A stretch of DNA of 64,000 nt from an uncultured Planctomycetales bacterium (GCA_964572155.1 CAZNDZ010000001.1:207300-271299), one strand, 5' to 3'; shown: positions 1 to 64,000, counted from the first letter of the stretch. Numbers and translations: made by a program. Notes: generated by a model from the letters alone, not told the origin.

Positions 1-3000
1 GTTTTTCCGCTGAATTTTCCCCATTTTCTGAAGCGGGAGTACCAGCTGGAACATTATTTCCTGAGACATTTAACGAATTATTGCGTACGGCGCCACTCGA
101 CAAAGTACTGGACGAAACACCTTTAGAACCTCTAGAAACAGTGCTTAACACACTATCCCCAGCAGGCTCTTTGGATAGACCTCGAGCGCTTACACCTTCG
201 GCAGTCGCTGTAGATACAGCTCTTGCACTTAGGCTAGATGCAGAACTTCCTATATAAACTACACCATCTTGTTTGGTACCTGCGGCATTGACCGAAGTCA
301 ATCCTGTCTGAGCTTGTGTTAATGCTGCCACCATAATGTCCTTGGACATTACAGCTCTTGCTTCTGCTACGATGCTACCAGTTTGGACATTAAACGCTGG
401 CATTTCTGCCGCGCTTGCATCTCTTATAAACAATGCTGCAACTACTGTACCTACTACGCGTGCTGCATTTGCTACTTTACTGACTACTCTACTTCTGATG
501 CTGGTGGACGTAGCTTGCGCTAAGCCACTTTCTGCTGTTTTCACAGAAACTACTGTTTTTGCTGCAACTGCTTGTACTGCATTCGCTTGTAAGTTTTCCC
601 CGTTTACTGCAACGTGTGCCGAAGCGATTGAGGAAATCGCTGGCACAGAGCTACGACCCGGGTCATGGCCTTTATCTGTTTTTACTAAAGTATCCCAATT
701 ATGTCTTCCTTCTAAATCTGCTCGCGTAATGATGCGATATGTGGTTTCCCCATAGGCGTTCGTGCCTAGGCCAAATACCATTGGCGGGCTGCCAAATCCT
801 GAGCCAGCGGCTGGTATTGGGACGGTTAAAGGCGTTACAGGTGTCACAGGCGCGGCTGTTGGTGCTACAGGCATGGTGGTGCTGGTATTGGTTGTGCCTG
901 TAGTAGCAGCTTGTGTTGCTGGTGCTGCGGTTGTGGCCGTGACACTGGGTTGTGCATTTGTTGGCTGATATGTAAGTCCAAGCGGCGCTGCTGGGCCAGT
1001 TAAGGCTCTTGGAGTTGCAGAAACAGTTTGGGTTCTTGGCGTTGCCGTTTGTGTTGTTGAAGCAAAGGCTTCTCCTGATGCTCTATGTTGGCTTTCTGGA
1101 GTTGCATTAACTGGTGTTACCGATGGCATTGCTCCTGTGCTAGCCATTGGTGCAGCAGCGGCAGGGCCGACTGGTGTTGGCATGCTTGGTGCCACAGGGC
1201 TTGCTGGAGCTGTTGGCGTGCTGACGGGTGTGCCAACTGGACCTGGTAAAATTGGTGTCTTTAAAAATGCTGGTGTGCCACCGGTACTGTCATCGTCGCT
1301 GTTCGTGTTATTGCTATTGGGCGACGCAGCTTTTTCCTCATCGCTTGGTGCTTTTAAGGATGTACGCAATTCATTGAGCTTGGTTAAGATAACCTTGGCG
1401 ACGGTGAGTAAGAGTGTTGATTCTTTCTCACTTAATTGTTGGATGGAAGCTTGTGTCAAAATGCTTGTGACTAAGCTTTGTATGCCTAACGCGTCTAGTG
1501 CATCCACTGGGCTTACAGCGCCATTGCTGCCGGCGACGATGGCCTTCAGATCTTCTGGTGTTAAATTATTGATCGCGGCTACAGCAACGCTGAATGCTTT
1601 CTCAGATTTCTTTACGTATTGTTGGAAATTGCCTTCTCTATATATGGCTTGCGCATCTTGCCACTTTTGGCCAGCGGAATAGAGCGGTTGTAAGGCGCGG
1701 ACGATATTGTTTTTGCCTTGGGCCTTGGCGGCATTGTAAATGGCCATGACGTTTGGCATGATGTCGCTGGTCTTAACGGTTACATCCGATGTTTCAAGGC
1801 CAATGGTGTTTAAGAACGCGATGACTTGTTCTTTAGCAGCATTCGCAGCTTGTACGTCGACGGATGGGCGTTCATTGTAGTTTGCAATATTTGTTGGCAA
1901 GATGCCGCTAATCAAGCGGGCAGCTTCATTGAACTTATCACCGTAGGCGGTCAATTTATTTAAGCCTTGTGGTGTGCCTTGTAAATCTTGGTCTGCTGGG
2001 ACAACTAAAGCTCTGCGGCTTGCAATCTCACCGTCGTAAGCTTTGATCACGGCGATCAAGTCGCTATTAGTGCCTTGCTTATCGTCTAAGATAGCAATGG
2101 CATCTTGCCTCATACGTTCAGCTGCTTCGATGCTCGCTTCATGCGCACGCCTGAACCATTCTGCAGCGCTTAAGTAAACTTTCAATAATTCCTGCATGGT
2201 GTTGCCATACCAGCCGGCGGATTCTTTAAAGAAGATTGGCGCTAATAATTCTTTTTGCGCTGGTGTTGCGATCTTCATCCACTCATTGATGGCTTTAGTG
2301 GAGTTTTCGTTTCTAAAGAAGGTCAGGATCGCATGCTTATATGAATTGGAACGTTGCAATAATTGGCGATATTCCGTAACAGCCTTTAAGCGTTCGATGT
2401 CGTCGCTGGAACCCGCTAAAGCTTTCACATTGCCAAGATCTGTCAACAAGCTTGCAGGAATACCTGACAAACCTTCGATGTTGGCGATTTCTTTTAAGAT
2501 GTACTCTAAGGAACGACCCACTTCTTGGGCGTCATAGAGAATATATTTATTACCCGTGTCATTGGCGTTACGAATGTTACGGTTGACGCCGTGGGTTAAA
2601 TCTGTTGTTGGCCAGCGTTGGGCATTGACGACGACGACGTCTAAATTACCCTTGAAACTAAATTGTTTAGCGAACATTGGCAGGGCTACATAAACAACGC
2701 CTGCTTGTGTGCCTTCGACAGCTTCGGTGACTAAATCTTTATTGGTGCCATCTAAGTAAACAGCTTTGAGACCATTGCTACCTAAATATGCAGTTAAGTC
2801 TTCGCCGGCTTTAGGACCATCGACTAAAGCTAATAAACGTGTTGAACTGTTTTGGCCTTGTTGAATTTGCCCTGCCAATTCCTTGACCTTAGCAAATTGT
2901 TCGCTCTCTGGAACGGCGATTGGCTCGACGTGTTTAATATGATCTGCCACTTGTTCAAAGACATTGCTTTCTTGGCCGATCCTGACAATTTCACCAACAC

Positions 3001-6000
3001 CCGTCTTGACTTGCAATAACGCTTCTGCGCCAGACAAGGTTGCTGATACGCCTGTCACATTGCCTTCGAAAATTTCCATGACTGGGTTTTCATCGGTCAC
3101 GTGAGATGTAACGACGATGTCTTCGGCCTTTAATTGATCTTCTGGATGTGCGGCATTGTATTTTAATGTTTGGACAATTTGATATGGCAATTGGCCAAAG
3201 ATTTGATCGAACAATGGACGGCCGGTTCTGTCATTTGGAACCAATTGGCGCTTGCCTTGTGAGTTTGTGCCCACGGTTAAACGCTGACCGATATTTTCAA
3301 CCAACCCACGCAAGATGCTTTCAACCAAATGACGATCGCTCTTGGCAAACTTCTTATATAAAGCTTCACTGACTAAGAAATCATTCTCGCCGGTTAAGCT
3401 GTTTGGAACCAATTGTTGATTGTTCCAAACCATTTCTTCTTTATGATCTAAGCCTTCCTTTGTTGGGGCGAACTTAAATTGCACTTCGCCGTTCTTCAAT
3501 AAAGCCGCATAGATCTTTTTAACTTGGACATACAAATCTTTTAAGACAACATTGTCCCCAACGCTTTCTGGCGCGGAACGGATGAACGTGGTTTCAAGCA
3601 AGATAACGTCGTCGATTTCATCAACGATCGTGACGCCAGCTTGTTTAATGTTATTGATACCTGCTAAAACTTCTGGGTTATCCTTAAATTGATTTGGCAA
3701 ATGGCCGCGTGGCGTTAATGAGATAAGCTTTAACGTGTCATTGTCATTTAAGGCATTGGCGACATCGTCTTCTCTGGCCTTGATTTGATCTTTGATCTTA
3801 TCTAAGGCTGTGCCCTTTGGATGTTGTTCATTTTGACTTGCTTGGTGCGCCTTGATCAAGGCGTCCATATTGGCTAACTTGAAGTCTTTACCGATGCGTT
3901 GTCCGACTTGTTCGGCCAAGGCTTGGAAGGTGATGCTGCCTTGAGGCACAATTGGTTCTTGGAAGAACTTGGTTAAATCGTTTTCTTCACGCACTAAGAT
4001 TAACGCTGGGGCGCCTGCGGCCATATAGCTTAAGGCGGCCATGAACTTAGATAATGATTTACCTTGCGCGTTTGGTGCGATCGCGATGTTCATCTTCACA
4101 AGCTCGCGGGCAATCTTGACTTGGGCTTTAAATTTATCCGCATCGAAATTGCTTTCGGCACCTAAGATACTTTCAACCGTATCAACAACTTGATCAAAGG
4201 CAACTAAAACAGCCTTGGTGTCGACAGACATTGCATGATCGCCCATGTTGAAGTTGTTGCGGCCGTTGGTCTTGATGACATACATGCGGGCATCAGCAAC
4301 CTTGATATGTTGTTCTAAAATCAAATTGCTTTCAGATAATGAGACATGTGTTCTGGCATTTTCTTGCTTATCAATGCTGCTAGTACCAGCGCTGATGGTG
4401 ATCATCCAACGATTTAACTTATATTGGCCATTGTTGACAGCGTCTAAAGCTTCACCAAGGTTAGCAAATTGTTGCTTCAAATCTTTCAACGCGACGGCAT
4501 TTTGTAAATGGATTTGATAGATCAACGCTTCATATGGCTTTGATGTGTCGTTACGATCTTGCTTACTCAACGCGTTTACGATATTTCTCTTATTTGATAA
4601 TTCAGGAACCGTGACATTGTCAGCGATGTGCTTGAGCAAACGGGTCATGAACGCTCTTGCATCTTCTGTATCGATGTTTGGCAAGACAATGACAAATTCT
4701 TCGCCGCCATAGCGTGCGACAACGTCGCTGGTGCGGGTGCGGTATTGTAAGGCTTGGGCTACGGCTTTTAAGACATTGTCGCCTGTGCCATGACCAAAGA
4801 CGTCGTTGACAGCCTTGAAATTATCCACATCAACACCGACGATCACATCGCGTTCATTGCCTGCGTTACGCACTTGGGCATTGATGATACGATTGAATGC
4901 TTTTTGTAAACCACCGCGATTAGTCAAGCCCGTTAAATTGTCTCGGAAGTTTTGATTGTCTGCTTGAGCTTCATACAAAGCCTTTGCCGTAATCACGTTG
5001 CCTGGCACGCCAGTGATTTCATATAACGTTTCTACGTCTTGTTCGCTTAAATGTTCAATGCTTTGTTTTTCTGGTGTTAAGAAAATGTATTGTCCTGGGT
5101 TTCCAGATGCTTTGATCATACGAATATCTTCAGCGCTAATGACTTCTTCAATGACTTTATCCTTATAGTAGGATGACAGCATTGGGTAGTTGGCAATGGC
5201 TTCTTTAATCAAGCGCTTCTCGCTGCCCGTGCTATAAGCTAAAACAGCCGTGATATTGTTGTCCTTGGCATAGGTCAATGTATCTGTCACAAGCTTGCCG
5301 ATCATCGCTGAATCAGCGTCGCTGACAATGCGACCTTCTTGGTTCATGGCAGTCTTTGTAACACTCATCGCTTCAGAAAGATTTAAGATGACAGGTGCTG
5401 TTGGTGGCATAACATTTGGAGCTGGCATCATTGGTGTTTCAGGAACGATGGCAGGCTCGCCGTTACCAAAATCATCGCCGAAGCTGTTTGGTGTATCTTG
5501 TTGTTGATCCATCACAGGCACTTGATATTGATCATCACTTGTCGCGGCTTCTGGCATGGTGATTTCTTGAGCGACAGGTTGTGCCACCTTGATCGCTGCT
5601 GGCTTAGCACGTTCGATCATCAATAAGCTCTTCACATCAGCAAAGCCCTTACCTTCGTTTAAGGCAGCGACAATTTCTTGGGCTTCAGGTTGAGCAATCT
5701 TCCAGCGCATGAACCATTGAATGGATGCTTGTGTGGCTTCCGCTTTTTCAGCTGCGTTCATTGCAGCATCCATACGTTCTAAATGTAAGGCCCTGTAAGC
5801 ATTAAATGTTTGGGCATCGACCGCTAAGATTGAATTCTCAGATGCTTGTTTCGTTGTGCTTTCAAAACCAAGTTGTGCAACAACCGCTTGCACAATTGCT
5901 TCGGTTTGATTGGCAATGTCTGCTGGCATTTCTTTAACATCTTCGGAATCATTATCGCCAATTAAGACAACCCCGATGATTTGTTCTAAGACACGTTGAC

Positions 6001-9000
6001 GATCGGTATATTGTAATTTTTCTAAGCCCTTACCCATCGCAACCAACGATGCGACAATCGCTTGCTTATTATTCCAAGCCAATGGCGCAAATTGTTCTCT
6101 TAAATACGTTCTTAATTCAAACAAAGCCGTAAAATCAACATCTTGAGCAAAGTTATCTGCTTCGGTGAAATCTTTACCGAATAACTTCAAGGTGCGGTGA
6201 TTGTAAAATTCTTGAACCTTCATCGCCGCATCGGTCATCTTACCTAACTTGTATTCAACCCATGTCTTATCATCCGCCCATTTATCCGTGATACCACCTG
6301 ACGAGGTAACGACGGAAGAACCGACTTGGGCTTTTTCTTTGCGGACTGGTTGAGCGCGATTATTGTGGCGATCTAAGTTTGCTTGTGCGCGATCGAAAGT
6401 TGCTAAGACACGTGCGATAGATGCATTGTCTAAAATTTGAGCACGAACTTGTTCTCTTACCGTTTTAGCTGTTTGTGCAAAATCAGGACCAATTTTCATC
6501 AAAAGATTAAAATAGCTCTTATCCGAGATTGTAGGATCAGCTCTCTTAACTTCTGCACGTAAATTCTTAAATTCACGAGGAGCAATTTGTGCGTAATCTT
6601 TTTGTGGAGCTGCTTGCTTTTCTGATCGCAATCTAACGGATTCTGCTAATAATGTGTCGTTGTGAACGCTAGCTGCTTTTCTAGCTACGTTGACAATTGC
6701 AGGAAGAGTTTCAAGCGCGTGCTTCTTTGCATTTTCCATTAAGCTACCAAAGACCGGAGCTAATTGCGCTGGCTTAACTTTCCAGACATTGACATTAGGT
6801 TGAATTGTTCCCTTAAGAATATTTTCAAGTGATGCATTGATTTGTGCATTCTTGGTGAAGTTATATGCATCTACCACGACGATAGGTTGATTTCTAGCAT
6901 CTAAGGTAACCTTATAGTCAATGCTTTGAACACCAGCTTGGCTTTCTTCGCTAGATTCTGGCACAACGTAATTAGCTTCATATTGATTGGTCTTAGGAAC
7001 ATAGACTACATCAACGGCTTTATCATTGAACTTTAACTGCGTAATAGTCGTTTGGTTTAATTCCGCATATGGCGTTAACAATGGCATGATGTTGGCAATA
7101 TTGTTTGATCTAGCGCTTCTAATTTGCTCAACAATGATGTTTAATCTGCTGCTATCGTTGATGCCCATATTTCTAAAGATAACCTTTAACTTATCTAAGG
7201 ATGTGCTTCTTAAAACTTTTTCATCAATACCTTTGATGGTCACAACTTCTGGCATGATCATGGCTTGGTCAACGTTTAGTTTAGCTAAAGTCTTACCAAT
7301 GACTTCTTGATCAATTCCTTCTGCAGACTTGAGAACCTTATATAGTGACGCTAATTGTTCTGGCGTGAAGACTAAATTACCGGACACCTTGTTAAACATC
7401 TTACGATTCTTGACCACTATAGGATGATTTGTGTCTAACTTATAAGCAACAGGCTTAACATCGCCTGAGGTTGTGATTTCATAGGTTACTTTTTGAATAC
7501 CGGCTTTTCCTTCATCACCATCAACCGGCACATTATGTTCCGCAAAGTATGCTTTTTTGTTTACATCAAATGTTGCTGCTTCAACAACTCCATCTAATGT
7601 CACGCTCTTAATAAAATCATTGTTTTCTAAAGCAGGATATCCAGCCAAAACCGTACTAATAGCTTCTGGGCCCTTAGTGCGCACATTTTGAATTTGTTCG
7701 AAAATGTTATTTGCAATCCATAAATCCAAACCAGTTGCTAATATAGCCCTCTCTAATTGCTTTGGTGTGGCATTCTTAATGAATGCTACGTTAGTTACTT
7801 TTTCTCTATTAATTTCAGGAGCCATTGCTGAATCAACGTTCGCTTTTGGAGCCTTGAATGCATTGCTGATGATGCCGGCAAAAGTGACACGTTTTGTTTC
7901 CGAAATATCTGGCTTGACCGTAGCAGCATCTTCGATGCCTAATAAATTCTTCAACGCAGCCATGGCTTGGTTGGCGGTGGATTGTTCTGTATATGCTGGC
8001 AATGTAGTGACTAAAGCTCTGAATATTTCTTTACGTCGTTTTTCTGTGGCAGACTTAAATTCATTGTTAGTTTTTAATGAATCGGTCAGTTGTTTAATAG
8101 CCTTAACATTGGCCGTTAATTCGTCTTGATCAGAAATAATTCTTGCTACCTTTAATGTTAACGGAATAGCTATTTTGCTATCGATATCTGTGTCTGAGTA
8201 GACAACGCTGTTAGCGAAGATTTCTTGGCTTGCTTCTATTAATACAGCTTTAAGTAAGCTTGGGCGAGCGGCTAATTCAGAGAGAACTAATTTATTAAAT
8301 GCTTTTGTATTTTCTTTTGTTGGGTTACTGCGGGTTGCATCCCATAAATCCATCACTTCGTCTCTTTGACGAATTTCCTTGATGTGCTGTGTGATGATTT
8401 GCTTTTCATCATTCGAAAATTTCTTGCCCGTCATCATTTGTAACTTTTCAATGATGCCTTCTTCACGATATGTTACAAACACATTGTCTTTAGCAAATTG
8501 TTCGATTAATTTCTGATCGTTTAAGAGTTGTGCTGCCCATTTCTGGATGCCATTTTTTACTCTTAATTCAACAAGGGCTGGGAAGCTTGCTTCTGCTTTA
8601 AGTCTTTCAACAGGATTATTTATACCTGAAACCACTTTGATGGCTTTTTCAATCGCTTGACGATCATTTTCATTAACCTTCAAGATGGCTGGTACTGATG
8701 TTTGATCAATTACCTTGATTTCTGGTTTAAGTGCTCTTAAATCATTCATCGCTGTTTGCGCGAAGATCTTGCTGATTTCTTTGAGATCCTTTGTTGGAAC
8801 TTTTTCAACTAAATGCAACGAGGTCTTCATTGCGATTAATTCTTTGATTTCGTCTTTCTTATTTGTTGCCTTAAGCGCAGCGATCACTTGATCGTCTGTT
8901 GCTTTTGGCATAACACCTAATTTAATGCGAATATCAACATCATCGATAATTGCTTTATAAATACCCGTATCTTTTGCCAATGTTAAATATCGACCCAACA

Positions 9001-12000
9001 TATCTTTTTGTGCCTTAGCCGCGGCATTATGTTCTGCCAATGTCTTTGGTTGATTTGGCGTTGTATCTTCAAAGTTTGGTTTTGTATCAGCGAACTTAGG
9101 TTCAGTTGTCGTACGTTCTTTTGGTTCTTGCTTGTTGCGTACTCTGGCTGTCCATGCAGTAACAGCTAACATTAAACCTGCAACGGCGAGGGTAATAGGC
9201 AATGTGTGTTCTTTAATTGCAGCACCGATCTTGGCACGAACTGATTGGCTGCGTTCTTTAATTTCCGCTGCTCTGTCTAAAATACGTTGGCTTGCTTCTT
9301 TAGTAGCTAATAATGTTTTATCGCCTTGCTCGATGACTCCCTTAGATGATTCTTTGATTGCCTGAGCAACAGCTTCTGTTTTCTCAATAACGTTTCCAAT
9401 GAATGTTGGTTCTGGTTTAGAGATATCATACACGGCGACATTGGCATTCCCGCTTGCTGGCACAACTGCGGTTTTTCCATCTACAATTGTTTGTGAATTA
9501 CCTGCAAGACCTGCCGCCAAAGCAATAGCGCCGATCTGCAAGATTCTTTGTGTTCTGTTTTTATCGTCTGTACCAGGCTTTACAGCTGGTTGTTTAGCAT
9601 CAGCCATCATTTGAGCTTGAGGCTTTTCAACTTCAATCTTTTGACCTAATTTTTCTTCTAGAGCAGCAATGACCGCTTGTTTGCCTTCTTCTGTAATGGC
9701 ATTGCGATACAAGTTCAATCTGGTTCTATAGAACAGCTGATCTTTTTTATCTGGAGCGCTAACGCTTAAAACTTCAACATCATTTAATGTTAATGGACCT
9801 TGTGTTGTCGTTGCTTCAAGTTGAGCAGGGACTGTTTCTGCGATGCGATCAACAACAACTGGTTTGAATCTTTCAACTACTTCAACAGGAAACCCTTTAA
9901 GTATAGCCAAGTTAGTTAAAGCTCTTGCAGCAATTTCATGACTTATACGATTACGTTCTCCGAGATTCTTGATCTTTGTTAAATTGTTATAAATTAAGTT
10001 GGCCACATTATTTTTGGTGTCTTTATCCGCAGGGATCTTGCTTGCTTCACTATAAAGCTTATCGTTGCTAAATGCGTCTGCATGTTCAACGATCGCCATC
10101 ATGATTTCTTTAGTTCCCTTATCAGCGGAATTAAATGCTGACAGTAAACCTTGAACCACATTCTCTTGAATTGGTTTTCCACCATAACCAGAAGTAATTT
10201 GAATAGCTCTTGTTTCTTGAGCCTTAGGGAGTCTAAATGCATAAATTAAACCTGCAGCATGCTCCACATCTCGTTCAGTTACCATCGCATTATCTTTTGA
10301 AGATCTTAAAGGCGTTGTTAAATCAATGTCTTCCCAAGCAGCAAAAGCTGTATTTTCTTCGGTTGGTCTTGTCTTTAAGGTATTTAATATGTTTACTGAA
10401 TTAGGTGTTTTGCCTAAGCGTACTGCAACGTTATCTAAAAATTTGATTTGCTCTTCACGATTTGGTAATCGTGCCAAATTACTTTTAATTAATTTTCCTG
10501 TCGGTAAAGCTTCAATGTCCGCAACTGTAAACGTTTGTTCTTGGATAACTTTCTCATAGATACGGGCAACCTTACCACCCAATGCTTTTTCTGCAGCTTC
10601 CGGAGAGATAGCAATTTGTCTTTTTGCATTGCGTACCGTGAATGCATCTAAGCCATTGTCCAACCCAAATTTCTCTGCCAAGAATGTTACTTGTTCCTTG
10701 AAGCTTACCTTCTCGACAAACTTAATTCTTTGTTCGCTATTTGAAGCAGGAGTATTAATATTTACAACCCCCACAGATGAAGGAACAACTGCATTAAGGA
10801 CATTTTCTTCATCATTAGAATCATTTAACACCGCCGCCATCGCAGCATTGCTGGTTTGCATGATCTTGATATTTGGATATGCCGCTTTAACAATTTTATC
10901 AAATGCCGCTGGGCTGATTTCTGTGCCGTTGACGACAATGCTTTGAATCACTGGTTGCAACGTGCCCTTAACTTCATAATTAACGGCGGTGACGCCTAAT
11001 TCTTTTTGGGTTGGGGTTGGCGCCATCTTCATGATGGTTGCTTTGACTGTTTCTTCGCTTAAGAGCGCATCGCCTGCTTTTGCTTCATATGTCTTTGGAG
11101 TAAACGCCGTCGCAGATTGTGGTTGAACTGTTGTTTGGCGGATGGCTGCAACGACGGGTTTTAGACCGGCATCTTTTTGCATCTTTTGATTTAAAGCGTT
11201 TCGCTCTACGGCATCTTGATGATTCTTAACGAAGACTTGTTCAATCTCTTTCCATTTAGCGGCGTATTCTGGTTGGATTAAAGGCAATACAGCTTGCAAT
11301 TCTTTTACAGATCTCTTGTTTTCTTGATACGCACGAACACGTTCTTGCATCGTTGCAACATCAGCTAACCATGCTGGCAATTCACGTTCTATTAATTGTG
11401 TATCATTTGGATTGTATCCTTGTAATACTAAGAAATTGCGCGCAACGTCCATTAAATTAACATCTTGATCTTTCACTGACTTGCCTTGTGCGTCTACCAT
11501 TGGAACAACAGCTTTGGCTTGCAATTCTTTAATAGATTTTTTATTAGCTGCTTCATTTTGTGGATCTACAGCTTCAAAGCTATGAATCATTTCGTGGGCA
11601 AAGACAATCTGAACATTTTTTACATCTGGATTCTCTGCATTTACATGAGCAGCGAATAACGCCGCAGGTTTTTCAACAGTCCATTTGCCATCTGTCTCTT
11701 TGATCAGACCATTGTTAACAAGCAAGCTTGTGAAATTCTTTTCTTGGCGGGTTAATTCATGATTGCCGCGTTTGGCATCATTTAAATATGCAACAACTGT
11801 CTGCGTTGTTAAGTTTTCACCAGCAAAACCAACCGTTCCTGCTAATGCTGCAGGGACGATGTCGCCAGCTTCATATTCATTGCCTTGGCCTTCTTGATGT
11901 ACTTCCGCCCTGCTAAACATCTGTCTACCGATACGGTCATCGACGATAAACCCATAAATATTATCAGCGATACGATACGCTTGAATTGCTTTAGCACCCT

Positions 12001-15000
12001 CTGCAATTTGTTTCGCTGTCGCTTCAAAAGTCTTCTTATCCTTTGGAGGATCTGTAGAGATGGCTGATATTGTTTCTGCGTCGGCTAATTCTTGAACCTT
12101 TTTCCATATATCACTTTGCTTATGTAAAGCTGCTGCATACTCTGCTTTCACGTCAGCAAACGTATCTTTCATTTCATTCTCAAGAACCTTAGGATCACCA
12201 GTGACACTCGCAATTTGACCATCTTTATCAATATTAACTGTATTGACTGTGCCATTTGTCTTAATCTTAAATGTTCTGCTGCCATCTAATTCTTCCACCA
12301 CAGGATCAACGTTATTCTTTAAAACAGCTGCAGCCATACGTAACGTTTGTGTATCTTTTTCTGTTAAACGGCTATAGCGAACATTTTCTAACAATTTCGA
12401 CATCGCTGGATCATTAATATATTTCTGAGTAACTTGAACCAGAATATCACCCAACGCAGTTTTATGTTCCATCATGCCAACTGTCTTGCGCAACATTTCT
12501 TTAGCTAGCTTTAATTGCTCTGTTCTGTCCATATCAACGACTTTTCTGTCTTGATACATCCATGGCAATTTTAATGTGAAATCATACAATGGAGCTTGCT
12601 GATTATCTAACACCTTGATTTTAGCATCCAGCAATTCGTTGGCGTGATCAACAACATCTGCTGTTTCACTATCAGCATGGATGTCAATTAAGCTATCTGT
12701 TTCTGGCTTGTCTAATGCTTGTTCGACAACTGTTAAAGCACCTGTAGCTGCTTGATAACTTGCTGCAGCAATGTTGCGACTTCTTTCAAAAACTTTTGCA
12801 GCTTCTTTAGTAAATGTATTGAAACCTTCTTCATCGCCCAATTCCTTAGCACGGTAGGCATTCTGCAATTTACCTGAACCTTCAATGATATGCGTATAGA
12901 TTTCACCAAGCGCATAACCTTGAGTATTGTAAATACCGCGATTAAGACCTTTGTTCAAATCATTATGAATATCAACACGTGATGGACCAGCAATCATAGG
13001 AGCTACTTTAGCCATACGCGCAGCACGATCGAAAATGTGAGCAATTTCGTGATCAGGAACGCCTGCTTCTGCAACTTTCCAACCCATACCTAAAACATAC
13101 AACATTGCATTTGTACCTAATGACAAGGTTTTATTATCCGCCAAACCTGCAGAATTTTTCATCTCCATGGAAGGATCAAAAGCAACGCGCATGTTTTTGT
13201 TTTGTAACAACGCTTCTACTTGTTGTTTGGCTTCTGCAATAACCGCATCTTTTTGTTCTGGTTGAGCTTCGTCAGCAAGATAGAATTGTTGTTCGGCTTG
13301 TTCTCTAAAACCATTTTCTGTAACGTTTTGACCCATCAAGGTACGTATCATGCCTGCCAAACGATTATTGACACCGTTATTGTTCTTAAATTCTAGAACT
13401 GGCATGCTGCCTTTTTTATCTGCTGGGAGCGTCTTTAGGTGTTGGACTAATTCAGCAGCATTCTTTACATTCTCTACAGGTGCGCCATCTATTGTTACGA
13501 CTGAATCAATGCCATGGCGTGCAGTAACTTCCTTAATCTTAAAAATCAATTCGGCAAGTGGTTCTGGTGCAGCATTTTCATTGCCGCTTAATACATCACG
13601 ACGCTGATTGGCATAACGCAAATCATCTTCATATGTTTTGATTTTAGCGATCATTTCTTTCGAAGCGATCTTCATGCCTTGTTGAGCCACTGTTTTAGGA
13701 TCAAAGCCCAATGTTTGTAAATTTGATTGCCAAATGTTTGTATCGGGAATAACCACATCTCCTGCGGCATCTATGGTTGCGATCTGATCAATGAACTTAA
13801 CGGCTTTTAACTTGCCTGTATCACTGTAAACCCCGCCATTCTTAATAACGTCGCCGGCTTTGAAATCTTCAAATGCTGATGTAGCCACAACCACTTCTTT
13901 ATCTTGCCATGTATTGTTTTCTGTAGAAAATTCATAACGATGTTCTGTTGGCAAGCTCACTGTGACATTCTTACCTTCATAGGACACTACTGCTTTAGTA
14001 GCGTATTTAGCTTGCACAGCAACTTTTTGACCATTTGAATCATTTGAAACACGCGCCACTGCACCGTTAATTAAAATGGCCTTAATGTCTCCGTTCTTAG
14101 CTTTTACTTCCCAAATTTGTTCGTGATTGCTGTTATTATCTTTACGTTCTAATTTATCGGTGCTTTCAAATGCGACTAAATCATTACGTAAGCTTCTTCC
14201 AGGATTCACTAAGGTTGTTTTCTCATTCTTTAATTTCTTTGTTGCTTGATCAAAGCTCCACTCACGACGAATGACTAAGTCATCGCCACCGCGTTCTTTA
14301 TCGAAGAAAACGCGTAATTTAGCAGTTGTTTCTAAACGAGCCTTATCTGCTAAGCGCATCAATTGACCTTCCATCAATACCGCTTCGACAGCGTCATTCT
14401 CTATATTGTGTAACGTTAAATATTCTTCCTTGGTTCCTTGAACACTGCCAGGAGTAGCGCGGTACGTTGTCGTGTTGACAATTTCCTTATTGGTGTCTTT
14501 TTGGGTAATCGTTACTTCAGGACCAAACTTAACACCGTGATAATTAGCGTTGTAAATGGCTTGACGTGTGATTTCAAATGTTTGATTCGTGTTCGTATCA
14601 ACAACCTGTGATGTATACTGTCCAACATAATCAGCGCCTTCAGGTTTTACTGCAATCATGACTAAACGTTTCTCTGTGGAAGCCGTATTAACATCAAAAC
14701 CTTTATCTGCATTTGTACGCAACACATCTTGTTCGGTAATAATATGACTAAACACTGGTGTGTCGCTTCTATTCCATTCTTCAAGGCTATAAACTTTACC
14801 TGTTTCTTTATCCCACACGCTATTTTCTAAAGTAACTTGGCCATAATCACCAAACGACTGATTGCTATCGAATGTGACTTTGTTGGCACCGACAACAACA
14901 TAACGGTCCGTAGTTTTTTCAGTAATAGCTACAGGATTCTTGTCGACAATGAGTGCAGTACCATCGGAGCGATGAATCAAGGCTTGATTTTCTCTAACTC

Positions 15001-18000
15001 GTACTGTCTTTCCATCAACAATTTGTTCATGTTGGCCAGCAACATTTTCCGTGTTGTGTGCAATGGCTCTTTCTCTATTAACTTGTTCTGTTTGAGCAAC
15101 AGCTTTATTAACCGCGGCTTCAACAACAACATCCATACTTCCGCGGATAGCTAAATCTTCGGATCTTTCTTGAGCAATTATTTCTAATTGTTTGCGTAAT
15201 TCAATTTGCTTTTGCGCTACAGGAGCTTTTGATTGTTGAATCCTATCTAATCGTGCTTTTTGTGCATCACTTAAATGAATATCAGCGTCAAGCAAAAGTA
15301 AAACTTCCGTTTCTTTCGCATTGGTACGTTTATTAGCTCGATCAAAAATGCTATCTTTTACATAAGAACCGAAACGAGCCATCGTTTGTAATAAAGAGGA
15401 TTCTGCGCGAGCGCCAATAATAACATGTTTTGCTTGTATCACATTATCAACGACCACGGACTTTGCTTCTACAGAACCATCGACTTTCTCCACACGTACA
15501 TCTAATTTCATGTTACGACCAAATGTTGGGTTGACGCCTTCTGTCATAGATGTCAAAACTACCATTTGACCAATTTTCTCGCGTGCGGCTTTTGCAGCCA
15601 CAGCTTTAAGAGCTGTCTCGTACGACATCCCCCCATTAGCTTTACGATATTGATTAACATCCGCTTGCTTTATTTCAATGGTGCCGACTCTTTCTTTCAT
15701 TGTTGCACCCACTGCTTTACCAACACCATCTGTTGCGTTTTCTGGCTTATAAATAAAAATGTCGTCTGCTTTGATGCCCGCGCTTTCCAAGAAAGATTTT
15801 ATTTTGGCTTCGCCGCCATCTTTTTCTAGTCTATATCTATCAATCAAACTAGTTAACATTGAAGTATTGATCAATAGAGCCGTGTCGTTTTCGCCACGTT
15901 CATACGCTTCTTGATAACGTTTTGCTACATCTTTTAAAGCAGCTTCATATGCTAGATCAACATTGCCAGCCTTATCGCTTGGAAGCGCCATAACGCGTAC
16001 TTTATATTCAAAATCTTTAAACTTTGGAGCTTCATGTAATTGGTAGAATTCTGTGCCCATGTTGCGCATGGCTTGGGTTGATTCACCTGGAGAACCTGTT
16101 AACATAACTGTGCGACCACCGCTTGCGCGTACTAATTCCAATACATCCGCACCTGTAGACTTTACCGATTCTTTTCCGTCTACGTGACGTGCCCATAATT
16201 GCAAACCATTGTCATTAATTCTGCCGTTTTCTAAAATCTTTAATGAGCCTCCTGCTAATTCTGTGCCGGAAGCTTTTTCATTAGCATAGTGAGCCAAAAT
16301 TACTTTCGCTAAAGCATTGACGCCATCTTTATCAGAGAACAAACGATTAAGAGCTCGTTCACCGTTAGCAGTTATTTCGTACGGATCATAAACAAGCACT
16401 CTACCGTCGTCTTTTACTTCGAAACGAATTGTTTTGTTTTCAATGGCGCGATGCAACCACGCTGCAGCTTCAGCATATCGGGCAAAACTTTCAGGTTTTT
16501 CAACAGATTCAGCACCAAAATAAGTTTGGATGTCCTTTGCGCTTTCTTTCCACAACGCATCCATCATATCCTTAGATAATTCATGACTATCGGATAATGT
16601 TCTAATGCCTTGTTTCTTATTGGGCGTATTCTTCTGAAGATTTGCGGGACCGCTAGCTCTCATTAGTTTATCTAAATTACCCATAATGCGAACCAACGCG
16701 CCAAAAGTATCTCTTTCACGTTCTTTAATTTTTGCCCCGTCTACTACGCGTTCATCCCATTCTCTAACCTTTGCAACGCCCGCATCATGTGATCCACCAA
16801 TAATCATGGCTGGCGATGTATAAAATAAATGTGCTTCATCAGCAAATACAATTGCATTTTTAAATGGATTAACTTCCTTTGATCCACCCTCCACGGTCTT
16901 TCGAGCTAAGTCAACCATTTTGGCTTGGGTGTACGACATAACAATGACTTTGCTTGGGTCATTAATCTCAAATTTATCGCCAACGCTTTTAATGGTTGAA
17001 ACTTCAAAACCATCTCTATATTCATCTTTTTCATATTTTGACGTTAAGTTATCTTGGGTTACTAAAATAACCTGCTTGTCAGTGTTGCTTTTAATAATTG
17101 GCATTAATTGATCAACGATGTCTGTTTTACCACCACCCATGTTCAAAATTGCTGCCATCATGGCACTGTCTTTAGGTTTGCTACTTAGTGTAAAATCAAT
17201 GAGGCGTTCAACAACAGCGGTTTGCCCAGCATTGAACTCTAAACCTTTGAAATCTTTTGCGGGCTTAGCCAATGTCTCATGCCAATTCTTAAAGAATGTA
17301 TGCATGATCTCACCAGTGGTCTGTTTGCTGCCACTTTGTTTCGTTTCTAATTTTGTACGTACAGCTTTTACAAAACTTTGTTCTTCTTTGGTTTGAGGAG
17401 TAGGCTTTTCTGCAGCTGCTTGTGTAGATTCACCTTTGGATTTACGATACTCTTGCAACGCTCTTTCTACGATCTTTGTAACATCATAAGTAGGCGTATT
17501 TACAACTTGTAATGCTCTAAATTCTGCTTCTTCACGCAATTTTGTTTCAGCAATCGCTTGTTCTCTCGCTTCTTTCGTTGCTAATTTTGGAGCTTCAACG
17601 CCAAAACCTTGCATGTAAATATCTTCGGTTTTTACAACTTCACCTCTTGTATCACCGTGACCAGCTAACCCAATCGTCTTAGCAACAATGTCGGTGGTCA
17701 ATGTGTTTCTGGCATCTCTGGCTGTAAAACGTCCAATTAGTGCTTCAACTTCTGTTTTGGCTAATTTTTGTTGTTGACGCGCTTCTGTGGATTCTCTAAC
17801 GGGGGTGGCTACCAATGCATTATCGGCGGCGCCGATATTTACAACGCGCACATCAGATGGCAATTCTTTTGGAGGAGCGCGGGATTCAGAAACGCCTCTT
17901 TGAGCAGAAGCACCATACATTGCAGCCGCAATATCGTGAGGATCCTTGTTACTCTTTAAACCTTCTGGCGTTTGCTTCAAACCTAATAAATCCATTGTGC

Positions 18001-21000
18001 TAGCATCTAAGTTCTTTATAGATCCGTTTTCAGCTAATTCAATGCCTCTGGTCGCACGTAATTCGCGCATTTCGTGTAATGCAGCATTGCTGTCTTTAGC
18101 GACAATGATAACTTCACGAATACCATCAGGATGTGACAATACAACAAAAGCCCCATCTTTACCGAGCATTTGAGCTGCATCCGCATTTTTGTAATAACGA
18201 ATAACTGTTGTAGGATTGCCTTGCTTGTCATTTAACGTTCTAACAGATGTTGCTTCGCTTTGATTTGCTACATCAACAATTTCTGCAGCAGATGCGCGAC
18301 GTTGTGTGTCATCAGCCTTCTGAATGCTATTGTCTTTTGCGCCAATAGCAACTACGGCAACATCACCTCTTAAAACTTGTAATTGTCTAATCTGAAGATC
18401 TGTTTTTGAATCTTCTTTGGCTATCGCTTCTCTTAAAATTGCATCAACAGGTTGTGCGGCTTCAATCTTTAAGCCTGAAGCCTCTACTAAATGTAACGCC
18501 AAAGCTTTATTATAAAGTTGGCCTGCTGTTGCGCTGTTCCCTTCAACTTCAACCGCTTTACTAAAATGTTCATAAGCCTTTGTATAAAACTCTCCGGCTT
18601 CATTTTCTGGTCTTGCTGCACCTTCCCGAATAGCTAATTGACCTTCTAATGTATTCAAAGTGCTCTTTAATTGAGGTGATTCGAATAATGATATACCATC
18701 TAATTGTTTTTGAGCTACATCTAAATCTTGACGAATTTCTGCTGTCTCTCTACCGCCAGATCTTTCCATCATGGCAGAAGCGCGCATCAATCGTAAGCTG
18801 AGATTAGATTCATCACGGCTAAGGCCTTCTGTTGCTAAGCTAATGGCTTGTTCCAAATGCTTGCTATCTCTGACTCTGTGTTCTAATAAGGTTCTGATGG
18901 ATCGTTGATAATATGTAGAGCTTTCTTGGGCAGCCAAACGACTAATTGTTTCAATGTGGTTGGCGCCATTCTTTTTGGCAGTTTCAACCACAGCATCAAT
19001 ACTGATACGACCACCTTCGGCTGGGTTGTTGCTTAGAATTTTAATTTTAGCGATGTACGCCGCTGCATCTTTAGGTGCTATAGAAATTCTTTCTCCTAAG
19101 AATTTAATACCTGCTTCCGTGCTGCTTTCATTTCGTGCAGATTCAATTTGTGCTTGTTGAGTTAGAATATCAGCACGTTGGGTTACATTATTGATATCAT
19201 CCCTATTTTTTGATTCCGCTAAATTCTTATTAGCTGCTTCAAGAGCAACTACCGCTTCGGTTTGTAAACGTTCAATTTCTGTTTTATTAGTTGTTGCATT
19301 TTCCTTCTTTAAAGCTTCAATGTTTCTCGTTTTAGCTTGGGCTAAAAGTAAATTACCGCGAACCGCGTGCTCTGGAATTGCAATTAATTCTTTGGCAAAC
19401 TTGGCCATGTCTTCAAATTTATTCTGGCTGGCAGCATAACGAATTTGATTAACTATGCGTTCAACAGGAATTGCATTTTTAAATTGTTGAATATTCGTAT
19501 AACCAGCATTTAATTTACCGAGCGCCCCTAACTTACCTTGGTAGGCGTTCGCTGCTTGTTCCAAATAATTATCTTGGGCTCTGTAAGCTAACCCCACTTC
19601 AGTTGCGGCAACTGCTAGGGTTGGGCCTGTGACATTTGCAATATTTGGATTCTTATCTGCAACTTCAGCAGTAAATCCTCGAGATACTAAATCAGCTGCT
19701 TTTGCACCTTCAGCTAATGCTGCTAATGTTAAAGCGTCTCCACGAGCTTCTGTGCCGGTTATACTAGCAACTTTATCCATTAGTGTTTTATAAGCTGTAT
19801 CGCGAATGTCTTGTGCTTGTTTATTAATGTCTGCTTTTTTATCGCTTGTTGCAGTTGTAGCTGTCTTCTCTAATTCAGTAGCGCGAGATAATGAATTTGT
19901 ATAATTAAGAAATTCGGCTTCGGTGTTATTCTTCCCGGATAATGCCATCGCACGATTGATACTTGATTGAGCATCAATCGATCTTCCTTGAGACATAGCT
20001 AAACGCGCATCGGCAATTGCTGTTTGCGCTTCAGTTGCACCGGCAGGCTTTAACATCAAACTATAGAAGGCGATGGTTTGTGCTTTCTCTTGTATCTTTG
20101 CAGCAGCATAAGCATCAGCGCTGTATTCAATATCTAATGCATTTGTATAACCTTGTATTTTCGCTAACTCAACGCCTTCATCACGTAATCTTTTTTGTAA
20201 ATCTTTATCTTTGACCAAGACACTATGAGCAATATTTTCAGTTGCATCCAATTGCAATATGGTTATAGGTAATGCATGACCTTTAGTTGCAATGAAATTA
20301 TAAGCTTGTGCTTCATACTTAGATGCACCTTCCGTAAAAGCTTTTAGTGGCATTTGACCTAAAGGTAGCAGAACCCCTATCGTACGACCCATCTCCATAC
20401 CACCTGAAACATCTCTTGCTAACTTCTTCATCAAGTCGCCTGGCTCAATTGCTTGGCCAGTCATTAAATTAGTAGCGAAATGTTCTTGATATGCACTCTC
20501 TACAGTGCCTCCGTTTGCAATCACTCGGACAGGCACATCAATCATACTCCAAGCTGGCATCATTAAACCAAAATCAGTTGCTCCAACTACAGATAAACGT
20601 GGGACAATCATAGGATTCTGAGCAATGCGTTGTAACATGGACATGTCCCCAACCGGACTACTTGACCATTTTCCAGTTTGTGCCCAATTATTCATACCTT
20701 GTCGCATTAAACTCAAACTACTTAAACCTGCACCGGCAACAGCTCCATATAACATGTGATTTAGACGACGACTATCTAATACGTCGGCACCTTTTAACTT
20801 AGCGTCGGCAAATGAAATAGCAAATCCTGCAGTAGCGCCGAGACCCATGCCCGTTCCAACTTGTGCTGCTATTTGTGTTTTAGAAAGAATCGCTGGAGTT
20901 TTTTGACCGGCGGCATTAATAATTGTTGGATGTGAGAAAGCATACCTCAAAGCACCTGAACCGGCAATTGCTCCAATAGCGGCGCCACCTGCAGTATATT

Positions 21001-24000
21001 TTAGGAACGATTCAACGCCTTGCTCATCACTTCTGGCCCATGTGAGAGCCCCTACACCGCCACCAATAGCAGATCCAGCAACGATGGGTTGAGATAAGGT
21101 TGGAGATACGGCTTTATAAAAGGCTGAATCTTTTATTTTTGCAATCGCGGGAATTGAATTGCTTAGCTCTTTCGTAGCAATTGCTTCTTTAGTACCAAAT
21201 CTTGCGGCTGTTTGGCGGAATAAATTTGAACCAGCCCAGGTAGACGCGCCATTGACCAAATATCGACCTGTAAGTGTTCCTATTGCTAAATCACGCCCTA
21301 ACTTTGAGAACGTATACTCTCCGCCATCATTTATTAAACCGCCGCCGACAGAAATAGCACCATAACCCGCGCCATTTACCCATGGAGATACCCCTACATT
21401 TTTAGCGGCTGCTAATGCCTTAACAGTACCAAAACCTGCGCCTAATGCTAAGCCAACCCCTGCATCTTTTGCAAAATTTTGGGATGTAAAATAATCACTC
21501 CAGCTGCCGTTATAGTCAATGCCTCCGCGTAATGTATTGATAGCCGCCCCGCCTAAAGAAGATGGTATTGCAGAACCGATTGTTCTCAAAGTGCTTGCTG
21601 CCATCGAATCATTAACTAGAAATTTCGCAAATCTTGTATCATTGTTAAGGAGTTTTGTTGTGGCTATCCATCCATCAGCTCCGGCTACACCTCTAGCTGC
21701 AAAAGCCAACCCGCCTGAAAACACACCATTTGCTTTAGCAACATTGACCGCTGTTACCATGGCATCATCAAAACTTGCTCCGTTAGCGTACATATTAACG
21801 CCGCCGATGACGCCGCCTAAACCAAAACCTGCCACATTGCCTACAATAGCTGTCTTACCTAAATTAGAAATTGCATTAGCTGATGTTACTAATTTTCCTG
21901 TTCCAGAAATTTCACTAGCAACAGAGGCTTTTAAAATATCTTGTGCAGCTCCAGTTAACAAACGCGCTGAAATTCCGCCTTCAAGAGCATTTGCTAATGG
22001 CATTGCTTTGGCTGCATTTGCTGTCGCAGCAACTCCCTTTGTAACCATGCCGACACCACCTGCTAAAACTAATGCTGCATTCGCGCCACCTAGGATAGAA
22101 ATATTAGAAACATCAAGGGAATCACCTAATTGTTCTGATGCACCAAAATAATTACGTAATCTGTCTTTGAAGATTGTTTGACGTCCTTCGCCTTTATAAC
22201 CGTCTGTGAAGAATTGTGAGAATTGTGTGCGTTCTTTAAAGACATCGTGTGCTAAGACAGACCAATATTCGTTGTCTCCTGTTTTGATCGTCATTGGTGC
22301 TGTAATTGCTTTACCCGTCGTTAAATCAAAGGCTTGATTAGCTCTGCGAGTAAATTCACCTTCTTCTAAACTATCACTACCTTTGAAGTATTGACGTAAG
22401 AATGAGTCATCTTTAGCAACAACAAGAACTTTATGTTGTCCGGAATTAATGTCTGTACCTGTGATAACTTTGACGTCTTTACCACTATAATAACCAGATA
22501 AGTCATTATTGGCGGAACCGCTAGCATTGGTCACTGCAACATTTTGTAGAGCGAAGCTAACATTGCCGTATTTATCTTCATTCATACGGTACATAACGTG
22601 ATTTACTTTATCGCCGTCTTGAGCAGAGAATCCGTATACAGCATTGTTATAATCAACCTTTGTTGCTGTGCCAGCCGTTGAACTAAATGAGCCGTTTTCT
22701 TGATTAAACGCAACTAAAAGTTCGTTCTTTTTACCTTTATCATTAACTGAGCCGTCTCCCGTTAAAAGTGCATAATCTGGAGTAACTAAGCGCGCTTTAG
22801 CAACATAGTCTTTTTCGCTAACTTTAGGTTTTCCTTCTTCTTGTGGAATGCCTTTAGCATCAATAACAGCAAAGCTACTCTTCATTGCAGATTTTTCGTA
22901 TAAAATATTAACGCCAACTTTGCCGTCAGCCATTTTCGTTAACTCAACATCTTTAATGTTATGTATGCCATAGCCTTGTCCTGCTAAAGCTTTATATGCT
23001 TCTTCTTTTGTTAAACCAAATGTTTCAAACTTTTGTTTTAATACTTGTTCTACTTTGTTTTCTGGTTTTTGTGTTGACGTTGGATCTGTAGGTTTTGTAT
23101 TAATGGTAGACGTATCTGCCAAGCTTCCTATGAATCTAAAGCCCCAAGCACGACCACGAGTATCGGTATTTCCAGCAGCTTTCCACTCATCATCTGTTGT
23201 CAAGAAACCAAGCCCAACTGCTTTAGCGTCGTATACGCCACTTAAGCCGGTCATTAAACCTTGCGCATTTGTCGTCTGTGGAGTGAATGTTTCAATCTTT
23301 CCACTGGTTACATTGAAATCACCCGCTTTAGCTTCTGATAAATTAAAATTAGTGTCTATTAGCCCAGTAAATGCTCCCTTGCTATTTACATTTAATGGTT
23401 CAACAATATTCATGTTGGTCCATTTCTTACCATCTTGACCAGCAATAATTGTTTGACCATCAACCGTTAAATTGTTAACACGTGCAACAAGGCTTTCTGT
23501 ACCTAATAATTGGAGATGCCCGCCGATGACTTTGCTGCCAGTTGGTGTCATATATGTTGGCATATCAATCAGCATGACGAGTGCATCTGCTTCACCAGCT
23601 TTTCTTGCTAAATCAACATTTGACTTTACTGTCAAATCAACGCCTTTTGCTTCATCTTTAACCACTGTATCACGTTGAGAATTTAACGGGGCAGCTTCGG
23701 TTACATTACGACTGAGTGTAAATGCTTTTGTTTGGCTTAAATCATGGGTTAAGGATCCATCCCCAATTTTAAAGAATAATTTACTGGTGGTAGAATTTGA
23801 ATTTAATACAGCATTAGCAACATTTAACACTCCGGCTTCTTCAACCCCGTTAACATTCGTAGGCTTTTTAGCATTTCTAAGATCTTTAATTGATACGGTG
23901 CTATATACAGCTTCATCACCTATACCACCGCGAATACCTAATACATTGACATTTTTGGCTTTAAACTTAGGATTGGCTAAATTATTTTCAATAACACTTA

Positions 24001-27000
24001 ATGGATTTGCTTTAGCTTTTAATGGATTATTTTTATCCGATGGATTTGCTTCTAAATTTTGATCGATCGTAATCCCGTTTACGGCTGCTACAGCTTTGGA
24101 ATTTGATTTCTCTTCGCTGGGCTTCTTATTCGTAACGTTCTTATCTGAAACATCGCCTGTACCTAGAATCCAACTCTTAGAAACTAAGCCTGACCCATCA
24201 CGTTTAAAGCCATCTAATTTTGCATTGAGCGTCTTTCCATTCTTAGAATTAATTTGTTGTTCTGTACCGTATGCCTTTACACCACGCATCCAGGCGGGCA
24301 CGAAAACATCACCATTATCTTCCATAAACATATAACTATCAGGGCCACCATTAGCTTCAACAGTGAATTTACTTAAAGTAGTGTCATACGCTTTCTTTCT
24401 GTCTGTTTCAGTTGCATCAAATGACTTACTTAATACTAAGGTAGGTTTATAATCCAAATACTTGGCTATAATAAATGTCTTGATCGCACCGTTCTTAATG
24501 TCAAACTTATTTGGGATCTTGGTCAATGTTCCGTGATCAACAAACCATTTTCCGTCGATGATATCAACACCAATTTGAGGTCTACCTTCTTTGGCATTTG
24601 TCATTAACACAGAACCATCAGCGCGGGCAAGATTGTTATCAGAAAGGATACGGATATAGTGAGTGTCTTGAGCTAAACTATTGGTACCCTTTGACCAATC
24701 ATCTGTGAAACCTAAATAACCATCTGTTAATCCCGCCCCTGACATACGATTGTCTTCGTATTGTCCGGAATATTTGCCCAAAAATTCTGTGGCAACTTTT
24801 TTATCATTAACGCCATTGACTTGTACGGGTGTATACTCTCCATTTGCATTTAAGCTTCCATCTAACTTTACCAATGTGTTTGGATCGTTTTCATTCTTTT
24901 CAAGTGTACTTGCGCCACCAGTACCACCTTTTTGATCGGCGGCAATTTTCAAATAATATGAATTCTTTGTCAGGTTGATCATATCCCATCTTGAACCCAA
25001 CGTTTTCTTTCCATCTCTGGTAATAAAAGCTGCATTTGTTTCGTAGACATTCGATCGCTCGCCATCTTCCATAACTTTCTTAACATGCGGCATTAAAATT
25101 GCTGTTTGTACACCGTCTAAGTATACAGACCCTGCGATGTTCTTAACTTTTCCCGCAACTGTATTAAATCCTTCAATGGCGCTCCCTGCTTCTCGTTTAT
25201 CTCCCGTGGCTGTCAAAACTAATTCTTGCTCTACTTCTGATTGAATCTTGGTTTCTTGTTTTAACTTGGCTTCAAGACCTTGTGGACCGAAAACGGAAAC
25301 ATCATCGACCAATTTAGATTCTTTCTTAAATCCTTTTTCAAATCTAATTGTTGGTGCGGAACCAGAAATTAACGCAGGAAGAACATTCTCTTCTCCGCCT
25401 TTAGCAAACTGTTCTGACAATTGAGATTTCGAAACATCCGAACCATTTAAATTGTATCGATTAACACTGCCATCTTTACCAACAACCACGTATTGGTTGG
25501 TTGCTTTTGCGATAGCCCCATTGAAACTGTAGTCTGAATTTGTTCCTGTAAGAACATCCTCTTTACCTTGCGCATCTTTGTAACGAAATACGCCATGATT
25601 TGTAAAGACTCCATTCTCACCGATCACCATGCGTTGATTGTATGATTTGCCATTAACATCAAATGTGCCGCCGGCTGTTGCCGTAAACATTTCTGGTCGA
25701 CCATCTTTATTATCAACAAACGTACCCGTCGCATCGTTATAGATAAATCTCCAATTTCCCTTATCATCAACAGATGCATCGCCTTGACTAAAGCTTGCTA
25801 AACCTCGAGCACTCTTGCCTTCTAACAGCGCGCGCTCAGCAACAGATCCATCTGATCCTGCAGCCTTCGAAAGATTTTTACCGTACTCATCAGCTGGCAC
25901 TGCAGCTTCGGATAAATCCGTTTTATTTTGTTTATAGTTTACATCGCTCATCATCGCAATCACATCAGGCGTCTCTTTGATAAATCCATTTTTTCCATTC
26001 GACAATGTTAAAACTTGCCCACCAATAATTTCTCCACCAGTCCTTCTGTTTCCATTAATATTAACACCATCAATCCTTGCATATTGGGAACCAGAGAGAT
26101 TAGGCATGTACACACTTGTATCGCCAACGCCTTCACCACGAGAACGCACAACCGTTAAATCATTGTTCTTTTCAAAGCTTGGACTAAACGTTAACAAGCT
26201 ACTATAAACACGGCCTTTGTTTGGATCTTTGCCATTCTCAAGAGTACCTGTCAATGAGAACACGTTTGAATTCGTTTCGCTTTCGCCGGCGCCATAATTC
26301 ATTGTTTGACGCGTAGCATTAACGCCCTTCATGCTATTAACAAACTTCACGGAGTCTTCACTATATATAGCGCTTAAAACTTCTTGATTAATTCCTTCTA
26401 AGATTGATCCTTTGGATTTATTAATCGCTGCTACGATTGCAGGATCAAATTCACCGGCATCTTCTGTCATTGCGCTTAATTTATTTTTAACACCATAAAG
26501 CTTTTCACTAACGTCGGTCATCTTGCCATTAACTTTAAGGAAGCCAAATTGATTAAACGAATCCGTGCTTGCTTTATATGACCAGCCTTTTGACATCTGC
26601 CCATTTGCTTCATTCAAATCACTTTGAATCCAAGAAGCCTCACCGCCACCAAGCGAAACAACTTGCGTTGCGCCATTACGCGCTTTCTTAGGATCGTTTT
26701 GATCCCATTGACCACCGTAGGCGCCGTTGTTGGATGAATCATAAATCTTTAAGATGTCGCCGCTGATACCTGTGAGAGGATTCTTTGAATATGTATTTGT
26801 TAACTCTTGGGTGCCGATGATTTGACGGTCGATGATGTTGACGCCAGCTAAACCTAAATCACGTTGGAAACCTTCATTAATAGAACTGCCGCCTAAAACC
26901 ACTTGTCCTTTAGCATTTCTAATCGCTTCATTCGCATTGGTTGTAAACTTAGCTTTACTTTCTTCATCTTTTTCTGTTAAACCAAAACTTTGTCCATCAC

Positions 27001-30000
27001 CAAATGTTAAGTCAAACTTTCTATAATTCTTCCTTGTTATATCTGCCATAAATTCATTGAACACGAACTGGCCGTTATTTTTATTTTGAATGGCTTCTAA
27101 ACGGAATGAATCTTTACCACCAAAACCAGACATAACACATTTGCCATCCTTACAATCAGCGCTGCTGATCATATTGATATCTAAATACTTTGGCGCGGAA
27201 CCATTTGCTATCGCTTCTGGTGCAACATCGTTTTCTGTGAAGAAGTGAGCGTAACCTCTATAATTAAGGCCCCAATCGCTCATTGATTGAATTTTTGAAA
27301 ATGCTGTTTTCCATGCAGGGGCAGCAGAGGCATCGTCTTTTGATTCAGGTTCCTTAATAGCAAGGACTTGAGGAGCACTAAATTCATTGTCGCCATTCTC
27401 TGCGATTGTACCGCTCAACAATGTTGGATTTATTTTTACTCCTATTTGAACTAAGCCTGCCATAACTACGGGCTTATTAATTACTGCAGACATCGGAATT
27501 TCGACAGCAATGGCTTTGATGTTGTCATAAATGTTGCTGGCTAAAGAAGATGAAATGTGATCATTACTGATCAAGCCTGGTTGGAATAAACGTTGTTGCC
27601 ATAAAGCAATAACAAATGCGCGTCTGTCATATGGTTTGCCTTCTGCGGCAGCTTGTGCTTTCAAATCTTTTTCAATTTGATTAGCTTTTAAAACCCAGTC
27701 AACATTGATGCCCGTAATACCTGCCATTGTATCTGCGTAAGCAACGAAGTTTTTACCCGAGCCCCAATTGCCTGTGCTTTGAAGATTATTGAGGTAGGGT
27801 GTGCCCCAAATCATTTCTAACCCTGGGGCCATCAAACCTTGAACGCCTTTTTCTTTATTACCACCTAAATCATCAACAAATGAACTCCAGAAACCATTTT
27901 TGGAAGCGACTTGCTGTTGTTGTTCAGGCGTTAAGTAGTTGTTATTAAGGTAATAGTTAAGCCCTGCTGCAGCTGCAGAAGAAGCAAAGAAAAATAGTGT
28001 TCTAAATTTCGCTTGTTTCTCGCGGTAAGAATAGGATTTATCGTCCTTTCCTATAATAGCTGATTGCAATGCCGTAAAACCAATCGAGAAAGCTCCTTGA
28101 ACAAGGCCTGTCTTAACAGCTTGCCCAACATTGCTTTTCCAAAAATCGCCCTTATCTCCCTTAAATAAATAATCAGCACTGCCTGTTGCCATCCACTGAT
28201 CTGCAGAGGCATTGGCGGTGTAACTCATGAATTGTCCGAGCGATTGTGATGCCAATGAATCAGGCTTAATGCCTGCCACTTTATAAGCAAACAAACGACC
28301 CGCCATCATCCCTAATTGACCCGCCATACCTGGGATTTCGGCTTTAAACGCTTCATTAAAGGCTGTCCCTATAGATTCTGGTGTCCAATCCGTTACTTTA
28401 CTAAAACTTCCCGTATAGGTTCGCGCATACACACCACGTAATTCAGGTTTTATAATGACAACATTTCCATTTTCGTCTAATTTGATCCCATCAAAAATTG
28501 CTGATTCGCGCTCGTACACCATTTGTACGTATGCTTCCTTGGATATTGGCTTACTACCAACGGGATTCTTTGCGCCCTCGACATATTGATCCTGTGCTCT
28601 TAAAGTTGCATCGACATCTCTTTGCGCCATCAAATGCGCTTCTAAAGCAACGCCTGAACCTTCAGTGACCTCGCCTTTATCATTTAAAACATATCCGCCA
28701 GTGGCCTTGCTCTTCGCTTGTTCTGATGTCCCAAAACCAAACAACTTTCCAACTTGATATTTGCTAACACCATTTTCATCTGTTGTTGCTTGATCAAAAG
28801 CCGCGCTGCCAACTCTTAAAACAACATTAGATGCAAGTGAAGAAATCGCAGACACCAAGAAATCCTTCAAAATGCCCTTAGATGCGCTGCATTCTTTATC
28901 ACCACACATCTTCTTTGTAATAGCATTTGTAATCGCCAACTTAACAGCCCCTGTCGCACCACCTGCCACAAAACCAACAGCAAACTTTTGATAGAAATTT
29001 AATTTGGGAACAACCGCTGCATTCATGTTGCTACTACCAACCATTACAGGAGCTGCCTGAGTAACACCGCTCATGAAATCTGGCGTGACTGCTACATCCA
29101 AAGGAGCCAATGTACCCGCTTCAATAACACCACTAGACATCGGACCACCAACCACAACATCACCACCACCCTTTAAACCATCAATGAAATTACCCACCGC
29201 CTCTTTTAATTGATCCCACATTGAACCTATTGATGAGGTTGCGCTTGATGCAGCTGTATTAGTTGGAACTGTTGGCTCTGGGGTTAACCCCATGCTCAAG
29301 CCCATGCTTAATGCGGATGACAAAATAAACGCGCCACCTGCACTACATGTGCCGTTTTGAACGCAGATTGTTGCGATGGTTTGAGTGAAACTTGAAATGG
29401 CTAAACTTAAGGCAATGTTGCCGCTTCCGATCCCTGGGATAAAAGAACTAACGGCCGTAATCGCCAAGTTCATGAAAACCGTGCTGTCCTTAACAAACCC
29501 TGGTAATTCATTACTTCGATCACGCCATTTATCACCCCATGCAAAAGCTTGGAGGGCTTTTGGAATGTATTCGAAATCGAGACCTTCAATTGTCTTTGGA
29601 TCTGGCGCGTAGGCAACGCCATCTAACTTGGCTTCTAGTGTTGCACGGTCAAGGATTTGGCTTTGGCCTAAATCCATCACAGTCACTTTATCTGCAGTGA
29701 CTTTTTGGACTGTAACGAAATGTTCGCCTTTTAAGTGAGCAATGAAAGGTGTGTTTAATTTTAAGACATCTTCGCGAGCTGTTTTAACGCTGACATAATT
29801 TAATCCCAACGCATTGCCAACTTTGTTAATGGCAAAAAGGGTGCTCTTTAATTTTGGTTCGCCAACTTTGATCAAGTCGCTCATCAAATCGGTTGCGATA
29901 GTTAAGACCGCTAATTCTTCAACCGAGCGATTTTTGTTTTGGCTATCAGCAATGTCTTTTAAACTAAACGTTGCGCAGTTGATGGGATGAACTTTTTCGT

Positions 30001-30457
30001 CGTTGATCCAATTGACAATCGCTTTGATCTTTTCTTGATCGAATGCTGTCTTGGTTTCAAGCGCTAAGGCGTTTTTCTTTGAGGCATCTAGATTAATTAA
30101 AACATTAATGCCATCTTTGTTATTAGTATTATTAGATAATTGATTTAATAAATAGCGGACAGAGTTGCCAACTTGTGGCGCGGCTGTTTGTGGAGCATCC
30201 ATCCCTGGTTCGACAAAACGCACAACACCGGCGCGTTCGCCCCAGAGAACATTTGGATTATAATTAAACGCCCAGCTGACCTGGTCGGGAATAAAGACTG
30301 TTAAGACGAGAAGTGCGACGGAACGGATCCATAAATTAAAACGGCTTTGAGGAGCAGGTTCTTCAGGGACAAAAACAGCAACGTCCGAAATGGGCTGTAA
30401 ATTTTCGGAAACTTGCTTGCCTTGTTCTGGGTTTTTGTTTTCCCCGTCGTGAATCAT
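1..30457 (-). CDS. Giant multidomain membrane-anchored protein, partial (>=10,152 codons in window; C-terminus beyond window start)
   Basis: ATG at 30457 (minus) gives MIHDGENKNPEQGKQVSENLQPISDVAVFVPEEPAPQSRFNLWIRSVALLVLTVFIPDQVSWAFNYNPNVLWGERAGVV... Hand translation at 30457, ~29650, ~17270, ~16830, ~11590, ~5040, ~4100 and ~1260 all fall in the same register (upper codon position = 1 mod 3) with no stop. The ORF track shows no minus ORF >=65 aa anywhere in 1..30460. That is only possible if one minus frame stays open and lacks an in-window stop. No SD precedes the ATG; an alternative TTG sits at 30502 just after an in-frame TAA (30509-30511). Confidence 0.85.
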   Translation of the reverse strand, partial: MIHDGENKNPEQGKQVSENLQPISDVAVFVPEEPAPQSRFNLWIRSVALLVLTVFIPDQVSWAFNYNPNVLWGERAGVVRFVEPGMDAPQTAAPQVGNSVRYLLNQLSNNTNNKDGINVLINLDASKKNALALETKTAFDQEKIKAIVNWINDEKVHPINCATFSLKDIADSQNKNRSVEELAVLTIATDLMSDLIKVGEPKLKSTLFAINKVGNALGLNYVSVKTAREDVLKLNTPFIAHLKGEHFVTVQKVTADKVTVMDLGQSQILDRATLEAKLDGVAYAPDPKTIEGLDFEYIPKALQAFAWGDKWRDRSNELPGFVKDSTVFMNLAITAVSSFIPGIGSGNIALSLAISSFTQTIATICVQNGTCSAGGAFILSSALSMGLSMGLTPEPTVPTNTAASSATSSIGSMWDQLKEAVGNFIDGLKGGGDVVVGGPMSSGVIEAGTLAPLDVAVTPDFMSGVTQAAPVMVGSSNMNAAVVPKLNFYQKFAVGFVAGGATGAVKLAITNAITKKMCGDKECSASKGILKDFLVSAISSLASNVVLRVGSAAFDQATTDENGVSKYQVGKLFGFGTSEQAKSKATGGYVLNDKGEVTEGSGVALEAHLMAQRDVDATLRAQDQYVEGAKNPVGSKPISKEAYVQMVYERESAIFDGIKLDENGNVVIIKPELRGVYARTYTGSFSKVTDWTPESIGTAFNEAFKAEIPGMAGQLGMMAGRLFAYKVAGIKPDSLASQSLGQFMSYTANASADQWMATGSADYLFKGDKGDFWKSNVGQAVKTGLVQGAFSIGFTALQSAIIGKDDKSYSYREKQAKFRTLFFFASSAAAAGLNYYLNNNYLTPEQQQQVASKNGFWSSFVDDLGGNKEKGVQGLMAPGLEMIWGTPYLNNLQSTGNWGSGKNFVAYADTMAGITGINVDWVLKANQIEKDLKAQAAAEGKPYDRRAFVIALWQQRLFQPGLISNDHISSSLASNIYDNIKAIAVEIPMSAVINKPVVMAGLVQIGVKINPTLLSGTIAENGDNEFSAPQVLAIKEPESKDDASAAPAWKTAFSKIQSMSDWGLNYRGYAHFFTENDVAPEAIANGSAPKYLDINMISSADCKDGKCVMSGFGGKDSFRLEAIQNKNNGQFVFNEFMADITRKNYRKFDLTFGDGQSFGLTEKDEESKAKFTTNANEAIRNAKGQVVLGGSSINEGFQRDLGLAGVNIIDRQIIGTQELTNTYSKNPLTGISGDILKIYDSSNNGAYGGQWDQNDPKKARNGATQVVSLGGGEASWIQSDLNEANGQMSKGWSYKASTDSFNQFGFLKVNGKMTDVSEKLYGVKNKLSAMTEDAGEFDPAIVAAINKSKGSILEGINQEVLSAIYSEDSVKFVNSMKGVNATRQTMNYGAGESETNSNVFSLTGTLENGKDPNKGRVYSSLLTFSPSFEKNNDLTVVRSRGEGVGDTSVYMPNLSGSQYARIDGVNINGNRRTGGEIIGGQVLTLSNGKNGFIKETPDVIAMMSDVNYKQNKTDLSEAAVPADEYGKNLSKAAGSDGSVAERALLEGKSARGLASFSQGDASVDDKGNWRFIYNDATGTFVDNKDGRPEMFTATAGGTFDVNGKSYNQRMVIGENGVFTNHGVFRYKDAQGKEDVLTGTNSDYSFNGAIAKATNQYVVVGKDGSVNRYNLNGSDVSKSQLSEQFAKGGEENVLPALISGSAPTIRFEKGFKKESKLVDDVSVFGPQGLEAKLKQETKIQSEVEQELVLTATGDKREAGSAIEGFNTVAGKVKNIAGSVYLDGVQTAILMPHVKKVMEDGERSNVYETNAAFITRDGKKTLGSRWDMINLTKNSYYLKIAADQKGGTGGASTLEKNENDPNTLVKLDGSLNANGEYTPVQVNGVNDKKVATEFLGKYSGQYEDNRMSGAGLTDGYLGFTDDWSKGTNSLAQDTHYIRILSDNNLARADGSVLMTNAKEGRPQIGVDIIDGKWFVDHGTLTKIPNKFDIKNGAIKTFIIAKYLDYKPTLVLSKSFDATETDRKKAYDTTLSKFTVEANGGPDSYMFMEDNGDVFVPAWMRGVKAYGTEQQINSKNGKTLNAKLDGFKRDGSGLVSKSWILGTGDVSDKNVTNKKPSEEKSNSKAVAAVNGITIDQNLEANPSDKNNPLKAKANPLSVIENNLANPKFKAKNVNVLGIRGGIGDEAVYSTVSIKDLRNAKKPTNVNGVEEAGVLNVANAVLNSNSTTSKLFFKIGDGSLTHDLSQTKAFTLSRNVTEAAPLNSQRDTVVKDEAKGVDLTVKSNVDLARKAGEADALVMLIDMPTYMTPTGSKVIGGHLQLLGTESLVARVNNLTVDGQTIIAGQDGKKWTNMNIVEPLNVNSKGAFTGLIDTNFNLSEAKAGDFNVTSGKIETFTPQTTNAQGLMTGLSGVYDAKAVGLGFLTTDDEWKAAGNTDTRGRAWGFRFIGSLADTSTINTKPTDPTSTQKPENKVEQVLKQKFETFGLTKEEAYKALAGQGYGIHNIKDVELTKMADGKVGVNILYEKSAMKSSFAVIDAKGIPQEEGKPKVSEKDYVAKARLVTPDYALLTGDGSVNDKGKKNELLVAFNQENGSFSSTAGTATKVDYNNAVYGFSAQDGDKVNHVMYRMNEDKYGNVSFALQNVAVTNASGSANNDLSGYYSGKDVKVITGTDINSGQHKVLVVAKDDSFLRQYFKGSDSLEEGEFTRRANQAFDLTTGKAITAPMTIKTGDNEYWSVLAHDVFKERTQFSQFFTDGYKGEGRQTIFKDRLRNYFGASEQLGDSLDVSNISILGGANAALVLAGGVGMVTKGVAATANAAKAMPLANALEGGISARLLTGAAQDILKASVASEISGTGKLVTSANAISNLGKTAIVGNVAGFGLGGVIGGVNMYANGASFDDAMVTAVNVAKANGVFSGGLAFAARGVAGADGWIATTKLLNNDTRFAKFLVNDSMAASTLRTIGSAIPSSLGGAAINTLRGGIDYNGSWSDYFTSQNFAKDAGVGLALGAGFGTVKALAAAKNVGVSPWVNGAGYGAISVGGGLINDGGEYTFSKLGRDLAIGTLTGRYLVNGASTWAGSNLFRQTAARFGTKEAIATKELSNSIPAIAKIKDSAFYKAVSPTLSQPIVAGSAIGGGVGALTWARSDEQGVESFLKYTAGGAAIGAIAGSGALRYAFSHPTIINAAGQKTPAILSKTQIAAQVGTGMGLGATAGFAISFADAKLKGADVLDSRRLNHMLYGAVAGAGLSSLSLMRQGMNNWAQTGKWSSSPVGDMSMLQRIAQNPMIVPRLSVVGATDFGLMMPAWSMIDVPVRVIANGGTVESAYQEHFATNLMTGQAIEPGDLMKKLARDVSGGMEMGRTIGVLLPLGQMPLKAFTEGASKYEAQAYNFIATKGHALPITILQLDATENIAHSVLVKDKDLQKRLRDEGVELAKIQGYTNALDIEYSADAYAAAKIQEKAQTIAFYSLMLKPAGATEAQTAIADARLAMSQGRSIDAQSSINRAMALSGKNNTEAEFLNYTNSLSRATELEKTATTATSDKKADINKQAQDIRDTAYKTLMDKVASITGTEARGDALTLAALAEGAKAADLVSRGFTAEVADKNPNIANVTGPTLAVAATEVGLAYRAQDNYLEQAANAYQGKLGALGKLNAGYTNIQQFKNAIPVERIVNQIRYAASQNKFEDMAKFAKELIAIPEHAVRGNLLLAQAKTRNIEALKKENATTNKTEIERLQTEAVVALEAANKNLAESKNRDDINNVTQRADILTQQAQIESARNESSTEAGIKFLGERISIAPKDAAAYIAKIKILSNNPAEGGRISIDAVVETAKKNGANHIETISRLAAQESSTYYQRSIRTLLEHRVRDSKHLEQAISLATEGLSRDESNLSLRLMRASAMMERSGGRETAEIRQDLDVAQKQLDGISLFESPQLKSTLNTLEGQLAIREGAARPENEAGEFYTKAYEHFSKAVEVEGNSATAGQLYNKALALHLVEASGLKIEAAQPVDAILREAIAKEDSKTDLQIRQLQVLRGDVAVVAIGAKDNSIQKADDTQRRASAAEIVDVANQSEATSVRTLNDKQGNPTTVIRYYKNADAAQMLGKDGAFVVLSHPDGIREVIIVAKDSNAALHEMRELRATRGIELAENGSIKNLDASTMDLLGLKQTPEGLKSNKDPHDIAAAMYGASAQRGVSESRAPPKELPSDVRVVNIGAADNALVATPVRESTEARQQQKLAKTEVEALIGRFTARDARNTLTTDIVAKTIGLAGHGDTRGEVVKTEDIYMQGFGVEAPKLATKEAREQAIAETKLREEAEFRALQVVNTPTYDVTKIVERALQEYRKSKGESTQAAAEKPTPQTKEEQSFVKAVRTKLETKQSGSKQTTGEIMHTFFKNWHETLAKPAKDFKGLEFNAGQTAVVERLIDFTLSSKPKDSAMMAAILNMGGGKTDIVDQLMPIIKSNTDKQVILVTQDNLTSKYEKDEYRDGFEVSTIKSVGDKFEINDPSKVIVMSYTQAKMVDLARKTVEGGSKEVNPFKNAIVFADEAHLFYTSPAMIIGGSHDAGVAKVREWDERVVDGAKIKERERDTFGALVRIMGNLDKLMRASGPANLQKNTPNKKQGIRTLSDSHELSKDMMDALWKESAKDIQTYFGAESVEKPESFARYAEAAAWLHRAIENKTIRFEVKDDGRVLVYDPYEITANGERALNRLFSDKDGVNALAKVILAHYANEKASGTELAGGSLKILENGRINDNGLQLWARHVDGKESVKSTGADVLELVRASGGRTVMLTGSPGESTQAMRNMGTEFYQLHEAPKFKDFEYKVRVMALPSDKAGNVDLAYEAALKDVAKRYQEAYERGENDTALLINTSMLTSLIDRYRLEKDGGEAKIKSFLESAGIKADDIFIYKPENATDGVGKAVGATMKERVGTIEIKQADVNQYRKANGGMSYETALKAVAAKAAREKIGQMVVLTSMTEGVNPTFGRNMKLDVRVEKVDGSVEAKSVVVDNVIQAKHVIIGARAESSLLQTMARFGSYVKDSIFDRANKRTNAKETEVLLLLDADIHLSDAQKARLDRIQQSKAPVAQKQIELRKQLEIIAQERSEDLAIRGSMDVVVEAAVNKAVAQTEQVNRERAIAHNTENVAGQHEQIVDGKTVRVRENQALIHRSDGTALIVDKNPVAITEKTTDRYVVVGANKVTFDSNQSFGDYGQVTLENSVWDKETGKVYSLEEWNRSDTPVFSHIITEQDVLRTNADKGFDVNTASTEKRLVMIAVKPEGADYVGQYTSQVVDTNTNQTFEITRQAIYNANYHGVKFGPEVTITQKDTNKEIVNTTTYRATPGSVQGTKEEYLTLHNIENDAVEAVLMEGQLMRLADKARLETTAKLRVFFDKERGGDDLVIRREWSFDQATKKLKNEKTTLVNPGRSLRNDLVAFESTDKLERKDNNSNHEQIWEVKAKNGDIKAILINGAVARVSNDSNGQKVAVQAKYATKAVVSYEGKNVTVSLPTEHRYEFSTENNTWQDKEVVVATSAFEDFKAGDVIKNGGVYSDTGKLKAVKFIDQIATIDAAGDVVIPDTNIWQSNLQTLGFDPKTVAQQGMKIASKEMIAKIKTYEDDLRYANQRRDVLSGNENAAPEPLAELIFKIKEVTARHGIDSVVTIDGAPVENVKNAAELVQHLKTLPADKKGSMPVLEFKNNNGVNNRLAGMIRTLMGQNVTENGFREQAEQQFYLADEAQPEQKDAVIAEAKQQVEALLQNKNMRVAFDPSMEMKNSAGLADNKTLSLGTNAMLYVLGMGWKVAEAGVPDHEIAHIFDRAARMAKVAPMIAGPSRVDIHNDLNKGLNRGIYNTQGYALGEIYTHIIEGSGKLQNAYRAKELGDEEGFNTFTKEAAKVFERSRNIAAASYQAATGALTVVEQALDKPETDSLIDIHADSETADVVDHANELLDAKIKVLDNQQAPLYDFTLKLPWMYQDRKVVDMDRTEQLKLAKEMLRKTVGMMEHKTALGDILVQVTQKYINDPAMSKLLENVRYSRLTEKDTQTLRMAAAVLKNNVDPVVEELDGSRTFKIKTNGTVNTVNIDKDGQIASVTGDPKVLENEMKDTFADVKAEYAAALHKQSDIWKKVQELADAETISAISTDPPKDKKTFEATAKQIAEGAKAIQAYRIADNIYGFIVDDRIGRQMFSRAEVHQEGQGNEYEAGDIVPAALAGTVGFAGENLTTQTVVAYLNDAKRGNHELTRQEKNFTSLLVNNGLIKETDGKWTVEKPAALFAAHVNAENPDVKNVQIVFAHEMIHSFEAVDPQNEAANKKSIKELQAKAVVPMVDAQGKSVKDQDVNLMDVARNFLVLQGYNPNDTQLIERELPAWLADVATMQERVRAYQENKRSVKELQAVLPLIQPEYAAKWKEIEQVFVKNHQDAVERNALNQKMQKDAGLKPVVAAIRQTTVQPQSATAFTPKTYEAKAGDALLSEETVKATIMKMAPTPTQKELGVTAVNYEVKGTLQPVIQSIVVNGTEISPAAFDKIVKAAYPNIKIMQTSNAAMAAVLNDSNDEENVLNAVVPSSVGVVNINTPASNSEQRIKFVEKVSFKEQVTFLAEKFGLDNGLDAFTVRNAKRQIAISPEAAEKALGGKVARIYEKVIQEQTFTVADIEALPTGKLIKSNLARLPNREEQIKFLDNVAVRLGKTPNSVNILNTLKTRPTEENTAFAAWEDIDLTTPLRSSKDNAMVTERDVEHAAGLIYAFRLPKAQETRAIQITSGYGGKPIQENVVQGLLSAFNSADKGTKEIMMAIVEHADAFSNDKLYSEASKIPADKDTKNNVANLIYNNLTKIKNLGERNRISHEIAARALTNLAILKGFPVEVVERFKPVVVDRIAETVPAQLEATTTQGPLTLNDVEVLSVSAPDKKDQLFYRTRLNLYRNAITEEGKQAVIAALEEKLGQKIEVEKPQAQMMADAKQPAVKPGTDDKNRTQRILQIGAIALAAGLAGNSQTIVDGKTAVVPASGNANVAVYDISKPEPTFIGNVIEKTEAVAQAIKESSKGVIEQGDKTLLATKEASQRILDRAAEIKERSQSVRAKIGAAIKEHTLPITLAVAGLMLAVTAWTARVRNKQEPKERTTTEPKFADTKPNFEDTTPNQPKTLAEHNAAAKAQKDMLGRYLTLAKDTGIYKAIIDDVDIRIKLGVMPKATDDQVIAALKATNKKDEIKELIAMKTSLHLVEKVPTKDLKEISKIFAQTAMNDLRALKPEIKVIDQTSVPAILKVNENDRQAIEKAIKVVSGINNPVERLKAEASFPALVELRVKNGIQKWAAQLLNDQKLIEQFAKDNVFVTYREEGIIEKLQMMTGKKFSNDEKQIITQHIKEIRQRDEVMDLWDATRSNPTKENTKAFNKLVLSELAARPSLLKAVLIEASQEIFANSVVYSDTDIDSKIAIPLTLKVARIISDQDELTANVKAIKQLTDSLKTNNEFKSATEKRRKEIFRALVTTLPAYTEQSTANQAMAALKNLLGIEDAATVKPDISETKRVTFAGIISNAFKAPKANVDSAMAPEINREKVTNVAFIKNATPKQLERAILATGLDLWIANNIFEQIQNVRTKGPEAISTVLAGYPALENNDFIKSVTLDGVVEAATFDVNKKAYFAEHNVPVDGDEGKAGIQKVTYEITTSGDVKPVAYKLDTNHPIVVKNRKMFNKVSGNLVFTPEQLASLYKVLKSAEGIDQEVIGKTLAKLNVDQAMIMPEVVTIKGIDEKVLRSTSLDKLKVIFRNMGINDSSRLNIIVEQIRSARSNNIANIMPLLTPYAELNQTTITQLKFNDKAVDVVYVPKTNQYEANYVVPESSEESQAGVQSIDYKVTLDARNQPIVVVDAYNFTKNAQINASLENILKGTIQPNVNVWKVKPAQLAPVFGSLMENAKKHALETLPAIVNVARKAASVHNDTLLAESVRLRSEKQAAPQKDYAQIAPREFKNLRAEVKRADPTISDKSYFNLLMKIGPDFAQTAKTVREQVRAQILDNASIARVLATFDRAQANLDRHNNRAQPVRKEKAQVGSSVVTSSGGITDKWADDKTWVEYKLGKMTDAAMKVQEFYNHRTLKLFGKDFTEADNFAQDVDFTALFELRTYLREQFAPLAWNNKQAIVASLVAMGKGLEKLQYTDRQRVLEQIIGVVLIGDNDSEDVKEMPADIANQTEAIVQAVVAQLGFESTTKQASENSILAVDAQTFNAYRALHLERMDAAMNAAEKAEATQASIQWFMRWKIAQPEAQEIVAALNEGKGFADVKSLLMIERAKPAAIKVAQPVAQEITMPEAATSDDQYQVPVMDQQQDTPNSFGDDFGNGEPAIVPETPMMPAPNVMPPTAPVILNLSEAMSVTKTAMNQEGRIVSDADSAMIGKLVTDTLTYAKDNNITAVLAYSTGSEKRLIKEAIANYPMLSSYYKDKVIEEVISAEDIRMIKASGNPGQYIFLTPEKQSIEHLSEQDVETLYEITGVPGNVITAKALYEAQADNQNFRDNLTGLTNRGGLQKAFNRIINAQVRNAGNERDVIVGVDVDNFKAVNDVFGHGTGDNVLKAVAQALQYRTRTSDVVARYGGEEFVIVLPNIDTEDARAFMTRLLKHIADNVTVPELSNKRNIVNALSKQDRNDTSKPYEALIYQIHLQNAVALKDLKQQFANLGEALDAVNNGQYKLNRWMITISAGTSSIDKQENARTHVSLSESNLILEQHIKVADARMYVIKTNGRNNFNMGDHAMSVDTKAVLVAFDQVVDTVESILGAESNFDADKFKAQVKIARELVKMNIAIAPNAQGKSLSKFMAALSYMAAGAPALILVREENDLTKFFQEPIVPQGSITFQALAEQVGQRIGKDFKLANMDALIKAHQASQNEQHPKGTALDKIKDQIKAREDDVANALNDNDTLKLISLTPRGHLPNQFKDNPEVLAGINNIKQAGVTIVDEIDDVILLETTFIRSAPESVGDNVVLKDLYVQVKKIYAALLKNGEVQFKFAPTKEGLDHKEEMVWNNQQLVPNSLTGENDFLVSEALYKKFAKSDRHLVESILRGLVENIGQRLTVGTNSQGKRQLVPNDRTGRPLFDQIFGQLPYQIVQTLKYNAAHPEDQLKAEDIVVTSHVTDENPVMEIFEGNVTGVSATLSGAEALLQVKTGVGEIVRIGQESNVFEQVADHIKHVEPIAVPESEQFAKVKELAGQIQQGQNSSTRLLALVDGPKAGEDLTAYLGSNGLKAVYLDGTNKDLVTEAVEGTQAGVVYVALPMFAKQFSFKGNLDVVVVNAQRWPTTDLTHGVNRNIRNANDTGNKYILYDAQEVGRSLEYILKEIANIEGLSGIPASLLTDLGNVKALAGSSDDIERLKAVTEYRQLLQRSNSYKHAILTFFRNENSTKAINEWMKIATPAQKELLAPIFFKESAGWYGNTMQELLKVYLSAAEWFRRAHEASIEAAERMRQDAIAILDDKQGTNSDLIAVIKAYDGEIASRRALVVPADQDLQGTPQGLNKLTAYGDKFNEAARLISGILPTNIANYNERPSVDVQAANAAKEQVIAFLNTIGLETSDVTVKTSDIMPNVMAIYNAAKAQGKNNIVRALQPLYSAGQKWQDAQAIYREGNFQQYVKKSEKAFSVAVAAINNLTPEDLKAIVAGSNGAVSPVDALDALGIQSLVTSILTQASIQQLSEKESTLLLTVAKVILTKLNELRTSLKAPSDEEKAASPNSNNTNSDDDSTGGTPAFLKTPILPGPVGTPVSTPTAPASPVAPSMPTPVGPAAAAPMASTGAMPSVTPVNATPESQHRASGEAFASTTQTATPRTQTVSATPRALTGPAAPLGLTYQPTNAQPSVTATTAAPATQAATTGTTNTSTTMPVAPTAAPVTPVTPLTVPIPAAGSGFGSPPMVFGLGTNAYGETTYRIITRADLEGRHNWDTLVKTDKGHDPGRSSVPAISSIASAHVAVNGENLQANAVQAVAAKTVVSVKTAESGLAQATSTSIRSRVVSKVANAARVVGTVVAALFIRDASAAEMPAFNVQTGSIVAEARAVMSKDIMVAALTQAQTGLTSVNAAGTKQDGVVYIGSSASSLSARAVSTATAEGVSARGLSKEPAGDSVLSTVSRGSKGVSSSTLSSGAVRNNSLNVSGNNVPAGTPASENGENSAEK
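760..1320 (-). repeat. Pro/Thr/Ala/Val-rich low-complexity linker in the giant protein
   Basis: Minus-frame translation ...KTPILPGPVGTPVSTPTAPASPVAPSMPTPVGPAAAAPMASTGAMPSVTPVNATPES...TATTAAPATQAATTGTTNTSTTMPVAPTAAPVTPVTPLTVP... The plus ORFs 762..968 and 1137..1682 are its Gly/Ala/Val-rich antisense shadows. Confidence 0.7.
3600..4100 (-). other. RecA-fold-like P-loop NTPase segment (DnaB/KaiC/RadA-like Walker A 'APNAQGKS', Walker B 'TIVDEID') right after the GGDEF domain
   Basis: Verified translation ...ELVKMNIAIAPNAQGKSLSKFMAALSYMAAGAPALILVREEND... About 100 aa later comes ...QAGVTIVDEIDDVILLE... The pattern resembles DnaB 'AARPSMGKT...SLEMS'. The assignment is tentative. Confidence 0.3.
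4230..5010 (-). other. GGDEF diguanylate cyclase domain (GGEEF active site 4694-4708, RxxD I-site) inside the giant protein
   Basis: Verified translation: ...LTGLTNRGGLQKAFNRIINAQVRNAGNERDVIVGVDVDNFKAVNDVFGHGTGDNVLKAVAQALQYRTRTSDVVARYGGEEFVIVLPN... Every hallmark of the GGDEF fold is present in canonical order: LTGLxNR, DxDxFKxxND, GHxxGD, RxxD and GGEEF. Confidence 0.85.
11582..11596 (-). other. HExxH zinc-binding-type motif (VFAHEMIHSFE) in the giant protein
   Basis: Direct translation of the complement of 11561-11600: ...QIVFAHEMIHSFEAVDPQNEAANKK... The motif alone is weak evidence for a zincin-like metallopeptidase. Confidence 0.25.
15500..17300 (-). other. Superfamily-2 helicase-like ATPase module (Walker A GGGKT and DEAH box) embedded in the giant protein
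   Basis: Verified by direct translation: ...FNAGQTAVVERLIDFTLSSKPKDSAMMAAILNMGGGKTDIVDQLMP... (Walker A, complement of 17121-17140). About 93 aa downstream: ...AIVFADEAHLFYT... (DEAH, complement of 16829-16840). Downstream helicase-C-like strings (MLTGSPG, VVLTSMTEGVN, QTMARFG) are from mental translation only. Confidence 0.5.
20400..22200 (-). other. Gly/Ala-rich hydrophobic region (glycine-zipper-like) of the giant protein
   Basis: Translation ...GGANAALVLAGGVGMVTKGVAATANAAKAMPLANALEGG...GFGLGGVIGGVNMY...AIGGGVGALTWA...VAGAGLSSLSL... The plus ORF 21519..22151 (210 aa) is its antisense shadow. Confidence 0.35.
22200..28000 (-). other. ~1,900-aa Asn/Gly/Thr/Ser/Asp/Lys-rich region of the giant protein, predicted beta-rich and extracellular or adhesin-like
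   Basis: My own minus-frame translation is dominated by short polar and beta-branched runs (e.g. ...GSVNRYNLNGSDVSKSQLSEQF..., ...TGTDINSGQHKVLVVAKDDSF...). I saw no long exact repeats. Composition was judged by eye, not computed. Confidence 0.3.
29350..29530 (-). other. Cluster of additional hydrophobic (probable TM) segments after the peptidase domain
   Basis: Mental translation gives ...STVFMNLAITAVSSFIPGIGSGNIALSLAISSF... and ...GGAFILSSALSMGLSMGL... The plus ORF 29385..29612 is the antisense shadow. Boundaries are approximate. Confidence 0.35.
29640..30000 (-). other. C39-like (papain-fold, Peptidase_C39_2-type) cysteine peptidase domain in the giant protein
   Basis: Hand-translated ...EKVHPINCATFSLKDIADSQNKNRSVEELAVLTIATDLM...LNTPFIAHLKGEHFVTVQKVTADKVTVMDLGQSQ... 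This matches the NCGP[TA]SLxM...HxVVVxGxD...VxxxDP order of C39-like domains: Cys in INCATF, His in GEHFVTV, Asp in VMDLG. Confidence 0.45.
30286..30343 (-). other. N-terminal transmembrane anchor of the giant protein (LWIRSVALLVLTVFIPDQV) after a ~38-aa polar N-terminus
   Basis: Direct translation of 30241-30457: a hydrophobic 19-residue stretch flanked by R and D. No cleavable signal-peptidase motif, so a signal-anchor is likely. Confidence 0.6.
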
Positions 30458-30724
30458 AACTGAAATATAACATATTATATGAACATTGCCAGTTTTTGGC
30501 AAATTATTTTACAGATTTATTCTGTTTAGTATCAACGACTTACGTCCCTTTCAAAATATATTTTAAAATACTTTACAAAACGTGGATTTTATGCATAAAA
30601 AAGTATCTATTTTTAGATATTTTGTGTGTAAAAACATAAAAATAAGTAATAAGATTTTATAAAATCTCTAACTTAGCCTCTCTTTTCTAGATATTATTTA
30701 TTAAAATGCTCTTTAATGGCCAAA

Positions 30725-30747
30725 TTAATTTCCAGACTGGAAATTAA
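30725..30747. promoter_or_regulatory. 23-bp perfect palindrome TTAATTTCCAG-A-CTGGAAATTAA in the divergent intergenic region
   Basis: Read directly: 11-bp arms around a central A. The AATTAATTTCCA half-site recurs at 30765-30776. This could be an operator for the giant gene and/or the divergent ATPase gene. Confidence 0.4.
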
Positions 30748-30751
30748 ACGC

Positions 30752-30782
30752 CAGAATGGATATTAAATTAATTTCCATTCTG
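30752..30782. promoter_or_regulatory. Second inverted repeat CAGAATGGA-N13-TCCATTCTG that shares the TTAATTTCCA motif with the first palindrome
   Basis: Read directly: 9-bp arms with an AT-rich 13-nt loop. No downstream T-tract, so an operator or RNA structure is more likely than an intrinsic terminator. Confidence 0.3.
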
Positions 30783-30942
30783 AATATGTAACGCTCCCTT
30801 CTTAAGACCCCGTCCTGCGACTTTAAATTTGGTGCAGTAAACTCCATTTCTTAGTGTAAAAGGGAGGTAGCTGAACCAAAAAATTTTTGTGGTTTCCGAT
30901 TAAACTGTTTATGACTTTAAATAACACTTGTGCATTTTAGTC

Positions 30943-30970
30943 TTGACTTTTCTGCAGATGTATGCATAAT
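30943..30970 (+). promoter_or_regulatory. Sigma70-like promoter TTGACT-N16-CATAAT that would start a leaderless transcript at ATG 30978
   Basis: TTGACT at 30943-30948 and CATAAT at 30965-30970. No SD precedes either GTG 30930 or ATG 30978. Confidence 0.3.
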
Positions 30971-30977
30971 AGTCAGC

Positions 30978-32099
30978 ATGCAACGTTACCTATTTGATTT
31001 GATCAGAAACGATCTTGACAGAAAAATTGTCCTTTTAAGCGGCCCACGACAGGTTGGCAAGACAACCATGGCTAAATCATTTTATGTTAATTCTAGCGAG
31101 TACTTTAATATGGACAATGCGCAGGATCGTTTGTTGATCAAAAAAATGGCCTGGAGACGTGACGCTGATTTGATCATTTTCGATGAATTACATAAGATTA
31201 AGAAATGGAAAGGTTGGATTAAAGGAATATATGATTCACATGGCATTCGGCCAAGGCTTTTCGTTACTGGTTCCTCAAGGCTAGATATCCTTCGTAAAGG
31301 AGGAGATTCTTTGGCAGGCAGATTCTTTCATTTCAGGTTACACCCGATATCGATTGCAGAAGTAAAAAATCAGTATGATCCTGCTGAAGCTCTTGACCGC
31401 ATCATGAAATTCGGAGGCTTTCCAGAGCCATTCTTAAATGCAGATGAAATATATACAAAACGATGGCGAAAATCTCATATTGAAACCATCTTAAAAGAAG
31501 ATGTTTTAGATGTTTCCTCTGTTCATGATATTCGCGGGATTGAAACCTTAACCACCCTGCTAAGTAATTGTGTCGGCAGCTCTATATCTTACGAATCTTT
31601 ATCAAGAGACTTGGAAGTCTCTCCGCACACCATCAAACAGTGGATAAAGATTTTAGAGAGCTTATATATTATATTTGTAATTCATCCTTATTCGAATAAT
31701 ATCGCGCGTAGCTTACTAAAACAGCCCAAAGTTTATTTCTACGATACTGGAGCTATTAAAGATGATCCTGGGGCTAGATTTGAAAATGCAGTAGCGTGTG
31801 CTTTATTAAAACGGCTTCATTTTCTGGAAGATGCGCTTGGCGAGAAATGTGCTTTGAATTATTTAAAAGATAAAGAAAAAAGAGAGGTTGATTTCATCAT
31901 GGTGCGTAATAGTAAGCCCGAATCATTAATTGAGGCGAAACTCTCTGACACTAAAACATCTTCGATTAACCACTTTGCTCAGTTTTTTGATAAAGAGGTT
32001 TCAAAAATATTGCTCGTAAAAAATATTGAGCGAGAATTGTTTCTCGAAGGTGTTCATGTTAAACGTGCGGATGTGTGGTTAAGTAAATTGGAAGCTTAA
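30978..32099 (+). CDS. AAA+ superfamily ATPase of the COG1373 / DUF4143 family
   Basis: MQRYLFDLIRNDLDRKIVLLSGPRQVGKTTMAKSF... (Walker A) ...LIIFDELHKIKKWKGWIKGIYD... (Walker B), typical COG1373 architecture. The track ORF starts at GTG 30930. The internal ATG 30978 is preferred because the product begins with the family-typical MQRYL... and a promoter overlaps the extension. Confidence 0.75.
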   Translation: MQRYLFDLIRNDLDRKIVLLSGPRQVGKTTMAKSFYVNSSEYFNMDNAQDRLLIKKMAWRRDADLIIFDELHKIKKWKGWIKGIYDSHGIRPRLFVTGSSRLDILRKGGDSLAGRFFHFRLHPISIAEVKNQYDPAEALDRIMKFGGFPEPFLNADEIYTKRWRKSHIETILKEDVLDVSSVHDIRGIETLTTLLSNCVGSSISYESLSRDLEVSPHTIKQWIKILESLYIIFVIHPYSNNIARSLLKQPKVYFYDTGAIKDDPGARFENAVACALLKRLHFLEDALGEKCALNYLKDKEKREVDFIMVRNSKPESLIEAKLSDTKTSSINHFAQFFDKEVSKILLVKNIERELFLEGVHVKRADVWLSKLEA

Positions 32100-32103
32100 A
32101 TAC

Positions 32104-35100
32104 TTACTGCAAGAATTCTTTGAGATTAGACAGGGGGAGGATGTTGAGGATGATCGGGGTGAGGCCTGGGGCGCTTTGGGTCTTTTGTAGTGTTTCGGGA
32201 GAAAGATTAAATTTAATATCTTGTCCATTGCTAGTTAAGCCTATATCTAAGTCATTAAAATCAATACCGCCGTAGCTATCTTGTTCATTATCAATGACTT
32301 TCTGACTTAACATTGCTTTATCATCTGAAAGAAAGGCTGTTTTTACAAAAATATCTGGGAAACTTTCTTCAAGTTTTGCTCTTGCTCCATCCACAAGCCC
32401 ATCACCAGATATCACAAGTACTTTCTTATTCTGCTTTGCATAAACTTCTAAATCTTGTCCGAGCTTAATACCCGAATCCCTAAGCAAAGCAACATATTTC
32501 CTTTCAAGTGCTATTCTTTCTTGAACTAAAATCACATCTTCTGGTTTTGCTTTTGCCAAAATACTTTCTAATCTTGTAATATCTGCTCCATGGGCCTTAA
32601 TTGCTGCTTCTAATTCAGAAATTGTTCTGGACTTTCTAATCTCATCAAAAAACTTTATGTTCTCCAAAGGTACACCATTTTGTGCCACCCAAAAGGATGA
32701 CCTAACAATAAGTTGATTTAACTTTGTTCTTATTTCTTGTTCCTCGGGGTTTGATGGATGAACCATTTGAAATGTATTTCTACCAACAAATATCTTAGAA
32801 TCTCTCATAACAAGATTCTCCCAATCGCTCATCATTATTGCCCTAATTAATCTTACGGATTGCTTCTTAAGTTCTTCCTCGTTATCCCACTTTTGAGAAC
32901 TAGAAGCAAAGATTGAGTCAATAATCTTTTCGCTTTGTACCCATCGAGCCTTAGCTCTTTCGATATCAAAATCCTTAGAGTTAATCGTAGCTGTAACAAA
33001 GGCAACATTATAAATATCTGGAAATTGTTTTAACTGATCTAGAATTTCCTCAAAATTCTTCTCGGAAGCATTTGCTTCTTTAATTCCTCTTCGGTTCAAC
33101 ATGCGAATTAATTCACCTTTTGTTTCGCTTGTTGTCTTACCACTTGTTGCAATCGTTCTAATTGTATCTCTAACCTCTGGAGAAAACCCTCTGCCGCCAA
33201 CTAATACAATGCTTGGATTTTCCTTCTTCGCCACAACTTCCACCTTCTTTTCATCTTGAGCCTTACTAATACCTCCCGCTAATAATGAACTCGTAGCAAC
33301 TAACGCTTTTCTTCTACTAACTTTATTACTTAACATTGCTCGATCGTCAGAGAGATAGTGAGCCTCTACTACTGCATCGGGTAAATTACTTTCCAAGGCC
33401 GACTGAGTATCTGCAATAAGACCATCCCCAGTGAGAACCAAAACTTTCTTACCTTGTTTCGCGTAATTCTCTAGCTCTTTCGAAAGAATTTCTGAAAATT
33501 GTTTTCCTAATGCAAGATGCTCACGATGAATAGTTAATCTCTCGTCTACTAGAGCAACATCTGATGGACGAACTTTCATTAAAGCATCTTTAAGTCTTTG
33601 GATTTCCATCGCTCTTTTCTTAATAACACCTTCAAGCTCTGCGGAGTTTCTTGCTGCTGTTATCTCATCGAAGAATTTTATATACTCGAGTGGTACATTA
33701 TCTCTTGCTGTCCAAAATGTAGAACGTATAACGTGCTCTTGAATCTTGGCAACCTTATCTTTTGCTTCTGAGGTCGTAGGGATTACCAATTGAACTGCTT
33801 TGCGATCTTTAAAAATGGTTGAATCTCTCATTACTAAATTCTCCCACCCACTCATTACAAGCGCTCTAGCTGCTTTAATTGCATATTGCTTTAACTCGTC
33901 TTCATTGTCCCATTTTCTAGAACTAGAAGCAAAAATTGCATTTATAACTTGTTCACTTTGTGCCCATCTGGTTTTAGCTCTTTCGAGATCAAAATCTCTT
34001 GGATTTAATGCGGTGACCGTAAACGCTACCGTATCAATTTCTTTATATTTTCTTAAAAAACCTAACATTTCATTCATGTTCTTCTCAAAAGCATCAACTT
34101 CTTTTTTGCCTTTTCTTAATAATGCCGTGATTAACTGTGCCTTTGGATCTGTAGAAGCTTTTCCAGTTACAAGAGGAAGAATTGTATCTTTTACCTCTGG
34201 AGAGAACCCTCTTCCCCCAACCAAAACTATACTTGGGCTTTCTCTTTTGCCCACAATCTCCACCTTCGTCAGCATTGGCGTATTGCCATCTCGTTTTGAA
34301 ATAGCGACGATGGGTTTGCCTTCGATTCTTGCGTGGGTTCTGATGGCGTCCATGGCGGCGCGGTATTTAGTGGCGTTCTTTAAGGTGTCTGGGGATATGC
34401 GGACATAGAAAATTTTTCTGTTTTTAAATGCGTCGGGGTTGGCGCGTTTAAGCATGGTCCATGGATCTGCAATGCCATGTAAGACAGCTTCTGTGACAGC
34501 TGTGATCGTCAGCGGTAAGTTGATCATGCCTTTGCCTTGTTCTGTCAAAAGATTCTTGATGGCTGTGGCTGTGGCGTCTAAATTAGCCTCGCCTTGAGCA
34601 AGGGGTTCGGGAACTAAATTTTCATTTTCGCTTTGATAGATAATCACCACATTTGAGTCGGCGTCTTTCGATAAAACTTTTTGTAGATCATCCATGCCTA
34701 GTCGAATTTGAAGCAACTTCTTTTGCATTTTATCGGTGAACTTTAATAATTGAGCAACGCCTTCTTTATCTTTTAACTGAGCGCGTTGTATTGCCTCAAG
34801 CTCTGCCTTCTCATCATCGCTATATCCCTGCATGATAACGCTCTCGATTTTTTGCTCGTCAGAACCAGCAAGAGCTAACACAGTTCCCGCTACAGCGATT
34901 TGACCTGCTCGGCTTAAGAATTTTCTTCTGGTTTCACCCGACATCGCCTTGTCCAACGGAACCGAACCAGAAAAAGCTAAGTTAGCTTCCACAACAAATT
35001 GACGCTTGCCTACTTGCTCTGCGCTCATGGCTTTATTGGTGATGTTAACGGTTTTATCAATATTCCCAAACGACGCCCCGCCGGAGAAATACTTTCTTGG

Positions 35101-36162
35101 AATCGTCTTTTGGGTTAGTGGGTCTTGTTCTTCCTTAATATAGTTATAGGCACCGACTTTGAAGGCTTCGATGTATTGTTGATAGATTTTTTCATTGGTT
35201 TGGTCGTCGTTAAACTTGATGCCGGCGACCTTGTTTTGATTGGCGTAGGCTTGTGAAATGACGCTGTCTTTTAATTTCTTTTTATACCATGTGGCTAAAA
35301 TGAGTGAATTATAGACTTGGCGGACGGTGGCGAAATTCTTGCCTTCGTTGATTTCTCTTTGTAATAGTGGAAGAACTACTTCTCTGATGACATCGGAAGC
35401 GACAAGAGCGGGTCCTGTCACTGAACTATTGCTTTTGTCCTCGCGAAACCCATCCCCCCGTGGGGTAGCAGGAGATGAAGCCATTGATCCCCTTTCGCTG
35501 CGGGTAAAATCAACAGCTTCAGCGCCACCCGCGACGTTCTTTTTTGATGCAAGGTAGTCTTGCTCCATCATAACTTTAAGGGACGATTTGACGATATAAG
35601 CGCTGCCAGATGTTGGGTTTTCGTAGACTTCGGCTTCGCTTGGGACGATCCAGACTTTATTGAAGGTATTGATAGGTACCGTAGCTGTGCCAAAACGCTC
35701 TTTGGCTTGGGCATAGACTTTAGCCCAAAATTCTTTTCCAGTCTGACTTTCTGGATATATGATCGAAGCTGTAAGTTGTTTGAGTATATAGTCTTGCGCC
35801 AAAAGGTCGCGGCCCATTTCGGTTTGGCCGAAGCTTTGGGGCACGATGCGGTCCTTCTCATAAGGGCTTAAGTTAACCCATAAATCGCCATAAGGGGTTG
35901 TGACAGCGGCTAGGAAATATTTAACGAGCTTGGTGGCTTCTGGCTTGCTTACGGGGCTTTTTTGATCGCCTTGGTCTAAGACGAAATCAAAGCGGAATGG
36001 ATCATCGCGGTGAACCTTAATCCCGCGCAAGGTTGGCGCCACAAAAGACGGACTTACATTGACCATGGTCCCTGGTTTTGGCAACACCAAAGAATCTGCC
36101 TTCACAGGCTGGATAAAAGTCAATAAAAAACAAAAGATTAATATTGGGGCTATTCTCTTCAT
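32104..36162 (-). CDS. Secreted 1352-aa protein with a tandemly duplicated ~315-aa module of unknown function
   Basis: Signal peptide MKRIAPILIFCFLLTFIQPVKA|DS. Two paralogous units: aa ~638-950 (KRESPSIVLVGGRGFSPEVKDTI...KKVLVLTGDGLIADTQSALESNLPDAVVEAHYLSDDRAMLSNKV) and aa ~978-1290 (KKENPSIVLVGGRGFSPEVRDTI...KKVLVISGDGLVDGARAKLEESFPDIFVKTAFLSDDKAMLSQKV), ~45% identical by eye. The unit ends faintly resemble the TraB/GumN/Tiki family. Confidence 0.8.
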   Translation of the reverse strand: MKRIAPILIFCFLLTFIQPVKADSLVLPKPGTMVNVSPSFVAPTLRGIKVHRDDPFRFDFVLDQGDQKSPVSKPEATKLVKYFLAAVTTPYGDLWVNLSPYEKDRIVPQSFGQTEMGRDLLAQDYILKQLTASIIYPESQTGKEFWAKVYAQAKERFGTATVPINTFNKVWIVPSEAEVYENPTSGSAYIVKSSLKVMMEQDYLASKKNVAGGAEAVDFTRSERGSMASSPATPRGDGFREDKSNSSVTGPALVASDVIREVVLPLLQREINEGKNFATVRQVYNSLILATWYKKKLKDSVISQAYANQNKVAGIKFNDDQTNEKIYQQYIEAFKVGAYNYIKEEQDPLTQKTIPRKYFSGGASFGNIDKTVNITNKAMSAEQVGKRQFVVEANLAFSGSVPLDKAMSGETRRKFLSRAGQIAVAGTVLALAGSDEQKIESVIMQGYSDDEKAELEAIQRAQLKDKEGVAQLLKFTDKMQKKLLQIRLGMDDLQKVLSKDADSNVVIIYQSENENLVPEPLAQGEANLDATATAIKNLLTEQGKGMINLPLTITAVTEAVLHGIADPWTMLKRANPDAFKNRKIFYVRISPDTLKNATKYRAAMDAIRTHARIEGKPIVAISKRDGNTPMLTKVEIVGKRESPSIVLVGGRGFSPEVKDTILPLVTGKASTDPKAQLITALLRKGKKEVDAFEKNMNEMLGFLRKYKEIDTVAFTVTALNPRDFDLERAKTRWAQSEQVINAIFASSSRKWDNEDELKQYAIKAARALVMSGWENLVMRDSTIFKDRKAVQLVIPTTSEAKDKVAKIQEHVIRSTFWTARDNVPLEYIKFFDEITAARNSAELEGVIKKRAMEIQRLKDALMKVRPSDVALVDERLTIHREHLALGKQFSEILSKELENYAKQGKKVLVLTGDGLIADTQSALESNLPDAVVEAHYLSDDRAMLSNKVSRRKALVATSSLLAGGISKAQDEKKVEVVAKKENPSIVLVGGRGFSPEVRDTIRTIATSGKTTSETKGELIRMLNRRGIKEANASEKNFEEILDQLKQFPDIYNVAFVTATINSKDFDIERAKARWVQSEKIIDSIFASSSQKWDNEEELKKQSVRLIRAIMMSDWENLVMRDSKIFVGRNTFQMVHPSNPEEQEIRTKLNQLIVRSSFWVAQNGVPLENIKFFDEIRKSRTISELEAAIKAHGADITRLESILAKAKPEDVILVQERIALERKYVALLRDSGIKLGQDLEVYAKQNKKVLVISGDGLVDGARAKLEESFPDIFVKTAFLSDDKAMLSQKVIDNEQDSYGGIDFNDLDIGLTSNGQDIKFNLSPETLQKTQSAPGLTPIILNILPLSNLKEFLQ
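32292..33231 (-). repeat. Repeat unit 2 of the duplicated module (protein level)
   Basis: As above; collinear with unit 1. Confidence 0.6.
33310..34251 (-). repeat. Repeat unit 1 of the duplicated module (protein level)
   Basis: Coordinates derived by counting residues in the ORF translation. Confidence 0.6.
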
Positions 36163-36225
36163 ATGACAGGAGTGAGATTATCACTTCTGTCGTCGATTGG
36201 CAAGAGGAATTTATGGTAGCGCCTT

Positions 36226-37164
36226 TTAGTTGCCACCCAGCTTTTTAAGCGGGTTATTTTGGAAGAAGTCTAAGAAAACAGGTCCGGCAACCAAGATCCC
36301 AACCACTGGAAAGATAAACAAAAGTAATGGGATGAGCATTTTAAGTGGGGCTTTCATGGCCATTTGTTCGCCGCGGCGAAATCTTGCTTCGCGCATGTCT
36401 TCGGATAAGATGTTGAGCGCTTCACTGACTGATGTTCCCATGCGGTCAGCTTGGATGAGCGTACGCGCAAAAGTGGATAAATCTGGTAAATCATATTTGC
36501 GGGCCATGTCACGCAATGCGTCGCGGCGTGGTTTGCCGACATTGATCTCTTGGATCATGTTGCGCAATTCTTGGATGATCACCGTCGGCGCAGATTTTTC
36601 AATCACATATTTTAATGCCATCATAAAATCAAGACCTGCATTAACGCAAAGCCCTAAAAGATCGACGGTGTCAGGCAAATCGCGCACCATGGCATCGCGA
36701 ATTTTGCTAATCTTCGACTTGAGCCAAAAATCTGGCAGGAAATAACCAGCACCAATCGCGACAAAAATACCCATCATAAAACCTTCGTTGCTGGGCTCGA
36801 TAAAAATAAACACAACCCAAATCAACGCAAAGATCATAGCTTCTTTAAGCAAGATAAACTCTTCGGGACTAATCGGCACGCGTGCCATGCTTAAATCCTT
36901 CGCGATGCGTTGACCCAATGCTCCGACGACAAATGGCTTATTAAACACCGCAAAACGGGTGCTCATGTCTGAAATAACAAAGGCTAACCCTGTTTTCTTA
37001 GCTGTTCTGCTTTGTGGCGCGGCAATGCCTGTAACGGCAGGATCAGCCATGGGATCCATGTTTAGCGTCGGACGAAATACAATTTTAAACGGGATAAACA
37101 TGAGGCCTATGGCCATCACCGTCATGAACGCAAACAATAATCCAACAAATAATAAAGCTGACAT
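36226..37164 (-). CDS. tadC: Tad pilus inner-membrane platform protein (T2SS-F domain), TadC-like
   Basis: 312 aa with an N-terminal TM, a cytoplasmic T2SSF-like domain (...DLPDTVDLLGLCVNAGLDF...) and C-terminal TMs. It follows a TadB-like gene, in the usual tadA-tadB-tadC order. Confidence 0.7.
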   Translation of the reverse strand: MSALLFVGLLFAFMTVMAIGLMFIPFKIVFRPTLNMDPMADPAVTGIAAPQSRTAKKTGLAFVISDMSTRFAVFNKPFVVGALGQRIAKDLSMARVPISPEEFILLKEAMIFALIWVVFIFIEPSNEGFMMGIFVAIGAGYFLPDFWLKSKISKIRDAMVRDLPDTVDLLGLCVNAGLDFMMALKYVIEKSAPTVIIQELRNMIQEINVGKPRRDALRDMARKYDLPDLSTFARTLIQADRMGTSVSEALNILSEDMREARFRRGEQMAMKAPLKMLIPLLLFIFPVVGILVAGPVFLDFFQNNPLKKLGGN

Positions 37165-38027
37165 TAGAAGTCCTTAAATTTAGAAATTTTCCAAATGCTC
37201 AACGCGCCAAGTGTCCATAAGATGATACACGCAACCGTTAATTGTTGTCCCATCGGTGAATCACGCATAACATCAAAAAAATGAGGATTGCTTGACGAGA
37301 CAGCAAAATAGAATAAAACAGGCAAGCCTGTCATGACGACACCTTGGATTTTTCCTTGCACCGTCAATGTGGTTAAGCTTTGTTCAACCTTGCGTCGCTC
37401 GCGGGTGGAGGCAATGATGCGCGAGAAAATAAGCGCCAAGTTCCCCCCTGTTTCACGTGCTAACAAAACAGCGGTGACCACTTGCTGCATCGCTGGTGAC
37501 GGCATGCGCTTATAAAGACGGTTTAAGCTATCGTCCAAGGCAACCCCCATTTTATTTTCACCAAGGACAATACCAAATTCTTGACGCAGGGGATCAGGCA
37601 TTTCTTCGACGACAGACTCAATGGCTTGAATCAAACTCAGACCACCGCGGAACGAACTCGACATGATCATTAACGCATCCATCAATTGATTAGCAAACAT
37701 ACTCTTGCGTTTTGAAATCAAGTAACTTAAATGCACGCGAGGGATAAACACGCCTGCGACAATGCCGACGACAATACCGGCAAATTTCATGTCCGGTGGC
37801 GCAAAATAAACTGCCAAGCCGCCCAACAACAGCGGCACATAAATGATCATCTTCTGCGACTTTTTGATCTGATCTTCATTTAGAACAGCGTCGAACTTTA
37901 CAGCAAATTGTGCCTGACTTTTTTGATTCAAGGCAGCTGCGCGCTCCATCATGAAAGGGACAATGAAAATGACCACGATCATGACAGCCGCAAAAACAAG
38001 TATTAATCCGACGAACAAACTAAACAT
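37164..38027 (-). CDS. tadB: Tad pilus inner-membrane platform protein (T2SS-F domain), TadB-like
   Basis: 287 aa, TM-T2SSF-TM architecture (...MPDPLRQEFGIVLGENKMGVALDDSLNRL...). The stop overlaps the tadC start at 37164. Confidence 0.7.
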   Translation of the reverse strand: MFSLFVGLILVFAAVMIVVIFIVPFMMERAAALNQKSQAQFAVKFDAVLNEDQIKKSQKMIIYVPLLLGGLAVYFAPPDMKFAGIVVGIVAGVFIPRVHLSYLISKRKSMFANQLMDALMIMSSSFRGGLSLIQAIESVVEEMPDPLRQEFGIVLGENKMGVALDDSLNRLYKRMPSPAMQQVVTAVLLARETGGNLALIFSRIIASTRERRKVEQSLTTLTVQGKIQGVVMTGLPVLFYFAVSSSNPHFFDVMRDSPMGQQLTVACIILWTLGALSIWKISKFKDF

Positions 38028-38039
38028 CTTTATTTACCT

Positions 38040-38375
38040 TTATCTATTTGAACAAAATGCTGTCTGACATTCTGTTTTAACATCATCTTCACAAGCATAA
38101 TTGCCAGGTGTGCACGATTGAACTTTTCCTTGATAACAGGTGGCGTCATACCAAATGCCATTATTCGCATCAAGCTGTGAATAATCACATTCGACCGTAT
38201 TGCCATTATAGCGTCGACCCATCCCAAACGCATCGCCGCTTTTCTTCCAACTACCGCCAAACGCGCGGATCACATACGGCGAGATCACAATCATCCCACC
38301 TATGACGATTATAACCAATGCCATGTATTCCACAATAGATGCTGCTGTTTTTTTACGTAACATGATTATGGACAT
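38040..38375 (-). CDS. Flp/TadE-type pilin-like protein with a 7-Cys C-terminal domain
   Basis: Class-III signal-peptide-like N-terminus KKTAASIVEYMALVIIVIGGMIV, then ...VECDYSQLDANNGIWYDATCYQGKVQSCTPGNYACEDDVKTECQTAFCSNR. Confidence 0.6.
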   Translation of the reverse strand: MSIIMLRKKTAASIVEYMALVIIVIGGMIVISPYVIRAFGGSWKKSGDAFGMGRRYNGNTVECDYSQLDANNGIWYDATCYQGKVQSCTPGNYACEDDVKTECQTAFCSNR

Positions 38376-41300
38376 TTCTCAAAGTGAACACCTAACCCAC
38401 CGCTGTTATTGTCCCTGCCATACCGTGCGCAGACAGACGTTGTAACCCCCTTGGGTAATAAATTAAACATAACGTGATCATAACAGGCGCGCCCAGCACC
38501 ATTGAGCGGAGGCTCTCCGCTGATCATAAATGCGCCTTGCAATAGTGGCTTTGTTAAATTCGATGTTTCAACACCCCACACTGAACTTAATTGAGTGAAG
38601 GTGTCTGGATTAGCACTTAAACCTATCTTGTTCCAACTATTCGCGCCACCCGTACAAGGGATGGATGGATTTTGCGCATCTTCTGTCCCTGGCTTTCTAA
38701 AGCTGACCTTCCAAATGGGCATCTTGTTGGCAAAACTTGCCGTATCATGGTCTTCATCCCAGCGCACCACATTCACGCGAGCCATGCCGTCATAATTACG
38801 CAAGAAATAACAACGCGTCATCCCTAAGAATCCTTTTCTCTTGGTGCCAATTGATGGCAATGTCCCCGGCGCTGAAGCAGACACTTGCACCACATGCCAA
38901 TACCCTTCCGTCCTGCCCTTGCCAACCGGAGGATCCGGATCACGCCAGCCATAGATGATAGAATTTGGAATACTGTTTATCTGCGCTGCATTTTGTGCTG
39001 TGCGCGCCGCCACTAAGGCTTGTGCAGGGCCATCAATAAATGTCTTTAGATCGTCGGTAAATTCTTCAACAGCTTCTGTTGCGGAGCTCACATTGGCCAA
39101 AATTGGGCTCAAATAATTATAACGATTCCTGAATTTCTCCTGCTGTCCGCCAGGTCCTGTCATGGCAGCCATGGTATTATCTAACCATGTCTGATATTGT
39201 CCTTTATTATTAACACCCGCAGTACAGACATCATACGGACCTGTGTAATTTCCATACACCGAACGCGGCAATGTTGTTGCTTGATCACATTCAGGGCTTG
39301 GTGGACGATTTGGATTCGTTGCGCAGTATTGCGCAAACGTTTGTTCACCCGCATAACTAGCTTGACTATCTTGCAGCCATTGAGAATACGCGACCGGCGT
39401 GCTGCAATCATCGGGCATCGGCACAATCGCCGACGCTGGTAAATTTTGACAGCTAGCTATTGGGCCATTGGCACAAATTTGACTAATCGTATTGCTACCA
39501 TACTCCGTGATCTTGCTTTGTAGCCATGTGACATACGTATTTCCTAAACATACATTGGCATTTGTAAAACTTGGCTCGCCAGTGGTATTGGCTAATACAG
39601 TGCACGCCGTTGGTTTTGTTGGAGCGCCACAATATTGTGCCCGCGTTTGACCAAAATACGTAATGCTTTGATTAAGCCAATTAATATACTCAGAGTTAAC
39701 TGCGCACCCATCATAAATATCTGGCTTAGCGGGCGATGGCGCTGTTAATGCAAAACTATCGCAATCTGGCGACGGGGGTGCTGTTGGATTGCCGGCACAA
39801 TAACCTGGACCAGCAGCTTTTAATGTATCAATACGAGCTAAACACCCTCTATATTGATCTGATGCTTGGGCTTTGGCCAACGTTGCATTAACCGCTGTCT
39901 GACAAGTGTCAAACGTTTGCGCTTGGATGGCTTTATCATAATCTGTTTTACATGTTTGGAATTTAGCAACCAATGTCCCCGAATTTTTAATCCCTTCAAT
40001 CTTATCTTGGCATCGTTTAAAATAATAATGCGCTCCTGCTTGTGAATCGTAGTCGGAATACCATTTCAAGCATTGAACCACTGTCGGTAACGTGCCCCAC
40101 ACATTGCCTGCTGCAATGGTGTTTTGTTCAAGCGTTGATAAGCCCCCTTGATTGGTTGGCACACACCATGCTGTGTCACTGGAATGATCCTTATCTAACC
40201 AAGGGCGTAAGTGTGTTTCCCCCCATGTTTTAAGTCGGCGATGAAGCGTATATAATGCACCGCCGTCAGCACCATCACTATATCCATTGCCACACACAGC
40301 ATCATTGTTGCCATCACAAACCGGACCAACCCAATCTTTACCGCTTAATTGAGGAGGATTGGGCGTCTCATCATAAAATGTTTCTAGGCTCGTTGATAGG
40401 ACTGCTGGATCCGTCGCTAAAACTGCTTTGCCCCATGCATAAAATAACTTTAAATGATCGATTGTATCGTCGAGTAAATCTTCTGGCCACAAACCGCTGG
40501 TAGATTCCGCAGCTGTACAGCAATCATCCCCGTTATTCACTCCCGCGCAATTATACTTGTCACATTCTTCATAAGGCCAATCTGGCGTGCGGCAAAATGC
40601 TTCCTTGCCGGGCTTCCAGTTCAAACCATCTTCCGGCGCTGTTGTATTAGCACACATGTTTGCAGGTGCAAAAAATTTCGGATCTGAATCCACCGCATCA
40701 GAAATAAGCGCGCTTGGTGCGGTTGCGGCAATATCTGCATCGCTTGGTTTATGACGAATGTCTTGCATATCCCACAATGCTTTAAATAATCCTGTGTTAT
40801 TGGGAGAAGCAGGATTAGTGGTAAAGACATTAGGATACCCGCCAACACGCGCTTCTTCATCAATCCCTAACTTCGATAAGAATGAATCAAATTTTGTATA
40901 ATCTGGTCGTGTTGGGTCATAGGACAAGGGATATGTGCTGCCAAAAGCCCAAACATTGCCATTGTTACAAATTGCGGGAACTTGTGCCCGATCAGGACAA
41001 ATGTTGGCGGCTGGTCTTAAACTCTTGCCCGATTCTGGATCTGTCAATGGCTGACAACAAGGGTTATATCGAGGATCTTTAGATTTTACATCTGGCGCTG
41101 GATTGGAAATCTTTGGTAAAAGGGTGGTCAAGCCACTGGTGAATACACTTAAATCAACGGTTCCACGCTTAGATCTTAAGGCGCGTAATTGCTCCGTGTT
41201 ATAAAATGCATACCGAGAAATAGTATCTTCAGATTTACCGCGATCCACATTAAAACCATGTCGGCCATTACTATTGGAATCAAAATAATCCGTAACCTGC

Positions 41301-41842
41301 GCGGGATCTGTCACCGCATTTTGCAGCGCCCCTTGCAGGGCATTTGATAAAAATGTCTCCGTCGTCGAAAGCCCCGCATCTTTCTGCAATTGATTCCAAT
41401 ACCGCGTCAATCCCGGCTGAACCACCGCCACTTGCAACACCAAGCTTGCTGCGGATAAAGCTATCGATGCGGTTCCAACCGTGATCCCTAAACCAGGCAC
41501 CACTTGACTTAATGCAGCTTGACATGGTGTACAAAAAGTAACAATAATAATTACTAACAACAATGACAACAATGCCCCAAAAATACTGTTGTGTTTACAT
41601 TTCTGAAATGCACCGCCCAACTGCGTGCGCATTTGCATTTCACCGTAGCTCGCATAATTCGACGCCAACGATGACGCCGATGTTGTTGCTGCCACTGTCG
41701 TCACATTCTTAATCTGGGAAATACGACCCCAATTAAGCGTGATCGCAAATAAAATGATCGCAATTGAGCTCATGATGATTAACAATACTGAAGCTTGTCC
41801 GTTTTTCTTATGCATGCATCCTCTAATATTTAACCGCGGCAT
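38366..41842 (-). CDS. Giant (1158 aa) TadG/TadE-family pilin-like protein with a Cys-rich ~50-aa repeat array; putative pilus tip adhesin
   Basis: N-terminus ...MHKKNGQASVLLIIMSSIAIILFAITL (TadE/G-like; the real start may be M10 at 41815). The protein has more than 60 Cys. Repeats: CLKWYSDYDSQAGAHYYFKRCQ, CAVNSEYINWLNQSITYFGQTRAQYCG, CLGNTYVTWLQSKITEYGSNTISQIC, CSTPVAYSQWLQDSQASYAGEQTFAQYC, CTAGVNNKGQYQTWLDNTMAAMTG. Confidence 0.6.
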   Translation of the reverse strand: MPRLNIRGCMHKKNGQASVLLIIMSSIAIILFAITLNWGRISQIKNVTTVAATTSASSLASNYASYGEMQMRTQLGGAFQKCKHNSIFGALLSLLLVIIIVTFCTPCQAALSQVVPGLGITVGTASIALSAASLVLQVAVVQPGLTRYWNQLQKDAGLSTTETFLSNALQGALQNAVTDPAQVTDYFDSNSNGRHGFNVDRGKSEDTISRYAFYNTEQLRALRSKRGTVDLSVFTSGLTTLLPKISNPAPDVKSKDPRYNPCCQPLTDPESGKSLRPAANICPDRAQVPAICNNGNVWAFGSTYPLSYDPTRPDYTKFDSFLSKLGIDEEARVGGYPNVFTTNPASPNNTGLFKALWDMQDIRHKPSDADIAATAPSALISDAVDSDPKFFAPANMCANTTAPEDGLNWKPGKEAFCRTPDWPYEECDKYNCAGVNNGDDCCTAAESTSGLWPEDLLDDTIDHLKLFYAWGKAVLATDPAVLSTSLETFYDETPNPPQLSGKDWVGPVCDGNNDAVCGNGYSDGADGGALYTLHRRLKTWGETHLRPWLDKDHSSDTAWCVPTNQGGLSTLEQNTIAAGNVWGTLPTVVQCLKWYSDYDSQAGAHYYFKRCQDKIEGIKNSGTLVAKFQTCKTDYDKAIQAQTFDTCQTAVNATLAKAQASDQYRGCLARIDTLKAAGPGYCAGNPTAPPSPDCDSFALTAPSPAKPDIYDGCAVNSEYINWLNQSITYFGQTRAQYCGAPTKPTACTVLANTTGEPSFTNANVCLGNTYVTWLQSKITEYGSNTISQICANGPIASCQNLPASAIVPMPDDCSTPVAYSQWLQDSQASYAGEQTFAQYCATNPNRPPSPECDQATTLPRSVYGNYTGPYDVCTAGVNNKGQYQTWLDNTMAAMTGPGGQQEKFRNRYNYLSPILANVSSATEAVEEFTDDLKTFIDGPAQALVAARTAQNAAQINSIPNSIIYGWRDPDPPVGKGRTEGYWHVVQVSASAPGTLPSIGTKRKGFLGMTRCYFLRNYDGMARVNVVRWDEDHDTASFANKMPIWKVSFRKPGTEDAQNPSIPCTGGANSWNKIGLSANPDTFTQLSSVWGVETSNLTKPLLQGAFMISGEPPLNGAGRACYDHVMFNLLPKGVTTSVCARYGRDNNSGGLGVHFEKCP
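39150..40075 (-). repeat. Array of about 5 Cys-bounded 'C..Y..WL......(Y/F)G......(Y)C' repeats (aa ~591-896) in the 1158-aa protein
   Basis: Residue positions counted in the ORF translation: aa 591-612, 713-739, 765-790, 813-840, 872-896. The period is ~50 aa. Confidence 0.55.
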
Positions 41843-42050
41843 TCACGCGCTTTGTTCGATAAAATTCTGGTTGTAACTGCTGACGTACGTCTGTCCCATT
41901 TGTCATCGTGCTCTCATTTTCATAACGGCGTTCCGCTAAATCCATCCCCGCCCAGCGAAAAATCCGAATCATCCCTAAAGCTAATAAACAAATGGCAATC
42001 ATCACAAAGGTCATCTCAATCGTTGATTGGGCCCTTACCTTTCGGGTCAT
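41823..42050 (-). CDS. TadE-like small pilin-like protein (75 aa)
   Basis: KVRAQSTIEMTFVMIAICLLALGMI class-III SP-like N-terminus. Sits between the two large pilin-like genes and overlaps both ends. Confidence 0.5.
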   Translation of the reverse strand: MTRKVRAQSTIEMTFVMIAICLLALGMIRIFRWAGMDLAERRYENESTMTNGTDVRQQLQPEFYRTKRVNAAVKY

Positions 42051-43402
42051 GGTAATTTTCCTTTAGTGTCCGTCAGCCACGCATGCCCTGTTTTGTCTAA
42101 AACGCGTGTACGTATATACAGCATTTTAGAATCTGTGTCGAAACAGGTTAACTTAATATTATCTCCTGAGAAACACGATGACCCTCCCAATATACCCCCG
42201 CCGCCACATGCTTCCACAGGATTTTCTGTATTGTCAGGTAAGGTTGCCCTGGGCACGCCATTAACACAAAAACGTTGTGTGTCTCTGGTTAACTGAAACA
42301 TGCGTTGAACCAGTTCCACTTGATTTTTAACACCCGTGCTGCGCGCATATTGTCCGTCCTCAGGATTATAAAGTTTTCCTTCTTTAACTTCAAAGTATGT
42401 GCCAGGTTTTGTTTGCGTTAAAATGGACATTTCCCGCTGCAAGCCTGGGGTTCTGCCATTGATATACTCAACACTGCCATCATAATCCCCTTCTTGATTG
42501 TCCATGACCGTTGCTGATGATGCAATGCCATTGGCATCCACGTTATACGCGTAAATCTGTTCATCTTGCCCGTCATTGTCTAAATCAAATGAGGTATTTG
42601 TGCTATTGCCCACATCCACATTTAAATCAATAGCCCTAACTGCTTTCCAGTGCCATGCCATATCCGCACGGGCTAATTTGCCATTGGCAGCAGCCACTTG
42701 AGGATCGTCAGTAAAAATGTCATTGCGGTTTAGGTCATACGCTTCTTTATCTGTTAAAACACCTTGGTCTGCATTGGTCGACTGATTATAAAATAGCGGA
42801 CAGCCGTGCCACGTTTCAACAACTGGATTAACAAGCGGATCGCTGGTTGTTCTTAAACACTGAAATTCCCAACCCTTGTATCGTGTGATGCTAGTGTCGT
42901 CTGGATTGGTTGGCGTGATCGCAACGGGGGTTCCTGAATATGAACGTTGAAATCCCGCCGGCGGATCAAATGTTTTTGGCACCAGCGCCGCCGTGGTTAA
43001 AGGAATATGCACACCATTAACATAAAGATCGGTGGTTGGAAAATTACGTGCGTCAGATAATTCTGAACCTTCGAGGGGGTAATACAATAAATTGGTTAAC
43101 ATGCCGCTGCCCATGGTAAAAAGTTGCGTGCGGTCACTGTTGCCATAGCGGCTAATATCTGGTGAAAGTCTGTCTTCTAAATAAATCACACTACTATTCA
43201 TGCGACCAACGGTTCTGGTCAAAGAGTCATTATACGATTGCAAGAGCGCCATGCGCATGGCTTTTAATTGCACATTTTGTTGCTGGCTTGCAGACACACT
43301 GTTGCGGACAATGCCGCCGATCAAAAACACTAAGACAGCACCGAATACAGCTAATTCCGTCGCTGCTTGTGCTTTTTTATGCTTATTGAGAAACAAAAAC
43401 AT
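42047..43402 (-). CDS. TadG/TadE-like large pilin-like protein (~451-463 aa)
   Basis: ...MFLFLNKHKKAQAATELAVFGAVLVFLIGGIV... N-terminus. The track start is 43438; the internal ATG 43402 is preferred because it reduces overlap with the upstream pilin gene. The remainder is hydrophilic and Asp/Asn-rich. Confidence 0.55.
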   Translation of the reverse strand: MFLFLNKHKKAQAATELAVFGAVLVFLIGGIVRNSVSASQQQNVQLKAMRMALLQSYNDSLTRTVGRMNSSVIYLEDRLSPDISRYGNSDRTQLFTMGSGMLTNLLYYPLEGSELSDARNFPTTDLYVNGVHIPLTTAALVPKTFDPPAGFQRSYSGTPVAITPTNPDDTSITRYKGWEFQCLRTTSDPLVNPVVETWHGCPLFYNQSTNADQGVLTDKEAYDLNRNDIFTDDPQVAAANGKLARADMAWHWKAVRAIDLNVDVGNSTNTSFDLDNDGQDEQIYAYNVDANGIASSATVMDNQEGDYDGSVEYINGRTPGLQREMSILTQTKPGTYFEVKEGKLYNPEDGQYARSTGVKNQVELVQRMFQLTRDTQRFCVNGVPRATLPDNTENPVEACGGGGILGGSSCFSGDNIKLTCFDTDSKMLYIRTRVLDKTGHAWLTDTKGKLP

Positions 43403-43709
43403 TCCCACTCTTGCTCTCCGAGGATGACGATGAATCAATGCGATTCGTAAAATATTCTGTCTGCCCTGTTTGTGGATTTAACAACGGAACCGCCTGGACC
43501 ATGGTTTGAGATTGCGCCTGTGATGAATACCTGACGACGGAATTAACTTTCGATGGATCATACTGATCACCAAAATCATCGACGCTTTGCTTCCACCGCC
43601 CCTGAAATCCGCGCTTGATATACGTATTCATGGCCAGAAGCGCGAAAATAACAATCATCGCCAACACAATAAACTCAACCATCGATTGTCCATTATGTTT
43701 AAGTTTCAT
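43383..43709 (-). CDS. Flp-family pilin-like protein 8 (108 aa)
   Basis: MKLKHNGQSMVEFIVLAMIVIFALLAM: G/xxxxEF motif plus a hydrophobic helix. Confidence 0.6.
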   Translation of the reverse strand: MKLKHNGQSMVEFIVLAMIVIFALLAMNTYIKRGFQGRWKQSVDDFGDQYDPSKVNSVVRYSSQAQSQTMVQAVPLLNPQTGQTEYFTNRIDSSSSSESKSGNVFVSQ

Positions 43710-43712
43710 AAC

Positions 43713-44033
43713 TTAATTAATCCCTGCGTTTGTGACTGTATTTGTAAATGTTTGTGACGTTTCACTAACAATGGTTTGTATCCCCGCCGCTGTTTCATAA
43801 ATTTCTTTATTACTGCCCATTGAAACCATGGAATTTGACGTATCTAAATGCGATGATCCCGCACTATAATCTTGCTCAGAATTTTCTTGTGCTGCTAATT
43901 GGTCTGCCGTTGCCTTAATAATGCTTTGCGTTCCACGTTTAAAAGAGGGCGCCATAAAATACACCGCTGTCATCACCACGCCGACGATGATAATATATTC
44001 AACCAAAGATTGTCCCTGCGCATTATATTTCAT
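43713..44033 (-). CDS. Flp-family pilin-like protein 7 (106 aa)
   Basis: MKYNAQGQSLVEYIIIVGVVMTAVYF. Confidence 0.6.
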   Translation of the reverse strand: MKYNAQGQSLVEYIIIVGVVMTAVYFMAPSFKRGTQSIIKATADQLAAQENSEQDYSAGSSHLDTSNSMVSMGSNKEIYETAAGIQTIVSETSQTFTNTVTNAGIN

Positions 44034-44440
44034 TTAGCAGCCTCTGCTGGTGGCAACTGCGCACTGTCCGACCCTATTTGAGTGCTTTGTGCAAAATATT
44101 TTCCCCATCGCCCGTTTTCATCAAGAACCTTTTTATCCACACTATCGCGTCGCACCTCTGCTTCTGACTGGCCATAATATGGCTCATACTCATACGCTAT
44201 TTTTTGCGTTGCTGGATCAACCTTGGCTGCTCCTAAACAATCAACGCCACCGGCCGTTGCCTGCGTGCAGGCTTGGGTCGCCATATCAACCATATAAATT
44301 TTTCCATCACGATGCCTTGCTTGAAGGCCGCGCTGCACATAAAGTGTCATGGCTGAAATGCCTGCCACCACTACAAAAAACAAAAGCACGTATTCGCTGG
44401 TAACCATCTGCCCTTTGCGTGCGTGCTTGAGTTTCATCAT
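44030..44440 (-). CDS. Flp-family pilin-like protein 6 (136 aa)
   Basis: MMKLKHARKGQMVTSEYVLLFFVVVAGISAM; the C-terminal part contains 3 Cys. Confidence 0.55.
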   Translation of the reverse strand: MMKLKHARKGQMVTSEYVLLFFVVVAGISAMTLYVQRGLQARHRDGKIYMVDMATQACTQATAGGVDCLGAAKVDPATQKIAYEYEPYYGQSEAEVRRDSVDKKVLDENGRWGKYFAQSTQIGSDSAQLPPAEAAK

Positions 44441-44543
44441 ATCATCTCTAAATTTGCTTGAATATTATAAGCCCTAAAGGGGGGATATCGCTATCCCCCC
44501 TTATAAGACTTAAGACACCTCTTAACAAAAACACCTTAAGAGA

Positions 44544-44876
44544 CTATTCCCACTTCTCTCTGGAGGTATTAATGATTTGCGATGTTTCTGTTGTTAGATT
44601 GCTTTCAGTACCATTAATTACCGTCTTTGAAACACCTTGACCAGCGGCGCCACCAAATGTTTCGATGGTGTTGCTGTGCGTTGATGTTATTTTAACGGCC
44701 TTGGTATTGTCTGGTGAATATTGATCACCGATATCATCCGCAGATGACTTGACCTTACCTTGGATACCACGTTTGAGGTATGTTTGCACCGCGAGCAATG
44801 CGCCGATGATGATGATGATCAAAATCGCGTATTCAAGCGTGCTTTGAGCTTTCTTATTATTAAAGTGTTTAAACAT
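44544..44876 (-). CDS. Flp-family pilin-like protein 5 (110 aa)
   Basis: MFKHFNNKKAQSTLEYAILIIIIIGALLAV. A strong SD (AAGGAGGAG) precedes the ATG. Confidence 0.65.
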   Translation of the reverse strand: MFKHFNNKKAQSTLEYAILIIIIIGALLAVQTYLKRGIQGKVKSSADDIGDQYSPDNTKAVKITSTHSNTIETFGGAAGQGVSKTVINGTESNLTTETSQIINTSREKWE

Positions 44877-44893
44877 TACAACTCCTCCTTGTA

Positions 44894-45262
44894 TTAGAGC
44901 CCAGTTGGCATGTCGCCTGTACCAGCTGTAACATTATTTGAATATGTGGTTGATTGTTCACCTTGTTTTAAACGAGAATTTGCACTATCAGCTGCAACAA
45001 CACCTTCATCTAATATCTTTTTCTCTGTAGAATCTTTTTGAACAGAATAATTAGATTGTTGGTAATAAGGTTCATATTGCACTGATTTTCCTAATTGGCC
45101 TGTTGAATTAGCCATATAGGTACTGGCGTCACGCACACGGGCTTGCAATGCACGTTGTGCATATTGTTGCATCGCCACGATACCTGCCACAACCAAGGCG
45201 ATTAACAACGCATATTCTGCGGTGTTTTGAGCTTTCTTATTCTTTAATAAATGCTTAAACAT
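44894..45262 (-). CDS. Flp-family pilin-like protein 4 (122 aa)
   Basis: MFKHLLKNKKAQNTAEYALLIALVVAGIVAM; SD AAGGAGGAAATA upstream. Confidence 0.65.
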   Translation of the reverse strand: MFKHLLKNKKAQNTAEYALLIALVVAGIVAMQQYAQRALQARVRDASTYMANSTGQLGKSVQYEPYYQQSNYSVQKDSTEKKILDEGVVAADSANSRLKQGEQSTTYSNNVTAGTGDMPTGL

Positions 45263-45285
45263 ATATTTCCTCCTTATATGGGAAA

Positions 45286-45588
45286 TTAACCTTCACAATT
45301 ATTAGTTGCTGGATTGAATCTTTGATTTCCAGTACACAAACCTTGATTGGCTTGATTGCCAAAAATATTTGTATTAACTGTTGTTGTTGTAAATGTATCT
45401 TGTGCCGTAACCAATTTACCTGCCATGCTGTTAGCTTGTTGGGTTACTTGATCCATAGACGCATTCATTCTTTGCTTGAATGGGCTCGCATCTGAAACTA
45501 AGAAGGCGATTAAGATGACAATCACCCCTGTGACCAAGACGATATATTCTACCGTGCTCTGGCCTTTTTGACGATTTCTTAAAAACAT
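45286..45588 (-). CDS. Flp-family pilin-like protein 3 (100 aa)
   Basis: MFLRNRQKGQSTVEYIVLVTGVIVILIAFLV; SD AGGAGGAACA upstream; 2 Cys near the C-terminus. Confidence 0.65.
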   Translation of the reverse strand: MFLRNRQKGQSTVEYIVLVTGVIVILIAFLVSDASPFKQRMNASMDQVTQQANSMAGKLVTAQDTFTTTTVNTNIFGNQANQGLCTGNQRFNPATNNCEG

Positions 45589-45621
45589 ATGTTCCTCCTG
45601 AAAGTAAGTGGGTTGCTTTGT

Positions 45622-45813
45622 TTAAGGCGTGTTGGCCAAACGCGCTGCCGCGTTGGTCATGCTCACGCTTAATGTGTCCATCGTATTCGTCATCCGACGC
45701 TGAAACAGTGAACCATTCGTTGCCATATAGGCAATTGCCACCATCACAACAGCCGTGACGAGGATAATATACTCGACAGTACTTTGAGCTTTATCCTTTG
45801 ATGGCTTAAACAT
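45622..45813 (-). CDS. flp: Flp pilin (63 aa), candidate major pilin
   Basis: MFKPSKDKAQSTVEYIILVTAVVMVAIAYMA: canonical Flp size and motif. Strong SD AAAGGAGAGGGG upstream. Confidence 0.7.
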   Translation of the reverse strand: MFKPSKDKAQSTVEYIILVTAVVMVAIAYMATNGSLFQRRMTNTMDTLSVSMTNAAARLANTP

Positions 45814-45845
45814 GTGCTCCCCTCTCCTTTTAAGTTTATTAAATA

Positions 45846-45995
45846 TTAATTGGCGAATTCTTGTGTGACAGCTTTTTGGGTCGCTTGCGCGGAACGAAAT
45901 ACATAGGTACTCATCGCTGCAACAGCAGCGGTGATAACAGCCACGACAATGGCATATTCGATCAGGTTTTGTCCACTGGACTTGTGTAGTTGCAT
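45846..45995 (-). CDS. flp: Flp pilin (~49 aa from the internal ATG; 68 aa if from the track start 46052), candidate major pilin
   Basis: MQLHKSSGQNLIEYAIVVAVITAAVAAMSTYVF... An AAAGG lies ~11 nt upstream of ATG 45995. First gene of the pilin run. Confidence 0.6.
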   Translation of the reverse strand: MQLHKSSGQNLIEYAIVVAVITAAVAAMSTYVFRSAQATQKAVTQEFAN

Positions 45996-46120
45996 CGTCG
46001 TGTGACCTTTGTATTTGTTAATGCTGTCCTGGCCCTTAGTTTGTCCCAACAACTCAAACTAATCAAGAACTCTTGGTCGCGGGCCTTCATTTATATTAAA
46101 TCCCCATAGGGGATAGAATT

Positions 46121-46133
46121 CATACCAATGGTA
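46121..46133. promoter_or_regulatory. 13-bp palindrome ATACCA-A-TGGTAT in the leader/promoter region of the pilin gene run
   Basis: Read directly. Lies in the 46053-46159 AT-rich spacer upstream of the first flp gene; a possible operator. Confidence 0.25.
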
Positions 46134-46159
46134 TAGTATGGCATATTATATATAGAGCG

Positions 46160-47641
46160 TCAACCTAGACGCGCCCATATTTTTCGGCCATGTTGGTCAA
46201 TAATATCTAAATTATTTAAAAGCCTGCATGAATGCTCAATCGAATCAAAATCTTTATAACCTTCTGTTCTATCTATGGTTACAACATTTAAACGGGCATT
46301 AAATTGCCTGCGTGTGCGAAGCGCGTTGGCACTATCATCAAATACGCCGAAAAGATGTGCCGCATAGTCTGTTTTTAAGTTGTTTAAAGTCGCATTATCA
46401 GCTTTTTTATCTTCTGGCGCGCTATCTAACGTAAAGGTATGCACATAGCTTAAAACGATGTCTTGATCTGAAGTTGCATTTGCAATATTAGTAATCAAGA
46501 CCCGTTCTGGTTTTCCTTCACTGGACAAAATTACAAAGCCGCGATAGGACTCATCTGCCAAAATAATGTCACGGCTTACAAATTTGACAGGTTGATGCAA
46601 AACATAGGTGTTGACCATTTGGATTGGACTTAAATCACCCGCCATCAAAGAAGCCATGTCTTTATTGGCGACATCTATACCTATAATAAATTGACGCTTT
46701 ACATGCGCAATTGGCGCAAAATCAATCAATACATCTTGATTGGAATCAACAAGCGCAATGCGACTGATTTGCTTTGACGGGTCATTGCTCATAGCTCTTA
46801 AAAAATCGTAAACAGCAGCGTCGAGAAAATCACTTTTAATGTTTTTAATAATCAGTGGTCGGATATTATTAAGCAACGTATCTGCCATCCGCAGCGTCGC
46901 GGTCTCTATTGGCGTTAGTCGCAGGGGCTCACAAAAATTGCGAGCAATATCGTGATGACGCGCATCAATGAAAAAATGACTGTCGTCGCCAAGTTCCACT
47001 TTAAGACAAGCCACGCCAATTTGCCGATACGCCGCTTCCTTGGCAAGGGTTGCTGCATCAACGTTTTCTAAATCGTCGACGGATTTCACACTACCCCATG
47101 GACTTGGAAATAAATCGTTGAACGCTGCTTGGATAAAGAAATCTTTAGCTGTTGCAACATCCGCCCCATCTTCAAGCGGTGGTAAGGTATTGATCGTCGG
47201 TAAATCTGCTTCTCGCGGCGGATCTTGAAATAGTGGGATCATTGGTTCGACACGTAAAGTTAACGGCTCGTCCTGTTGTGCGTCTTCTTTGATGTCGTCT
47301 TGTGAAGACATGATAGGCAAATCTTCAGACGCCATTAATGGCGTCTCTACGGATAATTGTGGAACCGTGGGAATGTTGGCAATGATGGCGGGGGGCAAAC
47401 TGGCAATCAATTGCGCTTTTTTATCGTCGGGGATCTGAAATTTATTTTTAAACTTTCGACCACGCGGACTTACAATGTTAGCTTCTTTAAGCACTTCGTG
47501 CACGGAAGACTTGGATACAACCCGACCAAATTGTTTATCAACTAATTCAACCAACTCTCGACAAGAAAGATTGGCAGATTGTTTTTTCTGGTCCAAGATA
47601 AAAGCAACCACGTCATCCGTTAATTTATACGTTACACCCAT
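46160..47641 (-). CDS. Hypothetical 493-aa protein with an N-terminal HTH-like segment, embedded in the Tad locus
   Basis: MGVTYKLTDDVVAFILDQKKQSANLSCRELVELVDKQFGRVVSKSSVHEVLKEANIV (helix-turn-helix-like), a Pro/Asp-rich linker, then a ~330-aa domain I could not assign. Confidence 0.5.
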   Translation of the reverse strand: MGVTYKLTDDVVAFILDQKKQSANLSCRELVELVDKQFGRVVSKSSVHEVLKEANIVSPRGRKFKNKFQIPDDKKAQLIASLPPAIIANIPTVPQLSVETPLMASEDLPIMSSQDDIKEDAQQDEPLTLRVEPMIPLFQDPPREADLPTINTLPPLEDGADVATAKDFFIQAAFNDLFPSPWGSVKSVDDLENVDAATLAKEAAYRQIGVACLKVELGDDSHFFIDARHHDIARNFCEPLRLTPIETATLRMADTLLNNIRPLIIKNIKSDFLDAAVYDFLRAMSNDPSKQISRIALVDSNQDVLIDFAPIAHVKRQFIIGIDVANKDMASLMAGDLSPIQMVNTYVLHQPVKFVSRDIILADESYRGFVILSSEGKPERVLITNIANATSDQDIVLSYVHTFTLDSAPEDKKADNATLNNLKTDYAAHLFGVFDDSANALRTRRQFNARLNVVTIDRTEGYKDFDSIEHSCRLLNNLDIIDQHGRKIWARLG

Positions 47642-47644
47642 ATA

Positions 47645-47986
47645 TTATGTGATCGTCAGTTCATCCCCTTGTTGAGTTTGCGTCTGATCAATTTTACCAG
47701 CAGGTAATTCAATCGCGCAACAAGAATTAAAGAACAGGGGAGACAAATGATATGGCTTTAATTGACGGCACAAACCAACAACACGATTTTTCTGATCTAG
47801 AAAAATAACATCGATTGCAAAACGCATAAAAAACATGTGCACCGACGAGCAAGGCGTGATCTGTAGGCCTTCTCCATCTGGCAAATAGTTTTCCCCAAGC
47901 AAACCCTTCATGCGTAGTTTGGCTGTGTCCGCAACTCTCAGGCGTGTCGCTAAGATGCTGTTGCGGGTTTTGTTGGTTAGCGTCAT
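47645..47986 (-). CDS. DUF192 (COG1430) family protein, frequently associated with tad loci
   Basis: ...RLRVADTAKLRMKGLLGENYLPDGEGLQITPCSSVHMFFMRFAIDVIFLDQKNRVVGL...CCAIELPAG matches the DUF192 pattern (A...RxxGLMgr...gmlf...vhmf.m.f.lDiifld). Confidence 0.55.
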   Translation of the reverse strand: MTLTNKTRNSILATRLRVADTAKLRMKGLLGENYLPDGEGLQITPCSSVHMFFMRFAIDVIFLDQKNRVVGLCRQLKPYHLSPLFFNSCCAIELPAGKIDQTQTQQGDELTIT

Positions 47987-47988
47987 GT

Positions 47989-50175
47989 TTATGGATTAAA
48001 AATATTCTTAGAAAGTGGGATGCCGCGTGTTTGGAAGTCTTCGAAAATTTTTGGCACATACCCTGTGGGCGTATATTCACCAACAACAACCCCTTCGGCA
48101 TTGATGCCGCGTTGACGGAAGATGAAAATGTCTTTCATTTCAGGAAGGCCGTCGACCATGTTACCTGTAAGCTCCGTGATCGCGGTGATCTTACGCGTCC
48201 CGTCGGAGAAACGGTTAATTTGAATGACAATATTGATCGCAGATGCCGCCATTTCATAGATCGCGCGCAATGGCAATTCAATCCCTGAGAGCAGCACCAT
48301 GGAGGTCACACGAGACATAACGTCGCGTGGTGTGTTGGCGTGAAGCGTTGTCAACGAACCATCGTGACCTGTGTTCATCGCCTGCAACATGTCTAAAACT
48401 TCCGGTCCACGACACTCACCGATAATAATGCGGTCTGGGCGCATACGTAACGTGTTAATAAATAACTCACGGATGGTGATCTTACCACGACCTTCAATGT
48501 TCGCTGGTCTTGCTTCAAGGCGCGCCCAATGTGATTTGGTTAAACGCAATTCCGCCGCGTCTTCGATTGTAATGATGCGTTCATTATCAGGAATAAATTG
48601 TGAAACAATGTTGAGCAGCGTTGTCTTACCAGCGCCGGTACCACCAGAGACAATAATATTCTTACGCCCAATAACGCACGCATTCATAAACTCACCCATG
48701 GCAGGCGTCAGCGAATGAAAACGATTAAGCAAATCATCGATCGTATATTTTTCTTGAGAGAATTTACGAATGGTGATCATGGGGCCGCCCAACGACAACG
48801 GCGGAATGATGGCATTGATACGGCTTCCATCAGGCAAACGCGCATCCACCATCGGCGTTGATTCATCAACCCGACGACCTAAAGGTGCTAAAATACGATC
48901 AATCGTTGCACGCACCTGATCGTTGGAAATAAAACGCTTATTCGTGAGCAGCAATTTACCTTTTTTCTCAACAAAGATTTCATCCTTATTGTTAACCATG
49001 ATGTCATTGATATCGACATCCGCTAAGAAATCTTCCAATGGCCCCAAACCTAAGGCCTCGTTGACAATTTCACGCACAAGTTTAGAACGTTCTTCTTGAG
49101 ATGAAATAAAACTACCCGATGCATCGGTCATCAAATCGGTTACAATAACTTCGGCTGCCTTGCGAATATTTGCAGCTTGCGCAGGATCTGAGAGCGCTTC
49201 CGGCGATATCTTTTGCAAATTCATGCGCTCAACCAACTTTTGATGGATTAAGCGCTTTAATTTAATAACTTCGTCTTCTTCTTTTTTAAAATAAGTCCCG
49301 CCACCAGAGCCCTGCTTAATACCAAATTTTTCCCAGAACTCGGCATCTTTCTTATTCTTAGGGTCTGCCGAGCGAACCTTAACAACGTCGGAGACCTGCA
49401 CAAAGATGTCTTCATCTTGTAATTTATCCGCCATGCCAAAAAACAGCTCGGAGACTTTTGCCTTTGGACTGTCTAAAACACATGGAATACCGCGATTAAG
49501 CGCTGAACCAACGGTTTTACCGTCGGATGGGATTAACGCAAAAATATCGCAAGGCAATGCTGTTTTCACTTCTTGCCATGCAACACCCCCGCGACTTTCA
49601 GCACGATTTAATATGATTTTAATCATACGCAGCGGATAATGCAGTGCTTGCAACATCTCAAGCGTTGACTTGGCTTGATACACCGCCAAGACATCCGGCG
49701 TGGTTGGCAAGAAAATCAAACTAGATTGATCAAGAACGCTAATCAAGACTTCATTAAATGTGCCGCCGCCATCGACGATGATATATTCATATTGTAACAT
49801 GGCGCGTTTTAAAAATATGCGCACATTGTCGCCTGTCACCAAACCTGCTTGCCGTAAATGATTAATGCCAGATAAGAAATCAACGCCGCTAACATGCTTA
49901 ACCACAAAACGACGCATAAAATCTGGGTTGTCATCTTTGGCCACTTCAGCGAGCAAGTCTGCTAAACAAAATGGTGCGGAAATATTTAAGGAACGGGCAA
50001 GATCTTGACCCGCTTGTAAATTCATATCAAGCAACAATACTTTCTTAGCCTTCATGGCAAGCGCGGCAGCAATGTTTGCGCTAATAAAGGTCTTACCGAC
50101 CCCGCCCTTATTGGAAAATATGGTTATGATTTTACAAGACATACTTCTCTTTGGATCATTTTGCCTGGTAGACAA
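47989..50175 (-). CDS. cpaF: Fused Tad secretion ATPases: N-terminal CpaE/TadZ-like ParA/MinD ATPase plus C-terminal CpaF/TadA VirB11-family ATPase (728 aa)
   Basis: N-part: KIITIFSNKGGVGKTFISANIAAALAMKAKKVLLLDMNLQ (deviant Walker A) ...YIIVDGG... C-part: ...IIVSGGTGAGKTTLLNIVSQFIPDNERIITIEDAAELRL...PDRIIIGECRG...NTGHDGSLTTLHAN... (CpaF/TadA Walker A and B, Asp and His boxes). One ORF, no internal stop. Confidence 0.8.
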   Translation of the reverse strand: MSTRQNDPKRSMSCKIITIFSNKGGVGKTFISANIAAALAMKAKKVLLLDMNLQAGQDLARSLNISAPFCLADLLAEVAKDDNPDFMRRFVVKHVSGVDFLSGINHLRQAGLVTGDNVRIFLKRAMLQYEYIIVDGGGTFNEVLISVLDQSSLIFLPTTPDVLAVYQAKSTLEMLQALHYPLRMIKIILNRAESRGGVAWQEVKTALPCDIFALIPSDGKTVGSALNRGIPCVLDSPKAKVSELFFGMADKLQDEDIFVQVSDVVKVRSADPKNKKDAEFWEKFGIKQGSGGGTYFKKEEDEVIKLKRLIHQKLVERMNLQKISPEALSDPAQAANIRKAAEVIVTDLMTDASGSFISSQEERSKLVREIVNEALGLGPLEDFLADVDINDIMVNNKDEIFVEKKGKLLLTNKRFISNDQVRATIDRILAPLGRRVDESTPMVDARLPDGSRINAIIPPLSLGGPMITIRKFSQEKYTIDDLLNRFHSLTPAMGEFMNACVIGRKNIIVSGGTGAGKTTLLNIVSQFIPDNERIITIEDAAELRLTKSHWARLEARPANIEGRGKITIRELFINTLRMRPDRIIIGECRGPEVLDMLQAMNTGHDGSLTTLHANTPRDVMSRVTSMVLLSGIELPLRAIYEMAASAINIVIQINRFSDGTRKITAITELTGNMVDGLPEMKDIFIFRQRGINAEGVVVGEYTPTGYVPKIFEDFQTRGIPLSKNIFNP

Positions 50176-51910
50176 TAGGAATGGTTACATTTAAATCCGA
50201 CGCTTGCATGTCTTTTGAAAATGGAGCGTAAGGCGCCGCGATTTTGGCAGCATTTAACGCATCGTCGTCGAAAGCTTGATGCCCCGAAGACTGCACCACG
50301 TTAGCTGCAATCAATGTCCCATCTTTTTGAATATTTAGTCTTAATTTAACTGTGCCCTGCCATTTATTTTTCAATGCTTCCAGTGGATATGAAATATTTT
50401 GCGATATCTTCACTTGAATATCTTGCATATATTTCTGAACGGTCGCAATCGGCTCTTGAACAGCTACTTCTTTTTTAATCTGCTCTTCTAAGATCGCCTT
50501 GGGCTTCTGCGCCGGCATTTCAACGCGTTTAACCTTTGCTGGCACAACAGCTGGCTCATCTTGTGCTGGCATGGTTGTAACATTACCCATATTAGGATTT
50601 GGATCAACCGGCTCACGCTTATAATTATTTATTTTCTCTGCTTCATCAACAAAATCATTTAATTCCTTCGTTGGTATTACAAATTGATCCTTGGCATATT
50701 TTTTATTATGCACAATAACTGGCGTTAAGGTGATCACAAGTTCCTTGGCTTCATCTGGTGCTTGCTTAGAAGAGCTTCTAAACATCATCCCAACAACGGG
50801 AATCTTTCCTATAAATGGAACGCTTTTCTTTTGATCACTGTCTGTATAACGAATCAACCCCGCCATAACCACCGTTTGTTTATCATCCAACATCAATTGC
50901 GTTGTAGCGTTGCGTGTTTTATAAGCGACACCGTTTGTCGATGTTGCGGCAACAGGAAATGTTGTATCAATGTCGCTGACTTGCAAGTTCATCAACACAT
51001 CGATCTTGCCTTCTTTAATTGTTGGTGTAACTGTAACGGTTAAACCATATTGCTTGAAGGTGACATTGGTTTGTGTGCTGGTCGATGACGCAGATGTTGT
51101 GGTCGACTGGATTGGTACTTCCCCGCCAACATTAATGGTGGCTTCTTTACCGCTGGTTACCAACATGCGTGGGCGTGATAATGTGCGCGCTTTACCTTGA
51201 GACACTAAAAGATTAATGGTGTTGATGATGCTGGTGGTGCGATTAAATTGCCCTAACTTAAACCAGTTGGGAGACCCACCGGTTGTTGGGTTGCCTGATT
51301 CCGCATAAGTTAATGTTGTGCCGCCGCCGCTATTTGTCCAATCAAATCCTAACTTCTTATCAAGTGTTGAGGATAATTCCGTGATCTGCATATCAATCTG
51401 AATTAATTCCTGCGCTTCATCTTCCTTGCACAAATTAATCACTTGTTCAGAAAATGGTTCGAGCACTTTATCTAAACGGGATTTTTGATCTTTATTAACG
51501 TTGCCCGAAAGAACCACTTTGCCTTCCACATAATTAGCATCATAAACAATTGTTGTAATACCAGCATCTTTCAATAGCGTTTCAATGCGTGCTTTAATCC
51601 TTGCTAAGTCATCATTAGCGACGTTGACGGAATAAACCTTCTTGCCACCTTTATCCCAAACAAAAAGGATCGTGTGCCCCATGCGCCTTGCCACAACAGA
51701 AACTTCATTATCATTGGCGTCAGCAATGTCAGCAATGTCAGGATCAGTTACAGAAACGCGAGTTAAACCATCGACCTTAACGTTCTGAACGTCGCCTAGG
51801 ATCATGTTAATATTATGGTCTTCTTGGGCAATGGACATTGTCGCTTGTGACCCTATGAAAAGAAGTCCCAGCGCAACGAAAGATAATTTAATACGGGAGA
51901 TGCGCATCAA
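50156..51910 (-). CDS. cpaC: Tad secretin (CpaC/RcpA) with a C-terminal TonB-C-like domain extension
   Basis: Signal peptide MMRISRIKLSFVALGLLFIGSQATMSIAQ. Secretin C-domain ...VPFIGKIPVVGMMFRSSSKQAPDEAKELVITLTPVIV. The last ~110 aa (...ISYPLEALKNKWQGTVKLRLNIQKDGTLIAANVVQSSGHQAFDDDALNAAKIAAPYAPF...) match the TonB_C signature YP..A...eGtV.v.f.I..dG.v....V..SSG...LD.aA..Av...p..P. Confidence 0.75.
   Translation of the reverse strand: MMRISRIKLSFVALGLLFIGSQATMSIAQEDHNINMILGDVQNVKVDGLTRVSVTDPDIADIADANDNEVSVVARRMGHTILFVWDKGGKKVYSVNVANDDLARIKARIETLLKDAGITTIVYDANYVEGKVVLSGNVNKDQKSRLDKVLEPFSEQVINLCKEDEAQELIQIDMQITELSSTLDKKLGFDWTNSGGGTTLTYAESGNPTTGGSPNWFKLGQFNRTTSIINTINLLVSQGKARTLSRPRMLVTSGKEATINVGGEVPIQSTTTSASSTSTQTNVTFKQYGLTVTVTPTIKEGKIDVLMNLQVSDIDTTFPVAATSTNGVAYKTRNATTQLMLDDKQTVVMAGLIRYTDSDQKKSVPFIGKIPVVGMMFRSSSKQAPDEAKELVITLTPVIVHNKKYAKDQFVIPTKELNDFVDEAEKINNYKREPVDPNPNMGNVTTMPAQDEPAVVPAKVKRVEMPAQKPKAILEEQIKKEVAVQEPIATVQKYMQDIQVKISQNISYPLEALKNKWQGTVKLRLNIQKDGTLIAANVVQSSGHQAFDDDALNAAKIAAPYAPFSKDMQASDLNVTIPIVYQAK
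50159..50500 (-). other. TonB-C-like domain fused to the secretin C-terminus
   Basis: See above; coordinates derived from residue positions ~470-584. Confidence 0.5.
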
Positions 51911-52785
51911 AGCTCCTTGCCGCCTCTAAAGATTTGTATATCTGGTTTAGCGGGCTTGTCGTCGTCTTGATTAATGATGCCTTTTAAATCGTCCGGTAAA
52001 TCAATGTCTGCGCCTTGATTTTGCAAGACATAATCTGCCAATGTTTTCCATGTGGTTGTCTTGACCATTTGGCGTTCGGTTTCTTGAGGAGAACGCAATG
52101 CAAATTCAAGCGTACCATTCTTATCCGCAAAAATTAAATAACCTGCTTCTTGAGGATCAACCGCTAAGGTCACCTTGATCGCCGGAGAATTTTGTTGTTC
52201 TTCATAACGTGTGCCTGTTTCATCTAAATTGGTGTTAACCGCCAAGACTTCTAGGCCTTGAAAGACCATGGCCGTAATGGTTTTTTGTTTGCGTTCGCCA
52301 TCTTTGCCTAATCGGCCTTCAGGAACATTGAGCCTTGCGATGATGTCAACCATATCCCCTGGATTAAGCAAACCACCGACGGCTGCCAAAGAATCGATCT
52401 TAACGGTAACCGCGCGCTTGCCTTGTGGCGTCTTTAACGCTAAAGAAGGTTTGGATTTCTTAACAGGTTGTCCACCTGCATTAGCTGCTTGTTGTTGCTG
52501 TAATTTCGTTTGAAGCTCAGCAATTTGCTTTTGAACCACTTGGGCTTGTTCAGTGCGCACTGCTTGGATTTGTTGCTGTAAAATCGCCGCGCGTTGATCT
52601 GCTTGCGCTTGCATTTCAGCAACTATTTTCTTTTGCTTAGCTTCATATTCTTCCCGACGCTCAATATCGTGGCGCTCAATGGTGCTGTTGACAGCAAAAC
52701 CAATCACGGCTGTTGCCGCGATACCCAAGACCACCGCGACGATCAGCAATAGAATTTGTTTTTTATTATTATCCATAGTGCGCAA
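51907..52785 (-). CDS. cpaB: Flp pilus assembly protein CpaB/RcpC (TM anchor, Q-rich coiled coil, SAF/RcpC domain)
   Basis: MRTMDNNKKQILLLIVAVVLGIAATAVIGF; a coiled coil with a QQQQ run; ...RAVTVKIDSLAAVGGLLNPGDMVDIIARL... Overlaps the secretin start (ATGA). Confidence 0.7.
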   Translation of the reverse strand: MRTMDNNKKQILLLIVAVVLGIAATAVIGFAVNSTIERHDIERREEYEAKQKKIVAEMQAQADQRAAILQQQIQAVRTEQAQVVQKQIAELQTKLQQQQAANAGGQPVKKSKPSLALKTPQGKRAVTVKIDSLAAVGGLLNPGDMVDIIARLNVPEGRLGKDGERKQKTITAMVFQGLEVLAVNTNLDETGTRYEEQQNSPAIKVTLAVDPQEAGYLIFADKNGTLEFALRSPQETERQMVKTTTWKTLADYVLQNQGADIDLPDDLKGIINQDDDKPAKPDIQIFRGGKEL

Positions 52786-52805
52786 AACCTCCTAATCCCG
52801 TTGGC

Positions 52806-53735
52806 TTATTTGCCGCCGCCAATGAGATTTTGATTAACCCTAACCTTAATTTTTTCTGCTAAATTATTGATGTGTTCTAAAACCGCCTGTTGTTGCTTGC
52901 GTGTGGTCAATGCTGCGATCAAATCTGCCTTGATTTCAGCAAATTGTTTTGTCTCGCCGCCTTTTTTCTCGTCGACATGGACAATATAATAATTGTTGTC
53001 CGCGCCTTTAAAAACACCGCTAGTACCACCGGCATCTAAATTCGCTATGGCAGATTGCATCGCCGCTGTTGGGGCTTTGGTAAAAGTCTTTAACGCGCCA
53101 CCATCCGCTGCAGTTTTACCCTTGGATTGCGCCTTGGCGATATCAGCAAAATTGCCACCTTGTAAAATAGAAACCAAAACATTCTTCGCGGTAGCTTCAT
53201 CCGCTAATACAATCTCGCGCACCTTCCATTGGATAGGCATGACAAAATCGGCTTTATTATCATTGTAATATTTTTGTGCTTCTGCTTCTGTGACGGTCAC
53301 ATCTTTGGTTAAACGATTCGCTAATTCTTGAACTAACATGGTGCGACGAAAATCTTCAACAGCTTCGGAAATATCTTTGCTTTGACCAATGCCGCTATCC
53401 TCTGCGTCTTTTACCAACAATTGTTGGCGAATGAGTTCGTTGAGAACTTGTTCCTTAACACCTGGTTTGCTTGGATCAAAGGTTGGTAAACTTTCTTTGA
53501 GCAATCGAATACGCTGATTAAACTCTTCGGTCGTTAATGTCCAGCCGCCAACCTTTGCGATGACATCATCGGAGAGGGGCTTATTATCGTCAGAAACAAC
53601 ATCCGGCGTGGAAGCCTTAGTGGTTTGCGTTGATGCTACAGGAGCCTTTGTCTCTGGTTTTTTAGGATTAATGATGTCGCAACCTGTTACAGCAAAAGCA
53701 ATAACAACAACTAAAAAACCGCAAAAACGATTCAT
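52806..53735 (-). CDS. Parvulin-type peptidyl-prolyl cis-trans isomerase lipoprotein (PpiC/PrsA/SurA-like)
   Basis: Lipobox MNRFCGFLVVVIAFAVTGC. SurA-N-like helical part, then a parvulin domain (...GGNFADIAKAQSKG...GGALKTFTK...GVFKGADNNYYIVHVDEKK...). Confidence 0.7.
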   Translation of the reverse strand: MNRFCGFLVVVIAFAVTGCDIINPKKPETKAPVASTQTTKASTPDVVSDDNKPLSDDVIAKVGGWTLTTEEFNQRIRLLKESLPTFDPSKPGVKEQVLNELIRQQLLVKDAEDSGIGQSKDISEAVEDFRRTMLVQELANRLTKDVTVTEAEAQKYYNDNKADFVMPIQWKVREIVLADEATAKNVLVSILQGGNFADIAKAQSKGKTAADGGALKTFTKAPTAAMQSAIANLDAGGTSGVFKGADNNYYIVHVDEKKGGETKQFAEIKADLIAALTTRKQQQAVLEHINNLAEKIKVRVNQNLIGGGK

Positions 53736-53815
53736 ACAGCCTCCCGTTTATATTTGGACTTCATTAAGTATATCCCTCAAGGATATAAAATGCAAATTTG
53801 AATTGAATTAAATTT

Positions 53816-54799
53816 TTATGCTACCAAAGCTTCAACTGCTTGCTTTTCCGAAATTAGCTCTTGAAGCGTTGCTTGAATTTTTTCTTTAGCAAAGGCATTG
53901 TGTTCTAAACCTTGCACAATTTCCCAATCTTGGCCATTGCTACGCAACGGATACCCAAACATAATCCCTTGTGGAACGCCATAGCTGCCATCTGATGAAA
54001 CAGCTGCAGAGAAAAATTCGCCTGCAGGGGTTGGCGTGATGATCCCGCGCACGGTATCAATGACCGCATTGGCTGCCGACGCTGCAGATGACAGGCCACG
54101 CGCTTTGATGATGGCTGCGCCGCGTTTCTGAACGGTTTCAATAAAGGTTGTTTTAAGCCAGTTTTCGTCGGTGATCGCCGCTGTCGCTGGTTTACCGTTG
54201 ACGGTGGCATGATAAAAGTCGGGATATTGCGTCGCTGAGTGATTCCCCCAAATGCCGACATTTTTAACAGCGGTTGTGGCCACTGCAGATTTTTGAGCCA
54301 ATTGTGTTGTGGCACGATTTTGATCAAGCATGGTCATGGCAAAAAAGTTTTTTGCTGGGATGTTTTTAGCCGTGCTCTTTGCAATCCATGCATTGGTATT
54401 ACAAGGATTCCCGACGACCAAAACCTTGCACGTTGGCTTTGCGCTATTCGATAAGGCCTTGCCTTGTTCGATAAAAACGCCGCCATTGATTTTCAACAAA
54501 TCGCCGCGCTCCATGCCTTCTTTGCGTGGGACGCTACCAACTAACAGCGCCCAATCAATGTCTTTGAAGGCAACATTAGGATCCGACGACATGGTGACTG
54601 ATTTTAACAATGGAAATGCGCAATCATCGAGTTCCATGATAACGCCGCCTAAAGCTGGCAGGGCTTTTTCAAGCTCGAGCAAACTTAATTCAACTTCTGT
54701 ATCACGCCCAAACATCTCACCGGAGGCGATGCGAAATAACAAGGCATAACCAATTTGACCTGCAGCACCCGTGATTGCGACTTTAACTTTTTTTGCCAT
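53816..54799 (-). CDS. mdh: Malate dehydrogenase (NAD), LDH-like type 2 MDH
   Basis: [31 protein letters not shown] (GxGxxG), ...[14 protein letters not shown]..., 327 aa. Confidence 0.85.
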
Positions 54800-55601
54800 A
54801 TTTTTTCTCCTCGATTAACGACGGTAATTTTGTTCGCGCTTCTTGTATTTTTTCAAGCGTGATATCCGCTGTGATGATCACTTCTTTGTCCAAACTGCCT
54901 TGCGCGATGATCTCGCCCCACGGGGAAATGATCATGCTATGCCCATACGCTGGCATACCTTGCCCATCTAATCCCACTTGATTGGGCGCCAAGACATACG
55001 ATAAATTTTCAATGGCCCGCGCTTGAAGCAATGCTTGCCAATGCGCCTGACCTGTCGCTTTCATAAAACACGACGGAACAACCAACACATTAGCACCCTG
55101 ACGGGCATAATGTTGATATAAATCAGCAAACCTTAGGTCGTAACAAATGGACATTCCAACCGAAAAGTCCTCGACCTTTGCCATCACTTTTTTTGTTCCC
55201 GCCTTAAAACAATCGGCCTCACGTACGATCTTATCACCCAGCCTCGCATCAAATAAATGAATTTTGCGATATTTTGCTGCAACCTTGCCCTGTGCATTAA
55301 TAAGCACAGAGGTGTTGTACATTTTTTTAGGGTCTGTGGTTTTTTCTAGGATGGATCCAAGCAGGATGTTTGCTTGATATTTTTTGGCAAGTAAAATGAA
55401 TGGCGCTGTTGAGGGCCCAGGTATTTTCTCTGCTACGTGAAATTTTTCAGGATGCCGTGGATCACCGCGCCAATGAAAAATTTCTGGCAATAAAACAAAT
55501 TTGCTGCCCTTGGCTAATGCCTTAGTGACAAACCCTACCGCTCTTGTAATATTTTCTTGTTTGTCCGCCGTGGCATTGAATTGGATTAGGGCAACGCGCA
55601 T
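54783..55601 (-). CDS. Carbon-nitrogen hydrolase (nitrilase superfamily)
   Basis: [18 protein letters not shown]... with the Glu (VLLPEIF), Lys (YRKIHLFD) and Cys ([13 protein letters not shown]) catalytic-triad contexts. The track start 55637 is reduced to the internal ATG ~55601 to abut the upstream gene. The 3' end overlaps the mdh start by 17 nt. Confidence 0.8.
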
Positions 55602-56236
55602 TATTTTTTTAACATCGCACCATATTCTTGGTAGCACGTTGTATAAAAACTTTGACTTTTAAGATTGTTGCGCCATGCGTTGAGTTTAGGATATGCGGCT
55701 AATGAGACGCCCGCGAGTTCCGAAGGCTCTAGCAATGAAAATAAGACAATATCAGCCAACGTCAACTTATCATTGACGATATAAGCGTGCGCCGCTAATT
55801 GTTGTTCAATGACGGGGAAATACATCTCTAAGAATTTAACAGCGTCATCAACGGACTGTTGGTTGACGGGACGATTCATGCGTGGGGCGAAAATACGTCC
55901 AAAAGCAATGCTGGATAAATGAACGCCAATATGGGTCGAGATAAAATCAATCCACTGATCAACAACCGCACGCGCTTTTAAATCTTTAGGATAAATTGGA
56001 GAATTTGCTTTTTCGGCTAAGTATTTACAACAGGCATTGCTTTCAAACAAATGAAAGCCGTTATCATCAATGGCGGGAACTTTGCCAACCGGATTGATTT
56101 TCAAAAACCATTCTTGCTTTTGTTCACCTTCACGCAAATTAACCAAATGCCACTTATGTTCCAACCCTAAATAGGTGGCGGTAAGTCTAACTTTGATTGC
56201 AGGTGATGATAAATCTGATCCATAGATGGTTAGCAT
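55601..56236 (-). CDS. Glutathione S-transferase family protein
   Basis: 211 aa; thioredoxin-like N-domain (MLTIYGSDLSSPAIKVRL...VPAIDDNGFHLFESNAC) and a helical GST_C domain. Confidence 0.7.
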   Translation of the reverse strand: MLTIYGSDLSSPAIKVRLTATYLGLEHKWHLVNLREGEQKQEWFLKINPVGKVPAIDDNGFHLFESNACCKYLAEKANSPIYPKDLKARAVVDQWIDFISTHIGVHLSSIAFGRIFAPRMNRPVNQQSVDDAVKFLEMYFPVIEQQLAAHAYIVNDKLTLADIVLFSLLEPSELAGVSLAAYPKLNAWRNNLKSQSFYTTCYQEYGAMLKK

Positions 56237-56287
56237 AATATTTCCTTGACGGTTTAATAAAGTTTACTATAATAACAAATCTTTCTA

Positions 56288-56361
56288 GACCCCATCGTCT
56301 AGCCTGGTCAGGACACGAGCTTTTCAAGCTCGGTGCGCGGGTTCAAATCCCGCTGGGGTCA
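56288..56361 (+). tRNA. tRNA-Glu (anticodon UUC)
   Basis: Cloverleaf by hand: acceptor GACCCCA/TGGGGTC, anticodon stem CGAGC/GCTCG with loop TTTTCAA (U33, anticodon TTC, A37), T-arm GCGGG-TTCAAAT-CCCGC, discriminator A. No encoded CCA. Confidence 0.8.
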
Positions 56362-56375
56362 CTTTCAACTTCCTC

Positions 56376-58838
56376 TTAAATTGCGTCTTCTTCTTTCCCG
56401 ACCACATGTGCAATCGCAATAACCTTGTCACCCTTTGCCAAGTTGATCAATTTAACGCCAATCGCACTACGACCTGTTTCACGAATTTCCGACGGAGATG
56501 AACGTACGACCATGCCTTGTTTGGTCACGGCCATGATTTCATCGTCATCATTGGTTGCCATAACCCCAACAACAGGGCCGTTCTTATCGGTCAATTTCAC
56601 ATTGATGATGCCTTTGCCGGCGCGTGATTGCGTGCGGTAATCAGCAAAATCAGAACGCTTGGCATATCCGAGTTCACAGACGGTAAGCAACTTCGCGCCG
56701 GTCTTATCAACGTCGGGGGCAAAGACCAACATGCCAACCACGTAATCGCCCTTGTCTAAATTAATACCATTAACGCCCTTGGCAGAACGACCCATGTCAC
56801 GCAATTGTTTTTCTGGGAAGCGTACCGCAATGCCTTGGTGGGTTGCGAGCAATACATCTTCTTTGCCGTTGCTTAAACCAACACCAATTAATGCATCGCC
56901 TTTTTCTAAACCAATACCAACGATGCCGCCTTTGCGTGGATTACCAAACGCAGAGAGCATGGTCTTTTTAACAAGGCCCATCTTGGTTGCAAAAACTAAG
57001 TATTGATCATCGCGGAATTCTTTAACAGCAACGATCGCGCTAATTTCTTCCTCGGGTTTAAACGATAGTAAGTTTACAATCGCCTTGCCCTTGGCTGTGC
57101 GTGATGCGGCAGGGATTTCATAAACCTTAAGCCAGCGCACCGTCCCGTTATTTGAGAAGATGAGTAAGAAGTCTTTGGACGACGCCACAAACATGCGCTC
57201 CACAAAGTCTTCTTCGCCGGTGGTCATCGCCGTGACCCCTTTGCCACCGCGTTTTTGCGAACGGTAGCTATCAACGCTTAAGCGTTTGATATAGCCTTTG
57301 TTACTGATCGTGATCGCCATGTCTTCGTCGGCAATTAAATCTTCAATTTCAATGTCTTCGGCCTTGCCTGTGATTTCTGTGCGGCGAGGATCGGCATATT
57401 TTTTCTTAATCATCAACAATTCTTCTTTGATGATACCATCGACACGCTTGTCGGAATTGATAATCGAGCGATAATTATCGATGTCTTTGAGCAATTGTTG
57501 ATATTCCGCTTCGATCTTATCGCGTTCCAATGCTGCCAAGCGTTGCAGTTGCATTTCCAAAATGGCTTGGGCTTGCACGTCGGATAAATCAAATTTGCGG
57601 ATGAGCGCTTCTTTAGCTTCCTGGGTGGTCTTAGCTGCACGGATGGTCTTGATGATTTCATCCAAATGCTTAAAGGCGATTTTCAAACCTTCTAAGATGT
57701 GCGCACGACGCAAGGCTTTGTCTAAATCAAATTGGGTTCTGCGACGGATAATCAAACGGCGATGGGCAATGTAGTAGCTCATCAATTGTTTTAAATTAAG
57801 TACCTTGGGGCTTTTGTTGACGAGCGCCAAGTTGATGATCCCAAAAATCACTTCCATTTGGGTGTGCTTGTATAAGTAATTTAAAACAATGTTTGGATCA
57901 ACTTCACGACGCAATTCGATCACAACGCGGATACCATCCTTGTCGCTCTCATCGCGAATGTCTGTAATCCCGTCGATTTGTTTATTTTGAACTTGATCGG
58001 CGATGGCTAAAATCAAGTTGGCTTTATTAACTTGGTAGGGCAACTCATTGATGATGATGGCTTCTTTGTTGCTCTTTTGTTGTTCGATCGATGTTCTAGC
58101 ACGGATGATGATTTTGCCACGACCCGTGTTATACGCATTAACAATACCTTCTTTACCACAAATGATGCCCGCTGTTGGAAAATCTGGCCCTTTAACATGC
58201 TTCATCAAATCTTTGATGGTTGATTCAGGATTATCGAGCAAGGTAACAATACCGTCGACAACTTCACCTAAATTATGAGGCGCCATATTGGTCGCCATCC
58301 CAACCGCAATACCCGATGACCCATTAACCAATAAATTAGGGATCATCCCTGGTAAAATATCTGGCTCTTCAAGTGATCCGTCGAAGTTTGGTGAAAATTC
58401 CACAGTTTCTTTTTCAATGTCATTGAGCATTTCTTCGGCAACAGCTGCCATGCGAGCTTCCGTATAACGCATCGCCGCCGCTGTATCACCGTCGATAGAA
58501 CCAAAGTTACCTTGGCCGTCAATCAAAGGATAACGCAAGGAGAAATCTTGCACCATGCGCACCATGGTGTAATACACGGCTGAATCACCGTGGGGATGGT
58601 ATTTACCCAACACTTCCCCAACGATACGCGCGCTTTTCTTATAGGGTTTATTGTGCTCAAGATTAAGTTCCCGCATCGCATATAAAATACGACGGTGAAC
58701 GGGCTTTAAACCATCACGCACATCCGGCAAAGCACGGCCAACAATGACCGACATCGAGTACGAAAGGTACGACTTCTTCATTTCCTCTTCGATATATACC
58801 GGAACAATCTTTTCTTTTTTATTTAAATCGCGAGACAT
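56376..58838 (-). CDS. gyrA: DNA gyrase subunit A
   Basis: 820 aa; ...[29 protein letters not shown]...[11 protein letters not shown]... (active-site Tyr region); C-terminal beta-pinwheel repeats. Confidence 0.95.
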
Positions 58839-58849
58839 TGCTACTCCTT

Positions 58850-61276
<2,427 letters not shown>

Positions 61277-61552
61277 TTAACTGATTTTGCCCACTTTAAA
61301 ATAAATTTTGGACACGCTGGGGAAACTTGTTTGAACGTGTTTTAAATATTCATTATTTTCTAATTCCATCTTTACCCGACGGTGTGCAGAATCAACATGA
61401 ACGGTCAGTGTCCCCTCTTTAAGGGATACGGCGCTTGTCTTTCTGTCGCCACCATAATGACGTTGCCACCACACACCAACTTCTGATGCGGCTTGATTCC
61501 CGCGGGATAATGGTGCAATAACTTGTGGAATGATATCTTTAATACTATTCAT
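61277..61552 (-). CDS. DUF721 family protein (DciA-like), in the conserved dnaN-gyrB interval
   Basis: 91 aa between dnaN and gyrB. The position and size fit DUF721/DciA (helicase-loader-associated) proteins. Assignment by synteny and size rather than by a strong motif. Confidence 0.45.
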   Translation of the reverse strand: MNSIKDIIPQVIAPLSRGNQAASEVGVWWQRHYGGDRKTSAVSLKEGTLTVHVDSAHRRVKMELENNEYLKHVQTSFPSVSKIYFKVGKIS

Positions 61553-61580
61553 TTGGCAACCATTAATTTTAAAATTATTT

Positions 61581-62675
61581 TTACAGGCGCATCGGCAATG
61601 CTAAATATAAGTAGTCTTTGAGACGGAAAACACATGGTTTATCCGGTCCTAAGAATTCTAAGAAAATATGTTCATCGTTTAAATTCTTTAACGCATCGAT
61701 GAAAAATTGTGGATTAAATCCGACGATGAGCTCACCTTGGCCATATTCAACCGCGACTTCTTCCCGTGATTCTCCAAGATCTGGGGTTATCTTTGAAATC
61801 ACCAGCTTTTCTTTAAAGACTTCAAACTTGATCGCTTGAAAATCTGGGGTAGATAATAAATTTGCCCGACGGATGGCGGCTAATAAATCTTGTGTTTTAA
61901 CTTTAACTTTATGTTGTACTTCTTTAGGAATAACTTGTTTATAATTTGGAAATTCCCCTTCAATGATGCGAGTGGCAATTAAATTCCCGTCGATATTAAA
62001 CAAAACTTGATTACTAGATCCAATGATCGAACAATTACCTGTATCTTTTAAATTGCGATTAATTTCTGCAATTGCTTTAATTGGGATGATCATGCTGGCA
62101 TCTTTTGATGCAGGTTGTAAAAGTTTTTTCTCCATCTTAGCGAGCCTGCGGCCATCGGTTGCAACCATACGGGCTGTATCGCCACTCACTTCTAATAATA
62201 TCCCATTTAACACATACCGTGATTCTTCAAAAGAAACCGCAAAACTCGTTAAACGGATCATTTCCTTCAAATCGCTTTGTTTAATTAAAATCGCATCTTT
62301 GTCTTTAAATTCTGGGAATTTTGGAAATTCTTCTTTAGGTAAGCCATTTAACTTAAAACGGCAGTTTGCACCTTCAATTTCTATCTGATTATTCTTCCTT
62401 GCATAAACAATCACTTCCCCATTTGGTAATTCTCTAACAATATCGCTAAACTTTTTAGCTGGAATGGTTATCGCGCCTTGTTCATAGGTATGCACAGGTA
62501 ATTCACAGGATATACCTATGTCTAAATCAGTAGTATTAAGTTTTAGAATCTCACCCTTTGCTTCCAATAACATATTAGATAGGATTGGAAGTGTGGCTTT
62601 GGATGAAACAATGTTGCTGACAACTTGAATCCCACCTAATAATGCGTCTTTATTCAGCTTAAATTTCATATTCAC
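61581..62675 (-). CDS. dnaN: DNA polymerase III beta sliding clamp
   Basis: 364 aa, MKFKLNKDALLGGIQVVSNIVSSKATLPILSNMLLEA..., three-domain clamp length, end ...LALPMRL. Confidence 0.95.
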   Translation of the reverse strand: MNMKFKLNKDALLGGIQVVSNIVSSKATLPILSNMLLEAKGEILKLNTTDLDIGISCELPVHTYEQGAITIPAKKFSDIVRELPNGEVIVYARKNNQIEIEGANCRFKLNGLPKEEFPKFPEFKDKDAILIKQSDLKEMIRLTSFAVSFEESRYVLNGILLEVSGDTARMVATDGRRLAKMEKKLLQPASKDASMIIPIKAIAEINRNLKDTGNCSIIGSSNQVLFNIDGNLIATRIIEGEFPNYKQVIPKEVQHKVKVKTQDLLAAIRRANLLSTPDFQAIKFEVFKEKLVISKITPDLGESREEVAVEYGQGELIVGFNPQFFIDALKNLNDEHIFLEFLGPDKPCVFRLKDYLYLALPMRL

Positions 62676-62726
62676 ATCCTTGTCTGCTTTTTACTCTTTT
62701 TAACATTTTCAAGATAGAAGTCATTG

Positions 62727-62735
62727 TAGTAATTG
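62727..62735 (-). promoter_or_regulatory. Perfect DnaA box (TTATCCACA on the minus strand)
   Basis: Plus-strand TGTGGATAA read directly in the dnaA-dnaN spacer. Confidence 0.6.
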
Positions 62736-62799
62736 TTGTGGATAAATTGAACTACGCATAAAACTCATTTATTTTCAACATGTTACAGTTATTAACACC

Positions 62800-62808
62800 T
62801 GTGGATAA
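62800..62808 (-). promoter_or_regulatory. Perfect DnaA box (TTATCCACA on the minus strand)
   Basis: Plus-strand TGTGGATAA read directly, 64 bp from the first box, in the dnaA-dnaN spacer. Confidence 0.6.
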
Positions 62809-62838
62809 CCCTTGAATAAGCTTAAAAGTTGTGCACAG

Positions 62839-64000
62839 CTATTCTAATAGCACAAAACACAAATCATCAATCATTTTCTTCAACTCTTGGCTTTTGGTGG
62901 CTTCTAAATCGATTTTCTTAAATGCATGTAAAATCGTGGTGTGATCTTTACCCCCAAACGCAGCGCCAATTTCTGGTAATGAATGATGTGTTAATTTACG
63001 TGATAAATACATAGCCAATTGTCGCGGCAAGATAATATTTTTATGGCGATTCTTGGTTTTTAAGTCCGCAACCTGTATTTTAAAATAGGAAGCCACTTGC
63101 CGTTGTACCATATCCACACTAATGGTTTTAACGGTTTCCTTAACCATATCTTTTAAAACACTTTTAGCCACTTGTAAAGTAATTGGTTTATCATCTAATA
63201 AGGCATAGGCCACCACGCGGATCATGGCCCCTTCCAGTTCACGGATGTTGGTTTTAATTTCAGAAGCAATAAATGAAACCACATCATCGGGAACAACAAC
63301 AGACTCGAGTTCTAATTTTTTTCTAAGAATGGCCACGCGTGTTTCATAATCTGGTGGCTGAATATCGGTAATCAATCCCCATGCAAAACGGGACACCAAG
63401 CGTTCTTCCAAATTTGCAATTTCTTTAGGCGGCCTGTCAGAACAAATGATGATTTGTTTGCGATGATCGTGCAATACGTTAAAGGTATGAAAGAATTCTT
63501 CTTGGGTGGATTCTTTGCCGGCGATAAAATGAATGTCGTCGATCAATAAGACGTCGATGGTACGATACTTTTGACGAAACGCCTCAGCACTGCGATGGCG
63601 GATGGCATTGATTAATTCATTGGTAAATTGTTCGGATGAAACATAACAAATTTTTAAATGCGGCTGTTTCTGACTAATTTCTTGAGTGATCGCCTGCATC
63701 AAATGCGTTTTACCTAAACCAACGGGACCATAAATAAAAAGAGGGTTATAAGATTTTGCTGGTGATTCTGCAACCGCTTGAGCTGCAGCAAAAGCAAAAC
63801 GGTTTGATGGCCCTACAACAAAATGTTCAAATGAAAAACGCGGATTTAAATGCGCTTGTTTTGAAGGCCCGTCAAAATGTTGCTCGAGGCGATTTAATTT
63901 TTCTTGAACAGGTTTTTTGAGGAGCTCGGCATTGACTTCAAAGTTAACAACGGTCTCCCCATACCCTAAAGATTTAATGCTCTGCTCAATGGTTGTTAGG
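62839..64000 (-). CDS. dnaA: Chromosomal replication initiator DnaA (5' end outside the window)
   Basis: Translation continues past 64000 with no stop: ...PLFIYGPVGLGKTHLMQAITQEI... (Walker A), ...LLIDDIHFIAGKESTQEEFFHTFN... (Walker B / sensor), ...KSQELKKMIDDLCFVLLE (domain IV). Confidence 0.95.
   Translation of the reverse strand, partial: LTTIEQSIKSLGYGETVVNFEVNAELLKKPVQEKLNRLEQHFDGPSKQAHLNPRFSFEHFVVGPSNRFAFAAAQAVAESPAKSYNPLFIYGPVGLGKTHLMQAITQEISQKQPHLKICYVSSEQFTNELINAIRHRSAEAFRQKYRTIDVLLIDDIHFIAGKESTQEEFFHTFNVLHDHRKQIIICSDRPPKEIANLEERLVSRFAWGLITDIQPPDYETRVAILRKKLELESVVVPDDVVSFIASEIKTNIRELEGAMIRVVAYALLDDKPITLQVAKSVLKDMVKETVKTISVDMVQRQVASYFKIQVADLKTKNRHKNIILPRQLAMYLSRKLTHHSLPEIGAAFGGKDHTTILHAFKKIDLEATKSQELKKMIDDLCFVLLE

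What the first reader, a model, noticed from the sequence alone, without database searches (positions are those of the whole stretch)
50156..50500. Secretin with a C-terminal TonB-C-like domain
The last ~110 aa of the outer-membrane secretin match the TonB C-terminal domain signature (YP..A...QGTV.L...I..DGT.....VVQSSGHQAFDDDALNAAK). TonB-C domains bind TonB-box beta-strands in the periplasm. Fused to a secretin, this domain could tether the channel to a periplasmic or inner-membrane partner, or replace the missing TadD pilotin. I am not aware of this being a described feature of RcpA/CpaC secretins.
Basis: partly seen in the sequence, partly recalled or inferred. Interest (0 to 1): 0.6.

Follow-up and report, generated by a model that had tools for sequence, protein, structure and literature searches.

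The report
Tad secretin carrying a TonB-type tail
The outer-membrane pilus channel of this Omnitrophota bacterium really does end in a TonB-type binding domain, a fusion kept across the phylum but seemingly never discussed, and it probably docks the channel to a nearby periplasmic partner and does not transduce energy.

Summary
The 584-aa ORF at 50156-51910 (-) is a CpaC/RcpA-type secretin. Its last ~97 residues are a TonB/TolA-type C-terminal domain (Pfam TonB_C E=7e-18; AF2 pLDDT >90; best PDB match H. pylori TonB-CTD). A disordered linker joins it to the barrel.

It is not a misassembly. The fusion occurs in 79 of 80 related species genomes, nearly all labelled Omnitrophota, and in 144 of the 150 best protein clusters. 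The six clusters without it are 280-418 aa and look truncated. The domain is as conserved as the barrel (0.62 vs 0.65), the linker is not (0.21), and 11 clusters carry two tandem copies.

The gene sits in the conserved Tad-like locus upstream of a giant ORF, near dnaA. That locus is published, but the papers I read do not mention the TonB domain. NCBI names some family members "TonB family protein".

The protein is not a TonB: it has no membrane anchor, and no ExbB/ExbD lies in the window. The domain sits where RcpA binds TadD, and cpaD follows cpaC in Caulobacter. Linkers are mostly short (median 41 aa). I therefore favour an outer-membrane-proximal docking or anchoring module. The partner is unidentified.

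Verdict: a new variant of a known kind, of moderate interest.

The parts
50156..51907 (-). Secretin gene (583 aa from the ATG at 51907; the ORF listing extends it to a TTG at 51910). CpaC/RcpA-type Tad secretin with a C-terminal TonB_C domain.
   Evidence: Sequence search of the PDB: 8jvb E=2e-52, RcpA 8odn E=3e-39.
51824..51907 (-). Probable Sec signal peptide (MRISRIKLSFVALGLLFIGSQATMSIA|QE). It has no lipobox cysteine.
   Evidence: Read by eye from the translation. No predictor was run. AF2 places a helix at residues 6-19.
51620..51814 (-). N-terminal T2SS-T3SS_pil_N domain, the periplasmic beta-sandwich typical of CpaC/RcpA.
   Evidence: Pfam PF13629 E=2.8e-11, residues 33-97. pLDDT about 90-95.
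50711..51208 (-). Secretin (beta-barrel and gate) domain.
   Evidence: Pfam PF00263 E=2.9e-39, residues 235-400.
50450..50707 (-). Variable, mostly disordered linker, rich in Pro, Glu and Lys (about residues 402-487). It contains one short predicted helix (414-427).
   Evidence: pLDDT <50 over most of it. Composition 12% P, 18% D/E, 14.5% K/R; column identity 0.21 against 0.62-0.65 for the flanking domains. Length across the family 14-355 aa, median 41.
50159..50449 (-). TonB/TolA-type C-terminal domain (alpha0-alpha1-beta1-beta2-alpha2-beta3). The Pfam TonB_C envelope corresponds to window 50168-50398.
51907..52776 (-). CpaB/RcpC alignment-complex protein. It has a conserved C-terminal motif PDIQIFRGG after a variable linker.
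   Evidence: PF16976 E=1e-25 and TIGR03177 E=5e-29. Present in 80/80 related loci. Conservation profile.
52806..53735 (-). SurA-like, PpiC-type PPIase. Probable lipoprotein with a conserved G-C-D lipobox. It lies 20 nt upstream of cpaB.
   Evidence: PF13145, PF13624 and PF13623. Present in 71/80 loci on the same strand. Lipobox conservation. West-Roberts 2023 lists this PPIase as part of the conserved locus.
47989..50142 (-). TadZ/CpaE-like (ParA/MinD) domain fused to a TadA/CpaF ATPase. 717 aa as called; the ORF listing extends it to 50175.
   Evidence: PF01656 and PF13614 at residues 14-218, PF00437 at 375-652. TIGR03819 E=2e-95. Gene call.
45622..45995 (-). Two Flp-type pilin genes, 63 aa and 49 aa, with G/A-x4-EY class III signal motifs.
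   Evidence: Translations. Gene calls.
43383..45588 (-). Six pilin or pseudopilin-like small proteins (100-136 aa).
   Evidence: Class_IIIsignal hit E=5.5e-4, below the Pfam cutoff, on the 100-aa protein. Conserved N-terminal hydrophobic segments and presence in 43-50 loci.
36226..38027 (-). Two T2SSF-family platform proteins (TadB/TadC).
   Evidence: PF00482 E=1e-18 and 1e-15.

Best explanation
The ORF is the outer-membrane secretin of a Tad-like (type IVc) pilus or secretion machine of an Omnitrophota bacterium. A genuine TonB/TolA-type C-terminal domain has been permanently fused to its periplasmic C-terminus through a disordered linker of variable length.

Shown:
- The domain is real, folded, terminal, and as conserved as the barrel.
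- The fusion is kept in almost every related species genome, nearly all of them labelled Omnitrophota, and is sometimes duplicated in tandem.
- The protein has a signal peptide, not a TonB membrane anchor, so it is not an energy-transducing TonB.

Inferred:
- A secretin C-terminus emerges on the periplasmic side, outside the barrel. That is where P. aeruginosa RcpA presents the tail that binds the pilotin TadD, and where the Caulobacter lipoprotein CpaD (encoded just after cpaC) forms a belt around CpaC that is proposed to bind peptidoglycan.
- Most linkers are only 20-40 residues.
- The 13-14 TonB_C domains of the assembled ring would therefore stay close to the outer membrane. There they most likely act as a built-in docking or anchoring module, taking the place of the TadD/CpaD accessory layer.
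- By analogy with TonB and TolA, the domain would capture a short extended peptide of a partner by beta-strand augmentation. Candidate partners are an assembly lipoprotein, such as the co-located SurA-like lipoprotein, or a protein associated with the cell wall.

The partner has not been identified. The confidence given is for the whole statement including the inferred mechanism; the identity part alone I put at about 0.97.
For: Identity:
- Pfam and NCBIfam hits.
- AF2 domain model with mean pLDDT 90.6.
- Foldseek top hits are TonB and TolA C-terminal domains.
- Sequence hits to HpTonB 6sly (E=1e-12) and RcpA 8odn (E=3e-39).

Conservation:
- All 85 homologues that cover 94-100% of the query (32-74% identity) carry PF13629+PF00263+PF03544. 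One further hit is a fragment on a 1.8-kb contig.
- 144 of the 150 best 50%-identity clusters carry both modules. The other 6 are 280-418 aa and look truncated.
- 79 of 80 species loci have the domain in the secretin ORF.
- Column identity is 0.62 for TonB_C, 0.65 for the barrel and 0.21 for the linker.
- 11 of 150 clusters have two tandem TonB_C copies.

Geometry:
- Linker length: first quartile 31, median 41, third quartile 85 aa. The domain ends within 1-3 residues of the C-terminus in 100 of 144 clusters.

Context:
- No TPR/TadD, CpaD or OmpA-like protein lies among the Tad-locus ORFs of the window.
[quoted passage not shown] Accessory outer-membrane modules differ between Tad systems (PMC13170226).
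- TonB and TolA C-terminal domains bind their targets by beta-strand addition (PMC12204202).
Against: - No partner or Ton-box-like motif was found.
- The only short, strongly conserved terminal motif in the locus is the CpaB C-terminus PDIQIFRGG. In P. aeruginosa the corresponding RcpC beta-hairpin is modelled as binding the secretin N-domain.
- The whole region (gyrA-MDH-PPIase-Tad) is syntenic across the phylum. Adjacency of the SurA-like lipoprotein is therefore weak evidence of a functional link.
- A quarter of the family has linkers above 85 aa, and this window's protein has about 85. Those could span the periplasm.
- A TadD or CpaD homologue elsewhere in the genome was not excluded.
- No multimer modelling was possible, so the location of the domain relative to the barrel is inferred and not modelled.
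Confidence: 0.5

Rival explanations
1. Peptidoglycan anchor. The ring of TonB_C domains binds the cell wall directly and fixes the secretin to it, as the AMIN domains do for PilQ and as is proposed for the OmpA-like CpaD of Caulobacter.
For: - Short linkers would reach the wall but not the inner membrane.
- Copy number varies (one or two tandem domains in 11 of 150 clusters), as is typical of wall-binding modules.
- The Caulobacter Tad secretin is proposed to be wall-anchored through CpaD.
- No other wall-binding domain is found in the locus.
- From memory and not verified here (the paper is not held): Kaserer et al. 2008 reported affinity of the TonB C-terminus for peptidoglycan.
Against: - The established binding mode of TonB and TolA C-terminal domains is peptide beta-augmentation, not glycan binding.
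- In the Ton system the peptidoglycan contact documented by NMR is that of ExbD.
- None of the longer family members carries a recognised wall-binding domain that would support the idea.
Confidence: 0.2
2. Trans-envelope coupling ('reverse TonB'). The outer-membrane-borne TonB_C reaches down and captures a Ton-box-like strand on an inner-membrane component (CpaB, the platform, or an ExbBD/TolQR-type motor partner). This would link channel gating or assembly to the inner membrane or to the proton-motive force.
For: - This window's linker is about 85 residues, rich in Pro, Glu and Lys like the TonB spacer, and could span the periplasm.
- A TonB paralogue (TonB3, with PocAB) is required in trans for type IVa pilus assembly in P. 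aeruginosa, and an interaction with PilQ has been suggested (PMC5285504).
Against: - Most family members have linkers of 20-40 aa, with a minimum of 14. That is too short to reach the inner membrane, yet the domain is equally conserved in them.
- The IM-OM link in Tad machines is already provided by CpaB/RcpC binding the secretin N-domain.
- No ExbB/ExbD genes lie in the window, and no other TonB_C ORF lies within +-10 kb in 80 related loci.
Confidence: 0.1
3. Substrate or pilin capture. The tethered domains act as fishing lines at the periplasmic mouth of the channel. They would bind an extended segment of Flp or minor pilins, or of the adjacent giant protein, to guide it into the secretin.
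For: - The locus always precedes giant ORFs.
- It encodes many pilin-like paralogues with sharply conserved short motifs.
- Multiple flexible copies per channel would suit a capture role.
Against: - A secretin C-terminus lies on the outside of the barrel, not at its lumen entrance (established secretin architecture).
- No secretin is known to recruit its substrate through its C-terminal region.
- No motif was linked to the domain.
Confidence: 0.08
4. Self-association. Neighbouring TonB_C domains dimerise or form a ring that staples the secretin multimer together, with no external partner.
For: - Local concentration would be very high in a 13-14-mer.
- From memory: short TonB C-terminal constructs crystallise as intertwined dimers. 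One search lists entry 1u07, whose title notes large structural changes between fragments.
- Tandem duplication in some lineages.
Against: - The AF2 monomer model is a complete, confident, closed domain.
- Longer TonB C-terminal constructs are monomeric in solution (from memory).
- Odd symmetries (C13) would leave unpaired domains.
Confidence: 0.1
5. Artefact. A frameshift or misassembly has joined a secretin gene to a neighbouring tonB gene.
For: None beyond the general possibility.
Against: - The identical ORF occurs on 8 independent contigs.
- The fusion is present in 79 of 80 species genomes and 144 of 150 protein clusters.
- There is no N-terminal TonB anchor segment between the two modules.
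Confidence: 0.01

Closest known systems
RcpA/CpaC secretins of Tad (type IVc) pili: P. aeruginosa RcpA (PDB 8odn), C. crescentus CpaC
   Same: - PF13629 N-domain plus PF00263 secretin domain, and a signal peptide.
- Gene follows cpaB/rcpC and precedes the tadZ/tadA genes.
- Flp-type pilins and TadB/TadC lie in the same locus.
   Different: - RcpA ends in a short unstructured S-domain whose last four residues bind the TPR pilotin TadD.
- CpaC works with a separate lipoprotein, CpaD.
- Here the C-terminus carries a linker plus a folded TonB_C domain, and no TadD or CpaD homologue is in the locus.
TonB / HasB / FusB energy transducers (C-terminal domain, PF03544)
   Same: - Sequence signature (YP motif, G-x-V beta1, DG turn, SSG...FD..A helix) and fold.
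- The closest solved structure is H. pylori TonB-CTD at 29-30% identity.
- The domain is preceded by a flexible spacer containing proline.
   Different: - There is no N-terminal transmembrane anchor and so no ExbB/ExbD-binding segment.
- The polypeptide is anchored in the outer membrane, not the inner membrane.
- No exbB/exbD genes are nearby.
- It works like a TonB C-terminal domain at most in its binding mode, not as an energy transducer.
TolA domain III (PF13103 TonB_2)
   Same: A weaker but significant hit (E=7.8e-8, residues 492-569) that includes the extra N-terminal helix. TolAIII structures are among the top fold matches.
   Different: It scores lower than TonB_C, and there is no TolQ/R/B/Pal context.
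Accessory modules of other secretins: PilQ AMIN domains, T2SS S-domain with pilotin, CpaD belt, TadD ring
   Same: An add-on to the conserved barrel that serves anchoring or assembly and varies between lineages.
   Different: The fold is different (TonB_C). It is fused at the C-terminus, whereas other systems use an N-terminal domain or a separate lipoprotein.
PocAB-TonB3 of P. aeruginosa
   Same: It links a TonB-family protein functionally with a secretin-based type IV pilus machine.
   Different: TonB3 is a separate inner-membrane protein with its own ExbBD-like motor. Its mechanism is unknown, and no physical contact with the secretin has been shown.

Membership tests
Secretin superfamily (PF00263) | C-terminal secretin (barrel and gate) domain scoring above the family threshold | tested here: met
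   PF00263 E=2.9e-39, 134.8 bits against a cutoff of 27.5. PDB secretins score E=1e-30 to 1e-52.
Tad-type secretin (RcpA/CpaC) | N-terminal T2SS-T3SS_pil_N (PF13629) domain in place of N0/STN or AMIN domains | tested here: met
   PF13629 E=2.8e-11. There are no STN, Secretin_N or AMIN hits.
Tad-type secretin (RcpA/CpaC) | Encoded in a tad/cpa locus with CpaB/RcpC, TadZ, TadA, TadB/C and Flp pilins | tested here: met
   The order is conserved in 77-80 of 80 related loci. No prepilin peptidase (TadV/CpaA) was found in the window.
Tad-type secretin (RcpA/CpaC) | Short unstructured C-terminal tail that recruits the TPR pilotin TadD | tested here: not met
   The C-terminus is a folded TonB_C domain ending 3 residues before the stop. 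No TPR protein lies in the locus.
Tad-type secretin (RcpA/CpaC) | Forms a 13-14-mer outer-membrane channel | not testable with these tools
   This needs multimer modelling or experiment.
TonB_C domain (PF03544 / TIGR01352) | Sequence match above the curated thresholds | tested here: met
   65.3 bits against 24.6. 63.4 bits against 27.1.
TonB_C domain (PF03544 / TIGR01352) | alpha/beta fold with a three-stranded sheet and an exposed beta3 edge strand | tested here: met
   AF2 model with mean pLDDT 90.6 and strands at residues 45-54, 59-66 and 98-107 of the 110-residue model. The top 23 Foldseek hits are all TonB, TolA, HasB or FusB C-terminal domains.
TonB energy transducer (whole protein) | N-terminal transmembrane helix that docks into ExbB/ExbD | tested here: not met
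   The N-terminus is a cleavable-type signal peptide followed by secretin domains.
TonB energy transducer (whole protein) | Partner genes exbB/exbD (or tolQ/tolR) | tested here: not met
   None of the ORFs scanned in the window has a MotA_ExbB or ExbD hit. The rest of the genome was not available.
TonB energy transducer (whole protein) | Binds the Ton box of a TonB-dependent transporter | not testable with these tools
   No partner could be modelled, and no TonB-dependent transporter lies in the window.
TolA domain III (PF13103) | Sequence match above the threshold | tested here: met
   32.8 bits against 22. The hit overlaps the TonB_C hit and scores lower.

The most novel reading that the evidence does not exclude
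The TonB_C domains are the receiving end of an inverted Ton-like connection. A ring of outer-membrane-anchored TonB_C modules would grasp a Ton-box-like strand on an inner-membrane or motor-associated component, or on the neighbouring giant protein or pilus cargo. Opening or loading of the secretin would then be mechanically coupled to the inner membrane. This would be a new way to use the TonB fold, and a physical explanation for the unexplained TonB3/TonB2 requirement of type IV pili in other bacteria.
Probability: 0.1. Interest if true: 0.75.

Novelty: new variant of a known kind. Interest (0 to 1): 0.4.

Why it matters
1. Annotation. NCBI names some members of this secretin family 'TonB family protein'. 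A 2026 preprint counted 'TonB-domain' genes next to giant ORFs as a separate category. These may simply be this secretin, so reading the domain correctly avoids false inferences about TonB-dependent import in Omnitrophota.

2. Biology. Tad secretins use different outer-membrane accessory layers: TadD in Pseudomonas and CpaD in Caulobacter. Omnitrophota appear to have a third solution, built into the secretin itself. This gives a clean, testable handle on how the channel of the phylum's signature 'predation' locus is assembled or anchored.

3. The TonB fold. The fusion extends the known uses of the TonB_C fold to a protein anchored in the outer membrane.

Tried and rejected
- Pfam scan of all 150 representative proteins in one call failed on the residue limit. 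I replaced it with local HMMs built from alignment A1.
- A homologue search with the C-terminal 110 aa alone returned nothing. A profile of 15 C-terminal domains returned only short fragments of 58-171 aa, most on contigs under 2 kb; these look like truncated copies of the same fusion. I therefore could not find the nearest stand-alone TonB, nor show whether Omnitrophota have a canonical TonB.
- I searched for a Ton-box-like partner motif in conserved locus proteins. The one good candidate, the CpaB C-terminus, is better explained by the known RcpC hairpin-RcpA N-domain contact. I do not take it as the ligand, though competition for it cannot be excluded.
- The long family members (up to 1091 aa) carry no extra wall-binding or other Pfam domain that would hint at function.
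- Kaserer 2008, on TonB affinity for peptidoglycan, is not held in the library. That point rests on memory only.
- The artefact or misassembly reading is rejected.

Full report
**What is in the sequence**

The finding's coordinates (50156-50500, minus strand) cover the stop codon and the last 114 codons of an ORF at 50156-51910. Independent gene calls on other contigs that carry the identical protein start it one codon later, at the ATG at 51907, giving 583 aa.

Pfam finds these domains:
- T2SS-T3SS_pil_N, residues 33-97, E=2.8e-11.
- Secretin, residues 235-400, E=2.9e-39.
- TonB_C (PF03544), residues 505-581, E=7.2e-18, 65 bits against a cutoff of 24.6.
- An overlapping, weaker TonB_2/TolA-type hit, residues 492-569, E=7.8e-8.

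NCBIfam TIGR01352 (tonB_Cterm) agrees at 1.9e-17. The N-terminus reads as a Sec signal peptide without a lipobox; I judged this by eye and ran no predictor.

**Structure**

I made an AlphaFold2 model from an alignment of 44 homologues.
- The N-domain and barrel elements are confident.
- Residues about 402-486 are a low-confidence linker.
- The C-terminal domain has pLDDT 92-97.

Modelled alone, the last 110 residues reach a mean pLDDT of 90.6, with the order helix-helix-strand-strand-helix-strand. Foldseek against the PDB returns only TonB, TolA, HasB and FusB C-terminal domains in the top 23 places. The best are H. pylori TonB-CTD entries 5lw8 and 6sly (E 6e-6 and 1e-5, TM 0.69-0.81, 29-30% identity). 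The list includes TonB chains taken from complexes with BtuB, FhuA, FoxA and TbpA.

A profile search of PDB sequences hits a 502-aa secretin-family protein, 8jvb (E=2e-52, query residues 29-433). It also hits P. aeruginosa RcpA 8odn (E=3e-39) and, separately, HpTonB (E=1e-12, query residues 471-568).

**Context**

All genes from 63.9 kb down to 32 kb lie on the minus strand, in this order:
- dnaA, dnaN, gyrB, gyrA.
- A GST, a CN-hydrolase and malate dehydrogenase.
- A SurA-like PPIase.
- CpaB/RcpC.
- The secretin.
- A TadZ(ParA-like)-TadA fusion.
- DUF192.
- A 493-aa protein with an N-terminal HTH-like segment.
- Two Flp-type pilins with G/A-x4-EY motifs.
- About seven pilin-like small proteins.
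- Proteins of 463 aa and 1158 aa with no Pfam match.
- Two T2SSF (TadB/TadC) proteins.
- A 1352-aa protein.

After one plus-strand ATPase gene comes an open frame of at least 10,169 codons that runs off the window. This is the conserved 'type II secretion-like' or Tad locus that precedes giant genes in Omnitrophota. West-Roberts et al. 2023 describe it, including its Rotamase_2 PPIase and its small genes with class III signal peptides. Seymour et al. 2023 describe it as the Tad/RcpA complex. 'TonB' does not occur in the text of either paper.

**How widespread the fusion is**

- All 85 homologues that cover 94-100% of the query (32-74% identity) carry PF13629+PF00263+PF03544. One further hit at 44% identity is a fragment on a 1.8-kb contig. 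Named members are Candidatus Omnitrophota or Omnitrophica, called 'TonB family protein' or 'pilus assembly protein CpaC'. The next-best secretins (23-32% identity) lack TonB_C.
- An exhaustive profile search of 1.84 billion cluster representatives filled its 150-row list with E-values below 1e-96. Local HMMs show both modules in 144 of these. The six exceptions are 280-418 aa and look like fragments. Eleven clusters carry two tandem TonB_C domains.
- In one-genome-per-species data, 241 genomes encode a relative. Of the best 80 loci, 79 have the TonB_C domain in the secretin ORF; the exception is a 5.4-kb contig. No other TonB_C ORF lies in the +-10-kb flanks.
- Titles are almost all Omnitrophota. 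A few are labelled Planctomycetales, Elusimicrobia or Phycisphaerae MAGs. The same gyrA-MDH-PPIase-Tad synteny is common among the 80 loci, though I did not check it separately for those few. I did not verify their labels.
- Column identity is 0.62 for the TonB_C domain, 0.65 for the barrel and 0.21 for the linker.
- Linker length ranges from 14 to 355 residues (first quartile 31, median 41, third quartile 85). The domain ends within three residues of the C-terminus in 100 of 144 clusters.

This is the signature of a selected, flexibly tethered functional module. It is not an assembly artefact.

**What it is not**

It is not a TonB protein.
- The defining N-terminal transmembrane anchor that docks into ExbB/ExbD is absent.
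- The polypeptide is anchored in the outer membrane through the secretin barrel.
- No exbB/exbD/tolQ/tolR genes are in the window.

I could not examine the rest of the genome.

**How it most likely works (inference)**

A secretin C-terminus lies on the periplasmic side, on the outside of the barrel.
- In P. aeruginosa the unstructured RcpA tail there binds the TPR pilotin TadD through its last four residues, and this is essential for secretin assembly (PMC10499894).
- In Caulobacter, TadD's orthologue is dispensable. [quoted passage not shown] It is proposed to anchor the barrel to peptidoglycan (PMC13170226).
- Tad systems therefore differ in this accessory layer.
- In Omnitrophota neither a TadD-like nor a CpaD-like protein is in the locus. 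The position 'just after the secretin core' is occupied by the fused linker plus TonB_C.

TonB and TolA C-terminal domains bind their targets by beta-strand addition (PMC12204202). Most linkers in the family are too short to reach the inner membrane. I therefore favour a built-in docking or anchoring module that binds an outer-membrane-proximal partner.

An assembly lipoprotein is one candidate. The co-located SurA-like protein has a conserved G-C-D lipobox and a variable tether. A component associated with the cell wall is another.

Direct peptidoglycan binding is the main rival. It would explain the variable copy number, but it relies on weak precedent. Coupling to the inner membrane or to a motor is less likely for two reasons:
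- Most linkers are short.
- The IM-OM bridge in Tad machines is already provided by CpaB/RcpC, whose C-terminal hairpin is modelled as completing the secretin N-domain sheet (PMC12307814).

The sharply conserved CpaB C-terminus here (PDIQIFRGG) is most simply that hairpin.

The requirement for TonB3/PocAB in P. aeruginosa type IVa pili (PMC5285504) is an intriguing precedent in trans. It keeps the coupling idea alive at low probability.

**Novelty and verdict**

The locus and its secretin are published, and domain databases already flag both domains. In the papers I could search and read, nobody has pointed out or interpreted the TonB_C domain on the secretin.

A 2026 preprint lists 'TonB-domain content' genes beside giant ORFs without connecting them to the secretin. 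I suspect, but did not verify, that these are the same protein.

I class the finding as a new variant of a known kind: a real, phylum-wide architectural variant with a plausible but unproven role. Interest is moderate.

Noticed in passing
window 2-30508 (-): A stop-free frame of at least 10,169 codons runs off the left end of the window. This is a giant ORF directly downstream of the Tad-like locus. Its first 1000 residues contain a Peptidase_C39 hit (E=1.2e-9). It fits the published Omnitrophota giant genes.
   Followed up: partly
window 47989-50175 (-): The TadZ/CpaE-like ParA/MinD domain (residues about 14-218) and the TadA/CpaF ATPase (about 375-652) are fused into one protein of 717-728 aa. 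Homologues are present in 77 of 80 related loci.
   Followed up: partly
window 52806-53735 (-): SurA-like PpiC-type PPIase with a conserved lipobox (G-C-D; Asp at +2 in about 80% of 62 orthologues), 20 nt upstream of cpaB. Present in 71 of 80 loci. It is a possible assembly chaperone or pilotin substitute for the secretin.
   Followed up: partly
window 53816-63999 (-) and loci L004-L083: The window lies next to the likely replication origin (dnaA, dnaN, gyrB, gyrA). The order gyrA-GST-CN hydrolase-MDH-PPIase-Tad locus is conserved across many Omnitrophota species (34-62 of 80 loci for the individual flanking genes). V. archaeovorus is reported to have its Tad locus at 12-30 kb of its genome.
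   Followed up: partly
homologues P0008, P0119-P0123, P0202, P0216, P0221, P0225, P0242: Eleven of the 150 representative clusters carry two tandem TonB_C domains after the secretin. P0216 (1091 aa) has about 300 further residues with no Pfam match.
   Followed up: partly
alignment A1, C-terminal tails: Many closer homologues, but not the window's protein, extend 15-20 residues beyond the TonB_C domain and end in a conserved V/I-x-A/S/T-Y-COOH motif (for example ...VVAAY...IVASY). Another group ends in ...LKNVAKHK. These could be extra terminal recognition tags, comparable to the RcpA tail that binds TadD.
   Followed up: no
window 43383-45588 and 38040-38375 (-): Seven pilin-like paralogues (100-136 aa) have strongly conserved internal motifs: YEPYY in the 122-aa and 136-aa proteins, and D-x-(F/I)-G-D-Q-Y in the 108-aa and 110-aa proteins. 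Each occurs in 43-50 related loci. No Pfam family covers them.
   Followed up: no
window 46160-47641 (-): A 493-aa protein whose first about 75 residues (weak HTH_32 hit) are highly conserved across 51 orthologues while the rest is poorly conserved. It is a possible regulator embedded in the locus. DUF192 (47645-47986), just upstream of it, is also conserved (63 of 80 loci).
   Followed up: no
window 30930-32099 (+): The only plus-strand gene in the window, an AAA_14/DUF4143 ATPase, sits between the 1352-aa gene and the giant ORF.
   Followed up: no
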